Shown here piece after piece: positions 1 through 64,000 of a stretch of 64,000 nucleotides of DNA. Source of the DNA: an uncultured bacterium (GTDB taxonomy: Bacteria > Fermentibacterota > Fermentibacteria > Fermentibacterales > JCC-6). The stretch lies in the NCBI GenBank assembly GCA_964607515.1, contig CAZSKU010000003.1, positions 72,175 through 136,174 of the forward strand, read 5' to 3'. How positions within the stretch are numbered: the first letter of the stretch is position 1; the number at the start of each line of letters is the position of its first letter. Below the pieces are notes generated by a model that was not told the origin of the DNA, made no database searches, and was given only the letters and a program-made list of their open reading frames with translations. The position numbers were made by a program, and so were the translations under genes.

Positions 1-160
1 CCTATGGAAAGCCTGCCGCAGGTTTCCATGGCCTCTTCCATCCGTCGGGGGGAAGGTTCCGGCGCCATGGCGGCGGTTTCCATGAGCCCCCGGCCGGACA
101 GAAGCCGCCGGAGTTCACCCCGGTTCCATGAGCCCCTTAGTACCAGTCTGAGCAGGGCCC

Positions 161-1153
161 TCAGTTCCTGAGTTCCCTGACCATCTCCGCGAGACGTTTC
201 AGAAATGCCTCCACCCCCTTCCCGGTGGCGGAAGAAAGGGCCAGGACGCCTTCCGGAAGGGTATCGAGAACCCCATGCAATTCTTCTTCCAACAGGAGGT
301 CGCACTTAGACAGCACCGCAAGCCAGCGGGTGTCCTGAAACCCGCCGTACTCGAGAAGTTCAGCTTGAAGCGCCTCCAGCTGTTCCCGGGGGGACTTCTC
401 GAGGTCCGGCGCCAGAACGAAAACCAGCAGCCTGTTCCTCTCGGCATGCCTCAGAAACCTGAACCCCAGGCCGATTCCCCTGGCGGCTCCTGAGATGAGC
501 CCTGGAAGGTCAGCTATCACGAAGCTCTCACCGAAACCGGTCTTCACCACCCCCAGAGAGGGGTGCAGGGTGGTGAAAGGATAGTCGCCCACCTTGGGCC
601 TGGCGGAACTCACGGTGCGTACCAGTGTTGACTTGCCGGCGTTGGGAAAACCCACCAGACCGGCGTCCGCCATGAGCTTCAGTTCCAGGCGTATCTGGCG
701 TTCCTCCCCGGGTCTTCCCCTGGTGGCCTGCCTGGGGGTGCGGTTCCGGGAGGTGGCGAAGGAAGAGTTTCCCCTGCCCCGGGTTCCCCCCCGGACCGTA
801 AGAAACCGCTCCCCCGGCGCTGTCATGTCCGCCAGGAGTTCTCCGGTCCGGTGGTCGTACACCTGGGTTCCCGGGGGAATCCTCAGAACGAGGTCGCTTC
901 CGCCGGCTCCGGTGCAGTCCGAGGAGCCCCCGGGCCGTCCGTCCTCCGCCCGGAAAAGGCTCCCCCCGATGAAGTCCGCCAGGGTGGAGAGCTTCTGGTC
1001 AACCTGCAGAAAAACGCTTCCCCCGTCGCCTCCGTCGCCTCCGGACGGCCCCCCCTTGGGAACCATGGCCTCCCGCCGGAAGGCCACCATTCCGTCGCCG
1101 CCCTTGCCCGCCCGGACCAGGATGACGACTCTGTCGATGAAGCGGCCGTCCAC
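161..1153 (-). CDS. obg: GTPase Obg/CgtA
   Basis: Gly-rich Obg-fold N-domain (FIDRVVILVRAGKGGDGMVAFRRE...GGDGGDGG) then G-domain with GFPNAGKST (G1) and DLPG (G3); ORF is open to 1216 but the Obg N-terminus aligns to a GTG at 1151-1153. Confidence 0.85.
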   Translation of the reverse strand: MDGRFIDRVVILVRAGKGGDGMVAFRREAMVPKGGPSGGDGGDGGSVFLQVDQKLSTLADFIGGSLFRAEDGRPGGSSDCTGAGGSDLVLRIPPGTQVYDHRTGELLADMTAPGERFLTVRGGTRGRGNSSFATSRNRTPRQATRGRPGEERQIRLELKLMADAGLVGFPNAGKSTLVRTVSSARPKVGDYPFTTLHPSLGVVKTGFGESFVIADLPGLISGAARGIGLGFRFLRHAERNRLLVFVLAPDLEKSPREQLEALQAELLEYGGFQDTRWLAVLSKCDLLLEEELHGVLDTLPEGVLALSSATGKGVEAFLKRLAEMVRELRN

Positions 1154-1173
1154 GGCGATCCCGGCGGCGCGGC

Positions 1174-2742
1174 TTACTCGGAGTACCGCCGGACCCGGTC
1201 TATCTTCTCCTCGCACAATGTGATGGCGTTCCTTGCCGCCGCCACCATGTTCTGGGCCTGGGAGGCCCGATAACCGGTGACCTGGTTCAGGAAGCCGATT
1301 GCCGCGTTAAGATCGTTGATGGCCGCTTCCCAGGCGGGGATGTTGGCCTGGACAAGCTCCGAGACCTGGGCCTTGTTGACGCCGCTCTGGTAGTAGAAGG
1401 AGCCCACCATGTAGTTGGCGGTGGGATCCCCGGGGTAGGCGTTCTGAAGCCTGTTGAAAACCCCCTGCATCGCCGACCTCTGGCCGCTGTCGCGGTAGAC
1501 CGTGGCCAGGAGAAGGTATGCCTGCCGGTTGCCGGACGAACCGATGATACCCTCGAGCCTGTTCACCGCTGAGGAGGTGCGCCCTGCCTTCGCCTCAAGC
1601 TGCGCCACGTACAGGGCGGTCTGATCGTCGTAGCTGTTGTTCAGGACGATGACGGCGTTGTCCGCGGCCAAGCCGTATGCACCGGTCTCCTCCTGGGCCT
1701 TGGCCAGTCGCATCCTGATGTTGTCCCAGTCGGGCCGGACCTCCAGTATGGCCTCCATGTGAGGGATGGCGTGGACGTAGTCGCCGGTCTGGGCGTAGAG
1801 GAGCCCCAGAGCGTACCTGGCCTGGAGGTTCTGGGGATTGGCGGCCAGCGCCGACTCGAAGCTGGCCAGGGCCTGGTCAACCATACCCAGCCCGTTGAAG
1901 GCCGAGGCGAGCCCGGCGTAGGCCGAGGCGTTGTCGGGATCGGATTCTATGGCCTGTTCGAAGAAGGTCTTGGCGGTCTCGTACTGCTGACGTCGAAGGG
2001 CGATTTCACCCAGACCCGCCAGGGCGTCGGAGTTGCCGGGCTGCTCCGCGAGTATGCCGTTGAAAAGGGTCTCCGCCTGGGGAAGGGAGTCAACCGCGGT
2101 CATCATGTAGATCCCGGCCAGGGCAAGCCTGGCCTCGGTGTGTGCCGGAACCACGTCCAGCACCTGTCTGTACGTCATGATGGCCATGGGCCAGTTCTCA
2201 ACGCTGGCGTGGTAACGGGCCATGTTGAAGGTTTCCTCCACCCTGCCGCCGATCTGCTCACCGATGGCGTCCACCATGGCAGCCGCCAGTTCCTGCACCG
2301 GCCCGGTGTTCTTGGGCACCATGCTGGGAGCCGGGCTTATGGTGTTGCCGCTGGAGACAACCATGATGTTCCAGATGACCTGGTACTCGGTTCCCCCGGT
2401 GGGGGCCACGAACCCGAAGATCATCAGGTCTGCCCCCAGAGCATTGCCCGCCAGGGGAATGAACTCCGGGGGAACACCGTAACGGAAACCCGAGGGATCG
2501 AAACCGGCGTCCTCGAAGGCCCGGTTCAGGTCCCTGGCGGCCACTACGTTGTATTCCGAGTGTTCCTCCAGGGTAGAGCGGAGGAAGTCCTGAAGCTTCT
2601 CGCTGATCCATCTGGAATTGTCGTCGCTGCTTCCGAAGGGGATCACTCCCACGGTCGTTGAGCCGCCGGTTCCACTGGCAACCGCCGTGGAACAGGCCGT
2701 CACGAAGATGAAGAAGAAAAGCGCCGCGGTCAGCCTGGTCAT
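1174..2742 (-). CDS. TPR-repeat lipoprotein
   Basis: Lipoprotein signal MTRLTAALFFFIFVTACS, then many TPR-like helical repeats (AxxxLGxxYxxxGxYxxA pattern); the ORF-track N-terminal extension to 3156 is Arg/Pro-rich junk; start ATG 2740-2742 overlaps pgeF stop (ATGA). Confidence 0.7.
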   Translation of the reverse strand: MTRLTAALFFFIFVTACSTAVASGTGGSTTVGVIPFGSSDDNSRWISEKLQDFLRSTLEEHSEYNVVAARDLNRAFEDAGFDPSGFRYGVPPEFIPLAGNALGADLMIFGFVAPTGGTEYQVIWNIMVVSSGNTISPAPSMVPKNTGPVQELAAAMVDAIGEQIGGRVEETFNMARYHASVENWPMAIMTYRQVLDVVPAHTEARLALAGIYMMTAVDSLPQAETLFNGILAEQPGNSDALAGLGEIALRRQQYETAKTFFEQAIESDPDNASAYAGLASAFNGLGMVDQALASFESALAANPQNLQARYALGLLYAQTGDYVHAIPHMEAILEVRPDWDNIRMRLAKAQEETGAYGLAADNAVIVLNNSYDDQTALYVAQLEAKAGRTSSAVNRLEGIIGSSGNRQAYLLLATVYRDSGQRSAMQGVFNRLQNAYPGDPTANYMVGSFYYQSGVNKAQVSELVQANIPAWEAAINDLNAAIGFLNQVTGYRASQAQNMVAAARNAITLCEEKIDRVRRYSE

Positions 2743-3386
2743 GACTGCATCCTTCCTGGGTTTTCGTAAGGGTCGGCTGTAATGGCTTTGAACTGAAAAA
2801 TATCGTGCCTCATTCCATCCGGCGCAAGCCAGACACGGTTCCTTAGGAGGGTCCCGTTGCGTCTGTGGCTGTGGAATCCGGGGTCGCAGAGGGTGCACAG
2901 GTCCAGGGTGAACAACCGGGTCTCCGGGTGCACCTTGGACGCCGCTTCCAGCTTCAGGTCTAACCCGCCCCGGGGGTGCCCCTGCCGGGAGGCGAGCCTT
3001 CGAACCTCCTCCCCCACGCGGTAGCAGCCGGGGCAGATGCACGGCCCCAGAACCACCGCCCCGGGCGGGCCGCCTCCTGCGGCCAGAAGGGACTCGACGA
3101 CCCCCCGGACAAGACCCCGCCATCCTGCATGGGCGCACCCGACCCTGTCGGACCATACCGCGAAAACCGGAAGACAGTCCGCGGTGAGAACCCCGGGGAA
3201 CCTCCTTCCATCCGCCGGAAGAACCATTCCGTCACCTTCGGAAAGGGCTTCCGGGGAATCCAGCACCCGGTTGCCGTGCACCTGGCTCAGGAACACCGCG
3301 CCGCCCGGAATCTCCCCGGACCGAGCGGACACTCCTCCGACGAACACCGTCCAACCTGTCCCCGGCACCCGGGCTCCAATAATCAT
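2739..3386 (-). CDS. pgeF: peptidoglycan editing factor PgeF / YfiH (laccase-domain, DUF152) family
   Basis: Motifs GGVS...QVHGNRV...ADCLPV...HAGWRG typical of YfiH/PgeF; only the C-terminal 215 aa of ORF 2739..4376 are protein-like; start ATG at 3384-3386 overlaps dinG stop as ATGA. Confidence 0.7.
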   Translation of the reverse strand: MIIGARVPGTGWTVFVGGVSARSGEIPGGAVFLSQVHGNRVLDSPEALSEGDGMVLPADGRRFPGVLTADCLPVFAVWSDRVGCAHAGWRGLVRGVVESLLAAGGGPPGAVVLGPCICPGCYRVGEEVRRLASRQGHPRGGLDLKLEAASKVHPETRLFTLDLCTLCDPGFHSHRRNGTLLRNRVWLAPDGMRHDIFQFKAITADPYENPGRMQS

Positions 3387-5260
3387 CCCTTCGCCTCCAT
3401 GCCTGATACACCCGCACGGGCCGCGTGTTCCTCGGCGAAGGCGAAGGCGCCGCTCAATCCTGTCCTGCGGAACGGTGGAAGACTCTGCTGGAGAATCTTT
3501 CCGTAGCCAGATTCCAGCTTGCCGTCCAGAATGATCAGCACTCCGTGGTCCGAGGAGGACCTGATAAGCCTTCCCGCTCCCTGTCGAAGCCTGATCGCCG
3601 CCATCGGAAGCATCAGGGAGGTGAAGGAACTCTGGCCCCTGGCCTCCAGGTAATTCATCCTGGCCCTCATCAGGGGATGGCCCGGGGATGGGAAGGGTAT
3701 CCTGTCTATCACCAGCCCCTGGAGAAGGTCGCCGGCCAGGTCTATCCCCTCCCAGAAGCTCCCTGTCCCCAGTATCACCGCCTCGGGGTTCTCCCGGAAG
3801 CTGTCCAGGATGGCGCTTCGTGACATCGTTCCCTGGGCCATCACCCTGATTCCCGGCACCGGCCTGCTTAGAGCAGCGGCCAGGGCCAGTTCCAGGTTCC
3901 TGTAGCTTGTGAACAGGGCCATGGTCCTGCCTCTGTATATGGAGGCCAGCCTGGAAGCCACCTTCCACGCGTACTCGGAAAGGGCCTTGTGGTCGTCCCT
4001 GGGGGGAAGATCCTCGGGAATGGCAAGGACCGCCTGGGATGGGTAGTCGAAGGGGCTCGGGAAAATCTCCTGCATGGTTTCCGGCGGCACTCCCAGCCTT
4101 TCGGAATAGTAGTCGAAATTCCCTGCAACTGAGAGCGTGGCGCTGGTGAGTACCGAACCGGGAAACGAACCCCACACCAGAGCGGAAAGGACCCCGCCCG
4201 GCTCGAGGGGAACGCCCCGGAGTATCTGGTGCCTGCCAGTCTTCTCCGTGAAGACGCACCAGTCCGACCCTTCCATCTCCGCCATACGTCGGGCCGCCTG
4301 GGCGATGGTCAGGGCGGCCTGGGCGCCTCCGGCGGTGTCCTCCCGGCCGGAGAGGCTTTCGCCCAGAGCCGAGCATATATTCATCAGGCCGTCGAACTCC
4401 TGCAGCATCGCCGCCAAAGGGTACTCCTCAAGGCCGGCGCCCGCCCCGGTGATTGTCTCGATGATGGAGGCGGCTGTCCTGACCCGGGCCAGGAGCTCCT
4501 CCTTCCTCTCGTGTGGCAGAGAGCTTCCCGCCACGGCGTCTATCACCGGGTCAAGCATGGGCTGGGAGAGGGTGTCGCCCAGACACTGACCCGCCGCCTC
4601 GGGAAGCTGGTGGGCCTCGTCCACCACCAGGAGTCCCGCCTCGGGCACCAGGTCCCCGGCGGCAAGGCCGCAGAGAAGGAGGTGATGGTTCACCACCAGC
4701 ACCGAGGCCTTCCTGGCCTCGCTCCTGGCCCGGAAATAGAAGCACTCCTGGAACATCGGGCACATCGTTCCCAGACAGTCCAGCACGTCTCCGGCCATCC
4801 GGGGTCTCAGATCCGGGGGGATCTCCAAGGGCGCGCCCCCGAGATCTCCGTCGGGGGTGTCCCGGGCCCACGTCCGGAACCACTCCGGCACCCTTTCTCC
4901 GGGCAGGGCCGTCTTCCTTCTGCAGAGGTAGTTCCCTCTGCCCTTCAGCAACGCCGCCTCCACACTGACGCCGGCGATTTCAGCCGCAGCCGGTATGTCC
5001 TTCTCCAGAAGCTGGTCCTGCAGGGCGATGGTGGCGGTGGAAACGACGCATTTCCTACCGGACATCACCGCCGGGACCAGGTATGCAAGGCTCTTGCCCA
5101 CCCCGGTGCCCGCCTCGAGCATGGCGACTCCGCCCCATTCGGCTATCGAAGCCACCCTGGCGGCCATCTCCACCTGGGAAATCCTCCGGACGTACCCGGG
5201 AAGCGCCCGGATCACTCCGGGTCCTTCGAAGGCATCCAGAACGCTTTCGGAAAGGTTCAA
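3383..5260 (-). CDS. dinG: DinG-family ATP-dependent DNA helicase
   Basis: Walker A LEAGTGVGKSLAYLVP, DEAH-box VVDEAHQL, Rad3/DinG-like architecture, 625 aa. Confidence 0.8.
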   Translation of the reverse strand: MNLSESVLDAFEGPGVIRALPGYVRRISQVEMAARVASIAEWGGVAMLEAGTGVGKSLAYLVPAVMSGRKCVVSTATIALQDQLLEKDIPAAAEIAGVSVEAALLKGRGNYLCRRKTALPGERVPEWFRTWARDTPDGDLGGAPLEIPPDLRPRMAGDVLDCLGTMCPMFQECFYFRARSEARKASVLVVNHHLLLCGLAAGDLVPEAGLLVVDEAHQLPEAAGQCLGDTLSQPMLDPVIDAVAGSSLPHERKEELLARVRTAASIIETITGAGAGLEEYPLAAMLQEFDGLMNICSALGESLSGREDTAGGAQAALTIAQAARRMAEMEGSDWCVFTEKTGRHQILRGVPLEPGGVLSALVWGSFPGSVLTSATLSVAGNFDYYSERLGVPPETMQEIFPSPFDYPSQAVLAIPEDLPPRDDHKALSEYAWKVASRLASIYRGRTMALFTSYRNLELALAAALSRPVPGIRVMAQGTMSRSAILDSFRENPEAVILGTGSFWEGIDLAGDLLQGLVIDRIPFPSPGHPLMRARMNYLEARGQSSFTSLMLPMAAIRLRQGAGRLIRSSSDHGVLIILDGKLESGYGKILQQSLPPFRRTGLSGAFAFAEEHAARAGVSGMEAKG

Positions 5261-6942
5261 GGAGCCGCTCCGGCCGCGGGACGCAGGTCCAGCAGGTGAA
5301 GCTGCACCGCGTCTCCTCCCCGGTAGGAATCCTCCCGGAGCATGAATGCCAGGTCCACGAGACGCTCGAATTCCGAAGACCGCTCGACCATGTGGAAGCC
5401 GATGGCGTTCCTGGCCTCCCCGTCCACCATCAGGGTCATCTTCAGATGCCTGCCCCGGCCCACCACGTCCCGGGCGACCGCGTAGACGTTCCTGGCTATC
5501 CAGACCGGCTCGGGATTACCCGGGCCGAAGGGCTCCATCATGGCGATGCCCCTCAGGGTCTCGGCGCTGCACTCGGTTCCCAGCAGCCTGCCGTCTATCT
5601 GCAGCAGCGGTCTGGAAGCCTCCCGGCCGTTCTCAGGAGCCGTCCTGTGCTCCATGAACTCCCTGAAGGGCTCCAGTTTTTCCCGTTCCATGGAGAGTCC
5701 CGCGGCCACGCTGTGCCCCCCGCATCGGGTCAGAAGCCCTCTTTCCAGGGCCTCCTGAAGGATGTCGTGGATTGGGACGCTGTCAGGCGACCTGGCGCTG
5801 CCCCGCCCGTGGCCGTCCCGGCGGAAGGACACCAGCACCACGGGAACCGCGAGCTCCTCCACCAGTCTGCTGGCTGCGATTCCCAGAACCCCCGGGTGCC
5901 ATGAATCGCTTCCCAGAACCACGCAGGAGCCTTCTCCCGCCCGGCTCCTGGCATCGCCGAAGACGCCGGCGTCCAGCTCCCTTCTCAAGGAGTTGCACTC
6001 CTCCAGCCGGTCCGCCAGTTCGGATGCCTCCCGGGGATCTTCGGTGAGCAGAAGCCGCACCGCAAGGTCCGCGTGGCTGACTCTTCCGGCGGAGTTCAGC
6101 CTCGGGCCGATGACGTAGGACAGGTCCCTGGCCCGGACCGCCTCCCGGGATACTCCGGCCCTCTTCATCAGCGCCGCGACCCCGGTCGAGGGGGCGTTCC
6201 TGAGCACCGAGAGCCCCCGGTTCATGAGTATCCTGTTGTCCCCCAACAGGTCCACTACGTCGCAGGCGGTTCCTATGGCGCACAGGTCCGGCTCCAGTTC
6301 CGGGATGGCGCCGCGGCCGAGCTTTTCGGCGGCCCCCCGAAGGACCATCAGAACCACCCCGGCCCCGGAGAGACGCCTCCATGGGGCGCCGTCCTCTCCA
6401 TCAACCTCAGGGTCCACCACCGCCTCGGCGTTCGGAAGCGACGGCCCGGGAAGGTGATGATCGGTGACCACCACTGCGATCCCCCCCCGGCGGAGACGAT
6501 CCACCGGTTCTACCGCGCCGATGCCGCAGTCCACGGTGAGGAACAGGCCGTACCCCTCGGAGAGGGCCTTCTCCGTTCCGGCGTCACCGATGCCGTAACC
6601 CTCGTTGAATCTGCAGGGAATGTGCCAGTCGGCCGGGGTCCCCAGGGCCCGGAGCACCCTCACCGCAGTGGCGGCCGCGGTTATCCCGTCGGCGTCGAAA
6701 TCGCCGTGGACCAGCACTTTGTCGCCCCGGCGCACCGCCCCTGCCAGAACCTCCGCCGCCCGGTCGGCCCCCGGAAGACTTCCCCATGGAGAGAGTTTGT
6801 CCCATTCCGGGGAGAGGAACGACGCCGCGGACCCCGGCGAGAATCCCCGCCTGGCCAGCACCGCCGCCACCGGGGCCGGAACCCCTGCTATCCCCGTGGA
6901 TTCGGTATCCACAGATGATCTGGGAACCCACCTGTATTTCAA
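5257..6942 (-). CDS. recJ: single-stranded-DNA-specific exonuclease RecJ
   Basis: DHH motifs (VHGDFDADGITA, VVTDHHLPG) and DHHA1 C-domain; aligns along its length with E. coli RecJ. Confidence 0.9.
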   Translation of the reverse strand: MKYRWVPRSSVDTESTGIAGVPAPVAAVLARRGFSPGSAASFLSPEWDKLSPWGSLPGADRAAEVLAGAVRRGDKVLVHGDFDADGITAAATAVRVLRALGTPADWHIPCRFNEGYGIGDAGTEKALSEGYGLFLTVDCGIGAVEPVDRLRRGGIAVVVTDHHLPGPSLPNAEAVVDPEVDGEDGAPWRRLSGAGVVLMVLRGAAEKLGRGAIPELEPDLCAIGTACDVVDLLGDNRILMNRGLSVLRNAPSTGVAALMKRAGVSREAVRARDLSYVIGPRLNSAGRVSHADLAVRLLLTEDPREASELADRLEECNSLRRELDAGVFGDARSRAGEGSCVVLGSDSWHPGVLGIAASRLVEELAVPVVLVSFRRDGHGRGSARSPDSVPIHDILQEALERGLLTRCGGHSVAAGLSMEREKLEPFREFMEHRTAPENGREASRPLLQIDGRLLGTECSAETLRGIAMMEPFGPGNPEPVWIARNVYAVARDVVGRGRHLKMTLMVDGEARNAIGFHMVERSSEFERLVDLAFMLREDSYRGGDAVQLHLLDLRPAAGAAP

Positions 6943-6954
6943 AAAAACCTCACG

Positions 6955-7251
6955 GTGTCCGGGCCGGGCTGTAAGCCGGGTTCTGTACCGCTTTCGCGGC
7001 GGCGGCCATCCGTCTTAGCGACCAACCCGGAGGTCCAGGAGGACGGGCCGCCCTCCAGCCCTTGCGGGCTTCCCTCGCTATTTGGCCTTGCACCGGACGG
7101 GGTTTGCCCCTTTTCACCCTCCCCTCGGGGAGTCATCGTCTCTGTGGCACTTTCCGCGCGTTGCCGCGCCGGGGGGTTTCCCCCCGCGTCCCGCCCTGCG
7201 GAGCCCGGACTTTCCTCTCCCGTTGAGGGAGCGACCGCCCGCCCGGCCCGG
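6955..7251 (-). ncRNA. rnpB: RNase P RNA (bacterial type A, compact)
   Basis: Minus-strand transcript contains GAGGAAAGUCCGGGCUCC (P4 5' strand), GCAAGGCCAAAUAG, and ACAGAACCCGGCUUACAG (P4 3' strand); 5' GUCCGGGCCGGGC pairs with 3' GCCCGGCCCGGAC as P1; about 297 nt. Confidence 0.8.
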
Positions 7252-7267
7252 ACAGTTCTATTCTAAC

Positions 7268-7993
7268 TCACCTGCCCCCGGACAGGGAGCTGTCCTCGGT
7301 CCATACCACGTACGATCCGCACATCGGACAGAGGAAGGTCCCGCCGCTCTTTATCTCCACGCCGTTCTGGGTCGGGACGTTGGTCAGGCAGCCTCCGCAG
7401 GCACCGGACTTGAGCCCCACCACTATCTCGGGCCTGCCGGACTGTCTGGCCTGCTGATATTTCCTGTAATACCTCACGTCTATGGACGAGACCATGGCCT
7501 CCCGCTCAGCCTCCAGAGTCGAAAGCTCGGATTCCAGCTGCCCGGTCTTCTCCCCGAGCATCCCCCTCCTGGCTTCGTAGCGTTTCTCGTAGCGCTCCAG
7601 CTCCCGCCTGGCCTTATCCACCTCGGCCATGGCCTCCTCCTCGGCCTCCATGGATTCCAGGAGCGCCGTGTCCATGTCGTCCACCTTGCCCAGGGCGTAG
7701 TCAATCTGTTTCAGCATCGCCCGGTACTCGTCGTTGGTCTTTATGCTCAGAAGCCTGGTGCGGTACTCCGCAACCTTGGCTCTGAGATCCTGCTGTTCCG
7801 ATTTTAGGACGGCCTGCCTGGCCCGGCTGGATTCCACCGCCTCCTCGAAACCCTTGAACCGGAGCCTGTGCTCCTCTATCTCCCTCTGGTGAATCTGGAG
7901 CTCCCTGGGTATGGCCTCCAGATCGGCCTTCACCCGGTCGAGTCTCCTGTCGGTTTCCTGCAGGAGCAGGAGCCTCTTGATGGGTTCCTCCAT
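7268..7993 (-). CDS. C4-type zinc-ribbon domain protein (COG1579/DUF164-like coiled coil)
   Basis: Long charged coiled-coil region followed by C-terminal CGGC...CPMCG zinc ribbon. Confidence 0.65.
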   Translation of the reverse strand: MEEPIKRLLLLQETDRRLDRVKADLEAIPRELQIHQREIEEHRLRFKGFEEAVESSRARQAVLKSEQQDLRAKVAEYRTRLLSIKTNDEYRAMLKQIDYALGKVDDMDTALLESMEAEEEAMAEVDKARRELERYEKRYEARRGMLGEKTGQLESELSTLEAEREAMVSSIDVRYYRKYQQARQSGRPEIVVGLKSGACGGCLTNVPTQNGVEIKSGGTFLCPMCGSYVVWTEDSSLSGGR

Positions 7994-8019
7994 CTCACCG
8001 TCCTTCCGCTAAAAGAGAA

Positions 8020-8041
8020 GGGGGCACCCGAAGGTGCCCCC
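8020..8041. repeat. GC hairpin GGGGGCACC-CGAA-GGTGCCCCC (family copy 1)
   Basis: Perfect inverted repeat; near-identical copies at 8064-8084 and 8424-8451. Confidence 0.7.
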
Positions 8042-8063
8042 GCCGGGCCGTATTAAAAAGAAA

Positions 8064-8084
8064 GGGGCACCCGAGGGTGCCCCC
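8064..8084 (-). terminator. Intrinsic terminator of the minus-strand tRNA-Met/tRNA-Val unit (hairpin family copy 2)
   Basis: GGGGCACCCGAGGGTGCCCC hairpin followed on the minus strand by UUUCUUUUUAAUA. Confidence 0.65.
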
Positions 8085-8095
8085 TGCAGGGCTGG

Positions 8096-8168
8096 TGGGC
8101 GGGACAGGGCTCGAACCTGCGACCCCAAACGTGTGAAGCTTGTGCTCTACCAACTGAGCTACCCGCCC
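8096..8168 (-). tRNA. tRNA-Val (anticodon CAC)
   Basis: Minus-strand RNA GGGCGGGUAGCUCAGUUGGUAGAGC...CAAGC-UUCACAC-GUUUG...GGUUCGAGCCCUGUCCCGCCCA; cloverleaf folds with a 7-bp acceptor stem. Confidence 0.85.
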
Positions 8169-8179
8169 TTCGTCACCAT

Positions 8180-8256
8180 TGGTGGGCCCACCTGGACTCG
8201 AACCAGGGACCAGCCGGTTATGAGCCGGCGGCTCTAGCCAACTGAGCTATGGGCCC
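8180..8256 (-). tRNA. tRNA-Met (anticodon CAU; elongator type, or tRNA-Ile2 with lysidine)
   Basis: GGGCCCAUAGCUCAGUUGGCUAGAGC-C-GCCGG-CUCAUAA-CCGGC...GGUUCGAGUCCAGG-UGGGCCC-A-CCA; G1:C72 pair and no G29-G31 run, so not the initiator; CCA encoded. Confidence 0.8.
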
Positions 8257-8337
8257 GTAGGAAGGCAAATCTATCCGCGGAACCCCTTCCCGTCAAGTTG
8301 CGCGGGGTCTCCGGCCGGGTTAGATTCCCCCGGCGAA

Positions 8338-8423
8338 GCCGGAGTGGCGGAACGGCATACGCGGTGGACTCAAAATCCATTGTCCGCAAGGGCATGAGGG
8401 TTCAAATCCCTCCTCCGGTACCA
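8338..8423 (+). tRNA. tRNA-Leu (anticodon CAA), type II with long variable arm
   Basis: GCCGGAG...GUGGA-CUCAAAA-UCCAU-long variable arm-AGGGUUCAAAUCCCU-CUCCGGU-A-CCA; divergent from the minus-strand tRNA pair. Confidence 0.85.
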
Positions 8424-8451
8424 GGACGGGGCACCGAAGGGTGCCCCGTCC
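8424..8451 (+). terminator. GC hairpin immediately 3' of tRNA-Leu (hairpin family copy 3)
   Basis: GGACGGGGCACC-GAAG-GGTGCCCCGTCC perfect stem; no obvious U-tract follows. Confidence 0.5.
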
Positions 8452-8473
8452 TCGACAATCAGAGCGGTTGGAA

Positions 8474-10669
8474 TCAGCGTATGACCGCCACGCTCCTTAC
8501 CGTATCCACGCCGCTGCCGCTCATCCTCACGAAGTACATGCCGCTGGCCAGCTCCGAGGCGTCCAGGGAAAGGCTGTGGAAGCCCTGTTCAAGGAAGCCC
8601 CGGTGAAGGGTGCTCACCAGCCTGCCCTGAAGGTCGTACACCAGCACCGAAGCCTCCCCCGGCGCATCCGTGGAGAACCTGACCGATGCGCCGGAGGCGC
8701 AGGGGTTCGGGAACACCGCTGCCTCGCCGGAGGTGATGCCGGCCCCGTGGATCCCCGTTCCGTCGTGCTTCCAGAGGGTGATCTCGGCGTTGGCAAAGGT
8801 GAGAAAGCCCTGGTGCCTGTCGCCGCTGAACACGATGTACCAGTCGTCCGTGTGGGGGGCGTAGAACCACACCTCCCCGGCGCTCTGGCCCTGGATCAGC
8901 TCGTAGCAGTCGAACTCCTCCCCGGCCTGGTAAAGCTCCCAGTTGTCCGAATCCACGATGAAGAAATCAGCGGTTCCCCCGGGAATGGGTTCGGCGTACT
9001 CCGACCTGGGGTTGGCGTAGTAGTCCCTCCCGTTCATCAGGTCCGCGGGAAGATCGTAGACCACCTGGATCAGGAACTTCGTCCAGCTTCCCTCGGGCTG
9101 CTCCGTGAGGGGCAGTTCGGGCATCGGCTCGGGGGTGCTCCATTCGAAGAAGTACTCCTGGTCGGGAATGCTGTTCTCTATTATCAGCTCATAGCTGCCG
9201 CCGCCGTAACCTCCCAGGGCGGAGGAGATGTTCAGGTAGTAGTTCTGGCTGTCACCCAGTTCGAAGGTGATCTGTCCGTTCTCGTCGGTCTGCCCCCAGG
9301 TTCCCCGGAAGATCTCGCTGCTCTGCCACCCCTCGCTGGCCACCTGGACGCTGGCGTTGTCCACCGGGACTCCCGACGAGTCGGTCACGGTGACGGTGAG
9401 GTTGCAGAAGTTGGAGTAATAGGCCACGTAGTCGTAGATGAAGCCGTCGTTCCTCCAGTACCATATGCAGCTGCAGTCCTTGCCGCCGGTCATGCGGTCC
9501 TTGTCGTAGGCGCAGTAGTCGTTGCTGAAGGTGTCTATGTACCATCCGTGCCAGGTGCCGTTCCACCAGGCCTGGCACCAGACATGGTCCTCGAGGATGT
9601 CCATCACGCAGACGGTGGGGATCAGGGCCAGCCTTCCCGCAGCGCAGAGCAGGTCCTGGTTCTCGCCGCAGTTGCCGTTGTGCTCATGGGCTATCACGTT
9701 GGGCTGTATGGGTCTGTTGCCGGAGGCCGGGGCGTCTATGACGGCCCGGACCCAGCCGGTGACGATGTCAACGGCGTGAAGGCTGTCGGAGAAGGCCACT
9801 TCGTGGGACCAACCGTAACTCTTGGTCTGCTGGTCCCAGAAGACCTGAACGTTCTGGTTCAGCACTTCCTCCAGAACCGGGTAGCCCGTGTCGTCCATGT
9901 CCCACAGGTACTGCCTCCAGAACTCGTTGTAGACGCTGGAATCGTTCAGGGGCCGCTCGTCGGACACCTTTGGCATGACCACGTAGTGGTAGTAGATCTC
10001 CTTGGGGATCTCCACCCACACCGTGTCGCCGTCCACTATGGTGTTGTACTCGGTGGTGCTGTAGTAGTCCTCGCCGGAGTAGTCCACCACGTTTACGTAG
10101 CTTAGAAGCGGGTCCACATCGTAGATCCCCTGGGCGTTCTCCAGCAGGACCCCCTCGTCCCAGCCTGGGTTGGCCAGGATGGTCCAGGAAAGGTACGCCA
10201 CTGTGAAGGCGAGTTCATCGAAATACGGGGTTCCCTGGTGCGCCAGGAGAAGCGCCCCGTACCGGTCCTGGTTCTCGGGGCTCAGCACTGAGTACTTCCA
10301 GATGAGGTGCTCCTGAAGCCAGCCCGGGGAGATGTCCACGGACTGCTGGGCCTGGGTGGTCAGAGTAATCGCGGGATTCACCGCCAGGTTCTCGTCGAAG
10401 AGTTCGGCCACCACCGGGAAAATGCCGCCCTTGGACGGAACTACGAACCGGCAGCCAACCGTTGCCACCGCCTGGTACTCGGAAGGGGGGTCGAAGGCGG
10501 GAGCAGGGGTTTCCCAGGTCAGCGGGACCGACGGAACCGACGGACGGGAGGTCACCAGGTGCACGGCGCTGCCGGACCGGACCACTGGTTCCATGGGCAC
10601 GGTGATTCCGGGAAGATCCCCGAAGGCCGCCGCTGCGACGGCAAGAACCGCAAACACGACAGGTCTCAT
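8474..10669 (-). CDS. secreted transglutaminase-like cysteine protease with T9SS C-terminal sorting domain
   Basis: Signal peptide MRPVVFAVLAVAAAAFG; transglutaminase-like core Cys/His/Asp (NGNCGENQDLLCAAGRLALIPTVCV...EDHVWCQAW); C-terminus ...AAVFPNPCASGASVRF...ASVLVYDLQGRLVSTL...GMYFVRM resembles a type-IX-secretion CTD. Confidence 0.7.
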   Translation of the reverse strand: MRPVVFAVLAVAAAAFGDLPGITVPMEPVVRSGSAVHLVTSRPSVPSVPLTWETPAPAFDPPSEYQAVATVGCRFVVPSKGGIFPVVAELFDENLAVNPAITLTTQAQQSVDISPGWLQEHLIWKYSVLSPENQDRYGALLLAHQGTPYFDELAFTVAYLSWTILANPGWDEGVLLENAQGIYDVDPLLSYVNVVDYSGEDYYSTTEYNTIVDGDTVWVEIPKEIYYHYVVMPKVSDERPLNDSSVYNEFWRQYLWDMDDTGYPVLEEVLNQNVQVFWDQQTKSYGWSHEVAFSDSLHAVDIVTGWVRAVIDAPASGNRPIQPNVIAHEHNGNCGENQDLLCAAGRLALIPTVCVMDILEDHVWCQAWWNGTWHGWYIDTFSNDYCAYDKDRMTGGKDCSCIWYWRNDGFIYDYVAYYSNFCNLTVTVTDSSGVPVDNASVQVASEGWQSSEIFRGTWGQTDENGQITFELGDSQNYYLNISSALGGYGGGSYELIIENSIPDQEYFFEWSTPEPMPELPLTEQPEGSWTKFLIQVVYDLPADLMNGRDYYANPRSEYAEPIPGGTADFFIVDSDNWELYQAGEEFDCYELIQGQSAGEVWFYAPHTDDWYIVFSGDRHQGFLTFANAEITLWKHDGTGIHGAGITSGEAAVFPNPCASGASVRFSTDAPGEASVLVYDLQGRLVSTLHRGFLEQGFHSLSLDASELASGMYFVRMSGSGVDTVRSVAVIR

Positions 10670-10763
10670 TGCCTTCCCCCTTCAGTTTGGGATATTGTCA
10701 TCCGGTGGGAAGATAGTTTTCGGGAAACCCCGGGTAAAGACTCGGAAAGCCGCCCCTGGAGGG

Positions 10764-11906
10764 TCAGCAGACCTGGGAAACCGCTGATGCCAGGGAGTTT
10801 ATCCCCAGGGGGGCCGGCACCTGGGCGAATTTGAGCTCCTCCGGAGTGTCCGGCGGCGCCGATCCGGATGAAACAACGATCAGGCCGGTGCCTGTCTTCA
10901 GGAGCTGTGCGGCAAGGTTGCCGAACTCCGGAGGGTTGTCCTGCTCCAGGAGGACGAAGAGGAACCTCTCGGGGGTTTCCTCCAGGAGGATCATCCCGCT
11001 GGCCACGCTGTCCACGCTTACCGAGGTGAATCCCAGCATCCTGAGCATTCCCTCGGCGGCGGAATCGCCTCCGGGATCTATACTGAGAACGGTCCTGCGG
11101 ATGGTGGCGCTGAGAGTGCCGGTTTTAGCCTGCACCCGGTTCGGTGCGGATTCCTTCTCCCGGCCGCCGGAAAACACCATGAGTGCCCGATGCCCCCCTC
11201 CACCGATGAGCCGGAGTTCCACTCCGCCCCTCAGGGTGATGTCCCTGGTTTCAGAATCGCTGCCCATGGCCAGGGCCGTCTCCACAAGCCGGGCGGCCTC
11301 CACCGGGGGGAACAGCTCCGATATTGAGCAGCCGGGCTTCGTCTTGCCCTGAAGGAAAGCCGGAAGGACGCCACCGGTTTCCAGGACTATGAGATCCCTC
11401 TCGATCGTGCTGCCTACTATTTCTGCGAAGAGGTAAGCGGTACCGCTTTCCGCCAGGGCCCGGCGGAAGGCAGCAAGTCCGGCTTCCGCCTCACCGGAAA
11501 CTTCTCCCCGGAAGAGGGTGGCGTCGATGATCATCACTATCTCGGCGGTTCTTCCCCGAAGGTCCACCCGCCTGGAGAACGAGAGCACCTTCACCCGGGC
11601 GCCGGCGGTGTCCCTGAGGGTGCCCCGGACCGCTCCGGAGAGGCCCGCCTTGCCCTCCGGGGTAATGCCCGTGCCCGAGTCAGCCAGGGTCTTCCCGAGG
11701 GCTTCTTTCATGGAAACGCCCAGGATGTCCGCGGCCTGATCGTTCATGAACAGCACCTGCCCGCTCTGGGCGTCGCGGACGAAAACCGCCGCGGGAATGT
11801 TGCGCAGAAGCAGGTTCATCCCCTCGTGGTCGGGGGTGAAGGTGATCAGGGTAGGATCGTCAAAAGCCCTGAGGTATCCCAGGAGCTTCTCGGCCCTCTC
11901 GTTCAA
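10764..11906 (-). CDS. PAS-domain protein with C-terminal receiver-like (pseudo-receiver) domain
   Basis: PAS-like N-region (AAVFVRDAQSGQVLFMNDQAADILG); C-terminal alpha/beta region ILLEETPERFLFVLLE...LIVVSS lacks an obvious phospho-acceptor Asp. Confidence 0.5.
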   Translation of the reverse strand: MNERAEKLLGYLRAFDDPTLITFTPDHEGMNLLLRNIPAAVFVRDAQSGQVLFMNDQAADILGVSMKEALGKTLADSGTGITPEGKAGLSGAVRGTLRDTAGARVKVLSFSRRVDLRGRTAEIVMIIDATLFRGEVSGEAEAGLAAFRRALAESGTAYLFAEIVGSTIERDLIVLETGGVLPAFLQGKTKPGCSISELFPPVEAARLVETALAMGSDSETRDITLRGGVELRLIGGGGHRALMVFSGGREKESAPNRVQAKTGTLSATIRRTVLSIDPGGDSAAEGMLRMLGFTSVSVDSVASGMILLEETPERFLFVLLEQDNPPEFGNLAAQLLKTGTGLIVVSSGSAPPDTPEELKFAQVPAPLGINSLASAVSQVC

Positions 11907-11936
11907 ATCGGTCTCCCTCGGTCCTGAAAACTCTTT

Positions 11937-13460
11937 TCACGGGCCCCCGCCGTCAAGCCCCGCCCGCCCCATGCTCAGGGCGGTGGCGGCGGCCAGCCTG
12001 ACCTGTCCGGAGGACATGCGCAGAAAAGGTTTTAAAAAGACACCGGGCCGGACACCCTGGCTCCTGGACAGCCAGATCAGGAACCGGCCGATGCCCCGGG
12101 GATCCAGGGCCGGGTCGCTCCGCTCGAGCCTGGCGGCCACCCGGGCTGCGCAGGAGGCGTCACCGGAGATTCCGCGGGCTTCCAGTACCTGCACAAGTTG
12201 CAGAAACAGCTCTCCCCGGGCCTCCCCGAGCCACCTCCTCAGGACCGCGGCGGTTCCGGGGGAAAGCTGTTCGGGAAAGGCGTCCAGCAGTCGGAGGCCG
12301 TTCCTGCTCAGGTCCGAGGCGGCGAGAGCTTCCAGGGCCTTGAGGTTTTCCTGTGACATTCCTTCCAGACGAATGTTCTCCGGAACGCAGCCCCTTCTCA
12401 GTACCTCCGCCGCCGCTGGATCGCCCCCCCCGGCGCAGAGGGCCCGGTAGGCTTCCCTTGACGGCTCGTAACGGGGATCGCCGCAGAGCCGGGCCAGGAA
12501 GGGGCTCGAATCGGGATCCCCCAGCAGCGCCATCCCCTCCAGGGCCGCCGCCCTCTCCGCCAGGGTGTTCACTGGAACGGCCCGGTTGACCATGGCCGCC
12601 CTCTTCAGCAGGGGAAGACCGGGGAACCATCCCGCCCCTCCTATGCCCCTGAGAACGGCTCTTCGCACCCAGGTGCTGCAGTCCTCGGCCAGGGGAGCTA
12701 TCAGGGGGCCGGCGCCCCTTCCGGAGGCCAGCACCAACCCCTCCACGGCCCGGGCCCTGACGTGGGGGCTCCCGTCCCTGACCGCCAGCAGCAGAGCGGA
12801 TACCGCTTCACTGCCGCCGATCCTGCCCAGTGCCAGGGCGGCGCTCTTCCGGACATTCCAACCGAACCTGCCCAGCAGTATGTCTGCGATACCCTTCACC
12901 GCGCCATTCTCCCGGAGTATTCCAGCGGCTTCCAGCAAAGCCTTCTTGTCCATGTCGGGCAACTCCGGGAAGGAGGGATCGGTGATGAGGGGCGCCAACT
13001 CCCCTGCCACCGGTGTTCCCCTGAGCCGGGACTTCTCCCGTCCCGCCCTCAGGCACAGTTCCTCCACGGTTTCGCGGCGGCCCACGGCCCGGATGAGAAC
13101 CACGGTCAGGTCCAGGAAGGGAAAGAACCGGTATCCGCCGTAACGGTCGAAGGCCTCGATGCCCCCGGCCTCCCGGTCACGATCCTTGTAGAATCCCGGT
13201 GCCAGGGCCCTGAACCGGAGCCTGGCCCCCTCAACCCGGGTTCGGAAAACCCCGTTATCCCCGGCGCAGACGAAATCGTCGCCGCCCACGTGCCCGATGA
13301 AGTCGGGCCTGACCTCTTCCGACAGTATTTCCCCCAGCCTCCTGATGACCAGATCCCCCAGGGAAACCCCGTAATGGTCGTTGAAGGCCTTGAAGCCCGT
13401 GATGTCCAGAAATGCCGCGGTGCCTCCCCTGCGCACCACCCGCCTCTGCAGCTCCCTCAT
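11937..13460 (-). CDS. GGDEF-family (degenerate GGDDF) domain fused to HEAT / PBS-lyase repeats
   Basis: DITGFKAFNDHYG...IGHVGGDDFVCAGD is a diguanylate-cyclase fold with E replaced by D; C-terminal repeats (SEAVSALLLAVRDGSPHVRARAVEGL...) are HEAT/PBS-like; the ATG start at 13460 cuts the conserved LTGLPGN motif, which lies in-frame upstream (see finding). Confidence 0.65.
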   Translation of the reverse strand: MRELQRRVVRRGGTAAFLDITGFKAFNDHYGVSLGDLVIRRLGEILSEEVRPDFIGHVGGDDFVCAGDNGVFRTRVEGARLRFRALAPGFYKDRDREAGGIEAFDRYGGYRFFPFLDLTVVLIRAVGRRETVEELCLRAGREKSRLRGTPVAGELAPLITDPSFPELPDMDKKALLEAAGILRENGAVKGIADILLGRFGWNVRKSAALALGRIGGSEAVSALLLAVRDGSPHVRARAVEGLVLASGRGAGPLIAPLAEDCSTWVRRAVLRGIGGAGWFPGLPLLKRAAMVNRAVPVNTLAERAAALEGMALLGDPDSSPFLARLCGDPRYEPSREAYRALCAGGGDPAAAEVLRRGCVPENIRLEGMSQENLKALEALAASDLSRNGLRLLDAFPEQLSPGTAAVLRRWLGEARGELFLQLVQVLEARGISGDASCAARVAARLERSDPALDPRGIGRFLIWLSRSQGVRPGVFLKPFLRMSSGQVRLAAATALSMGRAGLDGGGP

Positions 13461-13573
13461 GATGGAGCTGTTCCCGGGAAGTCCGGTGAGGGGGTTACGG
13501 TCCGACGCCAGGGTTCGACCTCCCTGTAACTCGATGATGCAAGCCGATTCTTTACATAGGAACGAAAATAATG

Positions 13574-14521
13574 TCAGTCAAGGGGGGCGCAGGTTGGGCC
13601 CCCGGACAGCAGACAGTCCAGCACGTCGCCCAGCACCACTATCCCCCCGGGCTGGCCCCGGTCGTCCAGCACCACGGCGGCTCCAGCGCCCGATCGCCAC
13701 ATGTCCAGGAGCACCTTCAGGGGCACCGAGTCCTCGGGGAACGCCGGTATGCCCGTGAGCATCCTGCCGGGGTTCCAGGAACCCGTACTCTTCAGCACCG
13801 CCCTGCTTTCGAGCACTCCAGAGAGGGGTCTGCCCTCCCCCTCAATCACCAGCAGGAAATCGGACCCGGTCTCGATGATCCTCTGCACCGCCTGTTGTCG
13901 AGACGCTCCGAGGGTTATCCGCGGGAAGTCGGACACCGGTCTGGCATGGAAGCGTATACTCTTCTCTCCCAGCTCTATGGCATCCCAGGCTCTTCTTCCC
14001 TCGGATCCGCCGGACATCTCCAGAAGGCTTCTGACCTCTCCCCGGCTCTCGAAGAGCCTGTTCACCGAAGGGCGGCCGGCGATGATCCGGGAGATGAACC
14101 CAGCCGATGCAATGAGCGGGAAGAACAGAACCCTCAGAACCACCAGCGCCGGGGCCAGCGGAGGGGTCAGGGAATCCGCCCTGAGAAGGGCGTTCTGCTT
14201 GGGAACGATCTCCGCGAAGACCAGCAGGAACGACGCTGTGACGACCACCGAAAGGGTCTCGTAGCCGGGGCTGAGCCGGGCGAACCAACCGGAACTGAGG
14301 CTCGAGGCAAGGATGACCCCCACGTTGGTTCCGACCAGGGTGGTGGACAGGTAGCGGGAGGGGTCATTCAAAAACCATGAGGCCAGTTTCGCCAGCCGGT
14401 GTCCCGACTGGGAGGCCGCGGCGATCCTGATCCTTCCAGCGGCGGAATAGGCGGTCTCGGTGGCGTTGCACACCATGGACAGAAGCACGGCCAGTATGAA
14501 CGCCACTATCTCCCCGGTCAT
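13574..14521 (-). CDS. CNNM/CorC/HlyC-family transporter (DUF21 + CBS pair), paralog 1
   Basis: N-terminal DUF21 with SMVCNATETAY and FAEIVPK, then CBS pair; real start at MTGEIVAF (ATG 14519-14521) overlapping the upstream paralog's stop as ATGA; the ORF-track extension to 15811 is wrong-frame junk. Confidence 0.75.
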   Translation of the reverse strand: MTGEIVAFILAVLLSMVCNATETAYSAAGRIRIAAASQSGHRLAKLASWFLNDPSRYLSTTLVGTNVGVILASSLSSGWFARLSPGYETLSVVVTASFLLVFAEIVPKQNALLRADSLTPPLAPALVVLRVLFFPLIASAGFISRIIAGRPSVNRLFESRGEVRSLLEMSGGSEGRRAWDAIELGEKSIRFHARPVSDFPRITLGASRQQAVQRIIETGSDFLLVIEGEGRPLSGVLESRAVLKSTGSWNPGRMLTGIPAFPEDSVPLKVLLDMWRSGAGAAVVLDDRGQPGGIVVLGDVLDCLLSGGPTCAPLD

Positions 14522-15693
14522 TCCTCCACCCTCCGGACCAGGATGTGGTTCACCCTCCCGGGCGAGGCCGACTCCACCCTGAACTCCAGCCCCCCGGACC
14601 TGAAGCTTTCCCCGGTCCCGGGTATCCTGCCGGATATCTCCTCCACGTACCCGCCGCAGGACTCCGCCCACCGGGCGTCTGGAGTTTCTCCGACGAGACG
14701 GCCCAGGCTTTCCAGCGAGAGCCCCGCGGGCACGAGGTACCCGTCCCGGCGCCTTCTCACACCGGGAGGCATGAGCCCTCCGGCCGGGTCGAAAACGGCC
14801 CTGGCCAGCACGTCGTTCTCCGTCAGGATGCCGCTCCAGTCGCCGTACTCGTCCACCACTACCCCGAGGCCGCCGTCGCTCTTCCTCAGATCCTTCAGAG
14901 CCTTGTCGAGAGGCGCAGTCTCGGGAAAAAAGCACACCTCCCTGATCTCGAGTTTTTCCAGACCCAGCAGGTCCCTCACCAGGGTCATCCCCAGGATCTC
15001 CTCCCCGGGACCCCGCACCAGGGGGTAGCGCATGAACGGGTTGGACCTGGCCTCCGCCTGCATCCTGGCCAGGCTCCAATCCATTCGCATCACAACTACT
15101 TCGCGCCTGGGGACCATGACGCTCTGGCACTGCCGGTCGCTCAGGGAGAGCACAGCCCCGGCCACCAGCGCTTCCTCCCCGACTACTCCGTCCCCCCTGG
15201 CCATCTCCACCAGGGTGATTATCTCGTTCCTGTTCAGATGTCTTCCGGTTTCCGTGCGCAGCGACATCCTTTCCAGAAGCCTTGTCACCGGCGCCGCGGC
15301 GAGGGTCACGGGCCGGATCAGGGGCGCCGCAGACAGGGCCCACCTCTCGTTGTTGTGGCGGGCCAGGGTCTTTGGCGTGATCTCGCCCAGCACCAGAAGG
15401 ATGAAGGTCATTATCAGCACGCCCAGCCCGAATCCCAGGGGACCCGGAAAGAGGGCCCTGGTGACGGAGGCGCTGACGGTCCCTATGGCCACGTTCACCA
15501 GGGTGTTGCCCATGAGAACCCCGGACAGAAGCCTGCCCGGGTGGGACAGGATCCGGAGCGCCCTGCGGCCCTTTTCTCCGGCGGAGAGCCTCTGTTTCTG
15601 CACCCCGTCCAGGCTGAAGAAAGCCGTCTCCGTGCCGCTGAAGAAGGCGGACAGCGCCAGGAGAACCAGAAGAAGGAGAGCGTCCGTCAGAGT
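14518..15693 (-). CDS. CNNM/CorC/HlyC-family transporter (DUF21 + CBS pair + CorC_HlyC C-domain), paralog 2
   Basis: LLLLVLLALSAFFSGTETAFFSL...GEITPK, CBS pair, C-terminal transporter-associated domain; no ATG/GTG/TTG upstream of the first TM helix, so the 5' end is approximate (possible CTG at 15688-15690). Confidence 0.65.
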   Translation of the reverse strand, partial: TLTDALLLLVLLALSAFFSGTETAFFSLDGVQKQRLSAGEKGRRALRILSHPGRLLSGVLMGNTLVNVAIGTVSASVTRALFPGPLGFGLGVLIMTFILLVLGEITPKTLARHNNERWALSAAPLIRPVTLAAAPVTRLLERMSLRTETGRHLNRNEIITLVEMARGDGVVGEEALVAGAVLSLSDRQCQSVMVPRREVVVMRMDWSLARMQAEARSNPFMRYPLVRGPGEEILGMTLVRDLLGLEKLEIREVCFFPETAPLDKALKDLRKSDGGLGVVVDEYGDWSGILTENDVLARAVFDPAGGLMPPGVRRRRDGYLVPAGLSLESLGRLVGETPDARWAESCGGYVEEISGRIPGTGESFRSGGLEFRVESASPGRVNHILVRRVEE

Positions 15694-16991
15694 CCCCGCT
15701 CCCCCCGGGACGACGAGTCGGGCTCCACAGCCGGTTCGCCCAGAGTGAAGCTTTCCCGCCAGGTCTTGCTGAAATAGGTGCGGCTGGAGTAAGTGGCCTC
15801 CCCGGTGACAACCAGGGTGTACTGCCCCGCCGGGGAGTGGGAGCCTCCCAGGGTGGTTCCGTCCCAGCTGTAGCTGAAATGCCCCACCGGGGTGTTTCCG
15901 GTGCGGAGGTTCCTGACCACCGACCCCTGGGCGTCCAGCACGTTGACTATGAGTATTGTGGGCTCGGTGAGAAACCCCGAGACCGTGAGTCCCCTCTCCC
16001 CGGGGCGGACCGTGAAATTCCGGATGTCGGTGCCCACCCAGAAGTACCTGGCGCCGGCCCTCTCGGCGATGAAGACCTGACCGAACCTGGTCCATATGGC
16101 TATGCCCGTCGGGTGTTCGAACTGGTCGTCGGCGCTGCCGAATCCCCTCCCGTAGCTGTCCAGGTAATCCATCGAGGGGCTGAACTTGTGTATCCGGCAG
16201 CTCACGGAGTCCGTGACCCATACGTTTCCGTGGTAGTCCACAGCCGGCCAGTTGAAGAACGAGCCGCCGCAGTCACCGGGGGTTACCCGCTCCACCACTC
16301 TGCCGTCCACCACCTTCACCAGGGCCATGCCGTCCTCCACCACCACCGCCTGAAAGGGCTGGTGACCGCTGCTCCACCGCTCGTAACCCGTGGCGGCCAC
16401 GCCCCTGGGCCTGTCGAGGGAGACGGTCAGGGGGGCCTGGTCCTCCGGGGACGCGTACCTGTGGAGGGCCCCTCCGGACCGGTCCGTCACCCAGATGGCC
16501 CTGCCGTCAAGGGCTACGCCCCAGGGCTCCACCAGCCCCCTGATGTAGGATGACGGCTTGATCCGGGCTCCCCTCCGGGACAGTACCGCAACCCGGCCGT
16601 TTCCGGTGTCCGCCACATAGACGTCCCCCGCGGCGTTGGCGGCGATCCCGTGGGGTGATGAGAGCCTGTCCGCGGGCCTTCCTCCGCCGTCGTAGAAGCC
16701 CAGCGTGTACATGGAAGCGTTGTAGATGATCTGTCCGGAGCCGCTGTTCACGCCGTAAACAGCCAGCTCATCGTCATCGGACGGCTCCGGTGAGTCCCAT
16801 TCGGACAGTTTCACCGCGGCAAGCCCCTGGGGATCGTCAAAGGTCACCATTCCTCCCAGGAGCATGTTCAGCTGCTCCGTCCCGGCCCGGTAGATTCCCA
16901 TGCAGTGCCCGTAGGGCGGGTACACCAGGGTACTGGGCTGGTCCGGCTCCACGGTGAGGGCCACGAGGGCCGCCAGTGCCAGTGAGGTCAT
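15687..16991 (-). CDS. secreted NHL-repeat protein with C-terminal Ig-like (FlgD-Ig-like) domain
   Basis: Signal peptide MTSLALAALVALTV; NHL-type beta-propeller repeats (SPHGIAANAAGDVYVADTGNGRVAV); beta-rich C-terminal region. Confidence 0.6.
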   Translation of the reverse strand: MTSLALAALVALTVEPDQPSTLVYPPYGHCMGIYRAGTEQLNMLLGGMVTFDDPQGLAAVKLSEWDSPEPSDDDELAVYGVNSGSGQIIYNASMYTLGFYDGGGRPADRLSSPHGIAANAAGDVYVADTGNGRVAVLSRRGARIKPSSYIRGLVEPWGVALDGRAIWVTDRSGGALHRYASPEDQAPLTVSLDRPRGVAATGYERWSSGHQPFQAVVVEDGMALVKVVDGRVVERVTPGDCGGSFFNWPAVDYHGNVWVTDSVSCRIHKFSPSMDYLDSYGRGFGSADDQFEHPTGIAIWTRFGQVFIAERAGARYFWVGTDIRNFTVRPGERGLTVSGFLTEPTILIVNVLDAQGSVVRNLRTGNTPVGHFSYSWDGTTLGGSHSPAGQYTLVVTGEATYSSRTYFSKTWRESFTLGEPAVEPDSSSRGERGL

Positions 16992-19180
16992 CGCCTTATC
17001 CTTTCGTATATCCAGACGGATCTCTGGACGTTCTTCACGTAAAGCCTTGTTTCCCTGAAGGTAATCTGCTCAATGAACATCTCCGGGTCATCCGGGTCCC
17101 ACCCGTGGGCCCGGACCCAGCGGGAGGCGTTTCCGGGGCCGGCGTTGTAGGCCGCCAGGAAGAGAGGGGAATGGCCGAAGCTGTTCATCTGTCTGTTTAC
17201 GTAAATACTTCCGTATCGCAGGGAGTTTTCCGGAACGTAGAAGTCCTCCCCCGAGAGCCGGGGCAGGTCGTACCATCGAGCCACGTCCCCGGCGGTGCCG
17301 GGCATCAGCTGAATGAGCCCCGCCGCCCCGGCGCCGGAACGGGCGAACCTGTTGAAGTAACTCTCATCCCGGGATATCCCCTCGATCCAGCAGGATTCCA
17401 CCGAAAGCCCCTCCACCGCCCGGACCACGTCCCGGTGGTAGGGCGACGGGAAGTACCAGCCCAGCATGCTGTCCGGCAGCATTCCCCGGTGGGCCTCTCG
17501 CAGCTCCGTGTCCCAGGAGCGCATCAGGCCTATGCCCGCGCCGTGCTGCCCCAGAATGCCCAGAGAGGCGGCCCGCATGCCGAGGTCCCCGGGCCCGTAA
17601 GTCAGCATCTCCACCGCCAGGGTTCCGTAACCCCGTCCGAAGAGGTCCATGGCGAGGGATGTCTCCGGGGAGTCCGCCAGCACCGGCGAAACCACCGTCA
17701 GTTCCAGAGGCGAAGGGATGCCCAGCCTCCGGGCCGCCAGCATGCCGTAGTACTCCCAGGGGTGTTCCCGGGCCACCTGGGCCAGAAGGGATGCCTCCCG
17801 GCCTTCGTCCCCTTTCCTGTCCGCATACCTGGCCCGCCAGAAGAGCATCTCGTCCCGCCAGTAGCCGTAGGGCCACAACTCCGTCGCCGCGGCCCAGAGG
17901 GAGTCGCCCGTGGCGCCCCTGCCGTTCATGTAGAGGCAGAACCCGCCCCTCCAGTGCCCCCTCTCGTCGGCCTCGAAGTCGGGATACGCCCGCAGGCCCG
18001 CCAGGTAAGCGTCCGCCCCGGGCCCCCACTGCTGCTCGCAGTCGTAGTAGACACCGGCCAGGTAGCCTGCTTCGGATGCTGTGGGATGCCAGGGGTAGAG
18101 CCGGGCGAACTCCGAATAGGCGGCCCAGGCGTCGGCGGTGCGGTTAAGGCTTCTGAGCGCCCGGGCCCTGAACAGGGCGGCCCTGGCCCGAAGCTGCTCC
18201 GATGCTTCCGAACCCGTGGAGCCGCAGAGGCTAAGCAGTTCGGAGTGCCTGCCCAGGGCTCTGAGTCTGGCCATCTCCACCCCCAGGGCGAACTCGCCGC
18301 CCCGAGAGGAGGCGATCCGGTCGGCCATGGAACCCATGCCGTTTTCATAGAGTATGTCCGCCACCCGCCAGTCCGTCCGGTCGGGATACTTGGAGGCAAG
18401 CATCTCCGCTGCGATCACCCGCATGCCTGGGTTGTCCAGCATGGCGGTCCACTCCTCCAGGCCGCCGGCGTTCCGGGCTTTCATCCGGGCAGCGTGAAGC
18501 CGGGCTCCCTCGGGGGTGGAAAGCCCCGGATCCAGAAGCTTCAGGGCGTTGTCCCACCACTGTTCGGGGCTGTTTACGGCCAGACTGAGTTCCTCCCGTA
18601 CCCTGGTAGCCAGGGTTGCCGGGAACAGCTGGGCGTCCTGGGCCGCGGCCGTTATCTGGGCCGGGGTAAGGGTTCCGCCTCCGGCCATGATCACCCTCAC
18701 GGTTCTCTCAGCGGGCCCCTCCGGGGACGGGGTCACCCCGGGGGAAAGGGTCTCGAGGGAATCACGCCGGAGCCACGCCTCCAGAAGACGGTCTCCGGCG
18801 GCCAGGGGCAGGGCGGAGTTCCCCATCCTGTTCAGTTCCATCACCGAGACCTTCCATCCGGTAAGGTCTCCCCATCCCGCCCGGGAGAGGCTGTCCAGCA
18901 CCTCCAGGCACCGTACCGGAAGCCCCCGGCCGTGGTAGCACCCCGCGAACCTCCAGAGAAAATCACCCCGGAGACCCGCAGGGCTCTCCAAGTTCCGCCA
19001 GAGCTCCCTAAGCTCCCTCACCGCCTGGTCCTGCATGCCCACCTGTATCAGGGAGTCGACGGTGCTGAAGGGGCTGGTCCTGCCGGGCAGGGTGTTCTCT
19101 CCGGCGTCGTTCTCCTCGGAAACCACCCGGCAGCCGGATCCGAGCCACACCGCCAGGGAAATCAGGAATAGAAACCTCAA
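16988..19180 (-). CDS. soluble lytic murein transglycosylase (Slt70-like: superhelical N-domain + SLT catalytic domain)
   Basis: Signal peptide; C-terminal catalytic motif ...ISRDESYFNRFARSGAGAAGLIQLMPGTAGD...AYNAGPGN (E-S family-1 lytic transglycosylase). Confidence 0.75.
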   Translation of the reverse strand: MRFLFLISLAVWLGSGCRVVSEENDAGENTLPGRTSPFSTVDSLIQVGMQDQAVRELRELWRNLESPAGLRGDFLWRFAGCYHGRGLPVRCLEVLDSLSRAGWGDLTGWKVSVMELNRMGNSALPLAAGDRLLEAWLRRDSLETLSPGVTPSPEGPAERTVRVIMAGGGTLTPAQITAAAQDAQLFPATLATRVREELSLAVNSPEQWWDNALKLLDPGLSTPEGARLHAARMKARNAGGLEEWTAMLDNPGMRVIAAEMLASKYPDRTDWRVADILYENGMGSMADRIASSRGGEFALGVEMARLRALGRHSELLSLCGSTGSEASEQLRARAALFRARALRSLNRTADAWAAYSEFARLYPWHPTASEAGYLAGVYYDCEQQWGPGADAYLAGLRAYPDFEADERGHWRGGFCLYMNGRGATGDSLWAAATELWPYGYWRDEMLFWRARYADRKGDEGREASLLAQVAREHPWEYYGMLAARRLGIPSPLELTVVSPVLADSPETSLAMDLFGRGYGTLAVEMLTYGPGDLGMRAASLGILGQHGAGIGLMRSWDTELREAHRGMLPDSMLGWYFPSPYHRDVVRAVEGLSVESCWIEGISRDESYFNRFARSGAGAAGLIQLMPGTAGDVARWYDLPRLSGEDFYVPENSLRYGSIYVNRQMNSFGHSPLFLAAYNAGPGNASRWVRAHGWDPDDPEMFIEQITFRETRLYVKNVQRSVWIYERIRR

Positions 19181-19273
19181 CTGAAGACCTCCGGAAAGGG
19201 TTCCACGGGCACCCGTCCAACCGTTCCGAAAAATACCGGGGCCGGGAGAGGAATCAAAGCCGTCCGCCGTTCT

Positions 19274-20758
19274 TCAGTGCAGGAAGTGTCTCACCCCGGT
19301 GAACACCATGGCAACTCCGTGACGGTTGCAGGCTTCGACCACCTCCGGATCCCGGATGGAGCCACCCGGCTGGACGATGGCCCTGACACCCGCCTTCGCC
19401 GCCGCCTCGGGGGCGTCGCTGAAGGGGAAGAAGGCGTCGCTGGCCAGCACCGAACCGGACAGGTCGTTACCCTCCCTCAAGGCTCTCCGGACCGCCAGGT
19501 CCAGGCTCTCCAGCCGGCTGGGCTGCCCTATGCCGATTCCCAGGGTCCCCTTCTGGTCGCCTATCACTATGGCGTTGCTCCTGACACCCTTCACCACCCG
19601 CCAGGCCAGGTCCAGCGCCTCCATCTCCCCGGGTCCGGGCTCCCTGGCGGTCACCACGGTCCATCTGTCCGGCCGCTCCAGGGAGCCGTCCTGTTCCTGG
19701 ATCAGCAGCCCGCCCCAGATGCTCTTCACCGAGGGACCAGTGTCCCTTCCCGGCGCCAGGCGTATCACCCGAAGGTTCTTCCTCCGGGACAGCCTGTTCA
19801 GGGCATCCTCCCGGTAGTCGGGGGCAATTATCACCTCCAGGAAGAGGTCCTTGAGCCTGGCGGCGAGTTCCCCGTCCACCGTCCCGTTGCACGCAAGAAT
19901 GCCGCCGTAGGGGCTCTGCCGGTCGGACCTGAAGGCGTTTTCAAAGGCTTCGCACAGTGTTTCACCCACACCGACTCCACATGGGTTGCCGTGCTTCAGG
20001 AGCACCACCCCGGCCATGTCCGGGGGAAGGTCCGCCGCCAATGCGCAGGCGGCCGAAGCATCGGCATAGTTGTTGTAGCTCATGGTCCGGCCTCCGGGAA
20101 TCGCCACCCCGGCAAAGCCCCTGGGGGGTTCTGTGAAATGGATCCTTGCCTTCTGGTGGGGATTCTCGCCGTACCTGAGCTCCGGAGCGAACCCCTCCTC
20201 CAGCTTCAGAGCCACCTGAAGGTCGTAGTCCGAGGTGAGGCTGAAGGTCCTGGCGGCCATTCTTCTGCGGAACTCCGGAGTGTTGCCGCCGGCCTCCAGG
20301 GTCCGGAGCACCTCCGGGAAACAGCCGATCCCCAGGGCACTCACCACGTGAACCCAGTTTTTAGCCGCGGCCCGGGCCATGGTGGGCCCTCCCACGTCCA
20401 CCAGCTCCACGGTCTCCCTGGAATCCGGAGGAAGGTTCCCGGCTCTGTGGAACGGGTACAGGTCCACCGCCACCAGGTCGAACACCGGCTGTCCAGAGGC
20501 TCGCATCCGCTCCCGGTCATCTCCGTCCGCCAGGATGGCCGCGTGCAGGGCGGGGTGCAGGGTCTTGACCCGCCCCCCAAGCATGGAGACTATCCCGGTG
20601 AGAGTCTCGGTGGGAGTCACCGGAACACCCGCCGCTTCCAGGACCCCGGCGGTGCCGCCGGATGCGAATATCCTGTAACCGGATCGGTGGAGCCCCCCGG
20701 CAAATTCCTCCAGCCCGGTCTTGTCGTAAACGCTGATCAGCGCAGCCCTATCCATGGT
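19274..20758 (-). CDS. purH: bifunctional AICAR formyltransferase / IMP cyclohydrolase
   Basis: MDRAALISVYDKTGLEEFA... MGS-like N-domain and AICARFT C-domain; start placed at MDRAAL (ATG 20756-20758); the longer ORF-track start to 20812 overlaps nadE. Confidence 0.85.
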   Translation of the reverse strand, partial: TMDRAALISVYDKTGLEEFAGGLHRSGYRIFASGGTAGVLEAAGVPVTPTETLTGIVSMLGGRVKTLHPALHAAILADGDDRERMRASGQPVFDLVAVDLYPFHRAGNLPPDSRETVELVDVGGPTMARAAAKNWVHVVSALGIGCFPEVLRTLEAGGNTPEFRRRMAARTFSLTSDYDLQVALKLEEGFAPELRYGENPHQKARIHFTEPPRGFAGVAIPGGRTMSYNNYADASAACALAADLPPDMAGVVLLKHGNPCGVGVGETLCEAFENAFRSDRQSPYGGILACNGTVDGELAARLKDLFLEVIIAPDYREDALNRLSRRKNLRVIRLAPGRDTGPSVKSIWGGLLIQEQDGSLERPDRWTVVTAREPGPGEMEALDLAWRVVKGVRSNAIVIGDQKGTLGIGIGQPSRLESLDLAVRRALREGNDLSGSVLASDAFFPFSDAPEAAAKAGVRAIVQPGGSIRDPEVVEACNRHGVAMVFTGVRHFLH

Positions 20759-21500
20759 CCCGGAACCACCTTTCCGCGTCGAAGTGCGGTATCGGCGCAC
20801 GTTTATGGGCACTGGCGCCGTGAAGCCTTCCTATAATCCCGGCAGCCTCGGGGGAAACCGACCCGGGCCCTTCCGTGAAGTATTCCCGGATATCCCTGTA
20901 GGTTACCCCCATCTCCCCTTCGTCGCTCTGCCCCGGCCAGAGACCCGCCGAGGGCACCCTTGCGGTCACCCATTCCGGAAGGTTCAGGGTTTCAGCCAGT
21001 TTCAGCACCTGGTCCTTGTACAGGTCAAGCAGGGGGTGGAAGTCCGCCACCCCGTCCCCCCACTTGGTCCAGTACCCGGCAAGGTACTCCGACCGGTTCG
21101 ATGTGCCGGCTACCAGCCGGCCCCGGGAATGGGCGTAAAGAACGGCCATCCTGAGCCGGGCCTTGAGATTACCCATCATCAGGGTGTCCGACCGGTCCAG
21201 TTCCGCGGCCCTGACCAGTTCCCCGAAGGGAGCCTCCAGGTCCACGGTGCTGCTGTGGATTCCCAGGAACCCGGCGATCCTCCGGCCGTCCCGCAGGTCG
21301 TCCGGGTGGTTCCCGCAGGGCATCATGATCCCCAGCACGTTGTCTCCCCCCAGGGCTTCGGCGCACAAGGCGGCGCTCACACAGCTGTCCAACCCGCCGC
21401 TGAGCCCCAGAACAACACGGTTCAGCCCGGCTCCGGCAACCGTTCCGGCAATCCAGTCAGAAATGGCCCGGGCCAGCCGGCCGTATTCCTGTTCCATCAT
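20748..21500 (-). CDS. nadE: NH3-dependent NAD+ synthetase
   Basis: PP-loop LGLSGGLDS; NadE-like length of 250 aa. Confidence 0.85.
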   Translation of the reverse strand: MMEQEYGRLARAISDWIAGTVAGAGLNRVVLGLSGGLDSCVSAALCAEALGGDNVLGIMMPCGNHPDDLRDGRRIAGFLGIHSSTVDLEAPFGELVRAAELDRSDTLMMGNLKARLRMAVLYAHSRGRLVAGTSNRSEYLAGYWTKWGDGVADFHPLLDLYKDQVLKLAETLNLPEWVTARVPSAGLWPGQSDEGEMGVTYRDIREYFTEGPGSVSPEAAGIIGRLHGASAHKRAPIPHFDAERWFRDHG

Positions 21501-23533
21501 CCCCCGCTCCTGTCCGGAACCGGCGTAAGGGTCAGGCGTCTGAGGAGCGGATCCGCCTCCAGAACCGCCACGGACAACTGCATTCCGGGCCGGCCTCCCT
21601 GAAAAAGCTTCACCGGGGCCCTTCTCAGGACCGGCCCCGGAATGAAACCCTCGACGGGCACGTCCAGCAGCCTGACGAAAACACCGAAGTCCTTCACGTC
21701 ACTCACCATACCTTTGAAAACCGAGCCCCGCCGTTCCGAGAGGAACAGCAGGGCCATGAGTTCCACCGAGTCCCACTCGGACTGGGCCGCCCGGCGCTCC
21801 AGGCTGCTGCACCAGTCCGCCAGGGGACCGAGATTAACGTCGGTTTCAGCCATCCCGGTCTTTTCGTACCGGGCCAGCGCCTGGTGTACAATGAGATCGG
21901 GGTACCGGCGGATCGGGCTGGTGAAGTGCATATAGCTGTCAAGGGCAAGACCGTAGTGCCCCTGGTTCACCGGCCAGTACACCGCCTTCTGCAGGGCCCT
22001 CAGGGACGCGTCCCGGATGAGGGGCCACTCCGGCAGCTTTCTCGCCCTGGTGAGCATCACGGCGTAATCCACCGGTTCGGGCACCCCCCTTCCGCCGAAA
22101 CCGAGCCCCAGCGGCGAAAGCATGTTCCTGAGGTTGTCCATGGAATCCGGGGTGGGTTCGCCGTGAACCCGGTACAGCACCGGCAGATCCAGCCAGCGAC
22201 AGTAGTCGGCTACCGCCCGGTTGGCCTCCACCATGAAGTTCTCGATCATCCCGTGGGCCATGTCGTCGGGCACCGGGTCGAAACCCTCCGGCATGCCGTC
22301 GCCGCCGAACCTGGTGCGGAACTCCGCGGAACCCAGGTCAAGCGCCCCCCGGGCGACCCCGGCGGCCTCCAGGGTGCAGTTGAGCCGGGTCACCCCGGCG
22401 AAGAAGGCCTCCAACTCGGGATCTCCGGTGTAGTCGCCCTTCATAAGGTCCAGGGCCTGCTCGTATGTAAGTCTGCGTCGGGAGCGGATCACCGAGGGGG
22501 CGACGGAGAAGTCCGTCCTCCTTCCGGATCCGTCGTACTCCAGGAAAACCGTGCGGGTCAACCGGTCCTGATCGGGACGAAGGCTGCAGGCGCCGTTGGA
22601 AAGAACCTCCGGAATCATGGGAATAACCCGGTCGGGCAGGTACACGCTGGTGCCCCGGGCTCTCGCCTCGGCGTCCACGGGAGAACCGGGGGGAACGTAG
22701 AAAGCCACGTCGGCGATGTGGACTCCCAGGCGGAACCCGCCTCCGGGCAGTTCCTCCACGGATACGGCATCGTCGAAATCCCTGGCGTCCACCGGATCCA
22801 CGGTCACCGTGAACAGGCCCCTCAGGTCGGTTCTGTCGCCGGAACTCCATGCGGCCATTGCGGAACGCTCCGCCTCCTCCAGAACTTCTCCGGAAAACTC
22901 CCCGGGAAGACCTCGATCGGTGCACACCGAGTCTATCAGGACGGAAGGGGAGCCATGTTCGCCCAGAGAAGCCTCCATAAGCGCCCTGGGCCTTGCCCCG
23001 CCGAAGTTCAGAGTTCCGGTGACGATTGAACCCGCCCGGGGCTCCTCTTCCGGAGTCTCCATAGGGATGCCCCGGGGGAACCGGGGATCCACAGGGTCCA
23101 GCACCCACCCGTCCCCTGCCCGCCTTGCCACTCCGGCGATTGCGGCCTGTGCCCGGACCAGGATTTCCTCCACCCGGCCCCGGTAGCTGCGAAGGTCGGG
23201 AAGGGGTTCGAGAACCCTCACGAGAACCCTGTCGCCGTGCCAGGCGCCCCGGGTGTCACGGGGTTCGATGTTCACCTGCCCGCCGTTCTCCAGCCGGACC
23301 CGGGCTGAACCGTCGGTTCTGGCGATCAGCTCCCCGGCGGCCATGCCAAGGGTCTCAAGCAGGGCGTAGGCGCCCTTTCCCGTGCGCCGGACCCGGCCTG
23401 ATCTGATCAGTTCCTCCAGGGCTCCGTCCAGATCTCTGCATTCCTCGGGAAGTCTTTTCCGGAGCGCCTTGAGGTCCAGCCTGGCACCGCCCTCCAGCAG
23501 GCTCAGGATTGCCGCCGGGGTGTCAACGGGCAT
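21497..23533 (-). CDS. rnr: ribonuclease R (RNB family 3'-5' exoribonuclease)
   Basis: N-terminal HTH/cold-shock region, RNB catalytic core, C-terminal S1 domain (FKGMVSDVKDFGVFVRL). Confidence 0.85.
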   Translation of the reverse strand: MPVDTPAAILSLLEGGARLDLKALRKRLPEECRDLDGALEELIRSGRVRRTGKGAYALLETLGMAAGELIARTDGSARVRLENGGQVNIEPRDTRGAWHGDRVLVRVLEPLPDLRSYRGRVEEILVRAQAAIAGVARRAGDGWVLDPVDPRFPRGIPMETPEEEPRAGSIVTGTLNFGGARPRALMEASLGEHGSPSVLIDSVCTDRGLPGEFSGEVLEEAERSAMAAWSSGDRTDLRGLFTVTVDPVDARDFDDAVSVEELPGGGFRLGVHIADVAFYVPPGSPVDAEARARGTSVYLPDRVIPMIPEVLSNGACSLRPDQDRLTRTVFLEYDGSGRRTDFSVAPSVIRSRRRLTYEQALDLMKGDYTGDPELEAFFAGVTRLNCTLEAAGVARGALDLGSAEFRTRFGGDGMPEGFDPVPDDMAHGMIENFMVEANRAVADYCRWLDLPVLYRVHGEPTPDSMDNLRNMLSPLGLGFGGRGVPEPVDYAVMLTRARKLPEWPLIRDASLRALQKAVYWPVNQGHYGLALDSYMHFTSPIRRYPDLIVHQALARYEKTGMAETDVNLGPLADWCSSLERRAAQSEWDSVELMALLFLSERRGSVFKGMVSDVKDFGVFVRLLDVPVEGFIPGPVLRRAPVKLFQGGRPGMQLSVAVLEADPLLRRLTLTPVPDRSGG

Positions 23534-24287
23534 CGGTCATGCTTTCCAGGGCGGCCCATCCGTCGCTGCCGGGAAGGGCTTCCACCCTCAACAGACATCC
23601 CGCCCGGCCTGCAAGCCCTCCCGCGGCGTGAATGACGCTGTCGGCCATCTCGCTTCCCGGAAGCATCGGCTCCCCTGCTCCAGCGGGTCTGCTCCAGCTC
23701 ACCTTCACCATGCCGTTGCCGCCGGATCCGGCCACGGTGCCGGCGCCCCCCAGGGAAAGCACGGCCCAGGCTCCCATCCCCACCAAGGCTCCGAAGGCCG
23801 AGGAGGGTTCGCGGTTTTCGGGAATCGGAAGGCTTTCGAGCCGTTTGAGACCGTCGGTAGCGATACTCCTGCCGCAGGCCAGGGCTATGAACCTGGCCAG
23901 CCGGGAAAGAGGCGACGGGTCGCTGGCGGCCTTGTCGAGGTTGGGGTGGGTGGCCTCTGACAGATCCCTGAGGAATCTGGTGACCCCTCCCGCGGACTCC
24001 GCCGCCTCCCGGACCTTCGGAACCGCCCGGGCGATGTTGTCGGGAAGAAACATCGAGGCCAGCTCCGTATTGCCAAGGACTCCCACCAGCATGTTGTTGA
24101 TGTTGTGAATGTGGTAGGGGAGCAGGAGTCCGAGAAAGGCGTTGGCGGTCAGCCTCTGGTTTCCCGGCTCCGCCGCGGCCCTTACAACCGGAATCATCGC
24201 GGGCTGCGCGGCCCTGGTGAAAATGCCCGGGATGTCCGTCCGTCCGATGCCGATGGTCAGACCGTCGGAGGTCTCGAAGGCGTTCAT
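23523..24287 (-). CDS. hypothetical protein (no recognisable domain)
   Basis: ORF sits between rnr and rarA with ATGA-type overlap to rarA if started at MNAFETSDG (ATG 24285-24287). Confidence 0.45.
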   Translation of the reverse strand: MNAFETSDGLTIGIGRTDIPGIFTRAAQPAMIPVVRAAAEPGNQRLTANAFLGLLLPYHIHNINNMLVGVLGNTELASMFLPDNIARAVPKVREAAESAGGVTRFLRDLSEATHPNLDKAASDPSPLSRLARFIALACGRSIATDGLKRLESLPIPENREPSSAFGALVGMGAWAVLSLGGAGTVAGSGGNGMVKVSWSRPAGAGEPMLPGSEMADSVIHAAGGLAGRAGCLLRVEALPGSDGWAALESMTDAR

Positions 24288-25609
24288 ACCTCCCCCTTCC
24301 GCCTGGCGGCGCTGCGCCGGTTCATCCATTGCTCCAGCGTCTCCCGGAGCCTCTCCTCTCTGCCCCGGTCTCCGGGAAGGTATATCCGCTGTTCCGGAAG
24401 ACCGTCAGGAAAGTTAGAGTGGGTGACCGTGCCGTCCTCCACCTCGTGGGCGTACTGATAGCCCTTCCCGTAATCCAGTTCCTTCATGAGCCCCGTGGGC
24501 GCGTTCCTCAGGTGCAGGGGCACCGGAAGGCTGCCCTGCCCCCTGGCAAGTTCCACGGCCCGTCCCCATGCGGTGTACACTGAGTTGGACTTGGGAGCCA
24601 TGGCCAGGTAGATCACCGCCTCCGCCAGGGCCAGATCCCCCTCGGGGGAACCCAGGAAGCGGTAGCAGTCCACCGCCCTCATGGCCACGGTGAGCGCCGC
24701 CGGGTCCGCCATGCCCACGTCCTCCACGGCGAATCGGACCACACGCCTTCCGATGTAGAGGGGATCGTCGCCGGAATCCATCATTCTGGCCAGCCAATAC
24801 AGGGATGCATCGGGGTCGCTGGACCTCATGGACTTGTGCAGCGCGCTGATGTGGTTGTAGTGCTCTTCGCCGCTCTTGTCGTACAACAGCGGCGCCGACT
24901 GGAGAACGGACCGGGCTGACTCCACGGTCACCGGTCCGATGCCGGCGCTGCCCGCCACGGTCTCCAGCAGATTCAGCGCCCGCCGGGCGTCGCCGTCCGC
25001 GGCGAGAGCCAACACTCTCACAGCTTCCGGCGGAACCTCCGCCGGGTAACGCTCACGGTACGACCGATGGCCGGTCGCCCTGTCCAGAAGAAGCCGCAGG
25101 GCATCCACTCCCAGGGGACGCAGAACGTAGACCGAGCATCTGCTCAGCAGAGGGGCGTTGATGTAGAAGGAAGGGTTTTCCGTGGTTGCGCCGCAGAGCC
25201 GGATGGTTCCGTTCTCCACATGAGGGAGGAAGGCGTCCTGCTGGGCTCTGTTGAAACGGTGTATCTCGTCCACGAAGAGCATGGTCGAGCCCCCGGTCCT
25301 CCTCAGCTGACCGGCCGCGGCCACTATCTTCCTCACGTCCGCCACCCCCCCGGTGACCGCGCTGAACCGTACGAAGTTCTCCCCCACCCGGGAAGCCACC
25401 GCCAGGGCCAGGGTGGTCTTGCCGGTCCCGGGAGGACCCCAGAGGATGAAGGAACCCAGGGACCCGGTATCCACAGCTGCACGGAAGGGTGCTCCCGGGG
25501 CCAGGAGGTGATCCTGCCCCAGGATCTCGTCGAGGTTCCCGGGTCTCAGGGCCTCCGCCAGCGGAACGCCGGCGGGGCTTTCGAAGAGTGTGCCGCACAT
25601 GAAGGACAT
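24284..25609 (-). CDS. rarA: replication-associated recombination protein A (AAA+ ATPase RarA/MgsA)
   Basis: Walker A WGPPGTGKTTLA, Walker B MLFVDEIHRFN, MgsA C-terminal domain. Confidence 0.9.
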   Translation of the reverse strand: MSFMCGTLFESPAGVPLAEALRPGNLDEILGQDHLLAPGAPFRAAVDTGSLGSFILWGPPGTGKTTLALAVASRVGENFVRFSAVTGGVADVRKIVAAAGQLRRTGGSTMLFVDEIHRFNRAQQDAFLPHVENGTIRLCGATTENPSFYINAPLLSRCSVYVLRPLGVDALRLLLDRATGHRSYRERYPAEVPPEAVRVLALAADGDARRALNLLETVAGSAGIGPVTVESARSVLQSAPLLYDKSGEEHYNHISALHKSMRSSDPDASLYWLARMMDSGDDPLYIGRRVVRFAVEDVGMADPAALTVAMRAVDCYRFLGSPEGDLALAEAVIYLAMAPKSNSVYTAWGRAVELARGQGSLPVPLHLRNAPTGLMKELDYGKGYQYAHEVEDGTVTHSNFPDGLPEQRIYLPGDRGREERLRETLEQWMNRRSAARRKGEV

Positions 25610-25657
25610 TATAGAAAGGCTCGAAAGAAATCGCTAATACGCTGCGGAAAAGGGAAG

Positions 25658-25682
25658 GGGGCGCAGAAGCGCCCCCTTCAGG
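25658..25682 (-). terminator. GC hairpin GGGGGCGC-AGAA-GCGCCCCC downstream of the lipoprotein gene
   Basis: Perfect 8-bp GC stem directly 3' of the 25698 stop on the minus strand. Confidence 0.5.
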
Positions 25683-25697
25683 AAAACTGCCCTCAAC

Positions 25698-26690
25698 CTA
25701 TATCCGGGGAGGCTGCTGCACCTGCTGCATAAGTCCCTGGAGCATCATGGCGGCGGGGATGGTCTGGGTGGCGGGCCCTGGCATGAGGTCTTCGGCCCCC
25801 TCCATAGCGAACCCGGTCACGAAGATCGTTCCCCCCTCCTCGGCGGGATCAATGGGATCCACGGAAGCTTCAGCCAGCGGGAAAATCGGGAGTTCGCTGC
25901 TGAAGGCCAGGCTTATGGTGCCTTCGTCGGGGTGGGTGATCGCCAGGGTGACGCAACCCATGTTCCGGCCGCCGACGGCGATCTCTTCATGGTCCAGAAG
26001 GAACTCCGCCTCCTGGACCTGGTCCATGAACTCCTGGAACTCGGGATCCGGCTCAGCGTTCATGCCGGCGGTGGCCTGGCTGAACAGATCCGGGTTTTCG
26101 GCGATCATCTGTTCCACCAGTTCCGGAACGCCGGCCATGTCCAGGGCTATGATCTGCTCGCCGTCCTTGATACGCACCATCTTGATGGCACGGATCATGG
26201 TGAGCATCCGCTCCGGGTCGTCCCGGGGGATGAAGAGGGCCGAGGGGTCGCCGCCCTCGAGGTTGGCCTGGATCCATTCGGACGGGTCGTCGCCCATCTC
26301 CCGCATGAAATCCTGCATCTCGACCCGGAGACCGTCGAACATTGCCTGGTCCACGAGAACCTGGATAACGTTGTCCTCCAAGGAGAACTGGTACCACAGG
26401 CAGGTCACGCCCTGCACATCCTCGCTGCTGATCACGGCCACCGACATCTCCCCCTCGGAGGTGTCGCTGCCGTAGGAAATCCACTGTCCCGGGGCGGGTG
26501 CGGGCATCTCGTCCATCACCGCCACGAAGTCCTCCGAGGCTTCACCGAGCACCACGTCCAAATCGCCGCTCACGGGCTCATCCGCCGGGGGGGTTTCGGG
26601 GGTCGCCGGAACCGGCTCCTCCCCGCAACCCGACGTCCACAGCGCCGCGGCAAGCACCAGCAGCAGCGGCATCGTCCTTCTGAGAACCAT
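25698..26690 (-). CDS. hypothetical acidic lipoprotein
   Basis: Lipobox signal MVLRRTMPLLLVLAAALWTSGCGEE; the N-terminal 49 residues of the ORF-track call look non-coding. Confidence 0.55.
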   Translation of the reverse strand: MVLRRTMPLLLVLAAALWTSGCGEEPVPATPETPPADEPVSGDLDVVLGEASEDFVAVMDEMPAPAPGQWISYGSDTSEGEMSVAVISSEDVQGVTCLWYQFSLEDNVIQVLVDQAMFDGLRVEMQDFMREMGDDPSEWIQANLEGGDPSALFIPRDDPERMLTMIRAIKMVRIKDGEQIIALDMAGVPELVEQMIAENPDLFSQATAGMNAEPDPEFQEFMDQVQEAEFLLDHEEIAVGGRNMGCVTLAITHPDEGTISLAFSSELPIFPLAEASVDPIDPAEEGGTIFVTGFAMEGAEDLMPGPATQTIPAAMMLQGLMQQVQQPPRI

Positions 26691-26748
26691 TCCTTCTCCT
26701 TTCATGGAAGACATGCAGGGTCTGCAGTCGGTTTCCTCAGCCACGGGC

Positions 26749-27291
26749 CTACTCGTCCACCTCGATCTCCAGCAGAGCGTAGACCGGAAGACCCGTTTCC
26801 CTGAGCCTGGAACTACCTCCCAGGGTGCGAAGGTCAATTATGAAAGCGGCGGCAACGGGAGCCGATCGGTCCATCCTGATCAGCTCCGCCGCCGCGGCGG
26901 CGCTGCCTCCGGTGGCCACAAGGTCGTCCACCAGCAGCACCCTGCTGCCCCGGGGAACCGCGTCGACGTGCATTTCCACGGCGCCGCTTCCGTATTCCAG
27001 TGTGTATTCCCTCCTGTGGGTCCTGGCGGGAAGCTTGCCCGGCTTCCTGACGAGAATCAGGGGCAGGTTGCGCCGGGCGGCCAGAACCGCCCCGAATACG
27101 AATCCCCTGGACTCTATCGCCGCCACGGCGTCGTACTCCAGGTCTCCCAGCATCTCCTCGAGCCGTGAAACCGCGTCGTTCAGGGCGCCCGGGCGGGTAA
27201 GCAGGGTGGTTATATCCTTGAACTGGATTCCGGGAATGGGGAAATCCGGAACATTCCTTATGAGCCCCGCCAGTTCTTCAACTGTGTGCAT
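26749..27291 (-). CDS. apt: adenine phosphoribosyltransferase
   Basis: MHTVEELAGLIRNVPDFPIPGIQFKDIT... and PRPP-binding VLLVDDLVATGGS; the N-terminal ORF extension is discarded. Confidence 0.85.
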   Translation of the reverse strand: MHTVEELAGLIRNVPDFPIPGIQFKDITTLLTRPGALNDAVSRLEEMLGDLEYDAVAAIESRGFVFGAVLAARRNLPLILVRKPGKLPARTHRREYTLEYGSGAVEMHVDAVPRGSRVLLVDDLVATGGSAAAAAELIRMDRSAPVAAAFIIDLRTLGGSSRLRETGLPVYALLEIEVDE

Positions 27292-27750
27292 CAAGCCCCC
27301 TCTCGGCATTTTCAACGAAGACCGCCATCTCCTCGACAGTGCAAGCGGGCGTGACACCGGGCACCGAAGCCCAGTCGCCCATGGCGCAGACCGGTCTGCC
27401 TGCCTGCAGGGCGAAGGCGATTTCCGAAAGCGTTCCGTAACCGCCTCCCACGGCGCACACCGCGAAACCCGACAGAACCACCGCCCGGTTCCTGACGGAA
27501 CCGGCGCCGGTGGCTATCCTGATCTGGACGAAGGGATTCGCCTCCCCGGGATCGTCGCCGGGCAGGATTCCCACTGTGAGACCGCCCCGGGAGGAGGCTC
27601 CGCGCAGGCCCGGGCCATCACGCCCCCCAGTCCCCCGCATACAACGCCGTAACCGGCTTCCGCCAGCTTTTCACCCAGCTTCCGGGCGGCATCCAGATGG
27701 GCAGATGATGCGGACGCCCCCCCAATGATGCTCACAAGCTTCATCCGCAC
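27278..27750 (-). pseudogene. LOG/TIGR00725-family (Rossmann-fold nucleotide-binding) gene split by a 1-nt frameshift
   Basis: N-half in one frame (MKLVSIIGGASASS...GYGVVCGGLGGVMARACAE) and C-half in a second frame (GASSRGGLTVGILPGDD...GGGYGTLSEIAFALQAGRPV) that are contiguous in intact family members; the junction lies near a G6 run around 27590-27610. Confidence 0.6.
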
Positions 27751-27763
27751 TCCGGAGGAGATT

Positions 27764-27840
27764 GGTCGGGGCGAGAGGATTTGAACCTCCGGCCTCCTAG
27801 TCCCGAACCAGGCGCGCTAACCGGACTGCGCTACGCCCCG
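27764..27840 (-). tRNA. tRNA-Pro (anticodon CGG)
   Basis: CGGGGCG-UAGCGCAGUCCGGUUAGCGC-G-CCUGG-UUCGGGA-CUAGG...GGAGGUUCAAAUCCUCU-CGCCCCG-A-CCA. Confidence 0.85.
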
Positions 27841-27859
27841 ACCGCAACAGGACTGAAAT

Positions 27860-28402
27860 CTACAGAAGAAAGCCCAGCGCCGCAAACACCCCGGAAACGA
27901 TAAGGGTCACCACGGCTCCGGCCGCCGCAACCCCCAGGGCTATGGCCGGCAGGGCGAGCCTTCGGGGGATTCCGAAGAGGAAAGCCGCCACGCTTCCGGT
28001 CCAGGCGCCGGTCACCGGAAGGGGTATCGCCACGAAAACAGCCAGGCCCAGGGCCCTGTACTTCAACACTTTGGCTCCCGCCTTTCTCCTGGTCCTGTCG
28101 AACAGCCACTGGAAAAAAGCTCTGAAGGGCTTCCAGCGGGAAAGGAAACGGCTTACCGGATCGAGAAACCAGAGAATGAAGGGAACCGGAATCATGTTCC
28201 CGGCCACCGCCAGCAGGTACACCTTCCACCATGGCCACGCCCAGGTGTCGGCCATCACGGTCATGGCCACGGGAATGCTCCCCCGGAGCTCTGTAATCGG
28301 CAGGCCGGAGATGAGAAGCATCACCAGTTCCCCCGGAACTCCCGAGAGCCATCGAATGACCGACAGCGCGGCGGTCTCACCCATTCCAGCCGGCCTTTCC
28401 AA
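27860..28402 (-). CDS. small multi-drug export family membrane protein (COG2426-like)
   Basis: About 170-aa polytopic membrane protein; start may be the downstream MGETAAL. Confidence 0.5.
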   Translation of the reverse strand: MERPAGMGETAALSVIRWLSGVPGELVMLLISGLPITELRGSIPVAMTVMADTWAWPWWKVYLLAVAGNMIPVPFILWFLDPVSRFLSRWKPFRAFFQWLFDRTRRKAGAKVLKYRALGLAVFVAIPLPVTGAWTGSVAAFLFGIPRRLALPAIALGVAAAGAVVTLIVSGVFAALGFLL

Positions 28403-29024
28403 GAAGGGGAACGAAGGCGCAACTGAAGGAGTTCCGTTCCTCCATGCCTCCGGGTCCCTTCCTCAGCACCCTGAATGCCTGGGTGTTCCTGTCCCCCACG
28501 GGTATCCCCGCCAGACCTCCGGGCTTCAACTGCTCCTCCAGCCCCCCGGGGAGCGCCGGAGCGCCGGCGCTGTAAAGCAGTGCGTCGTACGGGGCCGAGG
28601 ACGGCCAGCCCCGGGAACCATCCCCGAAATGGACCACGGCGTTGTTCACCCCGATCCTGTCGAACAGGGACCTGGAAGCATTTGCCAGTCCAAGCACCAT
28701 CTCCACGCACACCACCCTGTCGAAGAGTCTCGAGGCCACCGCCGCCAGGTATCCGCTGCCGCTTCCTACCTCGAGCAGGATTCCCCCGAAGGAATCAGCC
28801 ACCCCCGAAAGCATCCTCAGCACCGTGGCCGGCTTGCTGATGGTCTGGCCGAAGCCGATGGGCAGCGCCGCGTCGGTGTAGGCCAGGTGGGCGAACGCCG
28901 GGCTCACGAAAAGGTGCCGGGGAGTGTCCGCCATTGCTGCCGCCACCCGGGAATCAGCCTCGGGAAAGAGGTCTCTCAGCCGCCGTGCCATGTCCCTGGC
29001 GGCGGCCAGATTCAGCGGTTCCAT
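28377..29024 (-). CDS. pcm: protein-L-isoaspartate O-methyltransferase
   Basis: SAM-binding motif [14 protein letters not shown] and QTISKP; start placed at MEPLNL (ATG 29022-29024) because the longer ORF would overlap tRNA-Pro. Confidence 0.8.
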
Positions 29025-29042
29025 GCTTCTCCTGTTGGAAAA

Positions 29043-29060
29043 AGAGGCCCGAAGGCCTCT
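29043..29060 (-). terminator. Terminator of tRNA-Pro(GGG): AGAGGCC-CGAA-GGCCUCU followed by UUUUCC
   Basis: Hairpin plus U-tract immediately 3' of the tRNA on the minus strand. Confidence 0.6.
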
Positions 29061-29068
29061 TCCTCCAA

Positions 29069-29145
29069 TGGTCGGGGCGACTGGATTCGAACCAGCGACC
29101 ACTTGAACCCCATTCAAGTGCGCTACCGGACTGCGCTACGCCCCG
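29069..29145 (-). tRNA. tRNA-Pro (anticodon GGG)
   Basis: CGGGGCG-UAGCGCAGUCCGGUAGCGC-A-CUUGA-AUGGGGU-UCAAG...GUUCGAAUCCAG-UCGCCCCG-A-CCA. Confidence 0.85.
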
Positions 29146-29159
29146 GCGGAGCCACAATC

Positions 29160-29555
29160 CTAATCCTGCCCTGAACCGCCGTCAACCTTCATGGGGTCGC
29201 GGCCGAGGATGCCTATGATCTCTCTGATCTCCGCCGCCACGGAGTCCAGAAGGGCGTCACCGGGGGCTGCCTGGGAGGGCTGCCCGGGCTCCAGTTCCAG
29301 GGCCATCTGGCCGTGTTCCCTGCGGATATCCTCCAGCTTCTTCCGGGCGCCCTCAATGGTGTATCCCTCCTCGTACAGCAGTTTCTTGATGTACTGAAGG
29401 GTCCTGACGTCGCCGGGCCGGTAGACCCGATTGCCCGCCTTGTTCTTGTGGGGATTGAGCATGGGAAAGGCTGTCTCCCAGTACCGGAGGACGTGGGGCT
29501 TCAAGTCCAGCATCCGGCAGACTTCGCTTATCGGATAATAGAGCCTCTCGGTCAT
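29160..29555 (-). CDS. MerR-family transcriptional regulator (CbpM/HspR-like)
   Basis: N-terminal MerR HTH ([21 protein letters not shown]); 4-nt overlap with the upstream J-domain gene. Confidence 0.7.
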
Positions 29556-30361
29556 TTTCCGCGGCCTCCGAAGAGTTTCTTCCAGATCGGGGCTTTCCGG
29601 CCTTCCAGCCGGCCGAGTTCCTCCAGTGCCTTCATGGCCCCCTCATGGTCTTCCTGCCATGACAGGGCGTTCTCGAGACTCTTTCTGGCCATGGCGAACT
29701 GCTCGGCCTTCATGTAGACCCTTCCCAGCATGACGTGGTTTTCGGGGTTGAAGTACTCCGCCTCGCACGCGCTCTTGAGAAATTCCGCCGCCTCCCGGAG
29801 CCTTCCCCTGCCCTCGGCGGCCATGGCCTGAAGCCTTCTCACCTCGGGATCCCTGGGGAATGTCATGGCGGCCCGATTCAGCAGGTCTCCGGACCTCCAG
29901 AAGTCGCCTTCCCGGATCATCCTGCCGGCGGCGGACTTCAGCCTCGCCAGGGTCGCCGGAGGCATGGCACCTCCGGTGGCCTGACCCTCCTTGGGTCTCG
30001 GCCTGGCCGGCTTCACCGGCGTTGGAGCGGCCGCTTCCTCCTCCGGGGGCTTGTCCTCCGACGGCTCTGGCGCAGGCGCCCTGCGGGGCTCCGGAACCCG
30101 GGTGATAACGGGTTCCGGCTCCCAGGGAATCGTGTCGGCTATCTCCTCGTCGTACTTCCGTCTCTCCTGGGAATCGCTGAGCACCAGATAGGCCTCGTTG
30201 ATCCGGGCGAACTTGGCCACGGTTTCCGGGGAGTCGCCGGCAACGTCGGGATGGAGCTTTCTGGCCAGCTGGAAGTAGGCGTGGTCTATGGCCTCCCTGG
30301 AGGCCTTCCTGCCGATTCCCAGCACGTGGTAGTGGCTGCCGTAGGACTCCTCCCCGGGCAT
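29552..30361 (-). CDS. J-domain (DnaJ-like) protein with Pro-rich linker and TPR-like C-terminus
   Basis: J-domain HYHVLGIGRKASREAIDHAYFQLARKLHPD (HPD motif) at the N-terminus. Confidence 0.75.
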   Translation of the reverse strand: MPGEESYGSHYHVLGIGRKASREAIDHAYFQLARKLHPDVAGDSPETVAKFARINEAYLVLSDSQERRKYDEEIADTIPWEPEPVITRVPEPRRAPAPEPSEDKPPEEEAAAPTPVKPARPRPKEGQATGGAMPPATLARLKSAAGRMIREGDFWRSGDLLNRAAMTFPRDPEVRRLQAMAAEGRGRLREAAEFLKSACEAEYFNPENHVMLGRVYMKAEQFAMARKSLENALSWQEDHEGAMKALEELGRLEGRKAPIWKKLFGGRGK

Positions 30362-30363
30362 CC

Positions 30364-31791
30364 CTACCTCAGCAGGGTGAAGGCGCTTCCGGCTGAAACT
30401 CCGTTCTCCCGGGCCACGATGTGGTACACTCCGTTGGCGAGCTCCGAGGGCACGGTCCAGACGCCCTGTCCCGACAGCCTCGCCACCATCCTGCCCGCGA
30501 TGTCCATCACGAAAACGTCAGGCGAGGAAAAGCCCGATATCTCGTAGGAAAGCAGAGAGGACACGGGGTTGCGGGATACGGACACCGCCGGTTCCGCAGC
30601 TCCGCCCATTCCGGCGGTCTCGGTGTCGGTGATGCCCACGCTGCCCAGGAGGTTCATGCAGATAAGCTTGTTCATGAAGCGGCATTCCAGGTTGTTGGTG
30701 ACGATGAGGGTGGTGTCGTTCTGGGAGCCCCAGAAGCCGTTGTCGTCAACCTCGGGGGTGAAGAAGAACATGCCCTGATCGCCGTACTCCCAGTCGCAGG
30801 CGTCGCCGTTGGATGGGTAGCTCAGAACTTCGTAGCACCTTCCCCATTCGTAACCGATGGGACCGGCCATCTGGGCGCCCCAGCTCTGGAAGGTTGCCTG
30901 GTCGGGGGTGGGCTGGTTGTTGTACCCCCAGGGGTAGATGAGGTATCCGCCGTAGGTGTGGTAGTTGAAGCCTCCCAGGGGAGCCAGTTCTTCCATGAGC
31001 TCGCTCAGGGCCTGGGTTTCGGGCTCCGAGAAAGGAGCGGTACCCCTGTAGGTCTCGCTGTAGGGGCTGGGGCTTGAACCCTGGTCGTCGTAACCCCACA
31101 TGTAGCTCCAGTTGCGGTTCAGGTCTATGCCGGTGCCCAGGGTCCAGTTCATGTTCTTCCTGTGGTTCGGGGCGCCGCTGGGAAGGTTGTAGTAGTAGGC
31201 GTCGATGTTCACCATGGGCACGAAGTATATCTGGGCGTTGTCCAGTATGAAGGTGGCCATGGTGTCGCTGCCGTATTCGCTGGTGAGCCACTGGGCGAAA
31301 TCGATCACCGCGGAGTTGCCCCCGGGTTCGCGACCGTGGGTCAGGGCGTTGAAAAGGATGACCGGTGCGTCGTCCCCTGCGTTGGTTATCCGGACGTGGT
31401 AGATGTCGCGCCCCTGGTAGGAGGTGGCGAAGGCGGTCGGGGTGTCGACCATGTCACTGGATTCCGCCAGGCCGGCCCAGAAGGCGTTGTTCTCGTTGGG
31501 GCCGTAGTAGTAGCCGAACTCGTTCCTGGACCCCGGCATGGGCTGGGCCCACTCCTCGGGGAGCACCCTGGCATCGGGATGCTTTTCCAGCACGGAATCC
31601 AGAAAACGGTCCTCCACCATTATATCGACAAAACCCCCGCTCCGGCTGCTGCTGGCTATGTCGTAATCAAATGAGGCGATGGCCGAAAAATCGGAGTCCG
31701 TAAGGGCGGGGATCCTCACCAGACGCCAGGCGGAGGCGGCGGGGGTCAGAATCAGAAGCAGGGTGAAACAGATTGTAGCGCAACGGTTCAT
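30364..31791 (-). CDS. secreted M14 zinc carboxypeptidase with T9SS C-terminal sorting domain
   Basis: Signal peptide; M14 zinc-ligand region (HGREPGG...); C-terminal ...VFVMDIAGRMVARL...GVYHIVARENGVSAGSAFTLLR beta-sandwich sorting-type tail. Confidence 0.7.
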   Translation of the reverse strand: MNRCATICFTLLLILTPAASAWRLVRIPALTDSDFSAIASFDYDIASSSRSGGFVDIMVEDRFLDSVLEKHPDARVLPEEWAQPMPGSRNEFGYYYGPNENNAFWAGLAESSDMVDTPTAFATSYQGRDIYHVRITNAGDDAPVILFNALTHGREPGGNSAVIDFAQWLTSEYGSDTMATFILDNAQIYFVPMVNIDAYYYNLPSGAPNHRKNMNWTLGTGIDLNRNWSYMWGYDDQGSSPSPYSETYRGTAPFSEPETQALSELMEELAPLGGFNYHTYGGYLIYPWGYNNQPTPDQATFQSWGAQMAGPIGYEWGRCYEVLSYPSNGDACDWEYGDQGMFFFTPEVDDNGFWGSQNDTTLIVTNNLECRFMNKLICMNLLGSVGITDTETAGMGGAAEPAVSVSRNPVSSLLSYEISGFSSPDVFVMDIAGRMVARLSGQGVWTVPSELANGVYHIVARENGVSAGSAFTLLR

Positions 31792-31804
31792 CTCATCCTC
31801 CTGA

Positions 31805-31835
31805 ACATTGACAAACGGGCGCGAAACGAATAGTT
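31805..31835 (+). promoter_or_regulatory. candidate sigma70-like promoter for rpsT (TTGACA-17nt-TAGTTT) overlapping a GCGAAAC/GTTTCGC hairpin
   Basis: Hexamers read by eye in the divergent intergenic region between the M14 peptidase gene and rpsT. Confidence 0.35.
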
Positions 31836-31910
31836 TCGCCCTTCATACGTGTATACCCCCGGCGCGCCCCGGGGTTTCAGACTCGGCAATACTGTGAAAG
31901 GAGCCGTTCT

Positions 31911-32165
31911 TTGGCAAGGAGCAGGCAGTCGGTCAAGAGACACAGAACCGACATCGAGAAGAGACTTCGCAACCGCAGCAAGCTGAACAGACTCCGCACC
32001 GCGTTGCGCAGGGCTTCCGAAAGTGAGGCTTCCGAGGACGGAACCGCCGCCCTCAGAAAGGCCCAGAGCCTTCTGGACAAGGCCGGACGCACCAGACTGG
32101 TCCATCCCAACAAGGCCCGAAGGATTCAGAGCCGGATGGCCGCCAAGGCTGCTTCGGAAGCCTAG
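31911..32165 (+). CDS. rpsT: 30S ribosomal protein S20
   Basis: Basic helical 84-aa protein aligning with S20; TTG start at 31911 preceded by GAAAGGAG. Confidence 0.85.
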   Translation: MARSRQSVKRHRTDIEKRLRNRSKLNRLRTALRRASESEASEDGTAALRKAQSLLDKAGRTRLVHPNKARRIQSRMAAKAASEA

Positions 32166-32188
32166 ACGTCCGAAATCCCGGGGGGCGC

Positions 32189-32226
32189 TCCGGCGCCCCC
32201 CGTTTTCTTTTCCGGACTGACTCCGC
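32189..32226 (+). terminator. rho-independent terminator after rpsT (GGGGGGCGC-UCCG-GCGCCCCCC + UUUUCUUUUCC)
   Basis: Strong GC stem plus U-tract; lies between convergent rpsT and cysS. Confidence 0.8.
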
Positions 32227-32229
32227 TTC

Positions 32230-33648
32230 TCAGCGCACCCCCGGGGATATCTCGCTGGCGCCTCCGGGCAGGTCTTTCACGGTGAAACCCAGTGCCTCCA
32301 GCCGCACCCGCATGGCGTCGGCCTCGGCAAACAGCTTTCTGGTCCTCAGGGCGTACCTGGCTTCCTGAAGCACTTCACACAGCCCGGGCAGCACCGGGGC
32401 TTCGGAAGCTCCCCGAAGCCTCAATCCCAGGGCCTCCCCCGCGAGGGAGTCCAGGATGTCCCCCATCAGTTCCCCTCCCCCTTGCCCGGAATCCAGCAGT
32501 GCGTTCCCCGCCCGGACGAAATCGAAGAGGCAGGCCAGCGCCTGGGGAGTGTTCAGGTCGTCGTCCATGGTTTCGCGGAAGGCTTTCCCGGTGGCTTCCG
32601 CCAATTCCCGGGCCTCCCGGTCCGGACCGCCGGATACGGTCGTCAGCCTGTTCCTGAAAACAACCAGCCGCTCCAGGGCGCTTCGGGCGCTGGAGAGCCC
32701 CTGGTCGCTGAAATCCAGGGGGCTTCTGTAATGGCTTCTCAGGATGTACAGCCTGACCACCATGGGATCGTAGCTTTCGAACAGGTCCCGGAGCAGGGTG
32801 AAGTTGCCCAGGCTCTTCCCCATCTTCCTTCCGTCCACGGTGACCATGTTGTTGTGCAGCCAGAACCGGGCGAAGGGCTTCCCCGTGGCGGCCTCGCTCT
32901 GGGCGATCTCGCACTCGTGGTGGGGGAAGGAGTTCTCCAGCCCTCCCCCGTGGATGTCTATGGTGTCCCCGAGATACCTCATGGCCATGGCGCTGCACTC
33001 CAGGTGCCAGCCGGGGTAACCGGAACCCCAGGGGCTGTTCCAGCGGAGCAGATGTCCCGGTTCCGCCTCCTTCCACAGGGCGAAGTCCCGGGGGTCGTCC
33101 TTGTCGAAGGCGGTCTCCACCCGGGTGCCGGCCACGGCCTCATCGCCGGTCCTGCCGCTCAGTCTTCCGTAGCCGGGAAAGGAGGAAACGTCGAAGTAGA
33201 CGTTGCCGCCCCGGACGTAGGCGTGCCCCTTTTCCAGAAGTGTTCCAACCAGTTCGATCTGCTCGGGTATGTGCCCGGACGCCCTGGGGGAGATGTCCGG
33301 CCGGAGGTTGTTCAGGGCGTCCATGTCCCTGAAGTAGCTGGCGGTGTACTTCTCGGCGACCTCCATGGGCTCGAGCTTCTCCAGGGACGCCTGCCGCTGG
33401 AGCTTGTCCTGCCCCTGGTCTGCGTCGTCCGTCAGGTGCCCCACGTCGGTGATGTTCTGGACGTACCTTACCCGATAGCCGGATCTCCTGAGCCATCGCA
33501 CCAGCACGTCGAACCCGACGTAGCTCTTTCCGTGGCCCAGATGGCTGTGGCCGTAGACCGTGGGTCCGCAGACGTACACTCCGGCGAAGGGCGGGTTCAG
33601 AGGAACGAACTCTTCCTTCTCCCTGGAAAGGGTGTTGTAGAGCTTCAC
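32230..33648 (-). CDS. cysS: cysteine--tRNA ligase
   Basis: [20 protein letters not shown]-type HLGHGKS and KMGKSLGN; start is a GTG at 33646-33648 overlapping trpS stop (GTGA); the longer ORF-track N-terminus is junk. Confidence 0.85.
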
Positions 33649-34640
33649 AGCCGGCCCTCTCGAAAGTAGTCTATCTTCATGGCCTCCCTCACCTCGCCCA
33701 TTGTGGCCTCCCCCTCCCGCCGGGCGGCATCGGTGCCGGCCATGAGTATTTCCTCCACCACCCCGGGCCGGTCGTAGGCGGCCCTCCTTTCCCGGATCGG
33801 TTCGAGGAGCCGGTTGAGTACCGAGGCCAGGTTTTTCTTGCAGGCCACGCAACCTATGGAACCGGCCATGCACGAGGCTTCTATGTCGGGAACCTCGGCC
33901 GGATTGAATGCCTTTTGCCATGAGAACACTGTGCAGACCTCGGGATGGCCCGGATCGTTCCGGCGGACTCTCGCGGGGTCGGTCACGGCGGTCATCACCT
34001 TGGCGGAGACCTCCTCCGGGCTGTCCTTCAGGTAGACGGCGTTGCCCAGGGACTTGCTCATCTTTGCCCCCCCGTCCAGCCCAGCCAGCCTGGATACGTC
34101 GCTCACCAGTGCCCGCGGCTCGGGGAATACCTTGCCGTACAACTCGTTGAACCGTCTGGCCACGAACCGGGTCACCTCGACGTGGGGAAGCTGATCCTCC
34201 CCCACGGGCACCAGGTCGGCCCGGCAGAACAGGATGTCCGCCGCCTGACTCACAGGGTAGCCCAGAAAACCGTAGGTCATATCGGTGTACCCGTACTGCC
34301 TTGCTTCGGTCTTGATGGTGGGGTTGTGCCGCAGGCGGCTCACCGTGACGAAAAGCCCGAAAAGAACCGTCAGTTCGGCAATCTGGGGAACCATGCTCTG
34401 CAGGAACAGTTTCGACCGCCGGGGGTCGAGGCCAGCGGCGATATTGTCCAGGGCCACCTCCCGGGCGTGGACCTTGAGCATTCCGGGGGTCTCCCAGTGT
34501 GTGGTCAGGGCCTGGACGTCGGCGATGATGATGAAGGTGTCCAGGGTGTCCTGCAGTTTCACCCGGTTCCTCAGTGAACCCACGTAGTGGCCGAGGTGAA
34601 GGGGACCGGTGGGGCGGTCCCCGGTGAGTATCCTATCCAT
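33645..34640 (-). CDS. trpS: tryptophan--tRNA ligase
   Basis: HLGHY (HIGH) and KMSKS motifs; 331 aa. Confidence 0.9.
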   Translation of the reverse strand: MDRILTGDRPTGPLHLGHYVGSLRNRVKLQDTLDTFIIIADVQALTTHWETPGMLKVHAREVALDNIAAGLDPRRSKLFLQSMVPQIAELTVLFGLFVTVSRLRHNPTIKTEARQYGYTDMTYGFLGYPVSQAADILFCRADLVPVGEDQLPHVEVTRFVARRFNELYGKVFPEPRALVSDVSRLAGLDGGAKMSKSLGNAVYLKDSPEEVSAKVMTAVTDPARVRRNDPGHPEVCTVFSWQKAFNPAEVPDIEASCMAGSIGCVACKKNLASVLNRLLEPIRERRAAYDRPGVVEEILMAGTDAARREGEATMGEVREAMKIDYFREGRL

Positions 34641-35655
34641 GCGGAGTTCTCCCCTGTTGTTCGAGAATCACAGGGTCGTCCTGTTCCCGGAAGCCCCTGA
34701 GATCGATTTCCCCCGTGTAATGTTCCACCAGGCCGATGATCCTCTCCACCGCCGGCCTGACCGAGGGACAGTGCTCGGGGTACTGCTCGAGGTAACGGAG
34801 GGTTCTTGGAATGTATGCCAGGTAGCGTTTCCTCCCGAGGGCCCGGTACTGCCAGGCGAAGGTGCCCATGGCCTTCACGTTCCTCTGAACCGCGGAGAAG
34901 ATGAAGTGGAATATGTTCGATCCCCCGGGGCCGGTGAGATACTGGAGCGCGATGTTCTTCCACTGCTCCCCGATGTCCCGGTAGCTGTCCCGGAGAAGGC
35001 TTGCGGCGTCGTAGGTGGCGGGACCCAGCCGGGCGTCCTGCCAGTCCACCAGGCGCAGCCGGTTGTCCTTCACCATCAGGTTCGCGCTGTGGTAGTCCCG
35101 GTGGCACAACACCGTGTCCCCCTCCATCGCCCTCTCGCAGAGCGCCCGGAGGTGCTGCTGAAGGTCCAGCAGCTGATCCAGTGGAACCCTCAGAAGCCTG
35201 AAGAAAAGGTGCTCGAGGGTGTGCTCCATCTCCGCCATGAAGAAGCTGGCCGTGAAGTATCGCCGGCCCGCCACCGATACCTTGGCCGCCTCCTTCGGTA
35301 TGCTCTTGTGAAGCTGTTTCAGAAGGTCGAGGGCCTGCCGGGTGAGCACCAGAAAGGCCTCCGGGCTTTCGATGTCCAGAAGTCTGAGGGGACCGAGGTC
35401 TTCCTGTACCGCAAACCCTCTGTATGGGCTGGCGCTGTAGAGTTCAGGGACCGGGAATCCATTGGTGCGCAGAAGGTTGTGCACGTCCATCCACGGCCAC
35501 AGGGGCACCCGCCGGCTGTCCATGGCCACCAGGGTGCCGCTCCGGGTCTTGAACCTGTAGAACAGGCGGCTCGAGGCGTCGCCGGACAGCGCGGTGATCT
35601 CCCTGGCGTCGGGGTAACGCTCACTGATCCAGGCCCGGAATTCGTCACTGATCAC
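34633..35655 (-). CDS. aminoglycoside-phosphotransferase-fold kinase, AmgK-like (anomeric MurNAc/GlcNAc kinase candidate)
   Basis: APH-fold catalytic HRDYHSANLM and DWQDA; paired with a downstream-overlapping nucleotidyltransferase as in the amgK-murU recycling pair. Confidence 0.55.
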   Translation of the reverse strand: MISDEFRAWISERYPDAREITALSGDASSRLFYRFKTRSGTLVAMDSRRVPLWPWMDVHNLLRTNGFPVPELYSASPYRGFAVQEDLGPLRLLDIESPEAFLVLTRQALDLLKQLHKSIPKEAAKVSVAGRRYFTASFFMAEMEHTLEHLFFRLLRVPLDQLLDLQQHLRALCERAMEGDTVLCHRDYHSANLMVKDNRLRLVDWQDARLGPATYDAASLLRDSYRDIGEQWKNIALQYLTGPGGSNIFHFIFSAVQRNVKAMGTFAWQYRALGRKRYLAYIPRTLRYLEQYPEHCPSVRPAVERIIGLVEHYTGEIDLRGFREQDDPVILEQQGRTPHG

Positions 35656-36487
35656 GTCTGACCGGCCCTCCTCGGGAAAACCAGGGAAGTATCGAGTTCA
35701 GCAGCCGGGTTCCCCCGGAAAGCACCGAACCGGGAAGCATCACCGAGCCCTCCACCAAAGCTCCGGCCTCCACCCTGCAACCCCCGTACACGTGACAGAC
35801 GCCGGAAAGCACCGCGTCCGGCGAGACCTCGGCACTCCCGTGGACGAAGGATCCCTCCGAAAGAAGGTTCATCCGGTAGAGTTCGGGGGTGCCCATGTCC
35901 ATCCATCCGGCCACCCCCTCGAAGCCCGCCGGCTCACCGACAATAAAACCGGAGAGGAAGTTCCGAAAGCCCTGACACCCGACGCAGCGCCGGGCTACCT
36001 GGGGCTCGATCACGCACACCCCGAAGTAGTGCCTGGCCCGCCGGCCCACCTCGACGGTGCCGTAGTCTCCACGGTCCGGTGGGTCGCCGCACAGAAGGGT
36101 GCAAAGAGCGCCGCTTTGCAGGTGGTTCCGGAGCAACCCCCGCAGATCGGCCTTGAGCGCCATGTCGGTGTTCATGATCATCCATGGACCGCTGATTTCC
36201 CGGGAAAGCCGGGCCAGAGTTCCCGCCAGCCCCAGGGGTCTCTCCTCGAAAAGAAGCCGGACTTCCCTTCCCGCGGAATCGCATGCTTCCCGGTGCACGA
36301 GTTCCGGGCACCGGCTGGCATTCACCGCCATGACTTCCGGGTTCAGAACGGTTGCTTCCCCGGCGAGCAGCCCCAGAAGGGTCTTCTCCCGGAAGGGTAG
36401 CAGGGCTTTTGGTCGGAAAAGGGAAAGGGGTTCCGCCCTTCTGCCGAAACCGGCGGTGAGGAGCAGAACCCCCTGCAGGCCGCTCAC
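35645..36487 (-). CDS. sugar-1-phosphate nucleotidyltransferase, MurU-like
   Basis: N-terminal NTP-transferase motif LLTAGFGRR...PKALLP; left-handed beta-helix-like C-terminus. Confidence 0.55.
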   Translation of the reverse strand: MSGLQGVLLLTAGFGRRAEPLSLFRPKALLPFREKTLLGLLAGEATVLNPEVMAVNASRCPELVHREACDSAGREVRLLFEERPLGLAGTLARLSREISGPWMIMNTDMALKADLRGLLRNHLQSGALCTLLCGDPPDRGDYGTVEVGRRARHYFGVCVIEPQVARRCVGCQGFRNFLSGFIVGEPAGFEGVAGWMDMGTPELYRMNLLSEGSFVHGSAEVSPDAVLSGVCHVYGGCRVEAGALVEGSVMLPGSVLSGGTRLLNSILPWFSRGGPVRRDQ

Positions 36488-36500
36488 GGCCTTTCGCCTT

Positions 36501-36704
36501 TTATCCGTAGACTTCTTTGCGGTTGCAGTCGCAGACCTTGACCCTGCGCCTCTGGGGGCGCCATGCGCCGGATTCTCCGCAGGAGCACGCCAGGTGTACT
36601 ATGGACTGTTTTTCCTTGCCGCACACCTTGCATATCTCCACGTGGACGGTGCGGGTTTCGTGGGCAAGCTTGGCGGCGAAGGTCCTGTCTTTCTTCTTGG
36701 GCAT
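36501..36704 (-). CDS. small basic zinc-ribbon protein (67 aa)
   Basis: MPKKKDRTFAAKLAHETRTVHVEICKVCGKEK...HLACSCGE...VKVCDCNRK with eight Cys; start taken at the internal ATG since upstream ORF residues are junk. Confidence 0.4.
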   Translation of the reverse strand: MPKKKDRTFAAKLAHETRTVHVEICKVCGKEKQSIVHLACSCGESGAWRPQRRRVKVCDCNRKEVYG

Positions 36705-37843
36705 CAGTCGTCCTTCCGGGTCATGGCCGGTATATCGCAGACCATGGCCATGACGGTATCCATGAAAGTCCTGTCCGAGCACTCCCTGGAAACGGCCAGG
36801 GCGGTCTCGAGAATCGCGGAAACACCCCGCCGGATCTGAACAGGATCGTACCGGCCGGGTGAAGCCCACCAAAACGGGCATGAGTATAACATTTCGTCGG
36901 CCAGGCTGCCAACGGCTCCCCGCTGACAGTCCCTGGCCCTTTTCAGCACCATGTTCAGCAGGAGCCTCAGGGCGGCGTGGTCCGGATTGTCCGGGTCGTC
37001 CCAGAGCGGGAATGGCACTCCCCTATCCAGATCCCCGGGAGGGGTGGACCAGCTGCCGGCCGGAACCTCGTCCGTTCTGCCGGGAAAACCTGCTGCTGTT
37101 TCGCCGGCGGATGCTATTCTGGCTCCCCTGGTGTCCCGGACGGTTTCAAGGAAGGGTTTCAGGAAGCCCTCGATACCGCCTGGACGGTGATGGCCGAAGG
37201 TCTCCCCGTCCATGGCGACGACCAGGTATGAATCGTCGTCCCCCATCCATCCCCGCATCTCCTTCACCATCCTGGCGGCTATCATCCGGCCGTCGTCGCC
37301 GTGGAAGGAGATCAGGTTGCTCCAGAAATTTGATCGAAGAAGGACCCTGATGCCCCGGAACTCAGGCACCCAGTCCCCCGGGGCTTCCCTCCCGGTGGAA
37401 ACCCATGGAACGTCGTCGGTGACGGTCCACCGGTACCCGGCCCGGGCCAGTATTCCGGCTGTTCCGCCGTCCAGGGCCATCTCGGGGGGAAAGACCCCGA
37501 CGGGACTCCCGAATCCCGGAAACAGGCTCCGGTTGCCTTCTCCGTTGCGCTCCAGCTGCCTGAGAACCTCGTCCTCGGGAATAAGCGGGAATATCGGGTG
37601 GAACGCGCCGCTCTGGGTGAATTCGCATCCCCGGACCTCCCGGAGAATGTCCAGGGTTTCGCCGCACAGACAGGCCAGCTGCCGGGTGAGGGAGTAGTTT
37701 ACGTTCACCGTGACGGGCAGTTTCAGGTCCCGAAGCAGACTGAATACAGGGTTGTAGCACTCCCTGTCGATTCTTCTCACCACCTCAGGATCCTGGGTGG
37801 GAGGCTGGTAGAAATGCAGCACCACCACCACCGATTTCATCAT
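36704..37843 (-). CDS. glycoside hydrolase family 57 protein
   Basis: N-terminal HFYQPP and catalytic-region DGETFGHH. Confidence 0.75.
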   Translation of the reverse strand: MMKSVVVVLHFYQPPTQDPEVVRRIDRECYNPVFSLLRDLKLPVTVNVNYSLTRQLACLCGETLDILREVRGCEFTQSGAFHPIFPLIPEDEVLRQLERNGEGNRSLFPGFGSPVGVFPPEMALDGGTAGILARAGYRWTVTDDVPWVSTGREAPGDWVPEFRGIRVLLRSNFWSNLISFHGDDGRMIAARMVKEMRGWMGDDDSYLVVAMDGETFGHHRPGGIEGFLKPFLETVRDTRGARIASAGETAAGFPGRTDEVPAGSWSTPPGDLDRGVPFPLWDDPDNPDHAALRLLLNMVLKRARDCQRGAVGSLADEMLYSCPFWWASPGRYDPVQIRRGVSAILETALAVSRECSDRTFMDTVMAMVCDIPAMTRKDD

Positions 37844-38595
37844 TCCTCCAGCATGGCCCGGTCCCCAGGGGCAAGCCCCAGGAACACGTCGGCCCGGCCC
37901 GAGTCAACAGCCAGTTCCATGAACCCCTGGCTTCCTTCCAGCATCAGAACCCCCTCCTTCCCCGAGGAGTAGCAAACGGCCCGCGCCAGGGGGAACCGTC
38001 CGCTGCCGGTGCGCACGAATCCCGGATGGAAACCCTCAATTTGCCGGGGGCGGATCCACAGAATGCAGTTGCCGAACCTGTCAACGTGGGCCACCTGGAA
38101 CTCGGCCGACCCGCCGTTCCTTCGGAAGCATCCCCTGGGCAGGAGCACCGGGTCGGAGCACGGTTCCAGGCGTTGCATCCATTGTGGGTTCACCGCCAGC
38201 CTGGCCGCCATGGGTGCGAACCAGTCCCTGCCGTGGAACGTTCCTGAGGCGCCGGGCCCCGGGGGAGGAAGCAGCCGCAGGTCCTCCGCATCCAGCCAGG
38301 ACAGGAGGCCGTTGTCGGGCCCCACCACAATTCTGCCTTCCGTCATGCACGCCAGCCCCCGGCGTCCGGTGCCCACCCCGGGGTCCACCACCGCCAGTAC
38401 CACGGAACCCTCGGGAATCCGCGGGACCGAAGTCATGAGGTGGAAGGCCCCCTCCCTCACCGACCCCGGGGCCACCCGATGGGTCAGATCCACCATCGGA
38501 GCGTTGCCGCCGCAGAGATCCATCAGGGCCGCCTTCATCTGGGCCACGTAGCAGTCGTCGCCGCCGAAATCGGAAAGCAGGAAGAAAGGACCCAC
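37840..38595 (-). CDS. SAM hydroxide adenosyltransferase (DUF62 family)
   Basis: LLSDFGGDDCYVAQMKAAL and TFHGRD motifs. Confidence 0.75.
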   Translation of the reverse strand: MGPFFLLSDFGGDDCYVAQMKAALMDLCGGNAPMVDLTHRVAPGSVREGAFHLMTSVPRIPEGSVVLAVVDPGVGTGRRGLACMTEGRIVVGPDNGLLSWLDAEDLRLLPPPGPGASGTFHGRDWFAPMAARLAVNPQWMQRLEPCSDPVLLPRGCFRRNGGSAEFQVAHVDRFGNCILWIRPRQIEGFHPGFVRTGSGRFPLARAVCYSSGKEGVLMLEGSQGFMELAVDSGRADVFLGLAPGDRAMLEE

Positions 38596-38599
38596 GGAT

Positions 38600-41500
38600 C
38601 TACCTGTGTTTCACGATGACCAGGGTTCTGTCGTCCGCCTGGGGAGCCGAACCGCCGTGGTTCTGCACCTCCTCCAGAACCCTTCTCACGATCTGGGACG
38701 AGCCCAGGTCCATGTGCCGCCGAACCGCCGCCACCAGGCCGTCCATGGAGAACTCCTCGCCCCGTTCGTCCATGGTCTCGGTGATACCGTCCGTGTAGAG
38801 AGCCAGCACGTCGCCGGCCCGGATTTCGAGCACTCCGTAGTCGTAGGAGACATCGGGTCCGAATCCAAGAATGAGTCCGCCGGTGTCCAGAACCTCTGTA
38901 TCGCCGTTCCTCCTCACCAGCACCGGCGGGTTGTGGCCGGCGTTAACGTAGGTGAGCCGTCCCGACTCGTGGTTCAGAACGCCGTAGAAAAGACCGATCA
39001 GACCGGTCGCCTGGGTGCCCGTGAGCATGGCGTTGTTCACCCGGTGCATCACCTCGCTGATGCTGAAGATGCTCTGGACGTTGGCCGAGAGGCTTCCCTT
39101 GAGGCCGGCCATGGTGAGGGCGGCGGGAATCCCCTTGCCGGTCACGTCAGCCACCGCCAGCCCCAGGTTGTTCCCGGACAGGTGGAAGAAGTCGTAGTAG
39201 TCGCCGCCCACCTCCCGGGCCGGCCTGTAGTACGCCGCGATGTCGTAGCCCTCCACCGCCGGCGGCGCCGAGGGCATCAACTCGTACTGAATCATTCTGG
39301 CGGTACTCAACTCCCCGGCGATTCCCCCGCCGCTGTCCAGCCTGCCCAGGAAGAGGTCCGGCATCTTCGCCCTCAGGGCGCTGCTGTTGGTGATGTCGGG
39401 GTGCCTGGTGACAATGCTCACCGCGGCCAGTCTCACCTCTTCCGCGGAATCCGTGAGAAGGTCCGCCAGGTGTTCCTCCAGAGCGGGGCTGTCCACACAG
39501 CCCAGCCTTTCCACCGCCCGAAGAGCCTCCAGTCTCACCGGGGCCGACGGGTCCCCCAGGGCCACGGCGATCAGGGGCATCCGGTCCTGGGGGGAGAGGC
39601 TGACCGACCGGAAGAATCCGGCGAAGGTCCTCAGCCTCACAAAGGAGTCCTGGTCGTGGATCAGCTTTTCAGCTATGGAGTAGCGCCGGGTCTCCTCCCG
39701 GCCCCAGAATTCCCCCCCCGCCTCTCCCGCCGCGGCCCTCACGGACCTTTCGGGGTCCCCGGCGAGGCTCTCCAGGAGGGTCCCGGTCTCCTCGGTGCAC
39801 ACTCCGAGTTGTCTGGCGGCGGCGGCCACCGCCGCCCTGACGGTGCCGGACTGGTCCTCGGCCAGCCGTCCGAGGGCCTGCGCCGCTTTGGAGCCCAGGG
39901 ACTCACGATTCCAGAGGAGGAACCAGGGAAGCTTTACCCTGGCCTCCACCCCCTTCTTCCCGATGATCCTGTCCACCGCTTCCAGGGAGACCTCGGCGAT
40001 GTCCCTGCGGCCTGAGGCGAGAAGCCTGCTCAGGGCCTCACGGCCGCCGTAGGACTCGTCGGAAAGCACCCTCACCACGACCGTCAGCTGGCCGTAGGAT
40101 TCGATGATTCTAAGGTAGGGCAGCGCCATCTCGGCGATGGACCTGTCCCTGGGCATCCGTTCGGTGACGATGCGCCAGAGGGTATGCCTTTCCCGGCGGT
40201 TCAGCCACTGGTAATTCATCAGAAGGTACTGGGCCACCCCCTTCAGATCGGCGTCGGGAATGTCGGCGATCATGGCGTCCCGAACCTCCGTTGAAAGGTA
40301 TCTTATCCGGGAACCGAGCTGAAATGCCACCAGCGCCCGGCCCCCCTCCCTGAGCCTCTGGATGAGTACCCAGAGAAGGTCTCCCACTTCCCCGGTAACC
40401 CCCTCCAGCTTCCTGTTGGTAAGGCCCCAGGCGAGGAATCTGAGGTCTTCCGGGTTGCCCCCCTCCAGAGCCTCGTTCAGGACGTCCCTCTCCCTTTCCG
40501 ACATCTCCGGGAAATTCCCTCCGATGTGCACCAGCACCTGCCTCCGCACCACCGGGGTCGGGTCCTCCAGGAGCATCCCGTAGTAGCCGCCGGGGTCGTC
40601 CCCCACGGACCACGTCTCCATGCCGTACATGAAGGCTTGCCTCACCCCCGGAGACGACCCGTCTAGGAGCCTCCGGAGGATGTCCTCCATTCTGGTTTCC
40701 TTCCTCACCCAGTACATGGCCAGGCTCCGGGCTAGCTCCACCCGCAGCGGCTCGCGGCCGGATTCCACGATGAAGCGGCAAAGCCCGAGGGCCTGGGTGT
40801 CGAAGCTCTTCCGGTTGAGGATCAGCTTGTTGAAGAAGTCGCCGAGGTTGACCGCCTCGGTCTCCCTTGAGGCAGCGAAAAGCAGGGCGGCCTTCTTCTC
40901 CCTGGAGAGGCTGCTGTAATGCTGGACCGCCGCGAAGCCGGCCCTTCGCATGGGGGACTCCTGGCTGCCCAGCAGGGTATCCAGCACCGCTGTCACCACC
41001 GCGGAACCCTGCATTATCAATTCCTGGGCGCCCATGTCCACCGCCGCCATCACTGTGGTGTCGCCGGCGCACAGGTGCATTTCGCCCCGGAGTATCAGCC
41101 TCCTGAAGGGGGGATTGCCCAGGGATGCGTCCGAGGTCTCGTACCTTTTCTCGAGGCTTCCCACTCCGGCGAAATCGCCGGCCAACAGAAGGTTCAACCT
41201 TTCCCACGCTTCCAATACCGCCCGGCGGAAGAGGGATTCGGGAACGATGGGCTCGAAGAGGGACAGCATGATCAGAGCCGCCTGACCGAAAGGGTCCGTG
41301 TCCCAGAACCTTGCCAGCGCCCGCTCCCCCTCCCGGAGCCTCCAGGACCTGTTCTCCGCGGGCTGGGGAAGGATGAGGTGTTTCCCCTCGAAGAGGCTGA
41401 ACACCGCCTCCATCTTCGAGGAAGAGGAGCAGACCACCAGCCTTCGGCGCTTGTCCGTGGCCCGGGCCATGGTGGTTATGAAAACGTGCCACAGGTGGGC

Positions 41501-42211
41501 CGGGTAGTCGCCGGCGTACCTGCGCATGCTGTCTAGATCGAAGAGTATGGCGCAGTCCTCGGGCCCCCTCAGGATGAGGTCCACCTCCTGGGCGTTCACG
41601 TCGCCCTCCACAAGCTCGATGGGAAGCATCCCCGCCCGGGCCGACCTGGCGATGAGTATCCTGGCCAGGGTGGTCTTTCCGGAACCCAGCGGGCCCGAGA
41701 GGCATATGAAGCCGTTTTCCTGAAGGATCTGCTCCGCCGTCCGGATGATCGCCGGATCTATGGTATCCTCCCGGAGAAGGCCCCATCCGTTCAGGAGATC
41801 CTCTCCCGCGGGATACGGAAGGGTGTCCCGCCGCACCGACGCCAGCCAGGCCGCCACCGGTCCGGCCATCAGGTGCCTGGCCTCCTCAAGGGTGCCGAAA
41901 CGCCAGAAGAGCCCCTCCGCCTCGAGCCTGACCGCCACCCGGTCCGACGGGTCAATTTCACCCGCCGCCAGGGCGGCCACGGGGATCCTGCTGCGAAATG
42001 AGCTGAAGTAGGCGTGCCGAAGGGCGGCGGAGGGCGTTCCGTTGCACACCAGCAGCACCGCGTCGGGGTGCGAGTCGTCCGGGGTCACTGCCATGGAGTC
42101 GGCCCACCGGGGATGAGGCAGTCTGGCGGCTTCGGAGATCACCACGCCGTCCGCGCCGAAAGGGAAGGGTGCTTTCTCGGCCAGCACCCGAAGCCTGAAG
42201 ACGCTGTTCAT
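38600..42211 (-). CDS. 1203-aa multidomain protein: N-terminal P-loop NTPase, central HEAT/ARM repeat array, C-terminal PP2C (SpoIIE/RsbU-type) Ser phosphatase
   Basis: Walker A LSGPLGSGKTTLARIL; repeated DPxxxVRxxAxxxLG HEAT-like units; PP2C region GYDIAAYYRPAREVGGDYYDF...VADVTGKGIPAAL...YTDGITE...ADDRTLVIVKH. Confidence 0.8.
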   Translation of the reverse strand: MNSVFRLRVLAEKAPFPFGADGVVISEAARLPHPRWADSMAVTPDDSHPDAVLLVCNGTPSAALRHAYFSSFRSRIPVAALAAGEIDPSDRVAVRLEAEGLFWRFGTLEEARHLMAGPVAAWLASVRRDTLPYPAGEDLLNGWGLLREDTIDPAIIRTAEQILQENGFICLSGPLGSGKTTLARILIARSARAGMLPIELVEGDVNAQEVDLILRGPEDCAILFDLDSMRRYAGDYPAHLWHVFITTMARATDKRRRLVVCSSSSKMEAVFSLFEGKHLILPQPAENRSWRLREGERALARFWDTDPFGQAALIMLSLFEPIVPESLFRRAVLEAWERLNLLLAGDFAGVGSLEKRYETSDASLGNPPFRRLILRGEMHLCAGDTTVMAAVDMGAQELIMQGSAVVTAVLDTLLGSQESPMRRAGFAAVQHYSSLSREKKAALLFAASRETEAVNLGDFFNKLILNRKSFDTQALGLCRFIVESGREPLRVELARSLAMYWVRKETRMEDILRRLLDGSSPGVRQAFMYGMETWSVGDDPGGYYGMLLEDPTPVVRRQVLVHIGGNFPEMSERERDVLNEALEGGNPEDLRFLAWGLTNRKLEGVTGEVGDLLWVLIQRLREGGRALVAFQLGSRIRYLSTEVRDAMIADIPDADLKGVAQYLLMNYQWLNRRERHTLWRIVTERMPRDRSIAEMALPYLRIIESYGQLTVVVRVLSDESYGGREALSRLLASGRRDIAEVSLEAVDRIIGKKGVEARVKLPWFLLWNRESLGSKAAQALGRLAEDQSGTVRAAVAAAARQLGVCTEETGTLLESLAGDPERSVRAAAGEAGGEFWGREETRRYSIAEKLIHDQDSFVRLRTFAGFFRSVSLSPQDRMPLIAVALGDPSAPVRLEALRAVERLGCVDSPALEEHLADLLTDSAEEVRLAAVSIVTRHPDITNSSALRAKMPDLFLGRLDSGGGIAGELSTARMIQYELMPSAPPAVEGYDIAAYYRPAREVGGDYYDFFHLSGNNLGLAVADVTGKGIPAALTMAGLKGSLSANVQSIFSISEVMHRVNNAMLTGTQATGLIGLFYGVLNHESGRLTYVNAGHNPPVLVRRNGDTEVLDTGGLILGFGPDVSYDYGVLEIRAGDVLALYTDGITETMDERGEEFSMDGLVAAVRRHMDLGSSQIVRRVLEEVQNHGGSAPQADDRTLVIVKHR

Positions 42212-42218
42212 TCGAAGG

Positions 42219-42635
42219 TCAGGTCAGAGGCCAGATAAGGGTTGCCCTGGTCTTCCCTTCGGGAGTGAGATCGAACTCGACCCATTTGGCAAGATTCCTG
42301 GCAATCAGTATGCCCCTTCCCCGGTCGTCCAGGAGTTCCTCCCCCTCGCCGGGACGATGGCCCAGCTCCCTTCCGGGGTGCCAGCTGCCCCTGTCCTCCA
42401 CCTGGAAGGACACCCTGCCGGGCAGCACGTCGGCCCTGACGGTGAGCGGCCTGGAGGGATCCATCGAGTTGCCGTGCTTCATTCCGTTGCGGACCAGTTC
42501 CATCACGGCGATGGACATACTGGTCAGTTCGTCGGGGACCACGCCCGCGGCCATGCCCACGCTTTCCACGAAGACCTGCACGGTTTCCAGCATCCGCTCG
42601 TCGCTTGGAACCGTGAGGCAGATCCCTTTGAGCAC
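42219..42635 (-). CDS. RsbW-like anti-sigma factor / Ser-protein kinase (GHKL ATPase)
   Basis: N-box AVMELVRNGMKHG, G1 VEDRGSW, G2 GRGILIARNLA; GTG start at 42633-42635 placed one nt after the STAS gene stop. Confidence 0.7.
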   Translation of the reverse strand: MLKGICLTVPSDERMLETVQVFVESVGMAAGVVPDELTSMSIAVMELVRNGMKHGNSMDPSRPLTVRADVLPGRVSFQVEDRGSWHPGRELGHRPGEGEELLDDRGRGILIARNLAKWVEFDLTPEGKTRATLIWPLT

Positions 42636-42636
42636 C

Positions 42637-42978
42637 TCATCCCTCCAGGGCCGCAAGGGCCTCTGTCTCGTCGGTAAAGGTCTCGAAGATGGTGATGAGC
42701 TTGGTGATGATGAACAGCTCATGGATCTTCTTGGTGGCGTTGAGAATGACCATCCTTCCTCCGGCCCTGGAAACCGTCGTGTGGCCGCTGACCAGAACCC
42801 CGAGACCGGAGCTGTCCATCCAGGAAACCCCCCCGAGGTCCACGACTATCTTCTTGTAGTCGTTATTGACGGCGCTCTCGAAGGAGGCCTTGACTTCCAT
42901 CAGATCCGGCCCGCTGATGACCTTTCCACCGAGTCGGATGACCCTCACCGCACCCTTGCTCTCCTCGTTGATCTTCAT
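42637..42978 (-). CDS. STAS-domain anti-sigma-factor antagonist (RsbV/SpoIIAA-like)
   Basis: 113-aa STAS fold with the conserved phosphorylatable Ser region DLGGVSWMDSSGLGVLV; GGGAGG is 5 nt upstream of ATG 42976-42978. Confidence 0.8.
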   Translation of the reverse strand: MKINEESKGAVRVIRLGGKVISGPDLMEVKASFESAVNNDYKKIVVDLGGVSWMDSSGLGVLVSGHTTVSRAGGRMVILNATKKIHELFIITKLITIFETFTDETEALAALEG

Positions 42979-43071
42979 GATCCCCTCCCGGGTTGAATTG
43001 TGACCGCACACCGGCAAACCATAGCCTTTAGCATAGGCAAACCGGGGACTCCGGGCAAGAAGGGGAAGGGG

Positions 43072-44076
43072 TCAGGCGCACACCAGAAAGTCCCTTCCCT
43101 CCACCAGCCCCCGGCCGGCGAGGTAACACCGGATCCGCGCCCTGGCTCCAGGTTCCCGGGACGCGGCCACCACGGGAATCCCCGAATAGTCGTCCAGCCC
43201 TTCGGGACCCACCACCGGGATTCCCCGGAGAAAGCCGCCGGTGCCGTTTCCTCGGGTTCCGATGAAGGCTTCCACACGAAAGCCGCTGCGGATCATCCAG
43301 AGAGAGAGCCTTCTGGCGGTCTGGCCGCTCCCGGCTATCACCACCCTCCTCTCCCTGAGAAATGGAACCCGGTCCAGGTACATGGCTTTGGTCCTGTAGA
43401 AGGCGGTCAGCGAATAGTTCGAGGACTTTCTGCTGAACCGGTCGGGCCTCTCCCTCCAGGCCAGCAGATTTCTGGGAACCTTGCCGAACCTGAAACCCAG
43501 GGACCATAACCGCAACCAGAGCTCGTAGTCCTCCGGCAACCCCTGGTCCCGGTAGCCCCCGGCCCCGATAACCTCCTTCCGGTGGAAAAAGGCTCCGGGA
43601 TGGGGCACCGGGCTCTCGATGAACATTTCCCTGGTGATGTCACCGTGGTTCACCAGGCTGTTGATCCATGCCTCGTACTTCCGATACCCGCCGCTTAGCG
43701 CGTTCCTCGGAAAGCACCTGACCAGGCACGACACCACGGACCGGGAACCCAGGCTCCCGGCCAGGTCCAGCTGCAGGGAAAGCCTGTCCGGGTGGGAAAA
43801 GTCGTCGGCGTCGAATCTGGCCACCCATTCCCCCCGGGCCTCCTCGAGCCCGGTGTTCAGGGCGTCCACCAGCCCCCGCCCCCGGGAGGAGATCAGCCTG
43901 AACCTGGAATCCCGGCGGCAGAACTCCCGGACTGTATCCGGCGACCCGTCCGAGGATCCGTCATCCACCAGCACAGCCTCGAACCGGTCCATCCTCTGCC
44001 GGGCCAGTGACTCCAGGGCGCCGGGAAGCCAGCGGGCCTCGTCCCGGAAGGGAAGAACCGCGGAAACAGGAATCAT
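43072..44076 (-). CDS. family-2 glycosyltransferase with extra C-terminal Rossmann-like domain
   Basis: PVSAVLPFRDE...AVLVDDGSSDGS (GT2 DxD region) and FDADD; the C-terminal about 90 aa (VVIAGSGQTARRL...VVGPEGLDD) resemble the N-domain of bacterial sugar transferases / NeuD. Confidence 0.7.
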   Translation of the reverse strand: MIPVSAVLPFRDEARWLPGALESLARQRMDRFEAVLVDDGSSDGSPDTVREFCRRDSRFRLISSRGRGLVDALNTGLEEARGEWVARFDADDFSHPDRLSLQLDLAGSLGSRSVVSCLVRCFPRNALSGGYRKYEAWINSLVNHGDITREMFIESPVPHPGAFFHRKEVIGAGGYRDQGLPEDYELWLRLWSLGFRFGKVPRNLLAWRERPDRFSRKSSNYSLTAFYRTKAMYLDRVPFLRERRVVIAGSGQTARRLSLWMIRSGFRVEAFIGTRGNGTGGFLRGIPVVGPEGLDDYSGIPVVAASREPGARARIRCYLAGRGLVEGRDFLVCA

Positions 44077-44858
44077 CGGGATTCCAGAGCCGACCTGAGA
44101 TCCTCGGTGGTGAAGGCCGGGGCGAAGCACAACAGCCCGACGCACGCCTGGGCGTATGGTCTGCCGGGGTCGGGCAGGTGGTTCTCCTCCATCAACGCCG
44201 CTCCACTGGGGTCTTCCGGATCCACCAGGTCCACCCCCTCCCCGCCGGCCAGAGCGAGGGCCTCCCGGTAAAGCGCCACGGTGAGCGGATCACCCGGGGG
44301 ACCCACCACGTATATGTGGAGTTCCTCCCGTGTGCCGTCGGAGGGGATTTCCAGCGCCGGAGCCCCTTCCAGAAGCCCCCGGAACCCCTCGCCGGCAGAT
44401 GCCCCAACGATCCTTCCCGTCTCTTCGCCTCCGGCCAGAAGAATGGTCACGGGCAGCACTGGGGGAAGCCGGAACCTTTCCCGGACCCTTTCCGCCTCCT
44501 CCGGGGAAAGCCATACCACCGGCATGGCCACGGGGGAACCTTCGAGAAAGGATTCCAGGGTCCCGAGGAACGGATCGCCCAGGGAGACCGCCGCGAAATC
44601 GGCCCTTCCCCGGTATTCGGCGTGAAGGCTGTCCAGCGTCGGCAGCTCATGGACGCAGGGGCTGCACCAGGTGGCCCAGAAGTTCAGAAGTACCGGCCGT
44701 TCCCCGGCCGCCTCCAGCAGGCTGTCCAGGGAACCCGCTCCCTTCAGCAGCGGCCCTCCTTGGCCGGACGGCCCCACCCCGGAGCCGGCTCCGTGCCTGA
44801 GAACCGGAACGATGAGGAGCAGGGTGGCGGGAATCCACCAGGGAAAACTACGGGCCAT
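44073..44858 (-). CDS. TlpA-like thioredoxin-fold thiol:disulfide oxidoreductase
   Basis: Signal peptide; WATWCSPC active site. Confidence 0.75.
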   Translation of the reverse strand: MARSFPWWIPATLLLIVPVLRHGAGSGVGPSGQGGPLLKGAGSLDSLLEAAGERPVLLNFWATWCSPCVHELPTLDSLHAEYRGRADFAAVSLGDPFLGTLESFLEGSPVAMPVVWLSPEEAERVRERFRLPPVLPVTILLAGGEETGRIVGASAGEGFRGLLEGAPALEIPSDGTREELHIYVVGPPGDPLTVALYREALALAGGEGVDLVDPEDPSGAALMEENHLPDPGRPYAQACVGLLCFAPAFTTEDLRSALESR

Positions 44859-45705
44859 GGCTGATAGCCTTCACCGGGCACACCTCGAGGCATTTCATGC
44901 AGCGGATGCACTCCGGGGAACTCTGCCGGCGCCATATCTCTATGCCCATGGGGCAAACCGACCCGCACATGCCGCACCTGGTGCAGCGGTCCGACACTCT
45001 CATCCTGAGCACCGCGGCCCGGCCCAGGAGCCCCCAGGCGGCGCCCAGCGGGCACAGATACCTGCAGAAGGGCCTCTCCACGGATACCCCCAGGATCAAT
45101 ACCGCAACGGCCAGGGCGGATTTCCACGCGAACAGGAAACCCGTGCGGAAGACCCCGCCGGTATCCCCGGACACCAGGGGCCATCCCGCCAGGGAGGTTC
45201 CAGCGGGACAGACAGCCTTGCAGAACCAAGGGTCTCCGGTGGTCTCCGGGGACGCCCTGAAAAGCAGGGGGAGGAGAACCAGAAAAAGCGCCAGCATGAC
45301 GTACTTCAGGGGTCGGAACCCCTCGGGAATCCGTATGCCTGGAAAGGGTATCCGGTAAAGAAGGTCCTGTATGAACCCGAAGGGGCATATCCATCCGCAG
45401 GCGAGCCTTCCTCCGGCAAGCCCCACGGCGGCGATGAACCCCAGGGGCGCCAGAAGCGCCAGGGCGTCGGGCCTGCCGGAGGTCAGGGCGGCCATCACTC
45501 CGGGCGATGCCAGAACTGCCTGAAGGGATCCGGCTGGACACGACAGAACCGCCGAGGGGGTGCTGTAGCACCAGATCCCCGGCACGAAGAACATCTTGGA
45601 GACTCCCTGATAGATGACGCCGGTGATCCAGCCGGAGAAGTGCAGGTTGGCCCCCAGGAAAGAGGCTGCCTGGACAGCGGTTCTGGTGGGGCTCAGCCCG
45701 GTCAT
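44848..45705 (-). CDS. 4Fe-4S-binding membrane protein (NapH/MauN-like)
   Basis: Polytopic membrane segments plus C-terminal CxxCxxCxxxCP clusters (CTRCGMCGSVCP, CIRCMKCLEVCP); start at MTGLSPT because the longer ORF runs over tRNA-Cys. Confidence 0.65.
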   Translation of the reverse strand: MTGLSPTRTAVQAASFLGANLHFSGWITGVIYQGVSKMFFVPGIWCYSTPSAVLSCPAGSLQAVLASPGVMAALTSGRPDALALLAPLGFIAAVGLAGGRLACGWICPFGFIQDLLYRIPFPGIRIPEGFRPLKYVMLALFLVLLPLLFRASPETTGDPWFCKAVCPAGTSLAGWPLVSGDTGGVFRTGFLFAWKSALAVAVLILGVSVERPFCRYLCPLGAAWGLLGRAAVLRMRVSDRCTRCGMCGSVCPMGIEIWRRQSSPECIRCMKCLEVCPVKAISHGP

Positions 45706-45829
45706 CCCACTCCGATGCACTCGAGGCAGACGTTCACCGCCTTGCTGAGAATCACCAGCGGGTCGCCAAAGAGGTAGCCGGCGGCGGTCAGGGCCAGGGC
45801 CGCTGTCAGAAGCAGCACCCTGGGAAGGA

Positions 45830-45904
45830 TGGAGGCGGCGACCAGATTTGAACTGGTGAATGGTGGATTTGCAGTCCACTGCCTTCCCACTTGGCTACGC
45901 CGCC
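45830..45904 (-). tRNA. tRNA-Cys (anticodon GCA)
   Basis: GGCGGCGUAGCCAAGUGGGAAGGC-A-GUGGA-CUGCAAA-UCCAC...GUUCAAAUCUGG-UCGCCGCC-U-CCA with the U73 discriminator typical of tRNA-Cys. Confidence 0.85.
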
Positions 45905-45925
45905 TTCCGCGGAACACCGAAAATA

Positions 45926-46567
45926 CTATGGTTTGCCTCCGCTTGTCCAGTCGAGGCCGATGCTGAATCCGTCCTCCCAGACCATGGATCCCAGTGGGGA
46001 GTCGACCTCGGGAACGGCGAAGAGACTCAGGCGACCCAGGTGCTCCGAATCCCGAATGTCGCCGTCGATGCCTCCCACCGCCAGCATGAGATCTATCACC
46101 CCTGCGGGCCCCAGAATCTCCAGCAGATCGAAGGCGTCGAAGGAAACCCCCAGATCCAGCACCACTATCCTTCCGTCCTCGGGAATTCCGAACTCCCCGG
46201 TGAACACCCCGGTGGCCACCTGGACGCTGTCCCCCCGGGGCTGATCCCCGGGGTCGAGGAACACGTCGTAGTCGAGCCTGACCAGGGTGAGCGGAAAACC
46301 CTCAACCCACTGGCTCGCAATGTTCAGGTTCTTCATCCCGATTCCGAGGTTGAAGTCCACCGGGCATTCCCCCTGAAGCCAGTAGAAGAGCACATCCGCG
46401 GTCTGTTCCGGGCTGAGGCTTTCCAGGTCGTCCAGCGGAATGCCGCACAGGGTGAACTCGCTGGTTTCCTCCACCCTGAACCTGGCCCAGAAGAGTGACA
46501 ACGGGCCGGTTGGGCTACATCCGGCCGCCAGCAGAACCAGACTCAGAATCGCCGGAACCGGTTTCAT
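45926..46567 (-). CDS. hypothetical lipoprotein
   Basis: Lipobox MKPVPAILSLVLLAAGCSP; upstream ORF-track residues are junk. Confidence 0.5.
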   Translation of the reverse strand: MKPVPAILSLVLLAAGCSPTGPLSLFWARFRVEETSEFTLCGIPLDDLESLSPEQTADVLFYWLQGECPVDFNLGIGMKNLNIASQWVEGFPLTLVRLDYDVFLDPGDQPRGDSVQVATGVFTGEFGIPEDGRIVVLDLGVSFDAFDLLEILGPAGVIDLMLAVGGIDGDIRDSEHLGRLSLFAVPEVDSPLGSMVWEDGFSIGLDWTSGGKP

Positions 46568-47037
46568 GGCTGCCCTCCGTTTTCGAAAAGGACACGGTAA
46601 AGCCCGCTGTCCAAGTAAAACCCCAGGGCGTCCAGGGGGTCGTCCGAAAGCCTCCACAGGGAAAGGGACAAAAGGTCCGTGATCATGGGTCTTCCTCCGG
46701 CCTCCTCGTGGATCTCGCCACCGAAACTGAAGTACAGGACCGGTTCTCCGGGAGAAGGGAGCACCTCCGGACCCGGCCCGTTCAGTCGGGCCAGGACTAT
46801 CCGGTCCTCCCGGAGTTCCAGATCGAGCCCGTTTTCGTCCAGTCTCCATGTTCCCGCCGAACCGAGGAACGTGCTCAAACCGTCGGGAACGTAGTAGAAG
46901 TAGTTCCCGTCGGGAAAGAGGAAAAGCGCTTCGCAGAGCCCCGCCGGTATGCAGTCCGTTCCGTGCCAGAACCCCGTCAGGTCGTCTTCGGTGACCGCGG
47001 ACAGCGTCAGCGTCGCTCCGAGAAACGCTGCGATCAT
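46564..47037 (-). CDS. hypothetical secreted protein
   Basis: Signal peptide MIAAFLGATLTLSAV; 4-nt overlap with the downstream gene. Confidence 0.45.
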   Translation of the reverse strand: MIAAFLGATLTLSAVTEDDLTGFWHGTDCIPAGLCEALFLFPDGNYFYYVPDGLSTFLGSAGTWRLDENGLDLELREDRIVLARLNGPGPEVLPSPGEPVLYFSFGGEIHEEAGGRPMITDLLSLSLWRLSDDPLDALGFYLDSGLYRVLFENGGQP

Positions 47038-47723
47038 GGAGCGTTCTCCAGTATCCGTCTCGAGAGCTCCCTGTTGCCCGCCTCCTCCATGGCTGCAGCG
47101 TAGGCTTCCAGGGCCCGCCGGTAGTCCTCCGGACTCATGCATCCCGGAGGAGCGTCATCGCCGGAAAGCAGAAGCTGGTGGGCGGGTATTCCCAGAAGTA
47201 TCATGGCGGCCCGGTCCGCCGCCTGAAAGCACTCCCCTCCGGCCCCCGCCAGGGAGCACCTCAGGGCCGCCTCCATGAACCGGAAGCAAAGTTCCCTGCC
47301 TTCGGGCATCTCCATGGGATACATGATCAGGTCCACCCGGTCCGCGGCATCATCCAGCCTGCCCTGGTCCAGCAAAGCGGAAACCTCGTCGAAATCATCA
47401 CGGTAGGGGTCATCCCGGCCCGATTCCACCGGAACCAGTTCCCAGCCGTCGGCCCGGTAGACCGTCGAGACGGTGGCCGAGGAGAAGGGCGCCTGGGAGT
47501 ACACCGTCAGCAGGGAGCCCTCCGGAGTGAAGAAGGCGCCGGCCTTGGCGGGGTTGAACTCCAGGGGAAAGGGAACGAAGGCTGTGGAAGGCGATTCGCC
47601 GTCGCCGGAAAGGGCGACTTCTGCGGTTCCGTCGGGCAGGACCCGGTAGAGCAGGTACGCTCCGCCGGGATGGTCCTGCACGGGAATCTGTGCGGCAAGC
47701 ACCGCCAGAAAGGCTGTAATCAT
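47034..47723 (-). CDS. hypothetical secreted protein
   Basis: Signal peptide MITAFLAVLAAQIP; longer ORF-track start overlaps tRNA-Gly. Confidence 0.45.
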   Translation of the reverse strand: MITAFLAVLAAQIPVQDHPGGAYLLYRVLPDGTAEVALSGDGESPSTAFVPFPLEFNPAKAGAFFTPEGSLLTVYSQAPFSSATVSTVYRADGWELVPVESGRDDPYRDDFDEVSALLDQGRLDDAADRVDLIMYPMEMPEGRELCFRFMEAALRCSLAGAGGECFQAADRAAMILLGIPAHQLLLSGDDAPPGCMSPEDYRRALEAYAAAMEEAGNRELSRRILENAP

Positions 47724-47768
47724 GAAAAACCTCCCGGGATGGTCCGGGAGGAAGATAACAAAAAGAAG

Positions 47769-47845
<77 letters not shown>

Positions 47846-47897
47846 CCGTGAGTTTTGCGGTTATATGCTCCCCGAGGGGGAATCTGTCAATACCCGG

Positions 47898-48356
47898 TCA
47901 CCGGGAGCCGTCGGGGATTCTTAGCACCACCCAGGCGTCGGTGTACCCCATGGATTTCAGGGTCTGCAGCAGGTCGCCCGCCTGCTCGCAGCTTTCGAAG
48001 GCGCCGACCCGGACCTTGTGATATCCTCCCTCCCGGTCCACGAAAACCCTCTGTCCGACGGCGTTCTCCAGGTTGCAGGCAATGCTCGCCGCCGCCTCGG
48101 GGGTTGAGCAGGCCGCCACCTGGACCGAGTAGGGACCTTCCTGGGCGGCAGCTTCGCTCTGCCCGGCAATCCCTCCCGGAACCGCCAGTGACACCACGTC
48201 GCCGAACCCCGCGAAGGGGTCGGCGCCGTAACCCGGCGGGTCTCCGTATGGGTCCGGAACAGCCCCGGAGGAGCCTTCGGAACCCTCCGGAACGGTCACC
48301 GTACTGCCGCATCCGACGGCGAAACTAAGCAGAAACAGGACCGGAATCCTAGACAT
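47898..48356 (-). CDS. SPOR-domain lipoprotein (septal peptidoglycan binding)
   Basis: Lipobox MSRIPVLFLLSFAVGCGS; C-terminal SPOR fold YSVQVAACSTPEAAASIACNLENAVG...YHKVRVGAFESCEQAGDLLQTLKSMGYTDAWVV. Confidence 0.7.
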   Translation of the reverse strand: MSRIPVLFLLSFAVGCGSTVTVPEGSEGSSGAVPDPYGDPPGYGADPFAGFGDVVSLAVPGGIAGQSEAAAQEGPYSVQVAACSTPEAAASIACNLENAVGQRVFVDREGGYHKVRVGAFESCEQAGDLLQTLKSMGYTDAWVVLRIPDGSR

Positions 48357-49281
48357 CCCCGCTCCTCCGGGCCAGGATGAAGGCGTCCAGCAGGGGGAGC
48401 ATCAGTTCATGGTGGCCGGTGATGCTCAGGGCGGTGCCGCCCAGGGCCGCCGCCGGTCTGGCGAGAACGTTCTGGGCGGGTCGGTACTGCCTTATCATGT
48501 CGAAGTCCGCCAGGGTCATCCCCTCCACGGGGAAACCCAGATTCCTGGCTCCGGTGAGGGCCTTTAGGAAAACCTCCGGCATTACCACGGCGCTGCCGGC
48601 GTTCACCGCAACCCCCCCGGCCAGGGAGCCGACCACCGAACCGAAGGTGCGGAAATCCTTTTCCGAAGCACGTGCGAGCTTCTCCCAGGACACCCCCGGG
48701 TGGGGGTGGACTATGTCGCAGCCCAGGCTGGGGTGCACCGTGGCGGGCAAGCCCATCCGGGCCGCCATGGCCAGGGGGCTGAACCGTGGGTCCCCGCCTC
48801 CGGCCAGTATCTCCTCCCCCATGGCCCTTCCCAGACCGGAGTCCCTGTCCAGAGCCGAAGCGTAGTGCTCCCCGGTCTCCCTCCACATTCCGAAACTTCC
48901 GTCGCGGATGCCTTCCTGCACGTCCTCCGAGGTCTGGCCGTACAGGGCGAGCTCCAGGTCGTGGATGGAGCCGGCTCCGTTGGTGGCCAGCGCCGTGAAC
49001 ACGCCGTCCCGCAGCCAGCGGCACAGAAGGGGGCCCAGCCCGCATTTGATGACGTGCCCGCCGTACATCAGGAGCCTTTCCGCCCCCCTGTTCCGGGCTT
49101 CGACCAGGGCTTCGGCCAGCACCCTCATGGACCTTACCGCAAGAACGTCCGGAAACTGGTTCACGAAGTCTGCAAGGGGAGTTCCGGCGTTCCAGTCACC
49201 GGCAAGATCCCCGGGGCGCACCCGGGCGGTCCTGTCCCGAAGGCTTCCCAGCCTGAGTCTATCCCTCCGGAATTCCATCAT
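48349..49281 (-). CDS. deoxyhypusine-synthase-like (DHS family) protein
   Basis: GGHVIKCGL...ALATNGAGSIHDLELAL resembles the DHS TTAGG(I/V)EED NAD-binding region; assignment from memory of the motif only. Confidence 0.4.
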   Translation of the reverse strand: MMEFRRDRLRLGSLRDRTARVRPGDLAGDWNAGTPLADFVNQFPDVLAVRSMRVLAEALVEARNRGAERLLMYGGHVIKCGLGPLLCRWLRDGVFTALATNGAGSIHDLELALYGQTSEDVQEGIRDGSFGMWRETGEHYASALDRDSGLGRAMGEEILAGGGDPRFSPLAMAARMGLPATVHPSLGCDIVHPHPGVSWEKLARASEKDFRTFGSVVGSLAGGVAVNAGSAVVMPEVFLKALTGARNLGFPVEGMTLADFDMIRQYRPAQNVLARPAAALGGTALSITGHHELMLPLLDAFILARRSGDV

Positions 49282-49996
49282 ACCCAACCTCCACAAGGGT
49301 AAGGCCCCGGGCGGGCAGAGAGGGGCCGGGAGAGCATCCGGAATCACCCCTGAGTATTCTTTCCGGCACATCGGGCGGAATCCTTCCAGCGCCCACCCTG
49401 AGGAGGGTGCCGGCCCATATCCTCACCACGCCCCGGAGAAATCTGTCGGAAGTGACGGTGATCGTCCACCCCGCCGGGTCTCCGGTGACCCGGGCTTCCC
49501 TTACGTCCATGGTCCAGGTGCGGTTTCCGCCTCCGGTCCTGGCGAACCCCCGCCAGTCGCCCCTGCCGATGCACCTTCCGGCGGCCAGGTTCATGGCCGC
49601 CCCGTCCAGCGAAAACCCTGGCTGGTACTCGGTGCGGGCCCGTAGGGGGCTCTTTTCCCGGCCTATCCTGTAGGCGTAGGTTCTCTTCACCGCGTGGAAT
49701 CTGGCGTGAAATTCCGGCGGTACCGGAACGATTCTCTTCAGCGCGATGTCCGGGGGGAGTATCCTTCCAGCCGCCTCCAGGGCTTCAGGCCCCCGGTCCA
49801 CGTCCACGTGGGCCGGCATGGCCAGGGCGTGGACCCCCGAATCGGTTCTTCCGGCTCCGGTGATTCTCGTCTCCCGACCGGTTATGCGACGCAGGCGGTT
49901 TTCCACCTCCCCCTGCACCGTGCGCCTTCCGGGCTGGAGCTGGAATCCGCTGAAACCGGTCCCGTCGTACTCCAGGAAAATCAGATACCTTCCCAT
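49259..49996 (-). CDS. truA: tRNA pseudouridine(38-40) synthase
   Basis: LEYDGTGFSGFQ...RTDSGVHA catalytic Asp motif. Confidence 0.85.
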   Translation of the reverse strand: MGRYLIFLEYDGTGFSGFQLQPGRRTVQGEVENRLRRITGRETRITGAGRTDSGVHALAMPAHVDVDRGPEALEAAGRILPPDIALKRIVPVPPEFHARFHAVKRTYAYRIGREKSPLRARTEYQPGFSLDGAAMNLAAGRCIGRGDWRGFARTGGGNRTWTMDVREARVTGDPAGWTITVTSDRFLRGVVRIWAGTLLRVGAGRIPPDVPERILRGDSGCSPGPSLPARGLTLVEVGYDGIPEG

Positions 49997-50002
49997 GCCC
50001 CC

Positions 50003-50479
50003 TCAGAGAACCCCGGCCGTCGCCAGGGCCAGAAACAGCCATCCCGCTCCCGCCAGGAACGCCGGTGTGAAACCTATCTCCGGCACTCTTTCCTCCGGCG
50101 GCTCGATACCGGCCAGCACCTCCTCCGCCACCCCCGCCAGCCTGCCGCGGAGGAGCGGTTTTCCCGCCCCCCGGGTCCATGCTTTCCGGGCGGCTGCGGC
50201 TGCGGCTCCTCCGGCCAGGAGGGCGAATATCACCGGTTCCAGAGGTTTTTCGAGGAAGCGGACCTTTCCAGCCAGCCTCCGCAGAACTCCGGCGCACCCG
50301 GCTGCCCCCAGGGACCAGGCGAAGTAGGATCCCGCGGCGGCTGCGGAAAGCCATCGGAGCGAGGGAATGACGGCCTCAGGCGACCGCAGCAGGGCCCAGC
50401 CCAGGGCAAGCCCCGGGGGCAGCGCCAGGGCCGAAAGCCGTTTCAGGTAGCCAACCCCCCCCTGAAGAGCACCGGCCAC
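50003..50479 (-). CDS. hypothetical Ala-rich membrane protein
   Basis: Three or four hydrophobic segments; coding potential only moderately convincing. Confidence 0.35.
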   Translation of the reverse strand: MAGALQGGVGYLKRLSALALPPGLALGWALLRSPEAVIPSLRWLSAAAAGSYFAWSLGAAGCAGVLRRLAGKVRFLEKPLEPVIFALLAGGAAAAAARKAWTRGAGKPLLRGRLAGVAEEVLAGIEPPEERVPEIGFTPAFLAGAGWLFLALATAGVL

Positions 50480-50574
50480 CGGGAACAGACCGAAACCGGC
50501 CAGACTTTCGGGCCTGCACAGAAAAGCAGACCCGGGGGTTCCCGCCAGGGCGGCGAAGACCAGTATCGCCCCGG

Positions 50575-51558
50575 TCAGACCGCTCCCTCCATGTCCCGGG
50601 CCAGCAACCGCTGAACCAGCCTGAACTCGGTGGGCGGAGCGGAGTTGAACTCCATCTCCTCCCCGGTCACCGGGTGAATGAATCCCAGGGTTTCCGCGTG
50701 GAGCATTTGATGCCCGGCCAGCCGTAGGACATCAGCCACCAGCTCCCTGTCGGCTTTCACCGAGGAGTGGCATGCGGGTTTCATGCCGCCGTACTTGGCG
50801 TCGGCTATCACCGGACACCCCATGCAGGTGGCCCCATGGACCCTTATCTGGTGGGTTCTGCCGGTCTCCAGCCGGAACTCCAGCAGGTCGGCGAACCGGA
50901 AAGGCTTGATTACCTTGTAGTTGGTGACGGCCCGGCGCCCCCCCGACACCACGGCCATCTTCTGCCGGTTCACCGGGTGCCTGCCGATGGGGGCGTCTAT
51001 GCGCCCCTGAGGGGGATCCGGGTGGTTCCAGCAGAGAGCGAGGTACCTTCTCCTGACGCTTCTGGAGGAGAGCTGGGAGGAGAGGCCCCGGTGGGTGACG
51101 TCGTCTTTGGCCGCCACCAGCAGACCCGTCGTGTCCTTGTCCAGCCGGTGGACTATCCCCGGGCGGAGTTCCCCGCTGATTCCCGACAGGTTCCTGCAGT
51201 GGAAGAGCAGCCCGTTCACCAGGGTCCCGCTCCGGGCGAAAGCCGTGGGATGGACCACCAGACCGGGCTGCTTGTTCACCACCACCAGATGGTCGTCCTC
51301 GAAGACAAGGTCCAGCGGAATATTCTCGGGAGCCAGCTCGATCGGTTCGGGGTCGGGTACGTTCAGACAGACCGTACACCCCCGGCGGAGCCTGGTGGAG
51401 GGTTTGGAAGCCACCTCCCCCTCCACTGACACATGGCCGTTGCGGATAAGGGTGCTGATGTAGCTGCGGCTCTGGTCAACATCCTCCTGGCTCACCAGGA
51501 AGCTGTCCAGCCGCACTCCCTCCTCATCCTCCTCGACGGAGAAACAGAGCGCCGGCAA
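50575..51558 (-). CDS. RluA-family 23S rRNA pseudouridine synthase (RluD-like) with N-terminal S4 domain
   Basis: S4 domain (RLDSFL), catalytic HRLDKDTTGLLV. Confidence 0.85.
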   Translation of the reverse strand: MPALCFSVEEDEEGVRLDSFLVSQEDVDQSRSYISTLIRNGHVSVEGEVASKPSTRLRRGCTVCLNVPDPEPIELAPENIPLDLVFEDDHLVVVNKQPGLVVHPTAFARSGTLVNGLLFHCRNLSGISGELRPGIVHRLDKDTTGLLVAAKDDVTHRGLSSQLSSRSVRRRYLALCWNHPDPPQGRIDAPIGRHPVNRQKMAVVSGGRRAVTNYKVIKPFRFADLLEFRLETGRTHQIRVHGATCMGCPVIADAKYGGMKPACHSSVKADRELVADVLRLAGHQMLHAETLGFIHPVTGEEMEFNSAPPTEFRLVQRLLARDMEGAV

Positions 51559-51562
51559 CTGG

Positions 51563-52030
51563 CTACTGGGTTCGCAGTATCAGATGGTAGCCGAACTGGG
51601 TTTCCACCACGCCGGACACCTCGCCCACTTCCAGGGCGAAGGCCGCCTGTTCGAACTCCCGCACCATGGCTCCCCTGCCGAAGACCCCCAGAGCGCCGCC
51701 GTCCCTGCCGGAGGGGCAATCCGAATACTCGCTGGCTGCCTCGGCGAAGCCGATCTCTCCGGCGGCGACCCTGTCCTGGATCTCGCCGATCAGAGCCTGG
51801 GCTTCCTCCCGGGTTCTCTCGATCCCCTGGACCTGGCTTCCGGCATAGCTGACCAGAATGTGGCTGGCACCGACTGCTGTCACTTCCTGCTCCTCGATTG
51901 CCGTCGTGTCCGGCACTTCCACCGGAACGTCCTCCACCGGGGGCTGAACCTGGTCCCCCGGCACGGGTTCCTGACCGCACGCCGTCGCCAGGAGAGCGGC
52001 AGCCAGGGCGAACGGAACCAGTCGTTTCAC
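51563..52030 (-). CDS. parvulin-type peptidyl-prolyl isomerase lipoprotein
   Basis: Lipobox MKRLVPFALAAALLATACG; PpiC domain ...GGALGVFGRGAMVREFEQAAFAL...FGYHLI. Confidence 0.75.
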   Translation of the reverse strand: MKRLVPFALAAALLATACGQEPVPGDQVQPPVEDVPVEVPDTTAIEEQEVTAVGASHILVSYAGSQVQGIERTREEAQALIGEIQDRVAAGEIGFAEAASEYSDCPSGRDGGALGVFGRGAMVREFEQAAFALEVGEVSGVVETQFGYHLILRTQ

Positions 52031-52093
52031 TGAATCCTCCTTTAACTGCGTGAATCGGAACGCCGCAAATATACCGGGTCCGCCGGGTGTTGA

Positions 52094-52128
52094 CAGGGGT
52101 TGAGGGCATTACCGATACTACGAAAGCC
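52094..52128 (+). promoter_or_regulatory. candidate promoter for the aminotransferase unit (TTGACA-18nt-GATACT)
   Basis: Hexamers read by eye in the 180-nt divergent intergenic region. Confidence 0.3.
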
Positions 52129-52167
52129 CATGATCCTTTTTTCTCTATTGGACAGGAAAGGGGTGCA

Positions 52168-53379
52168 CCGTTGGAACGGGAGAAATACTTCGCGTCGAGA
52201 ACCCGAGGAATGAAAAGATCGGTGATCAGGGAGCTGTTGAAACTCACCAGCAAACCCGAGGTCATCAGCTTCGCCGGGGGCCTTCCGGCGCCCAGAACCT
52301 TCCCGGTGGAAGATGTGAGGAAGGCCGTTCTCGACGTTCTTGAAACATCCGCCGACCTGGCCCTTCAGTACGGTGCCACCGAGGGCGACGGCAATCTTCG
52401 CAGGGAACTGGCCAGGGTGATGAAGGCCGACGGCATTGACGCCGATCCGGACCACATCCTGGTGACCACGGCCAGCCAGCAGGGGCTGGATCTCATCGGA
52501 AAGGTGTTCCTTGATCCGGGCGACACCTGCGTGTGCGGCCTCCCCACATACCTGGGCGGCCTTCAGGCCATCAGGAGCTACGAAGGCATCCCCGTGGGAA
52601 CTCCGCTGGACGACGAAGGAATGATCCCCGATGAACTTGAGAAAACCCTGGATACCCTGGAAGCACAGAACAGAAGGCCCAGGTTCCTCTACATCATTCC
52701 TGACTTCCAGAACCCCGCCGGGGTGACCATCCCCGCGGCCAGGCGGAAACGGATAGTGGAGATCGCCCGCCAGCGTGACTACCTGATCGTGGAGGACACG
52801 CCCTACAGGCAGATCCGCTTCACCGGAGAGCATCAGCCCACCTTTCAGAGCCTCGCCCCGGAACGGGTTCTCTCGCTGTACACCTTCAGCAAGATTCTCC
52901 TTCCCGGCTTCAGGATCGGATGGGCCTACGGCCCGGACTGGATAGTGGAGAAACTGGTAATGGCCAAGCAGTCCGCCGACCTGTGCACCACCCCCTTCTG
53001 CCAAGCCATCGCCGCGAGAATGCTCTCCCAGGGGGTGCTGGAGAAAGGTCTTGCCGAAACCATCAAGCTCTACAGGCACCGCTGCGCCCTGATGCTGCAG
53101 TGCTTCGACGAGCACCTCTCGGGAATTCCGGGGGTCCACTGGACACGTCCCGAGGGGGGGCTTTTCCTGTGGCTGCGGCTCCCTCCGGGCAACAACACCA
53201 CGGAGCTGTTCAAGAAGGCCATAGACATGAACGTGGCCTACGTTCCCGGAAGCGCCTTCTACCCCGAGGGCGACGACCACACCGGAATGCGGCTCAACTT
53301 CAGCTATTCAGACGACGAAAAGACCGTCGAAGGGGTTAAACGCCTCAGCGCCCTCATCCGAGAGGCGATCGGGAGGTAG
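52168..53379 (+). CDS. PLP-dependent aminotransferase (fold type I; LysN / 2-aminoadipate or aromatic aminotransferase-like)
   Basis: Collinear with Thermus LysN (IRELLKL...SFAGGLPAP...ALQY...RFLYIIPDFQNPAG...YTFSKIL PLP-Lys); start uncertain: TTG 52168 with AAGGGG upstream, GTG 52087, or ATG 52210. Confidence 0.75.
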   Translation, partial: PLEREKYFASRTRGMKRSVIRELLKLTSKPEVISFAGGLPAPRTFPVEDVRKAVLDVLETSADLALQYGATEGDGNLRRELARVMKADGIDADPDHILVTTASQQGLDLIGKVFLDPGDTCVCGLPTYLGGLQAIRSYEGIPVGTPLDDEGMIPDELEKTLDTLEAQNRRPRFLYIIPDFQNPAGVTIPAARRKRIVEIARQRDYLIVEDTPYRQIRFTGEHQPTFQSLAPERVLSLYTFSKILLPGFRIGWAYGPDWIVEKLVMAKQSADLCTTPFCQAIAARMLSQGVLEKGLAETIKLYRHRCALMLQCFDEHLSGIPGVHWTRPEGGLFLWLRLPPGNNTTELFKKAIDMNVAYVPGSAFYPEGDDHTGMRLNFSYSDDEKTVEGVKRLSALIREAIGR

Positions 53380-53399
53380 CCTCCCGGGAAAGGACGTCT

Positions 53400-54362
53400 T
53401 TGAACACCTCGACGATCTACATGGGCATGCGCCTGCGGAATCCGGTCATCGTGGGCAGCAGCGGCCTCACATCCACACCTGAGAAGGTCGCCGCCTGCCG
53501 GAACGCCGGGGCCGGCGCCGTTGTTCTCAAATCTATATTCGAAGAGCAGATAGAACGGGATCTGGGCCTTTTGTCCGGCTCCTCCTGGTACCCCGAGGCC
53601 GCGGACTACATCGGCAGGTACGGCATGGACGACGCGGTGGCCCGTTACCTGGCCCTGTTCCGGGAGGCCTCCGCCAGGGTGGACATTCCGGTGATTCCCA
53701 GCATCCACTGCTTCGGCTCCGGCAAGTGGGTGGACTTCGCCGCCAGACTTCAGGACGCCGGCGCTCCGGCGCTCGAGCTGAACGCCTTCATCCTCCCCTC
53801 CGACCCCCGGAAGACCGGCCGGGAGAACGAGCAGTCAATCCTGGACATCGTCTCCGGTATCAGGAAGGTGGTCACCATCCCCGTGGCGGTGAAACTGGGC
53901 AGCCACTTCTCCGGCCTCTCAACCTTCGCCCGGGAACTGGAAGCCGCCGGGGCCGACGCCCTGGTGCTCTTCAACCGGTTCTACATGCTGGACATAGATA
54001 TCGAGAAGATGCAGATCGTTCCGGGGGCCAACCTCAGCAACCCGCAGGAAGCCCAGACCGTAACCCGCTGGATATCCATCCTCAGGCCCCTGCTGAAGTG
54101 CGATCTGGCGGCCACCACCGGGATCCACGACGGCCCGGGGCTGGTGAGGCAGATCCTGGCTGGGGCGAGAGCGGTTCAGGTCTGCAGCGTGCTCTATAGA
54201 AACGGGCTCGGGGCGGTTGCCCCGATGCTGGCCTTCCTGTCGGACTGGATGAAGAGGCACGGCCACCAGTCCATAGACTCGTTCATGGGAAACATGGCGG
54301 CCGCCGCCAACCCGGCGGAGTTCCTCCGGGTGCAGTTCATGAAGGTTTCCCTGGAGCAGTAG
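53400..54362 (+). CDS. dihydroorotate-dehydrogenase-like TIM-barrel flavoprotein (PyrD/PreA family)
   Basis: MRLRNPVIVGSSGLTSTPEKV...GAVVLKSI and C-terminal FMN-binding signatures. Confidence 0.6.
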   Translation: MNTSTIYMGMRLRNPVIVGSSGLTSTPEKVAACRNAGAGAVVLKSIFEEQIERDLGLLSGSSWYPEAADYIGRYGMDDAVARYLALFREASARVDIPVIPSIHCFGSGKWVDFAARLQDAGAPALELNAFILPSDPRKTGRENEQSILDIVSGIRKVVTIPVAVKLGSHFSGLSTFARELEAAGADALVLFNRFYMLDIDIEKMQIVPGANLSNPQEAQTVTRWISILRPLLKCDLAATTGIHDGPGLVRQILAGARAVQVCSVLYRNGLGAVAPMLAFLSDWMKRHGHQSIDSFMGNMAAAANPAEFLRVQFMKVSLEQ

Positions 54363-54375
54363 ACAGGGATGGAGT

Positions 54376-54414
54376 AACGCCCCGGAGGACACTTCCCCCG
54401 GGGCGTTTCCTTTT
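54376..54414. terminator. bidirectional terminator between convergent genes (AACGCCCCGG-11nt loop-CCGGGGCGUU, A-tract 5', U-tract 3')
   Basis: 10-bp GC stem with UCCUUUUA on plus and the complementary A-tract read as U on minus. Confidence 0.7.
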
Positions 54415-54679
54415 ACCGGCTCCCGCAGCCTCCGCAGCCGCCTGCGCCGCAGGGCGCGGCGACTTCCCGGACAGGCTTGCACACGTACGCCAAATCGTCC
54501 GAGCAGGAACAGGAATCCGCGCACCCGCAGTCATCCCCGCAGGTGCACTCCCCGCCCTCCAGGCACCCGCAGTCCGGGGTGCATTCGCAGTCGCACTCCC
54601 CGCAGCGCTCGGGGGGATCCCCCGGAACCGCGAATGCCAGGGCGGCCGCCACCAGGGCCGCTACCGCCAGCTTTCTCAC
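54413..54679 (-). CDS. small secreted cysteine-rich (metallothionein-like) protein
   Basis: Signal peptide MRKLAVAALVAAALAFAVPG then 16 Cys in about 65 aa as CxC/CxxC clusters (CGECDCECTPDCGCLEGGECTCGDDCGCADSCSCS...CGAGGCGGCG); own AT-richer upstream region and terminator. Confidence 0.55.
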   Translation of the reverse strand: MRKLAVAALVAAALAFAVPGDPPERCGECDCECTPDCGCLEGGECTCGDDCGCADSCSCSDDLAYVCKPVREVAAPCGAGGCGGCGSR

Positions 54680-54777
54680 AGGAACTCCTTTCCATGGGGT
54701 TCACAGAGGACTCTATACCATTATGGTAGGAATATGTTCCCGGACCGCTATGCCTGCCATTGTGCCGGCAGACCTTT

Positions 54778-55164
54778 TCACTTGAACAGGAGCCTGACTT
54801 CCTCTTTCATCAGGGTCACCAGGGTGAAGACCCCGAGTATGGTGCCGAAGGGCATGAAGATGCACTCGATACCCGCCATGACCATGCAGAAACCGTGCTT
54901 CCTCCTGCCCCGGAGCCTTCTTCCCGCGGCGATGACGAACCCAGCCAGGGTCCAGCCCACGGTGATGGCCACGGCGGCAAGAACCACGAAGACCAGCCCC
55001 ATTATCGGCGGGGGAGGGTTTTCTGACTCGGGAAAGTCGCCCGTCATGAAGACTATGCCCATTGTGAGGTGAATCAGGAATATGGAGGCCCCCAGGATCA
55101 TCAATACGCCCACCACGTAATGAAAGATTCCCAGCAGATCCAGCACCCTCTCGTCCTGCGTCAT
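54778..55164 (-). CDS. hypothetical 4-TM membrane protein
   Basis: Four hydrophobic helices; PPPP linker. Confidence 0.45.
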   Translation of the reverse strand: MTQDERVLDLLGIFHYVVGVLMILGASIFLIHLTMGIVFMTGDFPESENPPPPIMGLVFVVLAAVAITVGWTLAGFVIAAGRRLRGRRKHGFCMVMAGIECIFMPFGTILGVFTLVTLMKEEVRLLFK

Positions 55165-55180
55165 CCCATTCCCTTCCTTT

Positions 55181-55723
55181 TCAGAATCCGTTTCCCCGGC
55201 CGGAGACCCGGCCCCTTCCGTCGAACCGTACGCCTTCCATCTCCAGCAGGGCCCTCTTCATGGCTCTTCCGCCCTGGTACTCGCCGGGAAAGCCGTCCGA
55301 TCTGACAGCCCGGTGGCATGGAATGATAACCGGAAACGGGTTTCCCGCCAGGGCGTTTCCCACCGCCCGGGGACCGGTGGACAACCGGCGGGCCAGTCCG
55401 CCGTAGGTGGTTGTCTTCCCCCGGGGAACTCCGTACTCCTCGAGAAGCACAGACTTCCGGAACTCTCCCAGCCCGTCCATGTCGGCCAGCTCCAGGGAAA
55501 AAGTCACCGGCTCCCCTTCAAGAAAGGCCCTCATGTTCCGGACAAGCCGGTCCACCTCCCGGCAGCTTCCCTGCGCGGCGCCCGGAAACACCGTCGACGC
55601 CGCTTCCGTTCCCGAAAGGCCGGGTCGGGAGAGGAATACTCTTACCACCCTGGGGCCGGGCCTCCATACCACCGCCACCGGGCCGAAATTCCGGTGTTCC
55701 AGGGTCTCGATGCCCGTCTTCAC
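55181..55723 (-). CDS. ogt: methylated-DNA--protein-cysteine methyltransferase
   Basis: Active-site PCHRAV and C-terminal DNA-binding domain. Confidence 0.85.
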   Translation of the reverse strand: MKTGIETLEHRNFGPVAVVWRPGPRVVRVFLSRPGLSGTEAASTVFPGAAQGSCREVDRLVRNMRAFLEGEPVTFSLELADMDGLGEFRKSVLLEEYGVPRGKTTTYGGLARRLSTGPRAVGNALAGNPFPVIIPCHRAVRSDGFPGEYQGGRAMKRALLEMEGVRFDGRGRVSGRGNGF

Positions 55724-56580
55724 CTGGCCCGTCCCATCACCAGGAAGCTTCCCGCGGCGGTGAGCACCAGCCCGGCCCAGAACGCCGGGGGCTGCCGCTC
55801 CCCCAGAAATCCGGCGGCCAGGAGTGATGCCACCGCGGGTTTGAGCATGAAAACCATGGAGGCCGCCAGGGCGCCCATCCTTCTCACCGCCCGGATGAAT
55901 GTGAGGTAGGCCAGACCGCTGACCCCAACCGAAAGGTACAGCGTCGAAATGACCGGGCCCGGCCCGGCCAGCAGGGGCGCGGGAGAGAAGGAAACCCCCG
56001 TCAGCGCCATGACCGGCGCCAGGACGGCCACCCCGGCGGTGAAGGAGACTGCGTTGACCGTGAAGGGGTCGGTGCTCCGGGATACCTTCCTTCCCAGAAC
56101 CGTGAATACAGCGAAGGCCGCCGCCGAGACCACCGCCAGGGCCGTTCCCCGGTCCACAGACAACCGGTGAAGGCCGCTCACCAGGGCCAGCCCCGCCAGC
56201 CCCGCGAGAAGCCCGGCGACCTGCCTCGGTACCGGTCTCTCCATCCCCGCCGCGGCGGAGATTCCGAAGACCAGCACCGGGTTGGCGCAGAACACCGTGG
56301 CCGCCACGCCGGCGGAGGTGAGTTTCACCGCGGTCTGCAGCAGGGTCATGGCCACGGTGATGTTCACCACCCCCATCACCGCCAGGGTGATCAGGGTGCG
56401 CCGGCTCAGGGCCCGCAGGGTGGACGGGCCCCGGCGGCGGAGCAGGATGGCCGCCAGTACCGCGGCCCCGGCAAGGAACCTCCAGAAGGTCAGGGTCACC
56501 GGCTCCACCACGGCCATCAGGGGCTTGCTGACCACCTCCATGGAGGCGAAAAAGAAAAGGGTCACAAGAAAGTCAGCCAT
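55720..56580 (-). CDS. EamA/DMT-family transporter
   Basis: Ten predicted TM helices, duplicated EamA halves. Confidence 0.75.
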   Translation of the reverse strand: MADFLVTLFFFASMEVVSKPLMAVVEPVTLTFWRFLAGAAVLAAILLRRRGPSTLRALSRRTLITLAVMGVVNITVAMTLLQTAVKLTSAGVAATVFCANPVLVFGISAAAGMERPVPRQVAGLLAGLAGLALVSGLHRLSVDRGTALAVVSAAAFAVFTVLGRKVSRSTDPFTVNAVSFTAGVAVLAPVMALTGVSFSPAPLLAGPGPVISTLYLSVGVSGLAYLTFIRAVRRMGALAASMVFMLKPAVASLLAAGFLGERQPPAFWAGLVLTAAGSFLVMGRAR

Positions 56581-57325
56581 CCCGCCTTCTTCCGAAGAGC
56601 TTCAAGGCGCCCGGAACCACCATGAGCAGCAGAACCGCGGTGAGAAAGGGGGATGATTCGGGTCCGAAGGAGCCTGTTTCAAACGCCGGCCTGAAAACCG
56701 CCGGAAAACGGTACCCGCTCACCCCGAATCCCATGGCGACCCCGATGCCGGCATTCCACAGGAAGTGGGCCGCCACCGCCCCGGCCATGCCGCCGCCGGA
56801 GGCCCGGAGGAGGCACAGTCCCAAGCCCGCCAGGAAAATGTTCACCATTCCCAGGGGGTTGGAGAAGGGGTTGTTCATGTGAACCACGGTGAACAGGACC
56901 GTGGAGAGGAGGGTTCCCAGGGCGAACCTGCCGCCCATGGAAAGGGCGTCCGCCAGGAACAGCCGGAATGCCAGTTCCTCATGGACTGCGTACAGGAGCA
57001 GCGCCGACAGGGCAACGGCCCAGCCTTGCTCGAAGGAAGGCACCGCGCCCCCACGGAGAAGCTGCGCCAGGGGTATCCACAGGGCGGCTCCCACGGCGAT
57101 AGGAGCCCACTTGAAGCCCGATGCGCTCCAGCGGTTCTCTGCCCGGGGCACCAGCAGAATTGTGAGGAGTGCTGTGGGAACCATGCTCAGGGCGGACGCC
57201 GAAGCGTCGGAAATCAGCCCTTCGCCCCAGGACAGGGCCCATCGAAGAACGAACCAGAGGGCCATGCCGGCGAACGCGAAGAGCAGCCTCGGCAGGGTTC
57301 TCCGAAGGGGCGGTTCGCCGATCAC
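56573..57325 (-). CDS. CPBP-family intramembrane metalloprotease (CAAX protease / bacteriocin-immunity-like)
   Basis: EELAFR motif 1, FxxxH motif 2 (HMNN), and HxxxN/D motif 3 (HFLWN); GTG start at 57323-57325; the ORF-track N-terminal 165 aa are wrong-frame. Confidence 0.7.
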   Translation of the reverse strand: MIGEPPLRRTLPRLLFAFAGMALWFVLRWALSWGEGLISDASASALSMVPTALLTILLVPRAENRWSASGFKWAPIAVGAALWIPLAQLLRGGAVPSFEQGWAVALSALLLYAVHEELAFRLFLADALSMGGRFALGTLLSTVLFTVVHMNNPFSNPLGMVNIFLAGLGLCLLRASGGGMAGAVAAHFLWNAGIGVAMGFGVSGYRFPAVFRPAFETGSFGPESSPFLTAVLLLMVVPGALKLFGRRRDG

Positions 57326-57336
57326 CCGGCTCCCCC

Positions 57337-59273
57337 TCAGAGAGAGGCCAGAATGTCCAGAAAGCTCTCGGAGTCCAGGCTGGCGCCGCCCACCAGGGCG
57401 CCGTCCACGTCGGGCATGGAGAGCAGGTCCGGGGCGTTCTCCGGGGTGACGCTGCCGCCGTAGACTATCCTGGTTTCCCGGGCGAAGCCGGCGCCGAAGA
57501 TGTCGCCGAGCAGTCTGCGGATCAGTCCGTGAACTTCCCGGGCCTGGTCCGGGGTGGCGTTCCTGCCGGTGCCTATGGCCCATACAGGCTCGTAGGCCAC
57601 CGCCAGGTTGTCCGGGTCCGCGTCCCTCAGATTTCCGAGGGCCGACTCGATCTGGCCCCGCACCACCTCTTCGGTCCTCCCGGCTTCCCTTTCCTCCAGA
57701 GTCTCCCCGACGCAGAGAAGCCCCTTCAGCCCGGCGGATATCCCGGCCTGCAGCTTTCCGGCCACGGTTTCCGAAGACTCTCCGAGGATGCGGCGTCGCT
57801 CGCTGTGGCCCGCCAGGAACCACCGGCAGCCGGCTTCCAGGAGCATTTCGGCGCTCACCTCGCCGGTGAAGGCGCCCTTCTTCTCCCGGAAGACGTCCTG
57901 CCCCCCCAGAAGCACGCCGGCTTCCTCAGCTGCCTCGGTCAGACCGGCAAGGAGGGTGAAGGGCGGGAATAGAACCGTTTCGGCGCCGAAGCCGACCGAG
58001 TTCCCGGTCCGCATGGCTTCTAGAAAGTCCAGGGCCCCTTCCCGGGTTCCGTTCATCTTCCAGTTGGCGCCCATCAGGGGCCTGACCCCTTCCACGGCAA
58101 TGTGCTTCAGAGCCGGCAGGTCGTTGCCCTGCAGGAGTTCCAGGCTGGCCCCGCCCCCGGTGGAGGCGTGGGTGACCCGGTCCAGAACCCCCGCCTCGGT
58201 GACCGCCCGAAGGCTGTCTCCGCCGCCCACTATGGTGACGGCTCCCCGGGAGGTTGCCTCGGCCAGCATCATCGCTGCCTCCCGGGTGGCGGCGTCGAAG
58301 GGGGGAACCTCAAAGAGGCCCATGGGTCCGTTCCAGACCACGGTGCCGCTTCTGCCGATGACTTCCCGGAAGAGGGCCACCGACCCGGGCCCGATGTCGT
58401 AACCCGCCGTGCCGTCAGGGATTGCGTCCCATGGAACGGTGACTGGTTTCTCCTCCGGGGAAGGGGCGCAGACGTAGTCCACCGGAAGCACCAGGTTCAC
58501 CCCGGCCTTTTCGGCGGCTCTCATGATCTCCCGGGCGGTCTCAACCCGGTCCTCCTCCACCAGGCTGCGGCCCGTGGAGACACCTTTCGCCCGGACGAAG
58601 GTGAAGGCCATGGCACCCCCCACCAGGAGGTTGTCGAGCCTTGGAAGGACGTGCTGGATCATGGCAACCTTGTCGCTTACCTTGGCCCCCCCCATGAGCA
58701 CCGTGAAGGGCTTCCTCGGGTGAGTCACCATCCTTCCGAAGGCTTCCAGCTCCTTCTCCACCAGAAGGCCTGCGTACCCTCCGCCCATGACCGACGGGAC
58801 TCCGGCCGTGGAGGCGTGCTCCCGGTGGCACGTTCCGAAGGCGTCGTTCACATAGATCTGGGCCAGTTCCGCCAGTTCCCTGGAGAAAACCGGGTCGTTG
58901 GCCTCCTCCCCGGGATGGAATCGGAGGTTCTCGATGAGAAGCACCTGTCCCGGGGCCAGCCCCCGGGCCATGGCCTTCACCCTGGGTCCGGAAACCCGGT
59001 CTATGAAGAGCACCTCGTAGTCTTCCAGGAGTTCCGACAGCCTTTCGGCCACCGGGGCCAGGCTGTACTTGGGCTCCGGCGCTCCCTTGGGTCTTCCGAG
59101 GTGGCTGCACAGGACCACCGGGCTCCCCTGGTCGAGAACGTACCTGAGGGTCGGCAGCGAGGCTATAAGCCTGCCGTCGTCCATAACCCGGCCCTTCTCC
59201 ACCGGGACGTTGAGGTCCGCCCGGAGGAACACGGTTCTCCCGCCGGTTCTGGTCTCCCGGATGGACGGATACC

Positions 59274-59277
<4 letters not shown>
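57337..59277 (-). CDS. pgk: fused phosphoglycerate kinase - triosephosphate isomerase
   Basis: PGK N-half (FLRADLNVP...GGGASLELL) continues without a stop into a complete TIM (GANWKMNG...AYEPVWAIGTG...YGGSV); GTG start 59275-59277 overlaps gap stop (GTGA). Confidence 0.85.
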
Positions 59278-60290
<1,013 letters not shown>

Positions 60291-60303
60291 GAGGAGACTC
60301 CCT

Positions 60304-61347
60304 TCAGTCCCTGTCGGAGAAAAGGTCCGCGAGCATGCACAGATCCTGCGGCACCGTCTTCAAAGTTCCCACCGCCTCCGCCAGGTCGGCGGTCTCCATG
60401 GAAGTGCCCCTGAGCACCACGATCTTTCCGGTTTCACCGGCTTCGGCCGTTTCCACGGCCTTAACCCCGAGCCTCGTTCCGAGAACCCGGTCGAAGGCGG
60501 TCGGAGCGCCACCCCTCTGAAGGTGGCCCAAGACCACGTGTCTTGTCTCGATGCCGGTCCTGTCCTCGATCTCGTTCTTGAGCACCTCGCCTATGCCGAT
60601 TCCGGTGCCCAGCTGCACGTGCCCGAAAGAGTCGGTCTCGGACGAGTGGTAGACATGCCTGGCCAGCTGGGGATCCATGGCCCCCTCGGCCACGGCCACC
60701 ACCGCGTACCTTCGCCCAGCCTCGAACCTCTTTCTGAGGATTTCGCAGACCTTGTCGGTATCGAACTCCCTCTCCGGGGTCAGGATCACGTGGGCGCCCC
60801 CGGCGAGGCCGCCGTACAGGGCCATCCAGCCGGCGTGCCGGCCCATTATCTCAACCACCATTATCCGTTCATGGCTCCGGGTCGTGGTCCGGAGTTCGTC
60901 AAGGGCGTCCATGACCCGGTTAATCGCCGTGTCGAACCCGAAGGTGCAGTCCGTGGCGGACAGGTCGTTGTCTATGGTCTTGGGAACCCCCACCACCATC
61001 ATTCCCATCCGGGAAAGCTTCAGGGCCACCCCGAGGGTGTCCTCGCCGCCCACCGCCACCAGGCAGTCCACCTGGGCGGCCTTCAGGTTGTCGAGGATCC
61101 GCTGGTAGCCGTCCTCCACCTTGCCGGGGTTGGTCCGGGAACTGAAGAGGACGGTGCCCCCCTGGGTGTGAATCCCCCTCACCGAGTCCCTGGTGAGGTC
61201 CACGGTGTCGTTTTCCAGGACGCCCTTCCAGCCCCTGAGGAAACCGGTGACCCGGTGTCCCCCCGCCAGGGCCCTCACCACCGCCGCCCTGATGACCGCG
61301 TTGAGCCCCGGGGCGTCGCCTCCCCCGGTGAGAATGCCTATGTGCAA
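60304..61347 (-). CDS. 6-phosphofructokinase with PPi-type signature residues
   Basis: GILTGGGDAPGLNAVIRA; GGEDT in place of GGDGS and PKTIDND in place of PGTIDND; TTG start at 61345-61347 with AGGAGG 7 nt upstream gives an N-terminus MHIGILTGGGD. Confidence 0.75.
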   Translation of the reverse strand: MHIGILTGGGDAPGLNAVIRAAVVRALAGGHRVTGFLRGWKGVLENDTVDLTRDSVRGIHTQGGTVLFSSRTNPGKVEDGYQRILDNLKAAQVDCLVAVGGEDTLGVALKLSRMGMMVVGVPKTIDNDLSATDCTFGFDTAINRVMDALDELRTTTRSHERIMVVEIMGRHAGWMALYGGLAGGAHVILTPEREFDTDKVCEILRKRFEAGRRYAVVAVAEGAMDPQLARHVYHSSETDSFGHVQLGTGIGIGEVLKNEIEDRTGIETRHVVLGHLQRGGAPTAFDRVLGTRLGVKAVETAEAGETGKIVVLRGTSMETADLAEAVGTLKTVPQDLCMLADLFSDRD

Positions 61348-61358
61348 GACGAAACCTC

Positions 61359-62141
61359 CTATCGGTACCTGTCCGGGGGCCATCCGTAACTCCGGACGGC
61401 GCCGGAAAGGACGTGAAACTCCTCCAGATTCAACGACTGGCCCCCGTCCGAGAGGGCCCGGTCGGGGTCGGGGTGAACCTCTATCATCACCCCGTCCGCT
61501 CCGGCCCCCAGGGAGGCCATGGTCAGGGGGGTTATGATGTCCCTGCGCCCGGCGGCGTGGCAGGGGTCCACTATCACGGGAAGAGAGGAGGACTGCCTGG
61601 CCAGGGGCACCGCGCTGATGTCCAGGGTGGACCTGGTCCAGGTCTCGAAGGTCCTTATGCCCCGCTCGCACAAGACCACCGCCTCGTTGCCCTCCTTGAG
61701 CACGTACTCCGCGGCCAGAAGCCACTCCTCGACGGTGGCCATGAAGCCCCTCTTCAGCAGCACCGGCTTGCCGCACCGGCCTATCTCCGTGAGGAGTATG
61801 AAATTATGCATGTTCCGAGCGCCCACCTGAATCATGTCCAGATGGTCGGCCGCCTGCTCCAGCTGGCTCACGGAAAGAACCTCTGAAACCACCGGAAGCC
61901 CGGCCTGCCGGCCGGCATCCCGGAGCATCTCCAGCCCCTCGGCGCCAAGCCCCTGAAAGGAGTACGGGGATGTCCTGGGTTTCCAGGTGCCTCCCCGGAG
62001 CATCGAGGCTCCGGAGTCCCTCACCGAAAGGGCCACCTCGAGGATCATGTCCCAGTTCTCCACCGCGCACGGGCCGGCCACCAGAACCGGGCTTTCCCCG
62101 CCGAACTCGGCTTCCCCGACCTTCACTCTTCGTACAGCCAA
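61359..62141 (-). CDS. 3-deoxy-7-phosphoheptulonate (DAHP) synthase, type I-beta (KDO8P-synthase fold)
   Basis: LVAGPCAVE...RGGTWKPRTSPYSFQGLG...DPCHAAG. Confidence 0.8.
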   Translation of the reverse strand: MAVRRVKVGEAEFGGESPVLVAGPCAVENWDMILEVALSVRDSGASMLRGGTWKPRTSPYSFQGLGAEGLEMLRDAGRQAGLPVVSEVLSVSQLEQAADHLDMIQVGARNMHNFILLTEIGRCGKPVLLKRGFMATVEEWLLAAEYVLKEGNEAVVLCERGIRTFETWTRSTLDISAVPLARQSSSLPVIVDPCHAAGRRDIITPLTMASLGAGADGVMIEVHPDPDRALSDGGQSLNLEEFHVLSGAVRSYGWPPDRYR

Positions 62142-62142
62142 A

Positions 62143-63807
62143 TCAGCCTTTCTGCAGAATTCCGTCGAGCAGACGGATTATCTCCCTGATGCCTGAGTCG
62201 GAAACCGGGCCCGGGTTGTGCCCCATGGCGTTGTTCACCTGCTCCTCCAGCCAGTTGGGGTCGAACCCCCCCCCGATCTTCTCCATGATCTCCGCTCTTG
62301 CGCAGATCAGCCTGACCAGGTCCACGTCCAGCCTCAGAAGCTCGCCCCGGTAGTCCGGTTCCACGTCGGCCTTTCCAACCCTGCTCCTGTCAAGCTTGCC
62401 GGAACTGGTTCTGGGAAGACTGTGGACGAAATGGAACTCCCTGGGGACCTTGAAGTCTTCCAGGCTGTCGGCGAGGAAGCTCCTGAGCTCCTGGGGGGAG
62501 AGGGTGTCGCCCGGCCCCTGAACCACGTAGGCTACCGGGGTTTCGCCCCTCTGGCCTCTCTCCTCGCCGGTCACGCACACGTCTCTGACCCCGGGATGCC
62601 GCAGAAGCGCCAGCTCCACCTCGGTGGGGTAGAGCTTAAGCCCGGCGGGTTTTATCATGCCGCCCCGGCGGCCTACGAAATGAAGCCTCCCCCCGGAGCG
62701 GTTGAAGATGTCGCCGCTCCTGTACCATCCATCGCGAAAAAGCTGGGCGGTGAGCACCCGGTCGCCCATGTACCGGGAGGCAAGCCCCGGGCCGCTCACC
62801 CAGAGTTCCCCCCGGCCGTCGCCCTCCAGGATGCCGTTCTCGTCCCGCAGCGACACCGAGTACCCGGAAACCGCCCGGCTGAGGCCCGGCACCCCGGGGT
62901 CGCCCACCAGAGCCACCCCGGAGGTCTCGGTGCTTCCCCAGACCGGTGTCACCGGAACCCCTGTACCCTGAAGGAAGACGTCCATGAAACGGTCGTTGAC
63001 GTGCATGCCGCCCGCCTCCACGATCCTCAGCGGGCCGATCATCGCGTCGTCCCTTCCGCACAGCCGGGCAAAGCTCTCCAGTTGCGGGGGAAGCCCCATC
63101 AGGAAGGTAACCCCCTGGGAGGAGACCGCCTCCAGGTGCTGCCGGGGGTACACCCCCGGGGTAAGCACCGTTCTGGCCCCCAGCCAGAGTCCCCGCATGA
63201 AGATCTCGTGGGGATGGCCTATCACGCCGAACAGGGACATGAGTACGTCGTCCCCGGTGAGACCCAGGGAATCGCACACCCCGGAGGTGTTCGCCATCAG
63301 CTGGGAGTGGGTGGTTGCCGCAATCTTTGGAAGGCCCGTGGAACCGCTGGTGGCGTTCAGGTAGAAGTCGGCGTCGGGGGGGACGTCAGGAAGGTCGGGC
63401 GGCTCCAGCCTCGGGTTCTCCAGGTCGTCGGGGCCGAAGACCACCGTCTTTTCGGGAATGGGGCCGGAAGGTTCCATCCCGTTCCACAGAAGCACCAGCC
63501 GGTGGCGGAACCGGCCGAACAGCCGCTCCCTCTCCTGGGGAAGCCACCCGGGGTTGAGCCCCAGGAAGGCCGCCCCGGTGGCGGATACCGCGGTGAAGGC
63601 CACCGGCAGCGCGCAGGTGCGGTTGACCATCACCCCCACCACCCAACCGGGCCCTGCACCCGCCGCGGCCAGCCTGGTGGCCAGGTGCGTGGAAGCCCTC
63701 TGCCATCCCCGGTAGTCCAGACTTCTCTCGCCGTCCACCATGGCGGTGACCGAACCCCGGGCTTCCGCCATGGCGGCGAGAAGCCGGTGTACCGTTATCT
63801 CAGTCAA
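62143..63807 (-). CDS. AMP-dependent synthetase/ligase (ANL superfamily) with C-terminal chorismate-mutase-like (AroQ) extension
   Basis: TSGSTGLPK AMP motif and ...SGKLDRSRV end, then about 70 extra residues ELLRLDVDLVRLICARAEIMEKI...GPVSDSGIREIIRLLDG; start approximate (TTG 63807 or ATG 63771). Confidence 0.6.
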   Translation of the reverse strand: MTEITVHRLLAAMAEARGSVTAMVDGERSLDYRGWQRASTHLATRLAAAGAGPGWVVGVMVNRTCALPVAFTAVSATGAAFLGLNPGWLPQERERLFGRFRHRLVLLWNGMEPSGPIPEKTVVFGPDDLENPRLEPPDLPDVPPDADFYLNATSGSTGLPKIAATTHSQLMANTSGVCDSLGLTGDDVLMSLFGVIGHPHEIFMRGLWLGARTVLTPGVYPRQHLEAVSSQGVTFLMGLPPQLESFARLCGRDDAMIGPLRIVEAGGMHVNDRFMDVFLQGTGVPVTPVWGSTETSGVALVGDPGVPGLSRAVSGYSVSLRDENGILEGDGRGELWVSGPGLASRYMGDRVLTAQLFRDGWYRSGDIFNRSGGRLHFVGRRGGMIKPAGLKLYPTEVELALLRHPGVRDVCVTGEERGQRGETPVAYVVQGPGDTLSPQELRSFLADSLEDFKVPREFHFVHSLPRTSSGKLDRSRVGKADVEPDYRGELLRLDVDLVRLICARAEIMEKIGGGFDPNWLEEQVNNAMGHNPGPVSDSGIREIIRLLDGILQKG

Positions 63808-63825
63808 TCCCCGGCAGTCTCCTAT

Positions 63826-64000
63826 TCTTCCTGCTTGGCTCCGCATTCCGGGCAGAATTTGGCGCCCGGCGCCAGGGATGCGCCGCACTTCACGCAGGGA
63901 GCGCCGCCCAGCTTCCGGCCGCAGTGGTGGCAGAACTTGGCCCCTGCGGGAATCGGCTTGCCGCACCCGGGGCAGACCTCGGCCAGAGGCTTTCCGCACT
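63826..64000 (-). CDS. partial CDS (C-terminus only): tandem zinc-ribbon domain protein
   Basis: Minus-strand reading ...CGKPLAEVCPGCGKPIPAGAKFCHHCGRKLGGAPCVKCGASLAPGAKFCPECGAKQEE-stop; gene start lies beyond the window edge. Confidence 0.5.

Follow-up and report, generated by a model that had tools for sequence, protein, structure and literature searches.

Where does translation begin in a gene whose conserved N-terminal motif lies ahead of its first canonical start codon? This question is raised by a gene in a 64,000-nucleotide stretch of DNA (the window) from an uncultured Fermentibacteria bacterium, which encodes a GGDEF-family domain, with GGDDF in place of GGDEF, fused to HEAT repeats. 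On the minus strand, positions 13580-13460 hold no in-frame ATG, GTG or TTG ahead of the ATG at 13460-13458, and the frame 5' of this ATG translates as ...RTLASDRNPLTGLPGNSSI-M. The initial annotation had offered initiation at a CTG, 5' truncation or a frameshift as explanations, and the sequence statements on which it relied (the upstream TGA, the missing canonical start, the GGGAGG-N7-CTG arrangement and the LTGLP motif upstream of the ATG) all hold on re-reading. The elements concerned are the following:

11937..13511, minus strand: GGDEF(GGDDF)-HEAT gene with its revised start at CTG 13511-13509 and its stop TGA at 11939-11937 (524 codons)
13509..13511, minus strand: putative CTG start codon, proposed from ortholog conservation and from its position relative to the Shine-Dalgarno site and LTGLPGN
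13519..13524, minus strand: conserved Shine-Dalgarno site GGGAGG, 7 nt 5' of the CTG
13458..13460, minus strand: ATG used in public gene calls (507-aa product), internal Met18 of the revised protein
13578..13580, minus strand: in-frame TGA closing the frame upstream, overlapping the stop of the neighboring CNNM gene (13576-13574), which is in another frame

Judging by the comparison with relatives, the gene is very probably intact and encodes a 524-residue protein read from the CTG at 13511-13509. The GGGAGG-N7-CTG arrangement is located in an AT-rich intergenic region; its spacer is TCGAACC (13518-12), and the 7-nt distance falls within the 5-9 nt range tested. A Shine-Dalgarno site was also looked for upstream of ATG 13460, and none was found. 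GGGAGG-N7-CTG occurs twice in the window, compared with 2.6 occurrences expected by chance; thus, the motif alone proves nothing and draws its weight from position and conservation. In a crude GC3-based survey of genes across the 64-kb window, no second gene had a Shine-Dalgarno site and a CTG before its first canonical start, and by this measure the case looks isolated. RNA folding of 13560-13440 was indistinguishable from that of shuffled sequences (z = -0.04). A CAGGG/CCCUG hairpin near the start, present in the clade of the window, is lost in a second clade with the CTG, and this candidate was rejected.

The publicly annotated start at ATG 13460 would yield a 507-residue product without LTGLPGN and would make the upstream similarity a relic. 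It is the first canonical start in frame, and database entry P0001 is called from it; we nevertheless assign this reading a very slim probability. The two closest relatives, L001 and L002 (87% and 84% protein identity to the window gene), have AGA and AGG, respectively, at this position, so that the ATG is not a conserved start. The orthologs as a whole show the opposite of a uniform start at this ATG without the LTGLP segment: all of them encode LTGLPGN, a motif that is invariant or nearly so in an alignment of 105 sequences. The 17 codons upstream of the ATG are under purifying selection (codons 1-16 counted from the CTG show five synonymous and no non-synonymous changes in the window clade), and these codons (the ASDRNPLTGLPGNSSI segment) belong to the GGDEF fold. 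In the stop-to-stop translation the Pfam GGDEF match begins at P29, 11 residues ahead of the methionine encoded by the ATG.

Substitutions in the window clade, which comprises the window and loci L001, L002 and L003, change character at the CTG. Both the CTG and the GGGAGG are invariant there, while three of the seven spacer positions vary. From the CTG onward, 11 of the 14 variable codons are synonymous and three non-synonymous, with variable sites distributed 4/1/11 over the three codon positions. Among the 22 in-frame triplets upstream of the CTG, only 3 of the 13 variable ones are synonymous (10 are non-synonymous), and the distribution is 9/5/7. A second clade at approximately 65% identity (L005, L006, L007 and L209-L212) also has GGGAGG-N7-CTG, nine codons ahead of LTGLPGN. 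L005 offers no canonical alternative start whatsoever; L006, L007, L209 and L212 have an in-frame ATG 12 codons upstream of the CTG, so the CTG is not the sole option in that part of the clade. The stretch between this ATG and the CTG changes non-synonymously, and the ATG is missing from L005.

Canonical starts occupy the same place in other orthologs. Relative to the Shine-Dalgarno site and LTGLPGN, L008 has GGAAGG-N6-GTG GCG and L088 has GGGAGG-N5-TTG; throughout L005-L008 and L088 the Shine-Dalgarno site is either GGGAGG or GGAAGG. In more distantly related short orthologs, an ATG, GTG or TTG stands six codons ahead of LTGLPGN. The two clades with CTG are not sisters in an unbootstrapped distance tree, which suggests that the CTG has either persisted for long or arisen twice. 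Taken together, the ortholog comparison strongly supports the earlier proposal of CTG initiation.

The same comparison bears on possible damage to the gene: it could be a pseudogene, 5'-truncated or frameshifted, or have lost a canonical start to an assembly error. The absence of such a start would fit damage, as would the differing arrangement in L004, where an out-of-frame ATG follows a Shine-Dalgarno site and would become fused to the gene through a 1-nt change within CCCC. We regard damage as extremely improbable: L003, an independent Logan assembly, is identical to the window upstream, and the Shine-Dalgarno site with CTG recurs in L001, L002, L005 and further loci that come from different samples and were built with different assemblers. 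The frame is a clean one of 524 codons with coding-type substitutions and a confident structure model, and the 62-nt intergenic region contains no out-of-frame ATG or GTG preceded by a Shine-Dalgarno site. The 5' truncation and assembly error considered in the initial annotation are effectively excluded by the identity of L003 and by the recurrence of the start-less layout in at least six other genomes.

Another upstream non-canonical codon (ATC 13535-13533, ATC 13538-13536 or CTG 13577-13575) could in principle serve as the start, or the frame could be entered by recoding from the upstream gene. The region involved contains two further features:

13574..14521, minus strand: CNNM/DUF21 membrane protein of 315 aa (Pfam CNNM, 93.2 bits), without a CorC_HlyC domain
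13548..13581, minus strand: putative promoter-like block, TTGACT - 17 nt - TATGTA AAGAA, proposed from intergenic conservation

All three triplets are in frame, and ATC 13535 is kept within the window clade. None of them is preceded by a Shine-Dalgarno site, however, the triplets between them and CTG 13511-13509 vary mostly non-synonymously, and they are missing at the equivalent place in the second clade; we find this explanation very unlikely. As for recoding, the CNNM gene, a conserved synteny partner found in L001-L028 and L084-L088, ends in another frame, and the AT-rich block behind it is conserved at the DNA level and looks promoter-like rather than coding. A recoded TGA or a CNNM fusion was rejected on these grounds. 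The core of the block, TATGTAAA, is conserved throughout the ten orthologous loci aligned, with a single-base difference in L006. Nine of these loci extend over the TTGAC box, and eight of them keep it (ATGAC in L006). A strict sigma-70 promoter scan of 10600-13800 gave no match; TTGACT-17-TATGTA was not called because the last base of the second hexamer breaks the rule of the tool. A metagenome search with the pattern TATGTAAAGAA-N(15-40)-GGGAGGT returned unrelated contigs, and none of 120 loci among the matches listed encodes the family.

Initiation at CTG 13511-13509 would thus proceed as follows. GGGAGG, 7 nt upstream, would position the ribosome at the CTG, and the product would begin with fMet-A-S-D-R-N-P-L-T-G-L-P-G-N... 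and contain the whole GGDEF fold followed by the HEAT repeats; ATG 13460 would be an ordinary internal methionine codon, picked by gene callers only because CTG is disallowed. CUG initiation in E. coli amounts to 1-2% of that of AUG (bioRxiv 10.1101/063800), and with so weak an initiator the protein is probably kept scarce. We infer all three steps: the ribosome start at the CTG, the N-terminal methionine and the limitation of expression by the weak codon. An N-terminal domain still present in longer orthologs seems to have been lost from the short form of the family, which would explain why the start directly borders the GGDEF domain and varies between lineages (ATG, GTG, TTG, CTG).

The two domains of the encoded protein were located as follows:

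13017..13499, minus strand: GGDEF-fold domain, residues about 5-165 of 524 (Pfam, TIGR, AlphaFold2, Foldseek)
11970..12956, minus strand: HEAT/alpha-solenoid region, residues about 186-514 (PF13646, structure model, Foldseek)

The GGDEF domain scores above the cutoffs of both PF00990 (37.9 bits vs. 23.8, matching only profile positions 5-85 of 161) and TIGR00254 (42.7 vs. 37.4 bits). The AlphaFold2 model (pLDDT 94.3) has a complete GGDEF fold, with residues 1-17 inside it at pLDDT 84-97, and Foldseek aligned approximately 170 columns to the GGDEF domains of WspR, PleD, DgcZ and SadC (TM-score 0.65-0.70 on the target). The alignment to the Thermotoga diguanylate cyclase 4URQ begins at N6-P-L-T-G-L-P. 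The GGDDF sequence itself is encoded by GGC GGC GAC GAT TTC at 13286-13272 and does not match the cyclase signature [G/A/S]G[D/E]E[F/Y]. In the 105 sequences, which include proteobacterial fusions, GGDDF, H74, D36, K41, D45, G48 and G52 are invariant, and N44 and D53 are conserved in at least 90%; D36, N44 and D53 align with the matching residues of 4URQ (metal-binding Asp and guanine-binding Asn/Asp). The initial annotation took the GGDDF to mean that the protein is likely a scaffold and not a working cyclase. The idea of a decayed scaffold is unsupported, because a wide subfamily keeps GGDDF and the residues that bind metal and guanine without change; the fold is complete, and one GGDDF enzyme has been reported to be active (PMC8835794).

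The HEAT region matches PF13646 (HEAT_2) in four stretches with 72.8 bits against a cutoff of 27.7. It is modelled by AlphaFold2 as helical repeats, and its Foldseek matches are alphaRep, designed HEAT proteins and the CpcE/F lyases. The simplest reading of these repeats is that of a protein-binding platform.

The downstream gene belongs to the same operon:

10764..11906, minus strand: PAS protein gene, 380 aa, starting at TTG 11906-11904 behind GAGGGAG

Both genes of the initial annotation were confirmed, although not in the order given there: on the coding strand the GGDEF-HEAT gene (13511->11937) precedes the PAS gene (11906->10764), which is always 3' of it in short-type loci. The TTG start is kept in 9 of 11 close orthologs. 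As for the earlier label of a PAS/pseudo-receiver protein, its first half stands (PF00989, 36.2 bits vs. cutoff 22.6; PAS_8, 34.5 vs. 21.8), with PDB profile matches to the PAS domains of PAS kinase and BvgS. The receiver half is weak, the signal coming from profile-profile comparison: the C-terminus gave no receiver match in Pfam or NCBIfam at E <= 0.1 and none in the PDB profile search, while hhalign against five REC domains gave P 6.6e-4 (probability 27%, 84 columns), compared with P 0.13 for a control segment. The C-terminal ~115 residues are thus weakly suggestive of a receiver-like domain. As judged by eye in an insecure register, its candidate beta3 reads FVLLEQ or FVVCEE, and no Lys-Pro was seen. 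The AlphaFold2 model of the PAS protein (pLDDT 48, only nine close homologs in the database) was too poor to use. A similarity of its C-terminus to the N-terminal domain of long orthologs was unsupported (hhalign P 0.023).

The significance of the CTG is modest: it adds a new, conserved case of a rare start codon that was already known, corrects an annotation and is not a new system, and it leaves the understanding of translation and c-di-GMP signalling unchanged. The correction has practical consequences. Public annotations of the clade (calls of 507, 499, 500 and 476 residues) drop at least 17 residues, among them the strand and turn with which the catalytic domain opens, and constructs expressed from them would probably misfold. 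A CTG start kept over long divergence can serve as a test case for gene-calling programs, in which CTG is normally forbidden, and is useful for studying start-codon turnover following domain loss. The invariant, rather than decayed, GGDDF points to an uncharacterised GGDEF subfamily. A broader reading, which we hold to be doubtful, joins these observations: CTG and TTG starts would be selected to limit the module, and the H-x-GGDDF group would be a distinct, active GGDEF branch. In its parts, the CTG and the TTG of the next gene may hold the two-gene module at a very low or condition-dependent level in several Fermentibacteria lineages, the H-x-GGDDF branch may have a product or regulation unlike those of classical diguanylate cyclases, and the HEAT repeats may be a partner-binding or dimerising element.

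Among known near-cognate starts, the classic functional case is that of infC (AUU); no feedback logic like that of infC/IF3 is suggested for the GGDEF-HEAT gene. CTG is found among annotated bacterial start codons, and the near-cognate starts CUG, AUU, AUC and AUA have been catalogued and measured in bacteria by Hecht et al. (bioRxiv 10.1101/063800). The present case shares with these a strong Shine-Dalgarno site at optimal spacing, a codon differing from AUG at the first base, the expectation of weak initiation and the failure of standard gene callers to find it. It differs in that the CTG is conserved in two or more clades within an uncultured phylum and aligns with GTG, TTG and ATG in orthologs.

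With HEAT/PBS-lyase alpha-solenoids (CpcE/F, NblB, alphaRep) the C-terminal region has in common the repeat fold and Pfam HEAT_2/HEAT_PBS matches, whereas lyase-specific features are absent, and NCBIfam scores fall far short of the family cut-offs (16.6 vs. 220 for CpcF). The GGDEF domain has the same fold of ~170 residues as PleD, WspR, DgcZ and Thermotoga TM1788/4URQ. The xLTGLPxN segment, D36, N44, D53 and the position of the GG[DE]xF loop of canonical diguanylate cyclases are all kept, but the loop is H-x-GGDDF where theirs is R-x-GG[DE]EF, and an RxxD inhibitory site is lacking. Divergence has put the second half of the domain, in which a GGIExxDRxG hairpin is conserved, beyond the reach of Pfam, and a C-terminal HEAT fusion is found in a protein without an N-terminal sensor or dimerising stalk.

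The H-x-GGDDF/LTGLPGN/GGIExxDR group is found in Proteobacteria as well, where its fusion partners are REC, CBS and EAL-CBS. The Halomonas homolog P0120 has the layout EAL-CBS-GGDDF, which we take to resemble the domain layout of P. aeruginosa PA3258. The GGDDF variant of the active-site loop is common to the present family, to Geobacter GSU1937, an active, membrane-anchored Hypr GGDEF protein, and to PA3258, a GGDDF/EAL protein for which a cyclase phenotype is absent (PMC8835794). Compared with the membrane-anchored GSU1937, the family described here is soluble, HEAT-fused and limited to Fermentibacteria.

On the minus strand, between 13580 and 11937, a TGA (13580-13578) is followed by an open frame of 547 codons that holds the GGDEF-HEAT gene. 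The first ATG, GTG or TTG of this frame is the ATG at 13460-13458, and the interval between the TGA and this ATG consists of 39 triplets (LTLFSFLCKESACIIELQGGRTLASDRNPLTGLPGNSSI). The preceding gene, encoding a CNNM/DUF21 membrane protein, ends in a different frame (TGA, 13576-13574), leaving 62 nt to the following CTG, AT-rich against a genome G+C of 65%. The relevant features are as follows.

13524-13519, minus strand: Shine-Dalgarno sequence GGGAGG, followed by the spacer TCGAACC
13511-13509, minus strand: CTG, directly after the spacer TCGAACC
13286-13272, minus strand: codons for GGDDF

The frame, Shine-Dalgarno sequence, CTG and GGDDF had been described accurately in the initial annotation, as re-reading of the sequence confirmed; its gene order is reversed here, with GGDEF-HEAT first on the coding strand and the PAS gene (11906-10764) second. 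The predicted N-terminal peptide is (f)M-ASDRNPLTGLPGNSSIMR for a CTG start and MRELQR for a start at ATG 13460.

Comparison with orthologous loci bears directly on the choice between CTG initiation and a truncated, frameshifted or misassembled gene. The upstream region is identical throughout in an independent Logan assembly (L003), which rules out a local assembly error. A canonical start is likewise missing from the closest relatives, L001 and L002 (protein identity 87% and 84%), which have AGA or AGG in place of the window's ATG and the same GGGAGG and CTG. Truncation, frameshift and assembly error are thus effectively excluded. Within this clade, the spacer varies at three of its seven positions and the Shine-Dalgarno hexamer at none; together with the codon counts tabulated here, this indicates that coding constraint starts at the CTG.

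Codon counts in the window's clade (variable sites by codon position 1/2/3)
Region; synonymous; non-synonymous; variable sites
37 codons from the CTG on; 11; 3; 4/1/11
22 in-frame triplets upstream of the CTG; 3; 10; 9/5/7

A second clade of orthologs (L005, L006, L007 and L209-L212; ~65% identity) carries GGGAGG-TAGT(A/G)CC-CTG nine codons ahead of the LTGLPGN motif. One member, L005, has no canonical alternative start; the others have an in-frame ATG upstream of the CTG, and the stretch from ATG to CTG varies non-synonymously. In most members (L006, L007, L209-L212; not in L005) this ATG lies ~36 nt upstream of the CTG, right after the TATGTAAAGA block (TATGTAAAGAATG). If transcription begins there, the ATG might be used as an alternative, leaderless start. 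Other orthologs show canonical codons at the same place: L008 has GGAAGG-N6-GTG GCG where the window has CTG GCG, L088 has GGGAGG-N5-TTG, and in short orthologs at greater distance the codon is ATG, GTG or TTG, six codons ahead of the motif. In a distance tree (no bootstrap) the two CTG clades are separate and the GTG/TTG pair branches between them, so that CTG is either old or has arisen twice. One further locus, L004:3930-4036 (CAWJQI010000005.1, Candidatus Fermentibacteria MAG MFD03899.bin.2.31), has a 30-nt insertion between the Shine-Dalgarno sequence and the homologous CCCTG. There GGGAGG-N7-ATG opens a 15-codon ORF one base out of frame with GGDEF, and shortening a CCCC run by one C would yield an ordinary gene starting at ATG (MNTTFIRACSPVTQSDRNPLTGLPGN). 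The arrangement may reflect either a miscounted homopolymer in a long-read MAG or a genuine upstream ORF.

Relatives keep the CTG or carry GTG, TTG or ATG at the same place, and ATG 13460 is not conserved. Initiation at CTG, one of the options raised initially, is well supported by the conserved CTG and Shine-Dalgarno sequence, the substitution pattern and the ortholog starts; the sequence-level evidence agrees throughout, and the gene very probably starts at this codon. The gene adds a new, conserved case to a rare phenomenon that is already known, in a domain family that is uncharacterised but recognisable, and its main value lies in correcting annotation and in offering a test case for start-codon prediction.

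The GGDEF domain begins upstream of the ATG. The Pfam GGDEF match begins at P29 of the stop-to-stop translation, 11 residues ahead of the ATG-encoded Met, and TIGR00254 agrees; in a search of solved structures, the alignment with the Thermotoga diguanylate cyclase 4URQ begins at N-P-L-T-G-L-P. For the 524-residue protein (CTG to stop), AlphaFold2, drawing on 105 relatives, gave a model with a mean pLDDT of 94.3 and values of 84-97 over the first 20 residues. With Foldseek, residues ~1-170 align to the complete GGDEF domains of WspR, PleD, DgcZ, SadC and DgcB (TM-score 0.65-0.70 on target) and the remainder to alphaRep/HEAT solenoids. Initiation at the ATG would leave the catalytic domain without its first strand and turn and without the beginning of its first helix.

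GGDEF-HEAT homologs were found in Candidatus Fermentibacteria (Hyd24-12; Sabulitectum, Aegiribacteria, Fermentibacter) in two forms. The long form (650-690 residues) has an additional N-terminal domain of ~110-130 residues; the short form, including that of the window, begins a few residues ahead of LTGLPGN and always has the gene for a 380-residue PAS protein next downstream. A CNNM gene lies directly upstream of both, and this shared neighbour and locus layout identify them as orthologs at one locus; most simply, the short form would have lost the N-terminal domain. The public calls found for members of the clade to which the window belongs (P0001, P0002, P0003, P0009, P0013) are N-terminally short (507, 499, 500, 500 and 476 residues, respectively, against ~524-527), because callers took the next downstream ATG or GTG.

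The CNNM/DUF21 genes form a tandem (~14518-15603 and 13574-14521, minus strand, overlapping by 4 nt); a CorC_HlyC domain is present in the product of the leading gene (~14518-15603) and absent from that of the gene next to GGDEF-HEAT (13574-14521). This pair precedes GGDEF-HEAT in all three close loci with covering gene calls (L001-L003) and in L086; across Fermentibacteria, long-form species included, at least an adjacent CNNM gene does so. Such gene order is a hint that metal-ion transport and the GGDEF-HEAT/PAS module are functionally connected. Downstream of the operon (8474-10669, minus strand), as in L001 and L003, lies a gene for a 731-residue secreted protein with a C-terminal Por_Secre_tail (type IX secretion), which fits the organism's placement in the FCB group.

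CUG is read by the initiator tRNA with a mismatch at the first base. The CUG signal in E. coli is 1-2% of that of AUG, and CTG occurs among the start codons annotated in bacteria (bioRxiv 10.1101/063800). Combined with an optimal Shine-Dalgarno sequence, CUG would likely keep the expression of a signalling protein low and steady. The start codon of the PAS gene is TTG (11904-11906, minus strand), after GAGGGAG, and TTG is kept in 9 of 11 close orthologs; both operon genes of the window's clade thus have weak start codons, in place of which more distant relatives have ATG. We infer that the weak start codon is selected for and not merely tolerated. In some relatives the PAS gene start overlaps the GGDEF-HEAT stop, which points to coupled translation. 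Folding of the start region and comparison across clades revealed no regulatory RNA structure, and a crude survey of ~45 window genes yielded no further CTG-start candidates. The DNA sequence of an intergenic block (13548-13581, minus strand), TTGACT - 17 nt - TATGTAAAGAA, is conserved, also in L001, L002, L005-L008, L084 and L088, across clades with differences at most of the remaining intergenic positions. The block holds an ATG-TAA "start-stop" pair without a Shine-Dalgarno sequence and probably acts as promoter for the GGDEF-HEAT/PAS operon, with the transcript's 5' end predicted ~7 nt past TATGTA (near 13546).

The PAS protein had been described as PAS/"pseudo-receiver". Its N-terminal PAS domain is solid (Pfam, PDB profile search). 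Strands and helices alternate in the C-terminal ~115 residues, which match receiver domains weakly at the profile-profile level (P 6.6e-4, probability 27%; control segment P 0.13), and Pfam, NCBIfam and PDB profile searches found no match there, making the second label plausible at most. The structure model (pLDDT 48, 9 close homologs only) was unusable. Long orthologs likewise give a weak receiver-like signal in their N-terminal domain (P 1.8e-4); profile-profile comparison detected no relation between this domain and the PAS C-terminus.

An alignment of 105 relatives, which takes in proteobacterial proteins with the same domain type fused to receiver, CBS or EAL-CBS, bears on the initial view of the GGDDF domain as a decayed, inactive scaffold. 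G76-G77-D78-D79-F80, H74, D36, F40, K41, D45, G48 and G52 are invariant, and N44, D53 and LTGLPGN are at least 90% conserved. D36, N44 and D53 align to the metal-binding and guanine-binding residues of active cyclases, with roles assigned as in the PleD literature. Among GGDDF proteins, GSU1937 is reported to be an active enzyme and PA3258 to be a GGDDF/EAL protein without a cyclase phenotype (PMC8835794). Given the invariant GGDDF and key residues and the reported activity of GSU1937, the scaffold view is unsupported; we read the domain as a nucleotide-binding one of GGDEF type, possibly catalytic, with partner contacts that may be made via the HEAT solenoid and perhaps also the PAS protein. 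The related subfamily is widespread in Proteobacteria (L029-L083, from Dyella, Vogesella, Ectothiorhodospira, Thioalkalivibrio, Rubrivivax and others; P0107-P0120), where it occurs in fusions with receiver, CBS or EAL-CBS modules. Identity to the window's domain is 40-46%, and the signatures are NPLTGLPGN, FK(A/P)FNDxYG, GHVGGDDF and G(G/S)I-x3-R-x-G (GGIExxDRxG in Fermentibacteria). Apparently, this subfamily has not been described as a separate family. Unlike classical cyclases, the window's family has His rather than Arg two residues ahead of GG, and lacks both the RxxD inhibitory site and an N-terminal stalk able to dimerise the domain; the second half of its domain is diverged and contains a hairpin, GGIExxDRxG, that is conserved.

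Follow-up and report, generated by a model that had tools for sequence, protein, structure and literature searches.

The locus described here is closest to the partner-switching modules RsbU-RsbV-RsbW and SpoIIE-SpoIIAA-SpoIIAB of Bacillus, with which it shares a STAS protein with a DSSG phospho-Ser motif, a GHKL Ser kinase that carries the N, G1, and G2 boxes, a SpoIIE/RsbU-type PP2C phosphatase with the alpha0 helix ELxxAxxIQxxLLP, and tight gene linkage. The input of SpoIIE is a transmembrane region, which differs from the input of the phosphatase studied here. Other STAS/kinase/PP2C sets (HsbR/HsbA, SypE/SypA, BtrU/V/W, and the Synechocystis IcfG cluster) have no sigma factor gene in the operon and use REC or other classical sensors as inputs; we know of no report of a STAND NTPase in any of them. 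In RsbU and its relatives, PP2C is activated by regulated dimerisation through linker/alpha0-alpha2 elements, and the inputs listed for RsbU-type phosphatases are the RsbU_N four-helix bundle, PAS, REC, GAF, and HAMP (PMC12143880). The STAND NTPase and HEAT solenoid found here lie outside this list.

Among STAND proteins, the signalling regulators MalT, PH0952, and AfsR belong to other clades and have DNA-binding or unknown outputs; none of the three is known to have a protein phosphatase output or to take part in a partner switch. The clade found in our phosphatase, nSTAND3, is that of the NTPase of Avs5 (bioRxiv 10.1101/2025.07.08.663546), also called AVAST type 5, with the order SIR2-nSTAND3-TPR.

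A co-directional, tightly packed core of STAS, GHKL kinase, and PP2C phosphatase genes was encoded on the (-) strand of the window (the whole 64-kb stretch analysed), as the earlier note had described, and the Pfam matches for all domains exceeded the gathering thresholds. The STAS antagonist (anti-anti-sigma-like, 113 aa) was encoded at 42637..42978, the RsbW/SpoIIAB-like GHKL serine kinase (138 aa) at 42219..42635, and the multidomain phosphatase (1203 aa; Pfam nSTAND3, HEAT_2/HEAT, and SpoIIE) at 38600..42211. The next gene, after a 4-nt gap, was indeed the SAM hydroxide adenosyltransferase reported before (SAM_HAT, 38595-37840). Gene starts were refined from the sequence plus ortholog lengths; the ORFs scanned with Pfam were longer (kinase 42219-42722, STAS 42637-43017). 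The STAS gene starts at ATG 42978, the end coordinate given previously, and inspection of the sequence revealed a preceding RBS, GGGAGGGG. For the kinase, GTG 42635, 1 base past the STAS stop, is the most likely start; it was preferred because the kinase orthologs are 137–139 aa long and 112 homolog clusters all fall within 116–144 aa, bar one 83-aa fragment. An ORF from ATG 42722 would overlap the STAS gene by 86 nt and probably does not represent the real gene. The phosphatase starts at ATG 42211, 7 nt past the kinase stop.

The STAS ORF matched Pfam STAS (50.6 bits) and NCBIfam TIGR00377 ant_ant_sig (60.2 bits; cutoff 53.45). Its predicted phospho-acceptor, Ser56 (codon 42811-42813), lies within the motif WMDSSGLG, which was identical across 31 loci and aligns with FMDSSGLG, which we take to be the sequence of SpoIIAA. 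The kinase ORF matched Pfam HATPase_c_2 (65 bits) and kept the N (ExxxNxxxH), G1 (DxGSW), and G2 (RGRG(I/V)LIAR) boxes, the last being seen in 32 loci. Together with the retained metal-binding Asp motifs of the PP2C domain, these features bear out the assignment to a partner-switching triad; the phospho-Ser motif of the STAS protein is intact and so, by its motifs, is the catalytic site of the kinase. NCBIfam agreed with Pfam above the cutoff for STAS and at sub-cutoff scores for the kinase and PP2C. In contrast to the RsbU/SpoIIE modules, the NCBIfam RsbW, SpoIIAB, and SpoIIAA equivalogs scored far under their cutoffs here; the kinase is thus a generic member of its family and no RsbW or SpoIIAB ortholog.

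A further difference from these modules is that neither the triad operon nor the window contained a sigma factor gene: none of the ~47 ORFs scanned over the 64 kb matched a sigma-factor family, in line with the earlier note. Its suggestion that the kinase target is therefore probably not a sigma factor does not follow, since the scan covered the 64-kb window and partner switches with distant sigma targets exist; a window without a sigma factor does not show the target to be something else. The kinase may have as its partner a sigma factor whose gene lies elsewhere or a protein of another kind; alternatively, the STAS protein may itself be the output.

The phosphatase comprises, in order, a TIR/NDT-like domain, an nSTAND3 NTPase (NBD-HD-WHD), a ~550-aa HEAT-type solenoid, a tether, helix alpha0, and PP2C. 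The AF2 models, built as monomers, had pLDDT values of 86 (residues 1–480) and 85.5 (residues 1–1200). The protein was 1202–1205 aa long in 16 homolog clusters from the sequence search and 1203–1206 aa in 29 complete orthologs from the species-level loci, with one truncated ortholog of 1119 aa. The ~1000 residues preceding PP2C had been described as NTPase plus HEAT; both were present, and alpha/beta, helical, and winged-helix domains have to be added. The earlier note knew of no described NTPase-HEAT-PP2C architecture, and no paper describing one was found in the literature searched.

The N-terminal alpha/beta (flavodoxin-like) domain (residues 1–125; 41837..42211) had a TIR/nucleoside-2-deoxyribosyltransferase-like fold, giving the phosphatase an NLR-like layout; the domain is a conserved orphan. 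The position of the putative TIR catalytic Glu was unconserved among 30 orthologs. In this, the protein differs from TEP1, NWD1, and NPHP3 (TIR-like (DUF4062)-NACHT), where this Glu is required and the NTPase is of a different clade; no DUF4062 match was significant (best E 0.14, in one CSSED10-310 homolog).

The NTPase, whose class the earlier note had left open, was assigned by Pfam and a profile search to the nSTAND3 (Avs5-type) clade of STAND proteins. Its nucleotide-binding domain occupied residues 150–285 (41357..41764), with the Pfam nSTAND3 match at residues 156–260 (32.4 bits, E 9e-8; gathering score 27.2); the helical and winged-helix domains followed at residues 286–401 (41009..41356; the wing is the beta-hairpin 369–382), so that the full NBD-HD-WHD switch architecture was kept. 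A profile of residues 1–480 gave only 43 matches among 1.84 billion representative proteins, and all 10 of the remote matches scanned with Pfam contained nSTAND3, for instance as Mrr_cat-nSTAND3 or nSTAND3-Ank. The proposed P-loop proved real: Walker A GPLGSGKT (41672-41695) and Walker B AILFDLD (41531-41551) were confirmed by translation, and the patterns GxxxxGKT and hhhhD[LI]D were present in 30/30 orthologs. Neither the Lys/Thr of Walker A nor the Mg-binding Asp varied, not even in the 23%-identical CSSED10-310 lineage. However, alignment with bona fide nSTAND3 domains revealed that the second Walker B acid (DD to D-L/I, with an Asp two positions on) and the sensor-1 Arg (TTR to SSS/SSD) were replaced, which may impair ATP hydrolysis and perhaps cycling. 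The NTPase is not fully canonical; the refuting conditions named in the earlier note mostly turned out in its favour. With slightly better than even confidence, we consider it most likely that nucleotide- and ligand-driven switching or oligomerisation of the STAND module gates the action of PP2C on phospho-STAS.

The alpha-solenoid (residues 404–950; 39362..41002), presumed to be a sensor or scaffold, was all-helical in the AF2 model, with ~15 helical hairpins. Its C-terminal third consisted of PBS-type HEAT repeats with a D..xVR motif, and Pfam HEAT_2 (53.7 bits) and HEAT were detected around residues 774–931; of the long HEAT/ARM-like array proposed before, the helical repeats were found, but HEAT scored in the last third only. 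Foldseek matched the solenoid to SF3B1, karyopherin beta2, CAND1, and the STRIPAK complex (7k36). Between genera, this region was 39–40% identical and nearly indel-free.

The solenoid is joined to PP2C by a Gly-rich tether (residues 951–963, PDLFLGRLDSGGG) and helix alpha0 (residues 964–978, IAGELSTARMIQYEL), both encoded at 39242..39361. AF2 predicted the helix at 964–978 and gave pLDDT <50 at residues 952–956 and 958–962 of the tether; the RsbU/SpoIIE modules have a continuous coiled-coil linker in place of this flexible tether. Residues E967, L968, A971, I974, and Q975 of alpha0 were invariant, the CSSED10-310 homolog included. The RsbU/SpoIIE-type PP2C (PPM) domain (residues 991–1203; 38603..39241) matched Pfam SpoIIE at residues 1013–1202 (156 bits, E 1e-45), and its metal-ligand motifs GGDYYD, DVxGKG, TDG, and DD were kept in 29–30/30 orthologs. 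The best Foldseek matches were the RsbU domain of Rv1364c, RssB, SiaA, SpoIIE, and RsbX; those to P. aeruginosa RssB and SiaA and M. tuberculosis Rv1364c covered residues ~965–1200 (E 1e-9 to 1e-8, 19–28% identity), and the NCBIfam RssB and SiaA models weakly matched the same region. These three proteins are regulated by REC, PAS, or a kinase+STAS fusion, and none has a P-loop NTPase.

The flexible tether would allow intramolecular docking of PP2C, the long solenoid is evenly conserved, as expected of a fixed protein-protein interface, and the two replaced NTPase residues are replaced in all orthologs. These features would suit a scaffold in which the nucleotide is a structural cofactor, with no cycling or oligomerisation, and a protein or metabolite bound to the solenoid exposes or occludes PP2C inside a monomer or fixed oligomer. 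We regard this as unlikely, given the invariance of the Walker residues named above over deep divergence, the complete switch architecture, and the oligomerisation of same-clade relatives, Avs5 forming filaments (filament entries in PDB). Less probable still is that the NBD reads cellular ATP/ADP (or GTP) with the solenoid as a mere spacer or dimerisation scaffold. The conserved nucleotide-binding motifs would agree with it, as would the core metabolic and translation neighbours (GH57, NTP-transferase, trpS, and cysS near the triad, glycolysis genes elsewhere in the window), and energy-stress branches of partner switches exist, e.g., RsbP/RsbQ. However, a spacer would hardly explain a strongly conserved ~550-residue solenoid together with the conserved N-terminal domain, and the autoinhibition of STAND proteins is normally lifted only upon ligand binding.

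The STAND-HEAT-PP2C combination was found only in two uncultured phyla, Fermentibacterota and CSSED10-310, among the sequences compared. In all Fermentibacterota genomes retrieved, the phosphatase gene lay at one and the same locus; its protein alignment had 7 gapped columns out of 1206, and the gene is vertically inherited. Linkage was counted over 31 species-level loci plus L001, L003, L008, and L009. Wherever a Fermentibacterota locus reached far enough upstream, the STAS-kinase-phosphatase order was the same; in candidate division CSSED10-310, the phosphatase homolog was 23% identical and colinear, but no STAS or kinase gene adjoined it. The triad sits within a ~12-kb syntenic housekeeping block (Fer4 to trpS, including cysS), and because the whole block is syntenic across the phylum, linkage gives weak independent support.

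This synteny makes adjacency unspecific and leaves room for a main substrate other than the adjoining STAS protein, with the STAND-PP2C protein acting on other phosphoproteins; in CSSED10-310, only a (pseudo)REC-HATPase_c_2 gene was found, 3.5–4.5 kb from the phosphatase gene. We hold this to be doubtful, slightly more so than the nucleotide sensor. The PP2C domain falls into the SpoIIE/RsbU subfamily, whose characterised members act on STAS proteins (PMC11418112). The packing of the genes is translational, with 1 nt between STAS and kinase and 7 nt between kinase and phosphatase in the window, and 4-nt overlaps in some loci, e.g., L009. The STAS protein was also as conserved as trpS (64–90% versus 67–85%), which places it under strong constraint alongside the phosphatase.

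An Avs-like anti-phage protein with a PP2C effector would be in keeping with the Avs5-type clade, the defence-like appearance of the closest remote relatives (Mrr_cat-nSTAND3), and the TIR-like fold, but is very improbable and largely refuted by the distribution. Unlike Avs5, the phosphatase ends in an additional PP2C and starts with a domain other than SIR2 that lacks a conserved catalytic residue; its NTPase has the two replacements noted above, in Walker B and at sensor 1, and its gene is inherited vertically and stays at a single locus, in a housekeeping context, in all genomes retrieved. PADLOC returned no Avs or other specific defence match, only generic HEAT and weak P-loop matches. This result, the constant length, the conserved, nearly indel-free sensor, and the trpS/cysS block suggest housekeeping rather than immune behaviour.

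In the STAND-gated switch that we prefer, each step past the domain identities is inferred. The kinase would phosphorylate Ser56 of the STAS protein, and the STAND module would switch according to its nucleotide: once the conserved solenoid or the N-terminal domain has bound an endogenous ligand or protein, the module would favour the open, ATP-bound state and self-associate, as other STAND proteins do. This would crowd the PP2C domains on their loose tethers, raising their local concentration, and they would dimerise and become active as described for RsbU, RsbP, and SpoIIE. Active PP2C would remove the phosphate from STAS-P, and unphosphorylated STAS would bind the kinase, freeing the partner of the kinase. 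Counting against this mechanism are the C-terminal catalytic output, placed after the sensor repeats unlike the usual STAND effector, the replaced second Walker B acid and sensor-1 Arg, and the CSSED10-310 homologs with no adjacent STAS or kinase gene. On balance, we lean towards the view that Fermentibacterota have a phylum-wide partner switch in which an NLR-like STAND protein would act as the input phosphatase.

We classify the partner-switching module of the window as a familiar circuit equipped with an input module of a new class. Pfam searches confirmed the three co-directional genes described in the earlier note, those of a STAS protein, a GHKL serine kinase and a 1203-aa phosphatase, on the minus strand at 38600–42978. 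The STAS gene (42637–42978, minus strand; Pfam STAS, 50.6 bits) starts with ATG 42978, upstream of which GGGAGGGG was found. The kinase gene (Pfam HATPase_c_2, 65 bits) was placed at 42635–42219 on the minus strand because of the position of its GTG at 42635, located by sequence inspection one base past the STAS stop and 7–8 nt past GGAGGG, and because of the protein lengths called in related genomes (STAS, 113 aa; kinase, 137–139 aa) and the lengths of 112 kinase clusters (116–144 aa, except for one 83-aa fragment). A longer kinase ORF from ATG 42722, which overlaps STAS, is probably not the gene. The genes were tightly packed: 7 nt separated the kinase stop from the phosphatase start, and 4 nt separated the phosphatase stop from the start of the gene encoding SAM hydroxide adenosyltransferase (SAM_HAT).

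A scan of 32–47 kb for consensus promoters and terminators gave counts no higher than in shuffled sequence and so did not support a promoter within the 93-nt gap between the GT2 and STAS genes, and neither a riboswitch nor a leader RNA was found near the module by the Rfam and tRNA scan. The tRNA-Cys(GCA) gene (45830–45904, minus strand) formed the upstream edge of the co-directional block containing the partner-switch genes. It overlapped the 5′ end of a long Fer4 ORF (44848–45879), so the start of the ferredoxin-like gene has to lie downstream of this tRNA. A hairpin with a perfect 10-bp GC-only palindrome, CGGGGGGCGC-TCCG-GCGCCCCCCG (32179–32202), was located just downstream of the cysS stop at 32230 and is a candidate terminator at the end of a long co-directional gene block.

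The STAS protein scored above the NCBIfam cutoff for TIGR00377 (60.2 versus 53.45). Its phospho-Ser motif WMDSSGLG, which aligns to the Ser58 phospho-Ser motif of SpoIIAA, was identical in 31/31 loci that include the STAS gene. The kinase boxes ExxxNxxxH (N box), DxGSW (G1) and RGRG(I/V)LIAR (G2) were conserved, and by their sequences both proteins look functional. The cutoffs for the NCBIfam equivalogs were not reached by RsbW (20.8 versus 145), SpoIIAB (19.9 versus 135) or SpoIIAA (55 versus 114.75); as far as such scores tell, the STAS protein and the kinase are generic family members and not orthologs of RsbV/W or SpoIIAA/AB. STAS was unusually conserved across the phylum (orthologs in the homologous loci L010–L040), with 64–90% identity to the window protein, near TrpRS (67–85%) and well above the kinase (54–89%) and the phosphatase (39–80%). 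This conservation is consistent with constraint on several interaction surfaces of the protein, and the output of the pathway may be STAS itself.

Pfam scans identified no sigma factor among the approximately 47 ORFs of the 64-kb window, which also lacked further STAS, HATPase_c_2 or SpoIIE genes, and no sigma-70 family member was found in the called genes of the homologous loci L001–L003, L008 and L009. The earlier note had concluded that the target of the kinase was probably not a sigma factor; the data do not support this, since the absence of sigma factors covers only the window ORFs and these five loci. The circuit works like RsbU–RsbV–RsbW and SpoIIE–SpoIIAA–SpoIIAB, and the sequence-level features of partner switching were present here except for an identified target: no target protein, classically a sigma factor, was found at the locus.

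The architecture of the 1203-aa protein was analyzed with two AlphaFold2 models built on alignments of family members, one of residues 1–480 (pLDDT 86.1) and one of residues 1–1200 (pLDDT 85.5). The modeled chain consisted of an alpha/beta domain (residues 1–125), a P-loop domain (about 150–285), a helical domain followed by a winged helix with a beta-hairpin wing at 369–382 (286–401), an uninterrupted alpha-solenoid (404–950), a segment with pLDDT below 50 and the sequence GRLDSGGG (952–962), a helix designated alpha0, IAGELSTARMIQYEL (964–978), and a PP2C fold (992–1199). Pfam matches were located at residues 156–260 (nSTAND3), about 774–931 (HEAT_2/HEAT) and 1013–1202 (SpoIIE). The glycine-rich tether was flexible and the alpha0 helix invariant, features established as directly as the domain identities, the motif conservation and the gene packing. 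We regard the identity of the parts as highly probable.

Comparison of the full model with the PDB by Foldseek matched the PP2C fold to the RsbU domain of Rv1364c, P. aeruginosa RssB and SiaA, SpoIIE, and RsbX (E from 1e-9 to 1e-7). The SpoIIE domain scored 156 bits in Pfam, and the metal-ligand motifs GGDYYD, DVxGKG, TDG and DD were present in 29–30 of 30 orthologs. Residues 404–950 were all-helical, and their Foldseek matches were SF3B1, karyopherin beta2, CAND1 and the STRIPAK complex (7k36). Within this solenoid, the HEAT repeats at about 774–931 exceeded the Pfam gathering scores (HEAT_2, 53.7 versus 27.7 bits; HEAT, 41.7 versus 23.5 bits), while residues 404–770 were HEAT-like by structure only. 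A second signaling protein with HEAT repeats was encoded in the window by a 507-aa ORF (11937–13460, minus strand) with a partial GGDEF match (residues 14–64) and HEAT_2; in the direction of transcription it lies immediately upstream of a 380-aa PAS-domain ORF (10764–11906, minus strand). HEAT repeats may serve repeatedly as sensors or scaffolds among the signaling proteins of this organism.

The N-terminal domain showed fold similarity to the TIR/DUF4062/NDT superfamily. Neither a Pfam match nor a PDB sequence match was obtained for this domain with the Fermentibacterota sequences, and DUF4062 reached only a non-significant E value of 0.14, with one homolog from the CSSED10-310 lineage. The putative catalytic Glu, E84, was Glu in only about 19/30 orthologs and was otherwise replaced by S, T, N or Q. 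STAND NTPases immediately preceded by a TIR-like domain are already known from the DUF4062-NACHT proteins TEP1 and NWD1. We tentatively assign the domain to the TIR/NDT fold, probably in a non-catalytic form.

The P-loop domain matched nSTAND3, the NTPase of Avs5 according to the literature, at 32.4 bits (gathering score, 27.2), a match which covered only positions 7–107 of the 155 in the model. A profile of residues 1–480, searched without a word prefilter against 1.84 billion representative proteins, gave only 43 matches; beyond the family and its fragments, all 10 remote matches scanned with Pfam carried nSTAND3, several of them at 85–155 bits, in architectures that included Mrr_cat-nSTAND3 (about 760 aa) and nSTAND3-ankyrin. 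Generic AAA+ domains matched over only about 150–180 residues in length, and the same profile gave matches at the P-loop level only among PDB sequences. The tripartite arrangement of nucleotide-binding domain, helical domain and winged helix, followed by repeats, is that of STAND proteins. Walker A (GxxxxGKT) and Walker B (hhhhD[LI]D) were invariant in 30/30 species-level orthologs. Compared with seven bona fide nSTAND3 proteins, DD of Walker B was changed to D[LI], with an Asp at +2, and TTR of sensor-1 was changed to SSS, SSD or similar; the canonical catalytic set of nSTAND3, comprising the second Walker B acid (hhhhDD) and the sensor-1 Arg, was thus not found. By homology, we assign the NTPase to the nSTAND3 (Avs5) clade of STAND domains; its catalytic residues are non-canonical. 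Nucleotide binding is very likely, and efficient hydrolysis is uncertain because both Walker B DD and sensor-1 TTR are replaced. Beside this replacement stands a rival reading of the protein as a scaffold that does not cycle, and beside the invariant Walker motifs another, in which it senses ATP/ADP directly; the reading that we prefer is a gated STAND switch.

The full-length homologs obtained by sequence search were all 1202–1205 aa long, and the named ones belonged to Candidatus Fermentibacteraceae and Candidatus Sabulitectum. Scanning a single genome from each GTDB species revealed 31 loci; all those with an informative title were from Fermentibacterota (ex-Hyd24-12), including Ca. Fermentibacter daniensis and Ca. 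Sabulitectum silens. Gene order was assessed by tblastn of the window proteins against the 31 loci. In every locus with enough flank the order was Fer4, thioredoxin-like, (GT2), STAS, kinase, phosphatase, SAM_HAT, GH57, NTP-transferase, APH and TrpRS; GT2 was absent from three loci, and the order was unchanged in an Aegiribacteria locus and in a locus with a 4-nt gene overlap. Linkage of the STAS, kinase and phosphatase genes therefore passed the check proposed in the earlier note, as it was never broken in Fermentibacterota loci with enough flank, either by tblastn or in gene calls. Because the whole block of ~12 kb is syntenic, this linkage is weak independent evidence of functional coupling.

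In the Ca. Fermentibacter daniensis contig LKHB01000212.1 (L033, 867–4109), the ortholog was 1119 aa long and had lost the last PP2C motifs, and the next gene began about 320 nt later than in other loci; this truncation is probably not real and reflects a frameshift or an assembly error in the MAG. Between the GH57 and NTP-transferase genes, a 66-aa Cys-rich ORF (36501–36701, minus strand; MPKKKDRTF...CKVCGKE...CSCG...CDCN) was present, and a gene of likewise 66 aa was called at the corresponding position in L001, L003, L008 and L009. This ORF had no Pfam match and looks like a zinc ribbon. The NTP_transferase gene overlapped the APH-family kinase gene (34633–36487, minus strand), and the pair, conserved across the phylum, is reminiscent of the MurU/AmgK pair of sugar-1-phosphate recycling.

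A second lineage with the same architecture was represented by three proteins of 1304–1308 aa (P0056, P0075 and P0076) and by a contig-end fragment, P0045, named candidate division CSSED10-310. Over 1168 residues, P0056 was colinear with the window protein, to which it was 23% identical. The architecture is restricted to these two candidate phyla, Fermentibacterota and CSSED10-310. No STAS or kinase gene was adjacent to the CSSED10-310 homologs; in each of L004–L007, RDD and B12-binding radical-SAM genes, transcribed divergently, preceded the homolog. Apart from these unrelated genes, the CSSED10-310 contexts contained no partner conserved across the two phyla. The fusion therefore predates, or is independent of, the operon association with the STAS–kinase pair. 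In L005–L007 a protein of ~277 aa with a degenerate (pseudo)REC N-terminus and HATPase_c_2 was encoded 3.5–4.5 kb upstream, and L005 additionally encoded a REC-HATPase_c_2 protein; these may be the kinase partners in the CSSED10-310 lineage. According to another rival explanation, the phosphatase acts on a substrate other than STAS. The CSSED10-310 contexts and the synteny of the whole block leave room for such a substrate; the membership of the PP2C in the SpoIIE/RsbU subfamily and the tight gene packing speak for STAS, which we retain as the presumed substrate.

In the mechanism that we propose, the STAND module would act as a ligand- and nucleotide-gated switch, and its self-association would concentrate the tethered PP2C domains; its Avs5 relatives form filaments, as seen in PDB entries. 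The PP2C domains would then dimerize and become active, as proposed for RsbU-type phosphatases (PMC12143880), and would dephosphorylate STAS-P; the dephosphorylated STAS would capture the kinase, and the partner of the kinase would be released. We consider this model as a whole somewhat more probable than its negation, and its induced-proximity step plausible at slightly less than even chance.

The Avs5-clade NTPase also brings in a defense protein as a rival. However, PADLOC gave only a generic HEAT-ARM match and weak P-loop matches, and the chromosomal position was fixed, with one syntenic locus in all 31 species-level genomes. Only 7 columns were gapped in a 1206-column alignment of 16 homologs, and identity across genera was 39–40% in the solenoid, 47% in the NBD and 59% in PP2C. 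The reading as a defense system (Avs/AVAST) was rejected on the non-specific PADLOC result, the syntenic locus and the conservation of the sensor with almost no indels: despite its Avs5-clade NTPase, the protein is a housekeeping one and does not behave like an immune sensor. A more speculative extension, which we hold to be rather unlikely, is that it is a domesticated housekeeping NLR-like receptor, composed of a TIR-like domain, a STAND NTPase and a HEAT sensor with a phosphatase effector, in which oligomerization driven by a ligand and ATP would lead to STAS dephosphorylation and the output would not be a sigma factor. As an example of such an output, STAS might regulate co-transcribed envelope or carbohydrate enzymes.

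Elsewhere in the window, a 736-aa ORF (57337–59547, minus strand) encoded a fusion of phosphoglycerate kinase and triosephosphate isomerase (PGK 465 bits, TIM 278 bits), followed by a PFK gene (60304–61776). Ordinary features were the class A RNase P RNA (139 bits) with a tRNA-Val/Met/Leu cluster (6956–7250, minus strand, and 8093–8423) and the overlap of a MerR-family regulator gene with a DnaJ-TPR gene (29160–30361, minus strand).

Public databases already contain these proteins, labeled only as "SpoIIE family protein phosphatase". No description of a STAND–PP2C fusion was found in the literature searched, with incomplete coverage, for STAND or NACHT/NB-ARC together with PP2C, SpoIIE or partner switching. 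The input domains listed for RsbU-type phosphatases are RsbU_N, PAS, REC, GAF and HAMP, a STAND NTPase not being among them, and the current model of their activation is regulated dimerization through a coiled-coil linker (PMC12143880). Partner switches are a decision circuit found widely among bacteria, and the activation of their PP2C input phosphatases is under active investigation. Practical consequences are limited, as the hosts (Fermentibacterota and CSSED10-310) are uncultured. If true, a STAND-driven phosphatase would add another class of input, a nucleotide-gated oligomerization switch as in NLR immune receptors, and would provide a natural test of whether induced proximity alone activates an RsbU-type PP2C. 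The STAND field would gain an Avs5-clade protein that is non-immune, is inherited vertically and has a previously unseen enzymatic output; such a protein therefore bears on the interconversion of immune and housekeeping STAND proteins. Should the domesticated-receptor reading hold, it would join STAND/NLR switches and partner switching, two paradigms so far separate.

Follow-up and report, generated by a model that had tools for sequence, protein, structure and literature searches.

An 88-residue protein encoded in the 64-kb stretch of DNA analysed here (hereafter the window), which comes from an uncultured anaerobic-digester bacterium of Candidatus Fermentibacteraceae (formerly candidate phylum Hyd24-12), joins a predicted export signal to an array of cysteines, and comparison of related loci indicates that its gene is real, conserved and confined to one lineage. 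With a probability of about 0.45, we propose that this Cys-array protein acts as a periplasmic metallothionein-like metal-thiolate buffer or sink of a strict anaerobe. In its family an export signal is followed by 14–20 Cys arranged as in metallothioneins, so the protein may be a naturally occurring bacterial metallothionein that is exported. Among the three functions put forward in an earlier note on this DNA, namely a metal buffer, an antimicrobial or defensin-like peptide and the precursor of a modified peptide, the first fits best. The coding sequence and the elements within and around it are the following.

Positions 54413–54679, minus strand: coding sequence of the Cys-array protein (88 amino acids), with a GTG start and a TAA stop at 54413–54415
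Positions 54629–54679, minus strand: predicted type I Sec signal peptide, residues 1–17, MRKLAVAALVAAALAFA, with predicted cleavage before VPGD
Positions 54503–54604, minus strand: acidic CxC array, residues 26–59, CGECDCECTPDCGCLEGGECTCGDDCGCADSCSC, with 12 Cys
Positions 54416–54481, minus strand: C-terminal module, residues 67–88, C-x9-C-x4-C-x2-C-G-S-R
Positions 54685–54690, minus strand: Shine–Dalgarno sequence AAGGAG, 5 nt before the GTG start
Positions 54714–54740, minus strand: promoter-like bipartite motif GGAAC-N16-GGTATA, with an ECF-sigma-type -35 (GGAAC and a T-rich stretch) and a TGGTATA-like -10
Positions 54716–54728, no strand assigned: palindrome TACCAT-A-ATGGTA, inside the promoter spacer (1 match versus 0.26 expected)
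Positions 54376–54407, no strand assigned: GC-rich hairpin with a 14-bp stem and a 4-nt loop, between two convergent genes

The protein contains 16 Cys (residues 26, 29, 31, 33, 37, 39, 45, 47, 51, 53, 57, 59, 67, 77, 82 and 85), which form six CxC and two CxxC motifs. Its Cys fraction of 0.182 is the top value among the 336 six-frame ORFs of at least 60 amino acids in the window; the other 335 reach at most 0.066, and the mean of the set is 0.017 (sd 0.017). The mature part comprises 71 residues, including 13 Gly, 14 Asp/Glu, 4 Lys/Arg and a single aromatic, and the net charge of the protein is approximately -10. The length and Cys number given in the earlier note for an exported Cys-rich mini-protein are therefore those found here, while its tail of about 65 residues is replaced by the 71 counted.

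Cysteine-rich frames can arise by chance in GC-rich DNA, and the earlier note had named such a spurious ORF as the case that would undo its reading. The GC content of the window is indeed 65% (72% in the Cys-array gene), ORFs in alternative frames overlap the region, and an exhaustive protein search at E ≤ 0.001 retrieved just four proteins, including the cluster of the window's protein itself. Besides the extreme Cys content among six-frame ORFs, however, the comparative evidence excludes this case, leaving a chance frame extremely improbable. Twelve distinct orthologues with 46–81% identity (loci L009–L012, L015–L020 and L038/L039) are found at an identical position throughout a GC-rich clade of Candidatus Fermentibacteraceae, in every locus of which the ORF is convergent with a dihydroorotate-dehydrogenase-like (DHOdh-like) gene. 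Across lineages with 46–57% protein identity, not only the ORF but also its start codon, ribosome-binding site and promoter motif are retained: GTG is the start codon in eight of nine loci, the GGAGTT core of the Shine–Dalgarno sequence is invariant in the nine aligned loci and AAGGAGTT is kept in eight of them. The dN/dS ratio of the gene ranges from 0.16 to 0.54 and is below 1 in 10/10 pairs, with lower values (0.07–0.14) for a neighbouring gene. Mean pairwise identity amounts to 89% at Cys columns and 74% in the signal region, compared with 35% at the other columns of the mature part, a pattern indicating that both the signal peptide and the cysteines are maintained by selection. Synteny and a dN/dS ratio below 1 thus establish the ORF as a gene, and the search for homologues with conserved Cys spacing suggested earlier has yielded 12 syntenic orthologues in which the Cys columns are conserved and the spacing is variable.

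The number of Cys ranges from 14 to 20 per member and is odd in six of the 12, and the number of CxC modules differs between orthologues. In L015 a 45-bp tandem repeat of 2.7 copies lies in frame, as checked at the DNA level for this length difference, which also speaks against a spurious ORF. CxC modules are gained and lost, including by recent tandem duplication in L015.

A word-indexed protein search with the Cys-array protein recovered its own cluster alone, an exhaustive phmmer search added three further proteins, and a profile search reached eight clusters, all of which, where a locus could be examined, came from the same clade. Marginal side matches of the profile search were DUF1292 proteins bearing an inserted Cys array. 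A low-GC protein of 76 amino acids with a hydrophobic N-terminus and a similar array (P0006) was considered as a sign of a wider exported class; a singleton whose surroundings are unrelated, it is uninformative on this point. Scans of nine family members against Pfam returned no families at E ≤ 10, and specifically no match to metallothionein families, including SmtA/BmtA (PF02069); NCBIfam gave none at E ≤ 1 for the window's own protein.

The export signal reported earlier is borne out by the N-terminus, which consists of MRK, LAVAALVAAALAFA (a 14-residue h-region with a mean Kyte–Doolittle value of 2.6) and AFA, followed by VP. In a rule-based assessment this segment agrees with the n/h/c layout and with the -3/-1 rules (A-F-A at -3 to -1). 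A lipobox is absent from the Cys-array protein, unlike the lipoproteins of the same window; no Cys follows the h-region, the first being located 8–9 residues past the predicted cleavage site. There is no twin-arginine motif either, the N-terminus being MRKL or MKKL among members. A likeness was also seen between this N-terminus and the signal of a T9SS substrate encoded in the same window. Cleavage of the signal and export of the protein to the periplasm would be expected from these features, although the segment could instead be an uncleaved membrane anchor. No other part of the family is as well conserved as the signal region, and the unusual strength of this conservation hints at an extra role for the signal.

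The mature part displays the operational features of metallothioneins in 12/12 members: it is small (66–90 amino acids), very rich in Cys (21–27%) and poor in aromatics (0–2 F/W/Y/H), with 2–7 hydrophobic residues, and carries 5–10 CxC and 0–3 CxxC motifs per member, CxC predominating. A variable number of modules and the lack of a predicted fold without metal are further likenesses; the AlphaFold model has a pLDDT of 48.7, with no confident fold and no helix outside the signal peptide. The only PDB match of the mature sequence was the non-significant one (E=2.6) to the beta domain of mouse metallothionein-1, with which the acidic array shares a CxC-x5-CxC-x3-CxC run, a marginal likeness that is reached by 3.4% of spacing permutations (p about 0.03–0.06). 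Composition and Cys spacing accordingly agree with the metallothionein-like label of the earlier note. The metallothioneins used for comparison are the vertebrate beta domain, fungal Cu-metallothioneins and the bacterial SmtA/BmtA and MymT. The Cys-array protein differs from metallothioneins in its N-terminal Sec-type signal peptide, its far more acidic character, its extra conserved C-terminal C-x9-C-x4/7-C-GG-C-G-R module and the lack of a significant match to Pfam metallothioneins or to the SmtA zinc-finger fold. This lack of significant similarity to described metallothionein families, together with the marginal spacing likeness, counts against the metal-buffer reading. The bacterial metallothioneins SmtA and MymT are described as cytosolic metal binders in a review of copper homeostasis (PMC7558416), and literature searches for a bacterial metallothionein that is exported or resides in the periplasm gave no relevant result.

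A small, Cys-rich protein with a predicted export signal might alternatively function through disulfides, either as a cross-linked envelope component similar to OmcA or as a secreted Cys-knotted toxin or bacteriocin, the latter possibly linked to a CPBP protease. Chlamydial OmcA is a small Cys-rich outer-membrane lipoprotein of about 88 amino acids with a lipobox and roughly 14–16 Cys, which becomes cross-linked between molecules by disulfides during an oxidising stage of development. The Cys-array protein resembles it in length (also about 88 amino acids), in having a signal peptide and in Cys number, but lacks the lipobox that this organism's lipoproteins possess, matches no Pfam family, Chlam_OMP3 included, varies in its often odd Cys number and belongs to a strictly anaerobic host. 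As to a toxin, the Rce1-like (CPBP) family is tied to bacteriocin processing and immunity, and an Rce1-like/CPBP membrane protease gene is found three genes upstream in the same conserved block; both this gene and the Cys-array gene are missing from Sabulitectum. However, an EamA, an MGMT and a membrane-protein gene intervene, shared synteny is the sole link, and no immunity or ABC-export genes are present. An ECF-like promoter, described below, would suit an envelope function. The antimicrobial or defensin-like option is disfavoured because the net charge is close to -10, while most antimicrobial peptides are cationic, and because the Cys count is odd in half of the members, with both number and spacing varying. 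Since the Cys number, the modules and the non-Cys positions of the mature part all vary, a metal-thiolate array fits better than a fixed disulfide fold, as does the absence of a confident AlphaFold fold, and a disulfide-based function is considered quite unlikely.

The C-terminal C-GG-C-G motif is the best-conserved stretch of the mature protein, and the pattern C-x9-C-x4/7-C-GG-C-G-R is kept in 10/12 members. SoxY has a C-terminal GGCGG arm and the Sud protein a sulfur-carrying Cys, and the C-terminus of the Cys-array protein appears to resemble the former. It might accordingly be imagined as a periplasmic carrier or buffer of sulfane sulfur or polysulfide, in which the thiols, especially those of the Gly-flanked C-terminal Cys (GGCGGCG-SR or CGGCGR), would hold persulfide or polysulfide chains, comparably to the SoxY arm or the Sud Cys. 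This possibility is unlikely: 14–20 Cys in CxC repeats typify metal clusters and not single-Cys sulfur carriers, the L010/L015 clade ends in GGCNN in place of CGGCGR, Pfam gives no SoxY match, and no Sox, Psr, Sud or rhodanese genes occur in the window. Sulfhydrogenases of the Pyrococcus furiosus type are, in addition, cytoplasmic. The host lineage, from sulfidic habitats, has been proposed to use elemental sulfur or polysulfide, with reduction of S0 or polysulfide predicted for the organism, in keeping with a sulfur carrier, but its proposed sulfhydrogenase follows that Pyrococcus furiosus model (PMC5030696).

The Cys-array gene is monocistronic. Its earlier description as a stand-alone gene is upheld by a conserved promoter-like motif of its own, by the varying identity of the upstream neighbour and by the hairpin shared with the convergent DHOdh-like gene, which lies downstream and not, as previously stated, upstream. 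A 66-nt stretch folded around this hairpin has a dG of -32.7 kcal/mol (z -3.6), and equivalent GC-rich hairpins of different sequence are present in all nine orthologous loci; the automated terminator scan did not call it under its loop and tail rules, and folding and alignment were used instead. The proposal of a shared bidirectional terminator holds for the sharing and only in part for the bidirectionality, since in the window the T-rich tail is found on the plus strand only, on the side of the DHOdh-like gene. A 128-amino-acid small membrane protein encoded upstream was rejected as an obligate partner because L015 and L020 carry other genes there. No RNA elements were detected with Rfam in or around the locus. 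The surrounding genes are housekeeping genes, and metal-efflux, metal-chaperone or metal-sensor genes were found neither in the 64-kb window nor at any of the orthologous loci. This setting of housekeeping neighbours, with no metal-handling gene in the window or the orthologous loci, is at odds with a metal buffer. A MerR-family regulator (29160–29555) was examined as a possible metal link and discarded, being paired with a DnaJ-like gene and showing no metal connection.

Pfam scans of the called ORFs over the 64-kb window also confirmed the absence of peptide-modifying enzymes remarked upon earlier; MNIO/DUF692, DUF2063, radical-SAM, YcaO and lanthipeptide enzymes are missing both from the window and from the orthologous loci. 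A ribosomally made precursor similar to those of bufferins or ranthipeptides, with its Cys converted by an enzyme whose gene is located in another part of the genome, is disfavoured because the window holds no modifying enzyme, and is very improbable. The maturase adjoins the precursor in described systems, there is no DUF2282 or SCIFF match, and for a SCIFF/ranthipeptide precursor neither an NCBIfam match nor a radical-SAM gene in the window was found. The unusually conserved signal region could, on the other hand, double as a recognition sequence, and bufferin precursors illustrate that a Sec-signal, Cys-containing periplasmic metal binder of 60–70 residues may be a modified peptide (PMC11626156). 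Bufferins (BufA1/DUF2282 and BUF_6/12Cys) are Sec-exported, copper-binding modified peptides of the periplasm under ECF-sigma control (PMC11626156); they are folded small proteins with 4, 6 or 12 conserved Cys, and their genes always adjoin those of a DUF2063 partner and an MNIO (DUF692) enzyme that turn Cys residues into thiooxazoles. The Cys-array protein is similar in its Sec signal (assigned by rule), its Cys-containing, presumably periplasmic product of about 60–70 residues and, by analogy, its proposed role in periplasmic metal sequestration. It differs in its 14–20 variable Cys, in the lack of a DUF2282 match and in the absence of MNIO or DUF2063 genes within the 64 kb of the window or in the orthologous loci.

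The upstream region was correctly described as AT-richer, positions 54680–54777 having 51% GC in comparison with 65% over the window as a whole and 72% within the gene. The promoter-like motif in this region has one match in the 64-kb window versus 0.04 expected and occurs once in each of 15 loci, always upstream of the Cys-array gene, and is absent from every examined locus without that gene. GGAAC and GTA(T/C)A are retained in 9/9 loci even with differing spacers; GGAAC(C/T/A)(A/T)(T/A)T is found in all loci and is followed 16–17 nt downstream by GTATA, the version in L038 being GGAAC-N16-GATATA. Transcription is predicted to begin about 7 nt past GTATA. The other promoter-like sites of the window are of the TTGACA type. 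The automated promoter scan did not call the putative promoter, its -35 being weak under sigma-70 rules, and the alignment was used in its place. With its G region, AAC motif and T-rich tail, the ECF consensus GGAACTT (PMC1540707) is matched by the -35 element, and the motif looks ECF-sigma-like, which suggests ECF control of the Cys-array gene. An extended -10 housekeeping promoter (TGgTATAct) is a possible alternative. A sigma-54 reading of TGGAAC was ruled out because no GC occurs at the -12 position. The sequence TACCA-N3-TGGTA within the spacer is perfect or has one mismatch in seven of nine loci and is missing in L010/L015; the palindrome is possibly an operator, or merely part of the promoter.

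In the mechanism that we favour, a metal-thiolate buffer, the gene would be expressed, probably from its own promoter, by an alternative (ECF-type) sigma factor, and expression would therefore respond to envelope or metal stress. The Sec signal peptide would deliver an acidic mature protein of approximately 7 kDa to the periplasm of a Gram-negative strict anaerobe, where the cysteines would stay reduced because the setting is anoxic and sulfidic; the host lineage does not respire oxygen and has been reported only from anoxic, sulfide-rich habitats (PMC5030696). The CxC arrays would then wrap chalcophilic ions (Cu(I), Zn, Cd and Ni) into metal-thiolate clusters in the fashion of metallothioneins, and the protein would in this way buffer metal in the periplasm or serve as a sink for it. 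Both the reduced state of the thiols and the binding of metal are deduced here from sequence and habitat. The periplasmic Cu(I) binders known so far use Met and His rather than Cys, which weighs against a metal buffer. In its favour, the exported copper-binding bufferins are ECF-controlled (PMC11626156). Another known system is Csp1, an exported, Cys-lined multi-metal Cu(I) thiolate store of Gram-negative bacteria (PMC7558416), to which the Cys-array protein would be comparable as an exported, Cys-lined metal store. Csp1 nevertheless carries a Tat signal, and its rigid four-helix bundle is folded in advance and assembles into tetramers, while the Cys-array protein has no twin arginine, no Pfam match and, in a low-confidence model (pLDDT 48.7), no helix predicted past the signal.

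Taken one step further, and tentatively, the Cys-array protein could represent an unmodified, Sec-exported, stand-alone bacterial metallothionein that has acquired and shed CxC modules during its evolution and whose expression depends on an ECF-type sigma factor, an exported metal-thiolate cluster protein being able to exist because the host periplasm is permanently anoxic. Metal buffering in the periplasm has been credited to proteins rich in Met and His, to Csp1 bundles exported by the Tat route or to bufferins modified by enzymes. If the proposal is true, metallothionein biology extends to the extracytoplasmic compartment of anaerobes, and thiolates would sequester periplasmic metal by a third route, beside Csp1 and bufferins. 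A plain Sec-exported Cys array would show that anaerobes can use unprotected thiolates outside the cytoplasm, with a bearing on the way in which trace and toxic metals are dealt with by abundant bacteria of sulfidic digesters and sediments. Such a protein would also offer bioremediation and metal recovery a small metal-binding module that is secreted naturally. The Cys-array gene is also a clean case of a fast-evolving orphan gene of one lineage, the function of which may be read from the pattern of selection, with conservation limited to the export signal and the cysteines.

The features of the Cys-rich gene in the window are:

54413..54679, minus strand: Cys-rich ORF of 88 aa with a GTG start
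54685-54690, minus strand: Shine-Dalgarno sequence AAGGAG, 5 nt before the GTG start
54376-54407: 14-bp hairpin between the convergent Cys-rich and dihydroorotate-dehydrogenase-like (DHOdh-like) genes

The product (MRKLAVAALVAAALAFAVPGDPPERCGECDCECTPDCGCLEGGECTCGDDCGCADSCSCSDDLAYVCKPVREVAAPCGAGGCGGCGSR) contains 16 Cys, every one of them past residue 25, with six CxC and two CxxC motifs. Judged by the n/h/c and -3/-1 rules, its N-terminus, with a pair of basic residues, a hydrophobic core 14 residues long (mean Kyte-Doolittle value of 2.6) and A-F-A before VP, reads as a textbook type-I Sec signal, and export is predicted for the protein. One T9SS substrate encoded in the window has a similar signal; the Cys-rich protein has no twin-arginine motif and lacks the canonical lipobox Cys present in the window's lipoproteins. 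The predicted mature part comprises 71 residues, and not the approximately 65 proposed in the earlier note, including 16 Cys, 13 Gly, 14 Asp/Glu, 4 Lys/Arg and a single aromatic.

The window (65% GC) has 336 six-frame ORFs of 60 aa or longer, with a mean Cys fraction of 1.7% (sd 1.7%); the Cys-rich ORF reaches 18.2% and the runner-up 6.6%, so that GC richness is no explanation for the former. A word-indexed search recovered only its own 90% cluster, including an 80%-identical variant, and an exhaustive search added relatives of 92 and 85 aa (53% and 46% identity, respectively). These two relatives and the most divergent profile match occupy a genomic position identical to that of the Cys-rich gene, within a conserved order of genes for a fused phosphoglycerate kinase and triose-phosphate isomerase (PGK-TIM), an Rce1-like protein, EamA, MGMT, a small membrane protein, the Cys-rich protein, the DHOdh-like protein and an aminotransferase. 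The DHOdh-like gene, converging with the Cys-rich gene in this order, was previously placed upstream of it but lies downstream. Scanning of GTDB species representatives with this neighbour identified the lineage carrying the Cys-rich gene as Candidatus Fermentibacteraceae (phylum Fermentibacterota, formerly Hyd24-12), where the ORF is found in every GC-rich-clade locus reaching beyond the DHOdh-like gene. At the syntenic locus of the marine Sabulitectum clade, the PGK-TIM, EamA and DHOdh-like genes are directly adjacent, and the Rce1-like, MGMT, membrane-protein and Cys-rich genes are absent.

Over ten pairwise comparisons, dN/dS ranges from 0.16 to 0.54 for the Cys-rich gene; the DHOdh-like gene, compared over these pairs, gives 0.07-0.14. 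The GTG start is kept in eight of nine loci, the AAGGAG site is conserved, and the sole length difference examined at the DNA level, a 45-bp tandem repeat in one orthologous locus (L015), is in frame. Synteny, dN/dS, the retained start codon and AAGGAG site, and the in-frame repeat exclude a spurious ORF, the probability of which is negligible; the GC-driven artefact that the earlier note had allowed for is thus countered by both the outlying Cys fraction and the conservation.

Several neighbours share the distribution of the Cys-rich gene in the GC-rich clade, namely the Rce1-like/CPBP membrane protease (56573-57325, minus strand), MGMT (55181-55723, minus strand) and the 128-aa multi-pass membrane protein (54778-55164, minus strand; weak DUF4064 similarity, dN/dS 0.06), all of them missing from the syntenic Sabulitectum locus. 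The PGK-TIM fusion (57337-59277, minus strand; 646-aa ORF) is kept across both Fermentibacteraceae and Sabulitectum loci.

Mean pairwise identity among nine aligned members of the family is 89% in Cys-majority columns, 74% in the signal region and 35% in the other mature columns. The signal region (54629-54679) is the best-conserved stretch of the protein, and its excess over the non-Cys mature positions is the opposite of the usual pattern in secreted proteins; it may act as an uncleaved anchor or in recognition as well as in export. The mature parts of 12 members contain 14-20 Cys, an odd number in six of them, CxC modules having been gained and lost within the family. In L015 (5518-5640), the repeat (2.7 copies, 96% identical) adds one 15-aa module, CEC(A/T)EGEECTC(G/D)TSV, with four Cys; the gene in locus L010 (656-934) is near-identical apart from it, and the repeat is a recent modular expansion. 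Of the mature features, the C-terminal module C-x9-C-x4/7-C-G-G-C-G-R, with the stop codon next, is conserved best.

With 0-2 aromatic, 2-7 hydrophobic, 11-18 acidic and 2-4 basic residues in their mature parts, members of the family lack the residues needed for a hydrophobic core, and AlphaFold gives no confident fold (pLDDT 48.7). Individual Cys residues are essential, while how many there are, odd or even, is left free; together with the missing core, this is how a metal-thiolate array behaves, and not a disulfide-knotted fold. A disulfide-based envelope protein or secreted toxin is improbable, given the odd and variable Cys numbers, the strongly negative charge, the lack of a lipobox and the anaerobic host.

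Cytoplasmic DUF1292 proteins of low-GC bacteria (P0013-P0015) carry the short motif E-C-T-C-G-D-D-C-x-C as an insertion, and it is also present in P0006 (L013:4425-4655), a 76-aa singleton whose N-terminus is hydrophobic. This independent recurrence favours convergence of Cys arrays over homology.

No Pfam match was obtained for nine family members even at E<=10, no Pfam or NCBIfam model matches the Cys-rich protein of the window, and the family profile retrieved nothing relevant from the PDB. The mature sequence alone retrieved a single PDB chain, the mouse metallothionein-1 beta domain (1DFT), at a nonsignificant E of 2.6, with CxC-x5-CxC-x3-CxC aligned Cys for Cys; a run of five identical spacings arises in 3.4% of spacing permutations, and as good an ungapped Cys match in 5.9% of residue shuffles. 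This likeness is a resemblance of design and no evidence of homology. The protein has the small size, high Cys content, few aromatics and CxC/CxxC motifs of operationally defined metallothioneins and is a member of none of their described sequence families.

In a review of copper homeostasis, the bacterial metallothioneins SmtA and MymT are treated as cytosolic metal binders, and the exported Cys-based copper stores named are the Tat-exported Csp1 four-helix bundles (PMC7558416). Bufferins are Sec-exported, Cys-containing, modified peptides that bind copper in the periplasm, their genes always lying next to one for an MNIO enzyme and one for a DUF2063 partner (PMC11626156). The Cys-rich protein shares with them Cys residues and a Sec-type signal, in its case rule-based, but the adjacent MNIO and DUF2063 genes are missing. 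Indeed, neither these nor radical-SAM, YcaO or lanthipeptide enzymes occur among the genes called in the 64-kb window and the orthologous loci, as the earlier note had observed for peptide-modifying enzymes nearby, and a modified-peptide precursor served by a distant maturase is very improbable. Metal-efflux and metal-sensor genes are likewise absent from these called genes. The sole MerR-type gene of the window, directly upstream of a DnaJ-domain/TPR protein gene in an HspR/CbpM-like arrangement (29160-30361, minus strand), shows no metal link.

The Cys-rich gene is monocistronic, since its upstream neighbour differs by lineage: most have a small membrane protein there, L015 has a T9SS-tail protein and locus L020 a 3.5-kb insertion. 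In the latter (L020:7290-10798), about 3.5 kb separates the membrane-protein homologue from the Cys-rich gene, which retains its own promoter motif, and the ORF running into it ends with a T9SS-type C-terminal sorting sequence. In locus L038, a hairpin lies between the Cys-rich gene and its upstream neighbour. The proposed bidirectional terminator holds in part: a hairpin separates the convergent genes at the equivalent place in every lineage, with a different sequence each time, but in the window it is canonical on one strand only, with a U-rich tail for the DHOdh-like transcript.

The upstream spacer (98 bp, 51% GC) contains a bipartite promoter-like motif, (T/G)GGAAC, 16 nt, (G/T/A)GTATA, conserved in every lineage, including those in which the spacer sequence differs. 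GGAAC-N16/17-GTATA has one match in the 64-kb window (0.04 expected), occurs once per locus in 15 loci, always just upstream of the Cys-rich gene, and has none in loci without this gene. Other promoter-like sites of the window, upstream of the aminotransferase, rotamase and tRNA-Gly genes, the last serving as the housekeeping reference, have TTGACA-type -35 boxes. For group IV (ECF) sigma factors, the -35 consensus is GGAACTT (PMC1540707), with which GGAAC and the ensuing T-rich stretch agree. The restriction of the motif to the Cys-rich gene, the TTGACA boxes elsewhere and this agreement suggest that an alternative sigma factor, probably of the ECF type, controls the gene; a housekeeping promoter with an extended -10 (TGgTATAct) is also possible. 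A palindrome, TACCA-N3-TGGTA, found in the spacer in seven of nine lineages, could be an operator.

The window also encodes a class A RNase P RNA (139 bits) and seven tRNAs, with RNA genes at 6956-7250 (minus strand), 8093-8423, 27763-29145 and 47769-47844, and a partner-switching module (38600-43017, minus strand) of unusual combination:

42637-43017, minus strand: STAS protein
42219-42722, minus strand: HATPase_c_2 anti-sigma-type kinase
38600-42211, minus strand: 1203-aa protein with nSTAND3 NTPase, HEAT repeats and SpoIIE/PP2C phosphatase

Beyond the reality, architecture and selection pattern of the gene, its role can only be inferred; no genomic partner indicates which metal or pathway is involved, and the host is uncultured. 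The host lineage is Gram-negative and fermentative, does not respire oxygen and is known only from anoxic habitats rich in sulfide and S0 (PMC5030696). The most economical reading, with a probability of roughly 0.45, is a periplasmic metallothionein-like protein, made on demand from its own stress-type promoter, whose exported cysteines would remain reduced in such a habitat and would sequester chalcophilic metals in thiolate clusters. The habitat and the Gly-flanked C-terminal Cys, reminiscent of the GGCGG arm of SoxY, also suggest a carrier or buffer of sulfane sulfur or polysulfide, which is unlikely, though marginally less so than the disulfide-based protein. The remaining probability falls to other, unspecified thiol-based functions. 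Some 9 kb away from the Cys-rich gene, and in L010 too, an exported thioredoxin/TlpA-like protein adjoins an Fer4_5 membrane polyferredoxin (44073-45830, minus strand), beside tRNA-Cys (45830-45904); by way of this pair, reducing power could possibly reach the periplasm.

Synteny, dN/dS, the private motif and the rule-based signal bear out the original description of a stand-alone gene for an exported Cys-rich protein. It is a real orphan gene, confined to one lineage, for a metallothionein-like Cys array predicted to be exported, and a Sec-exported, unmodified bacterial metallothionein would surprise the specialist.
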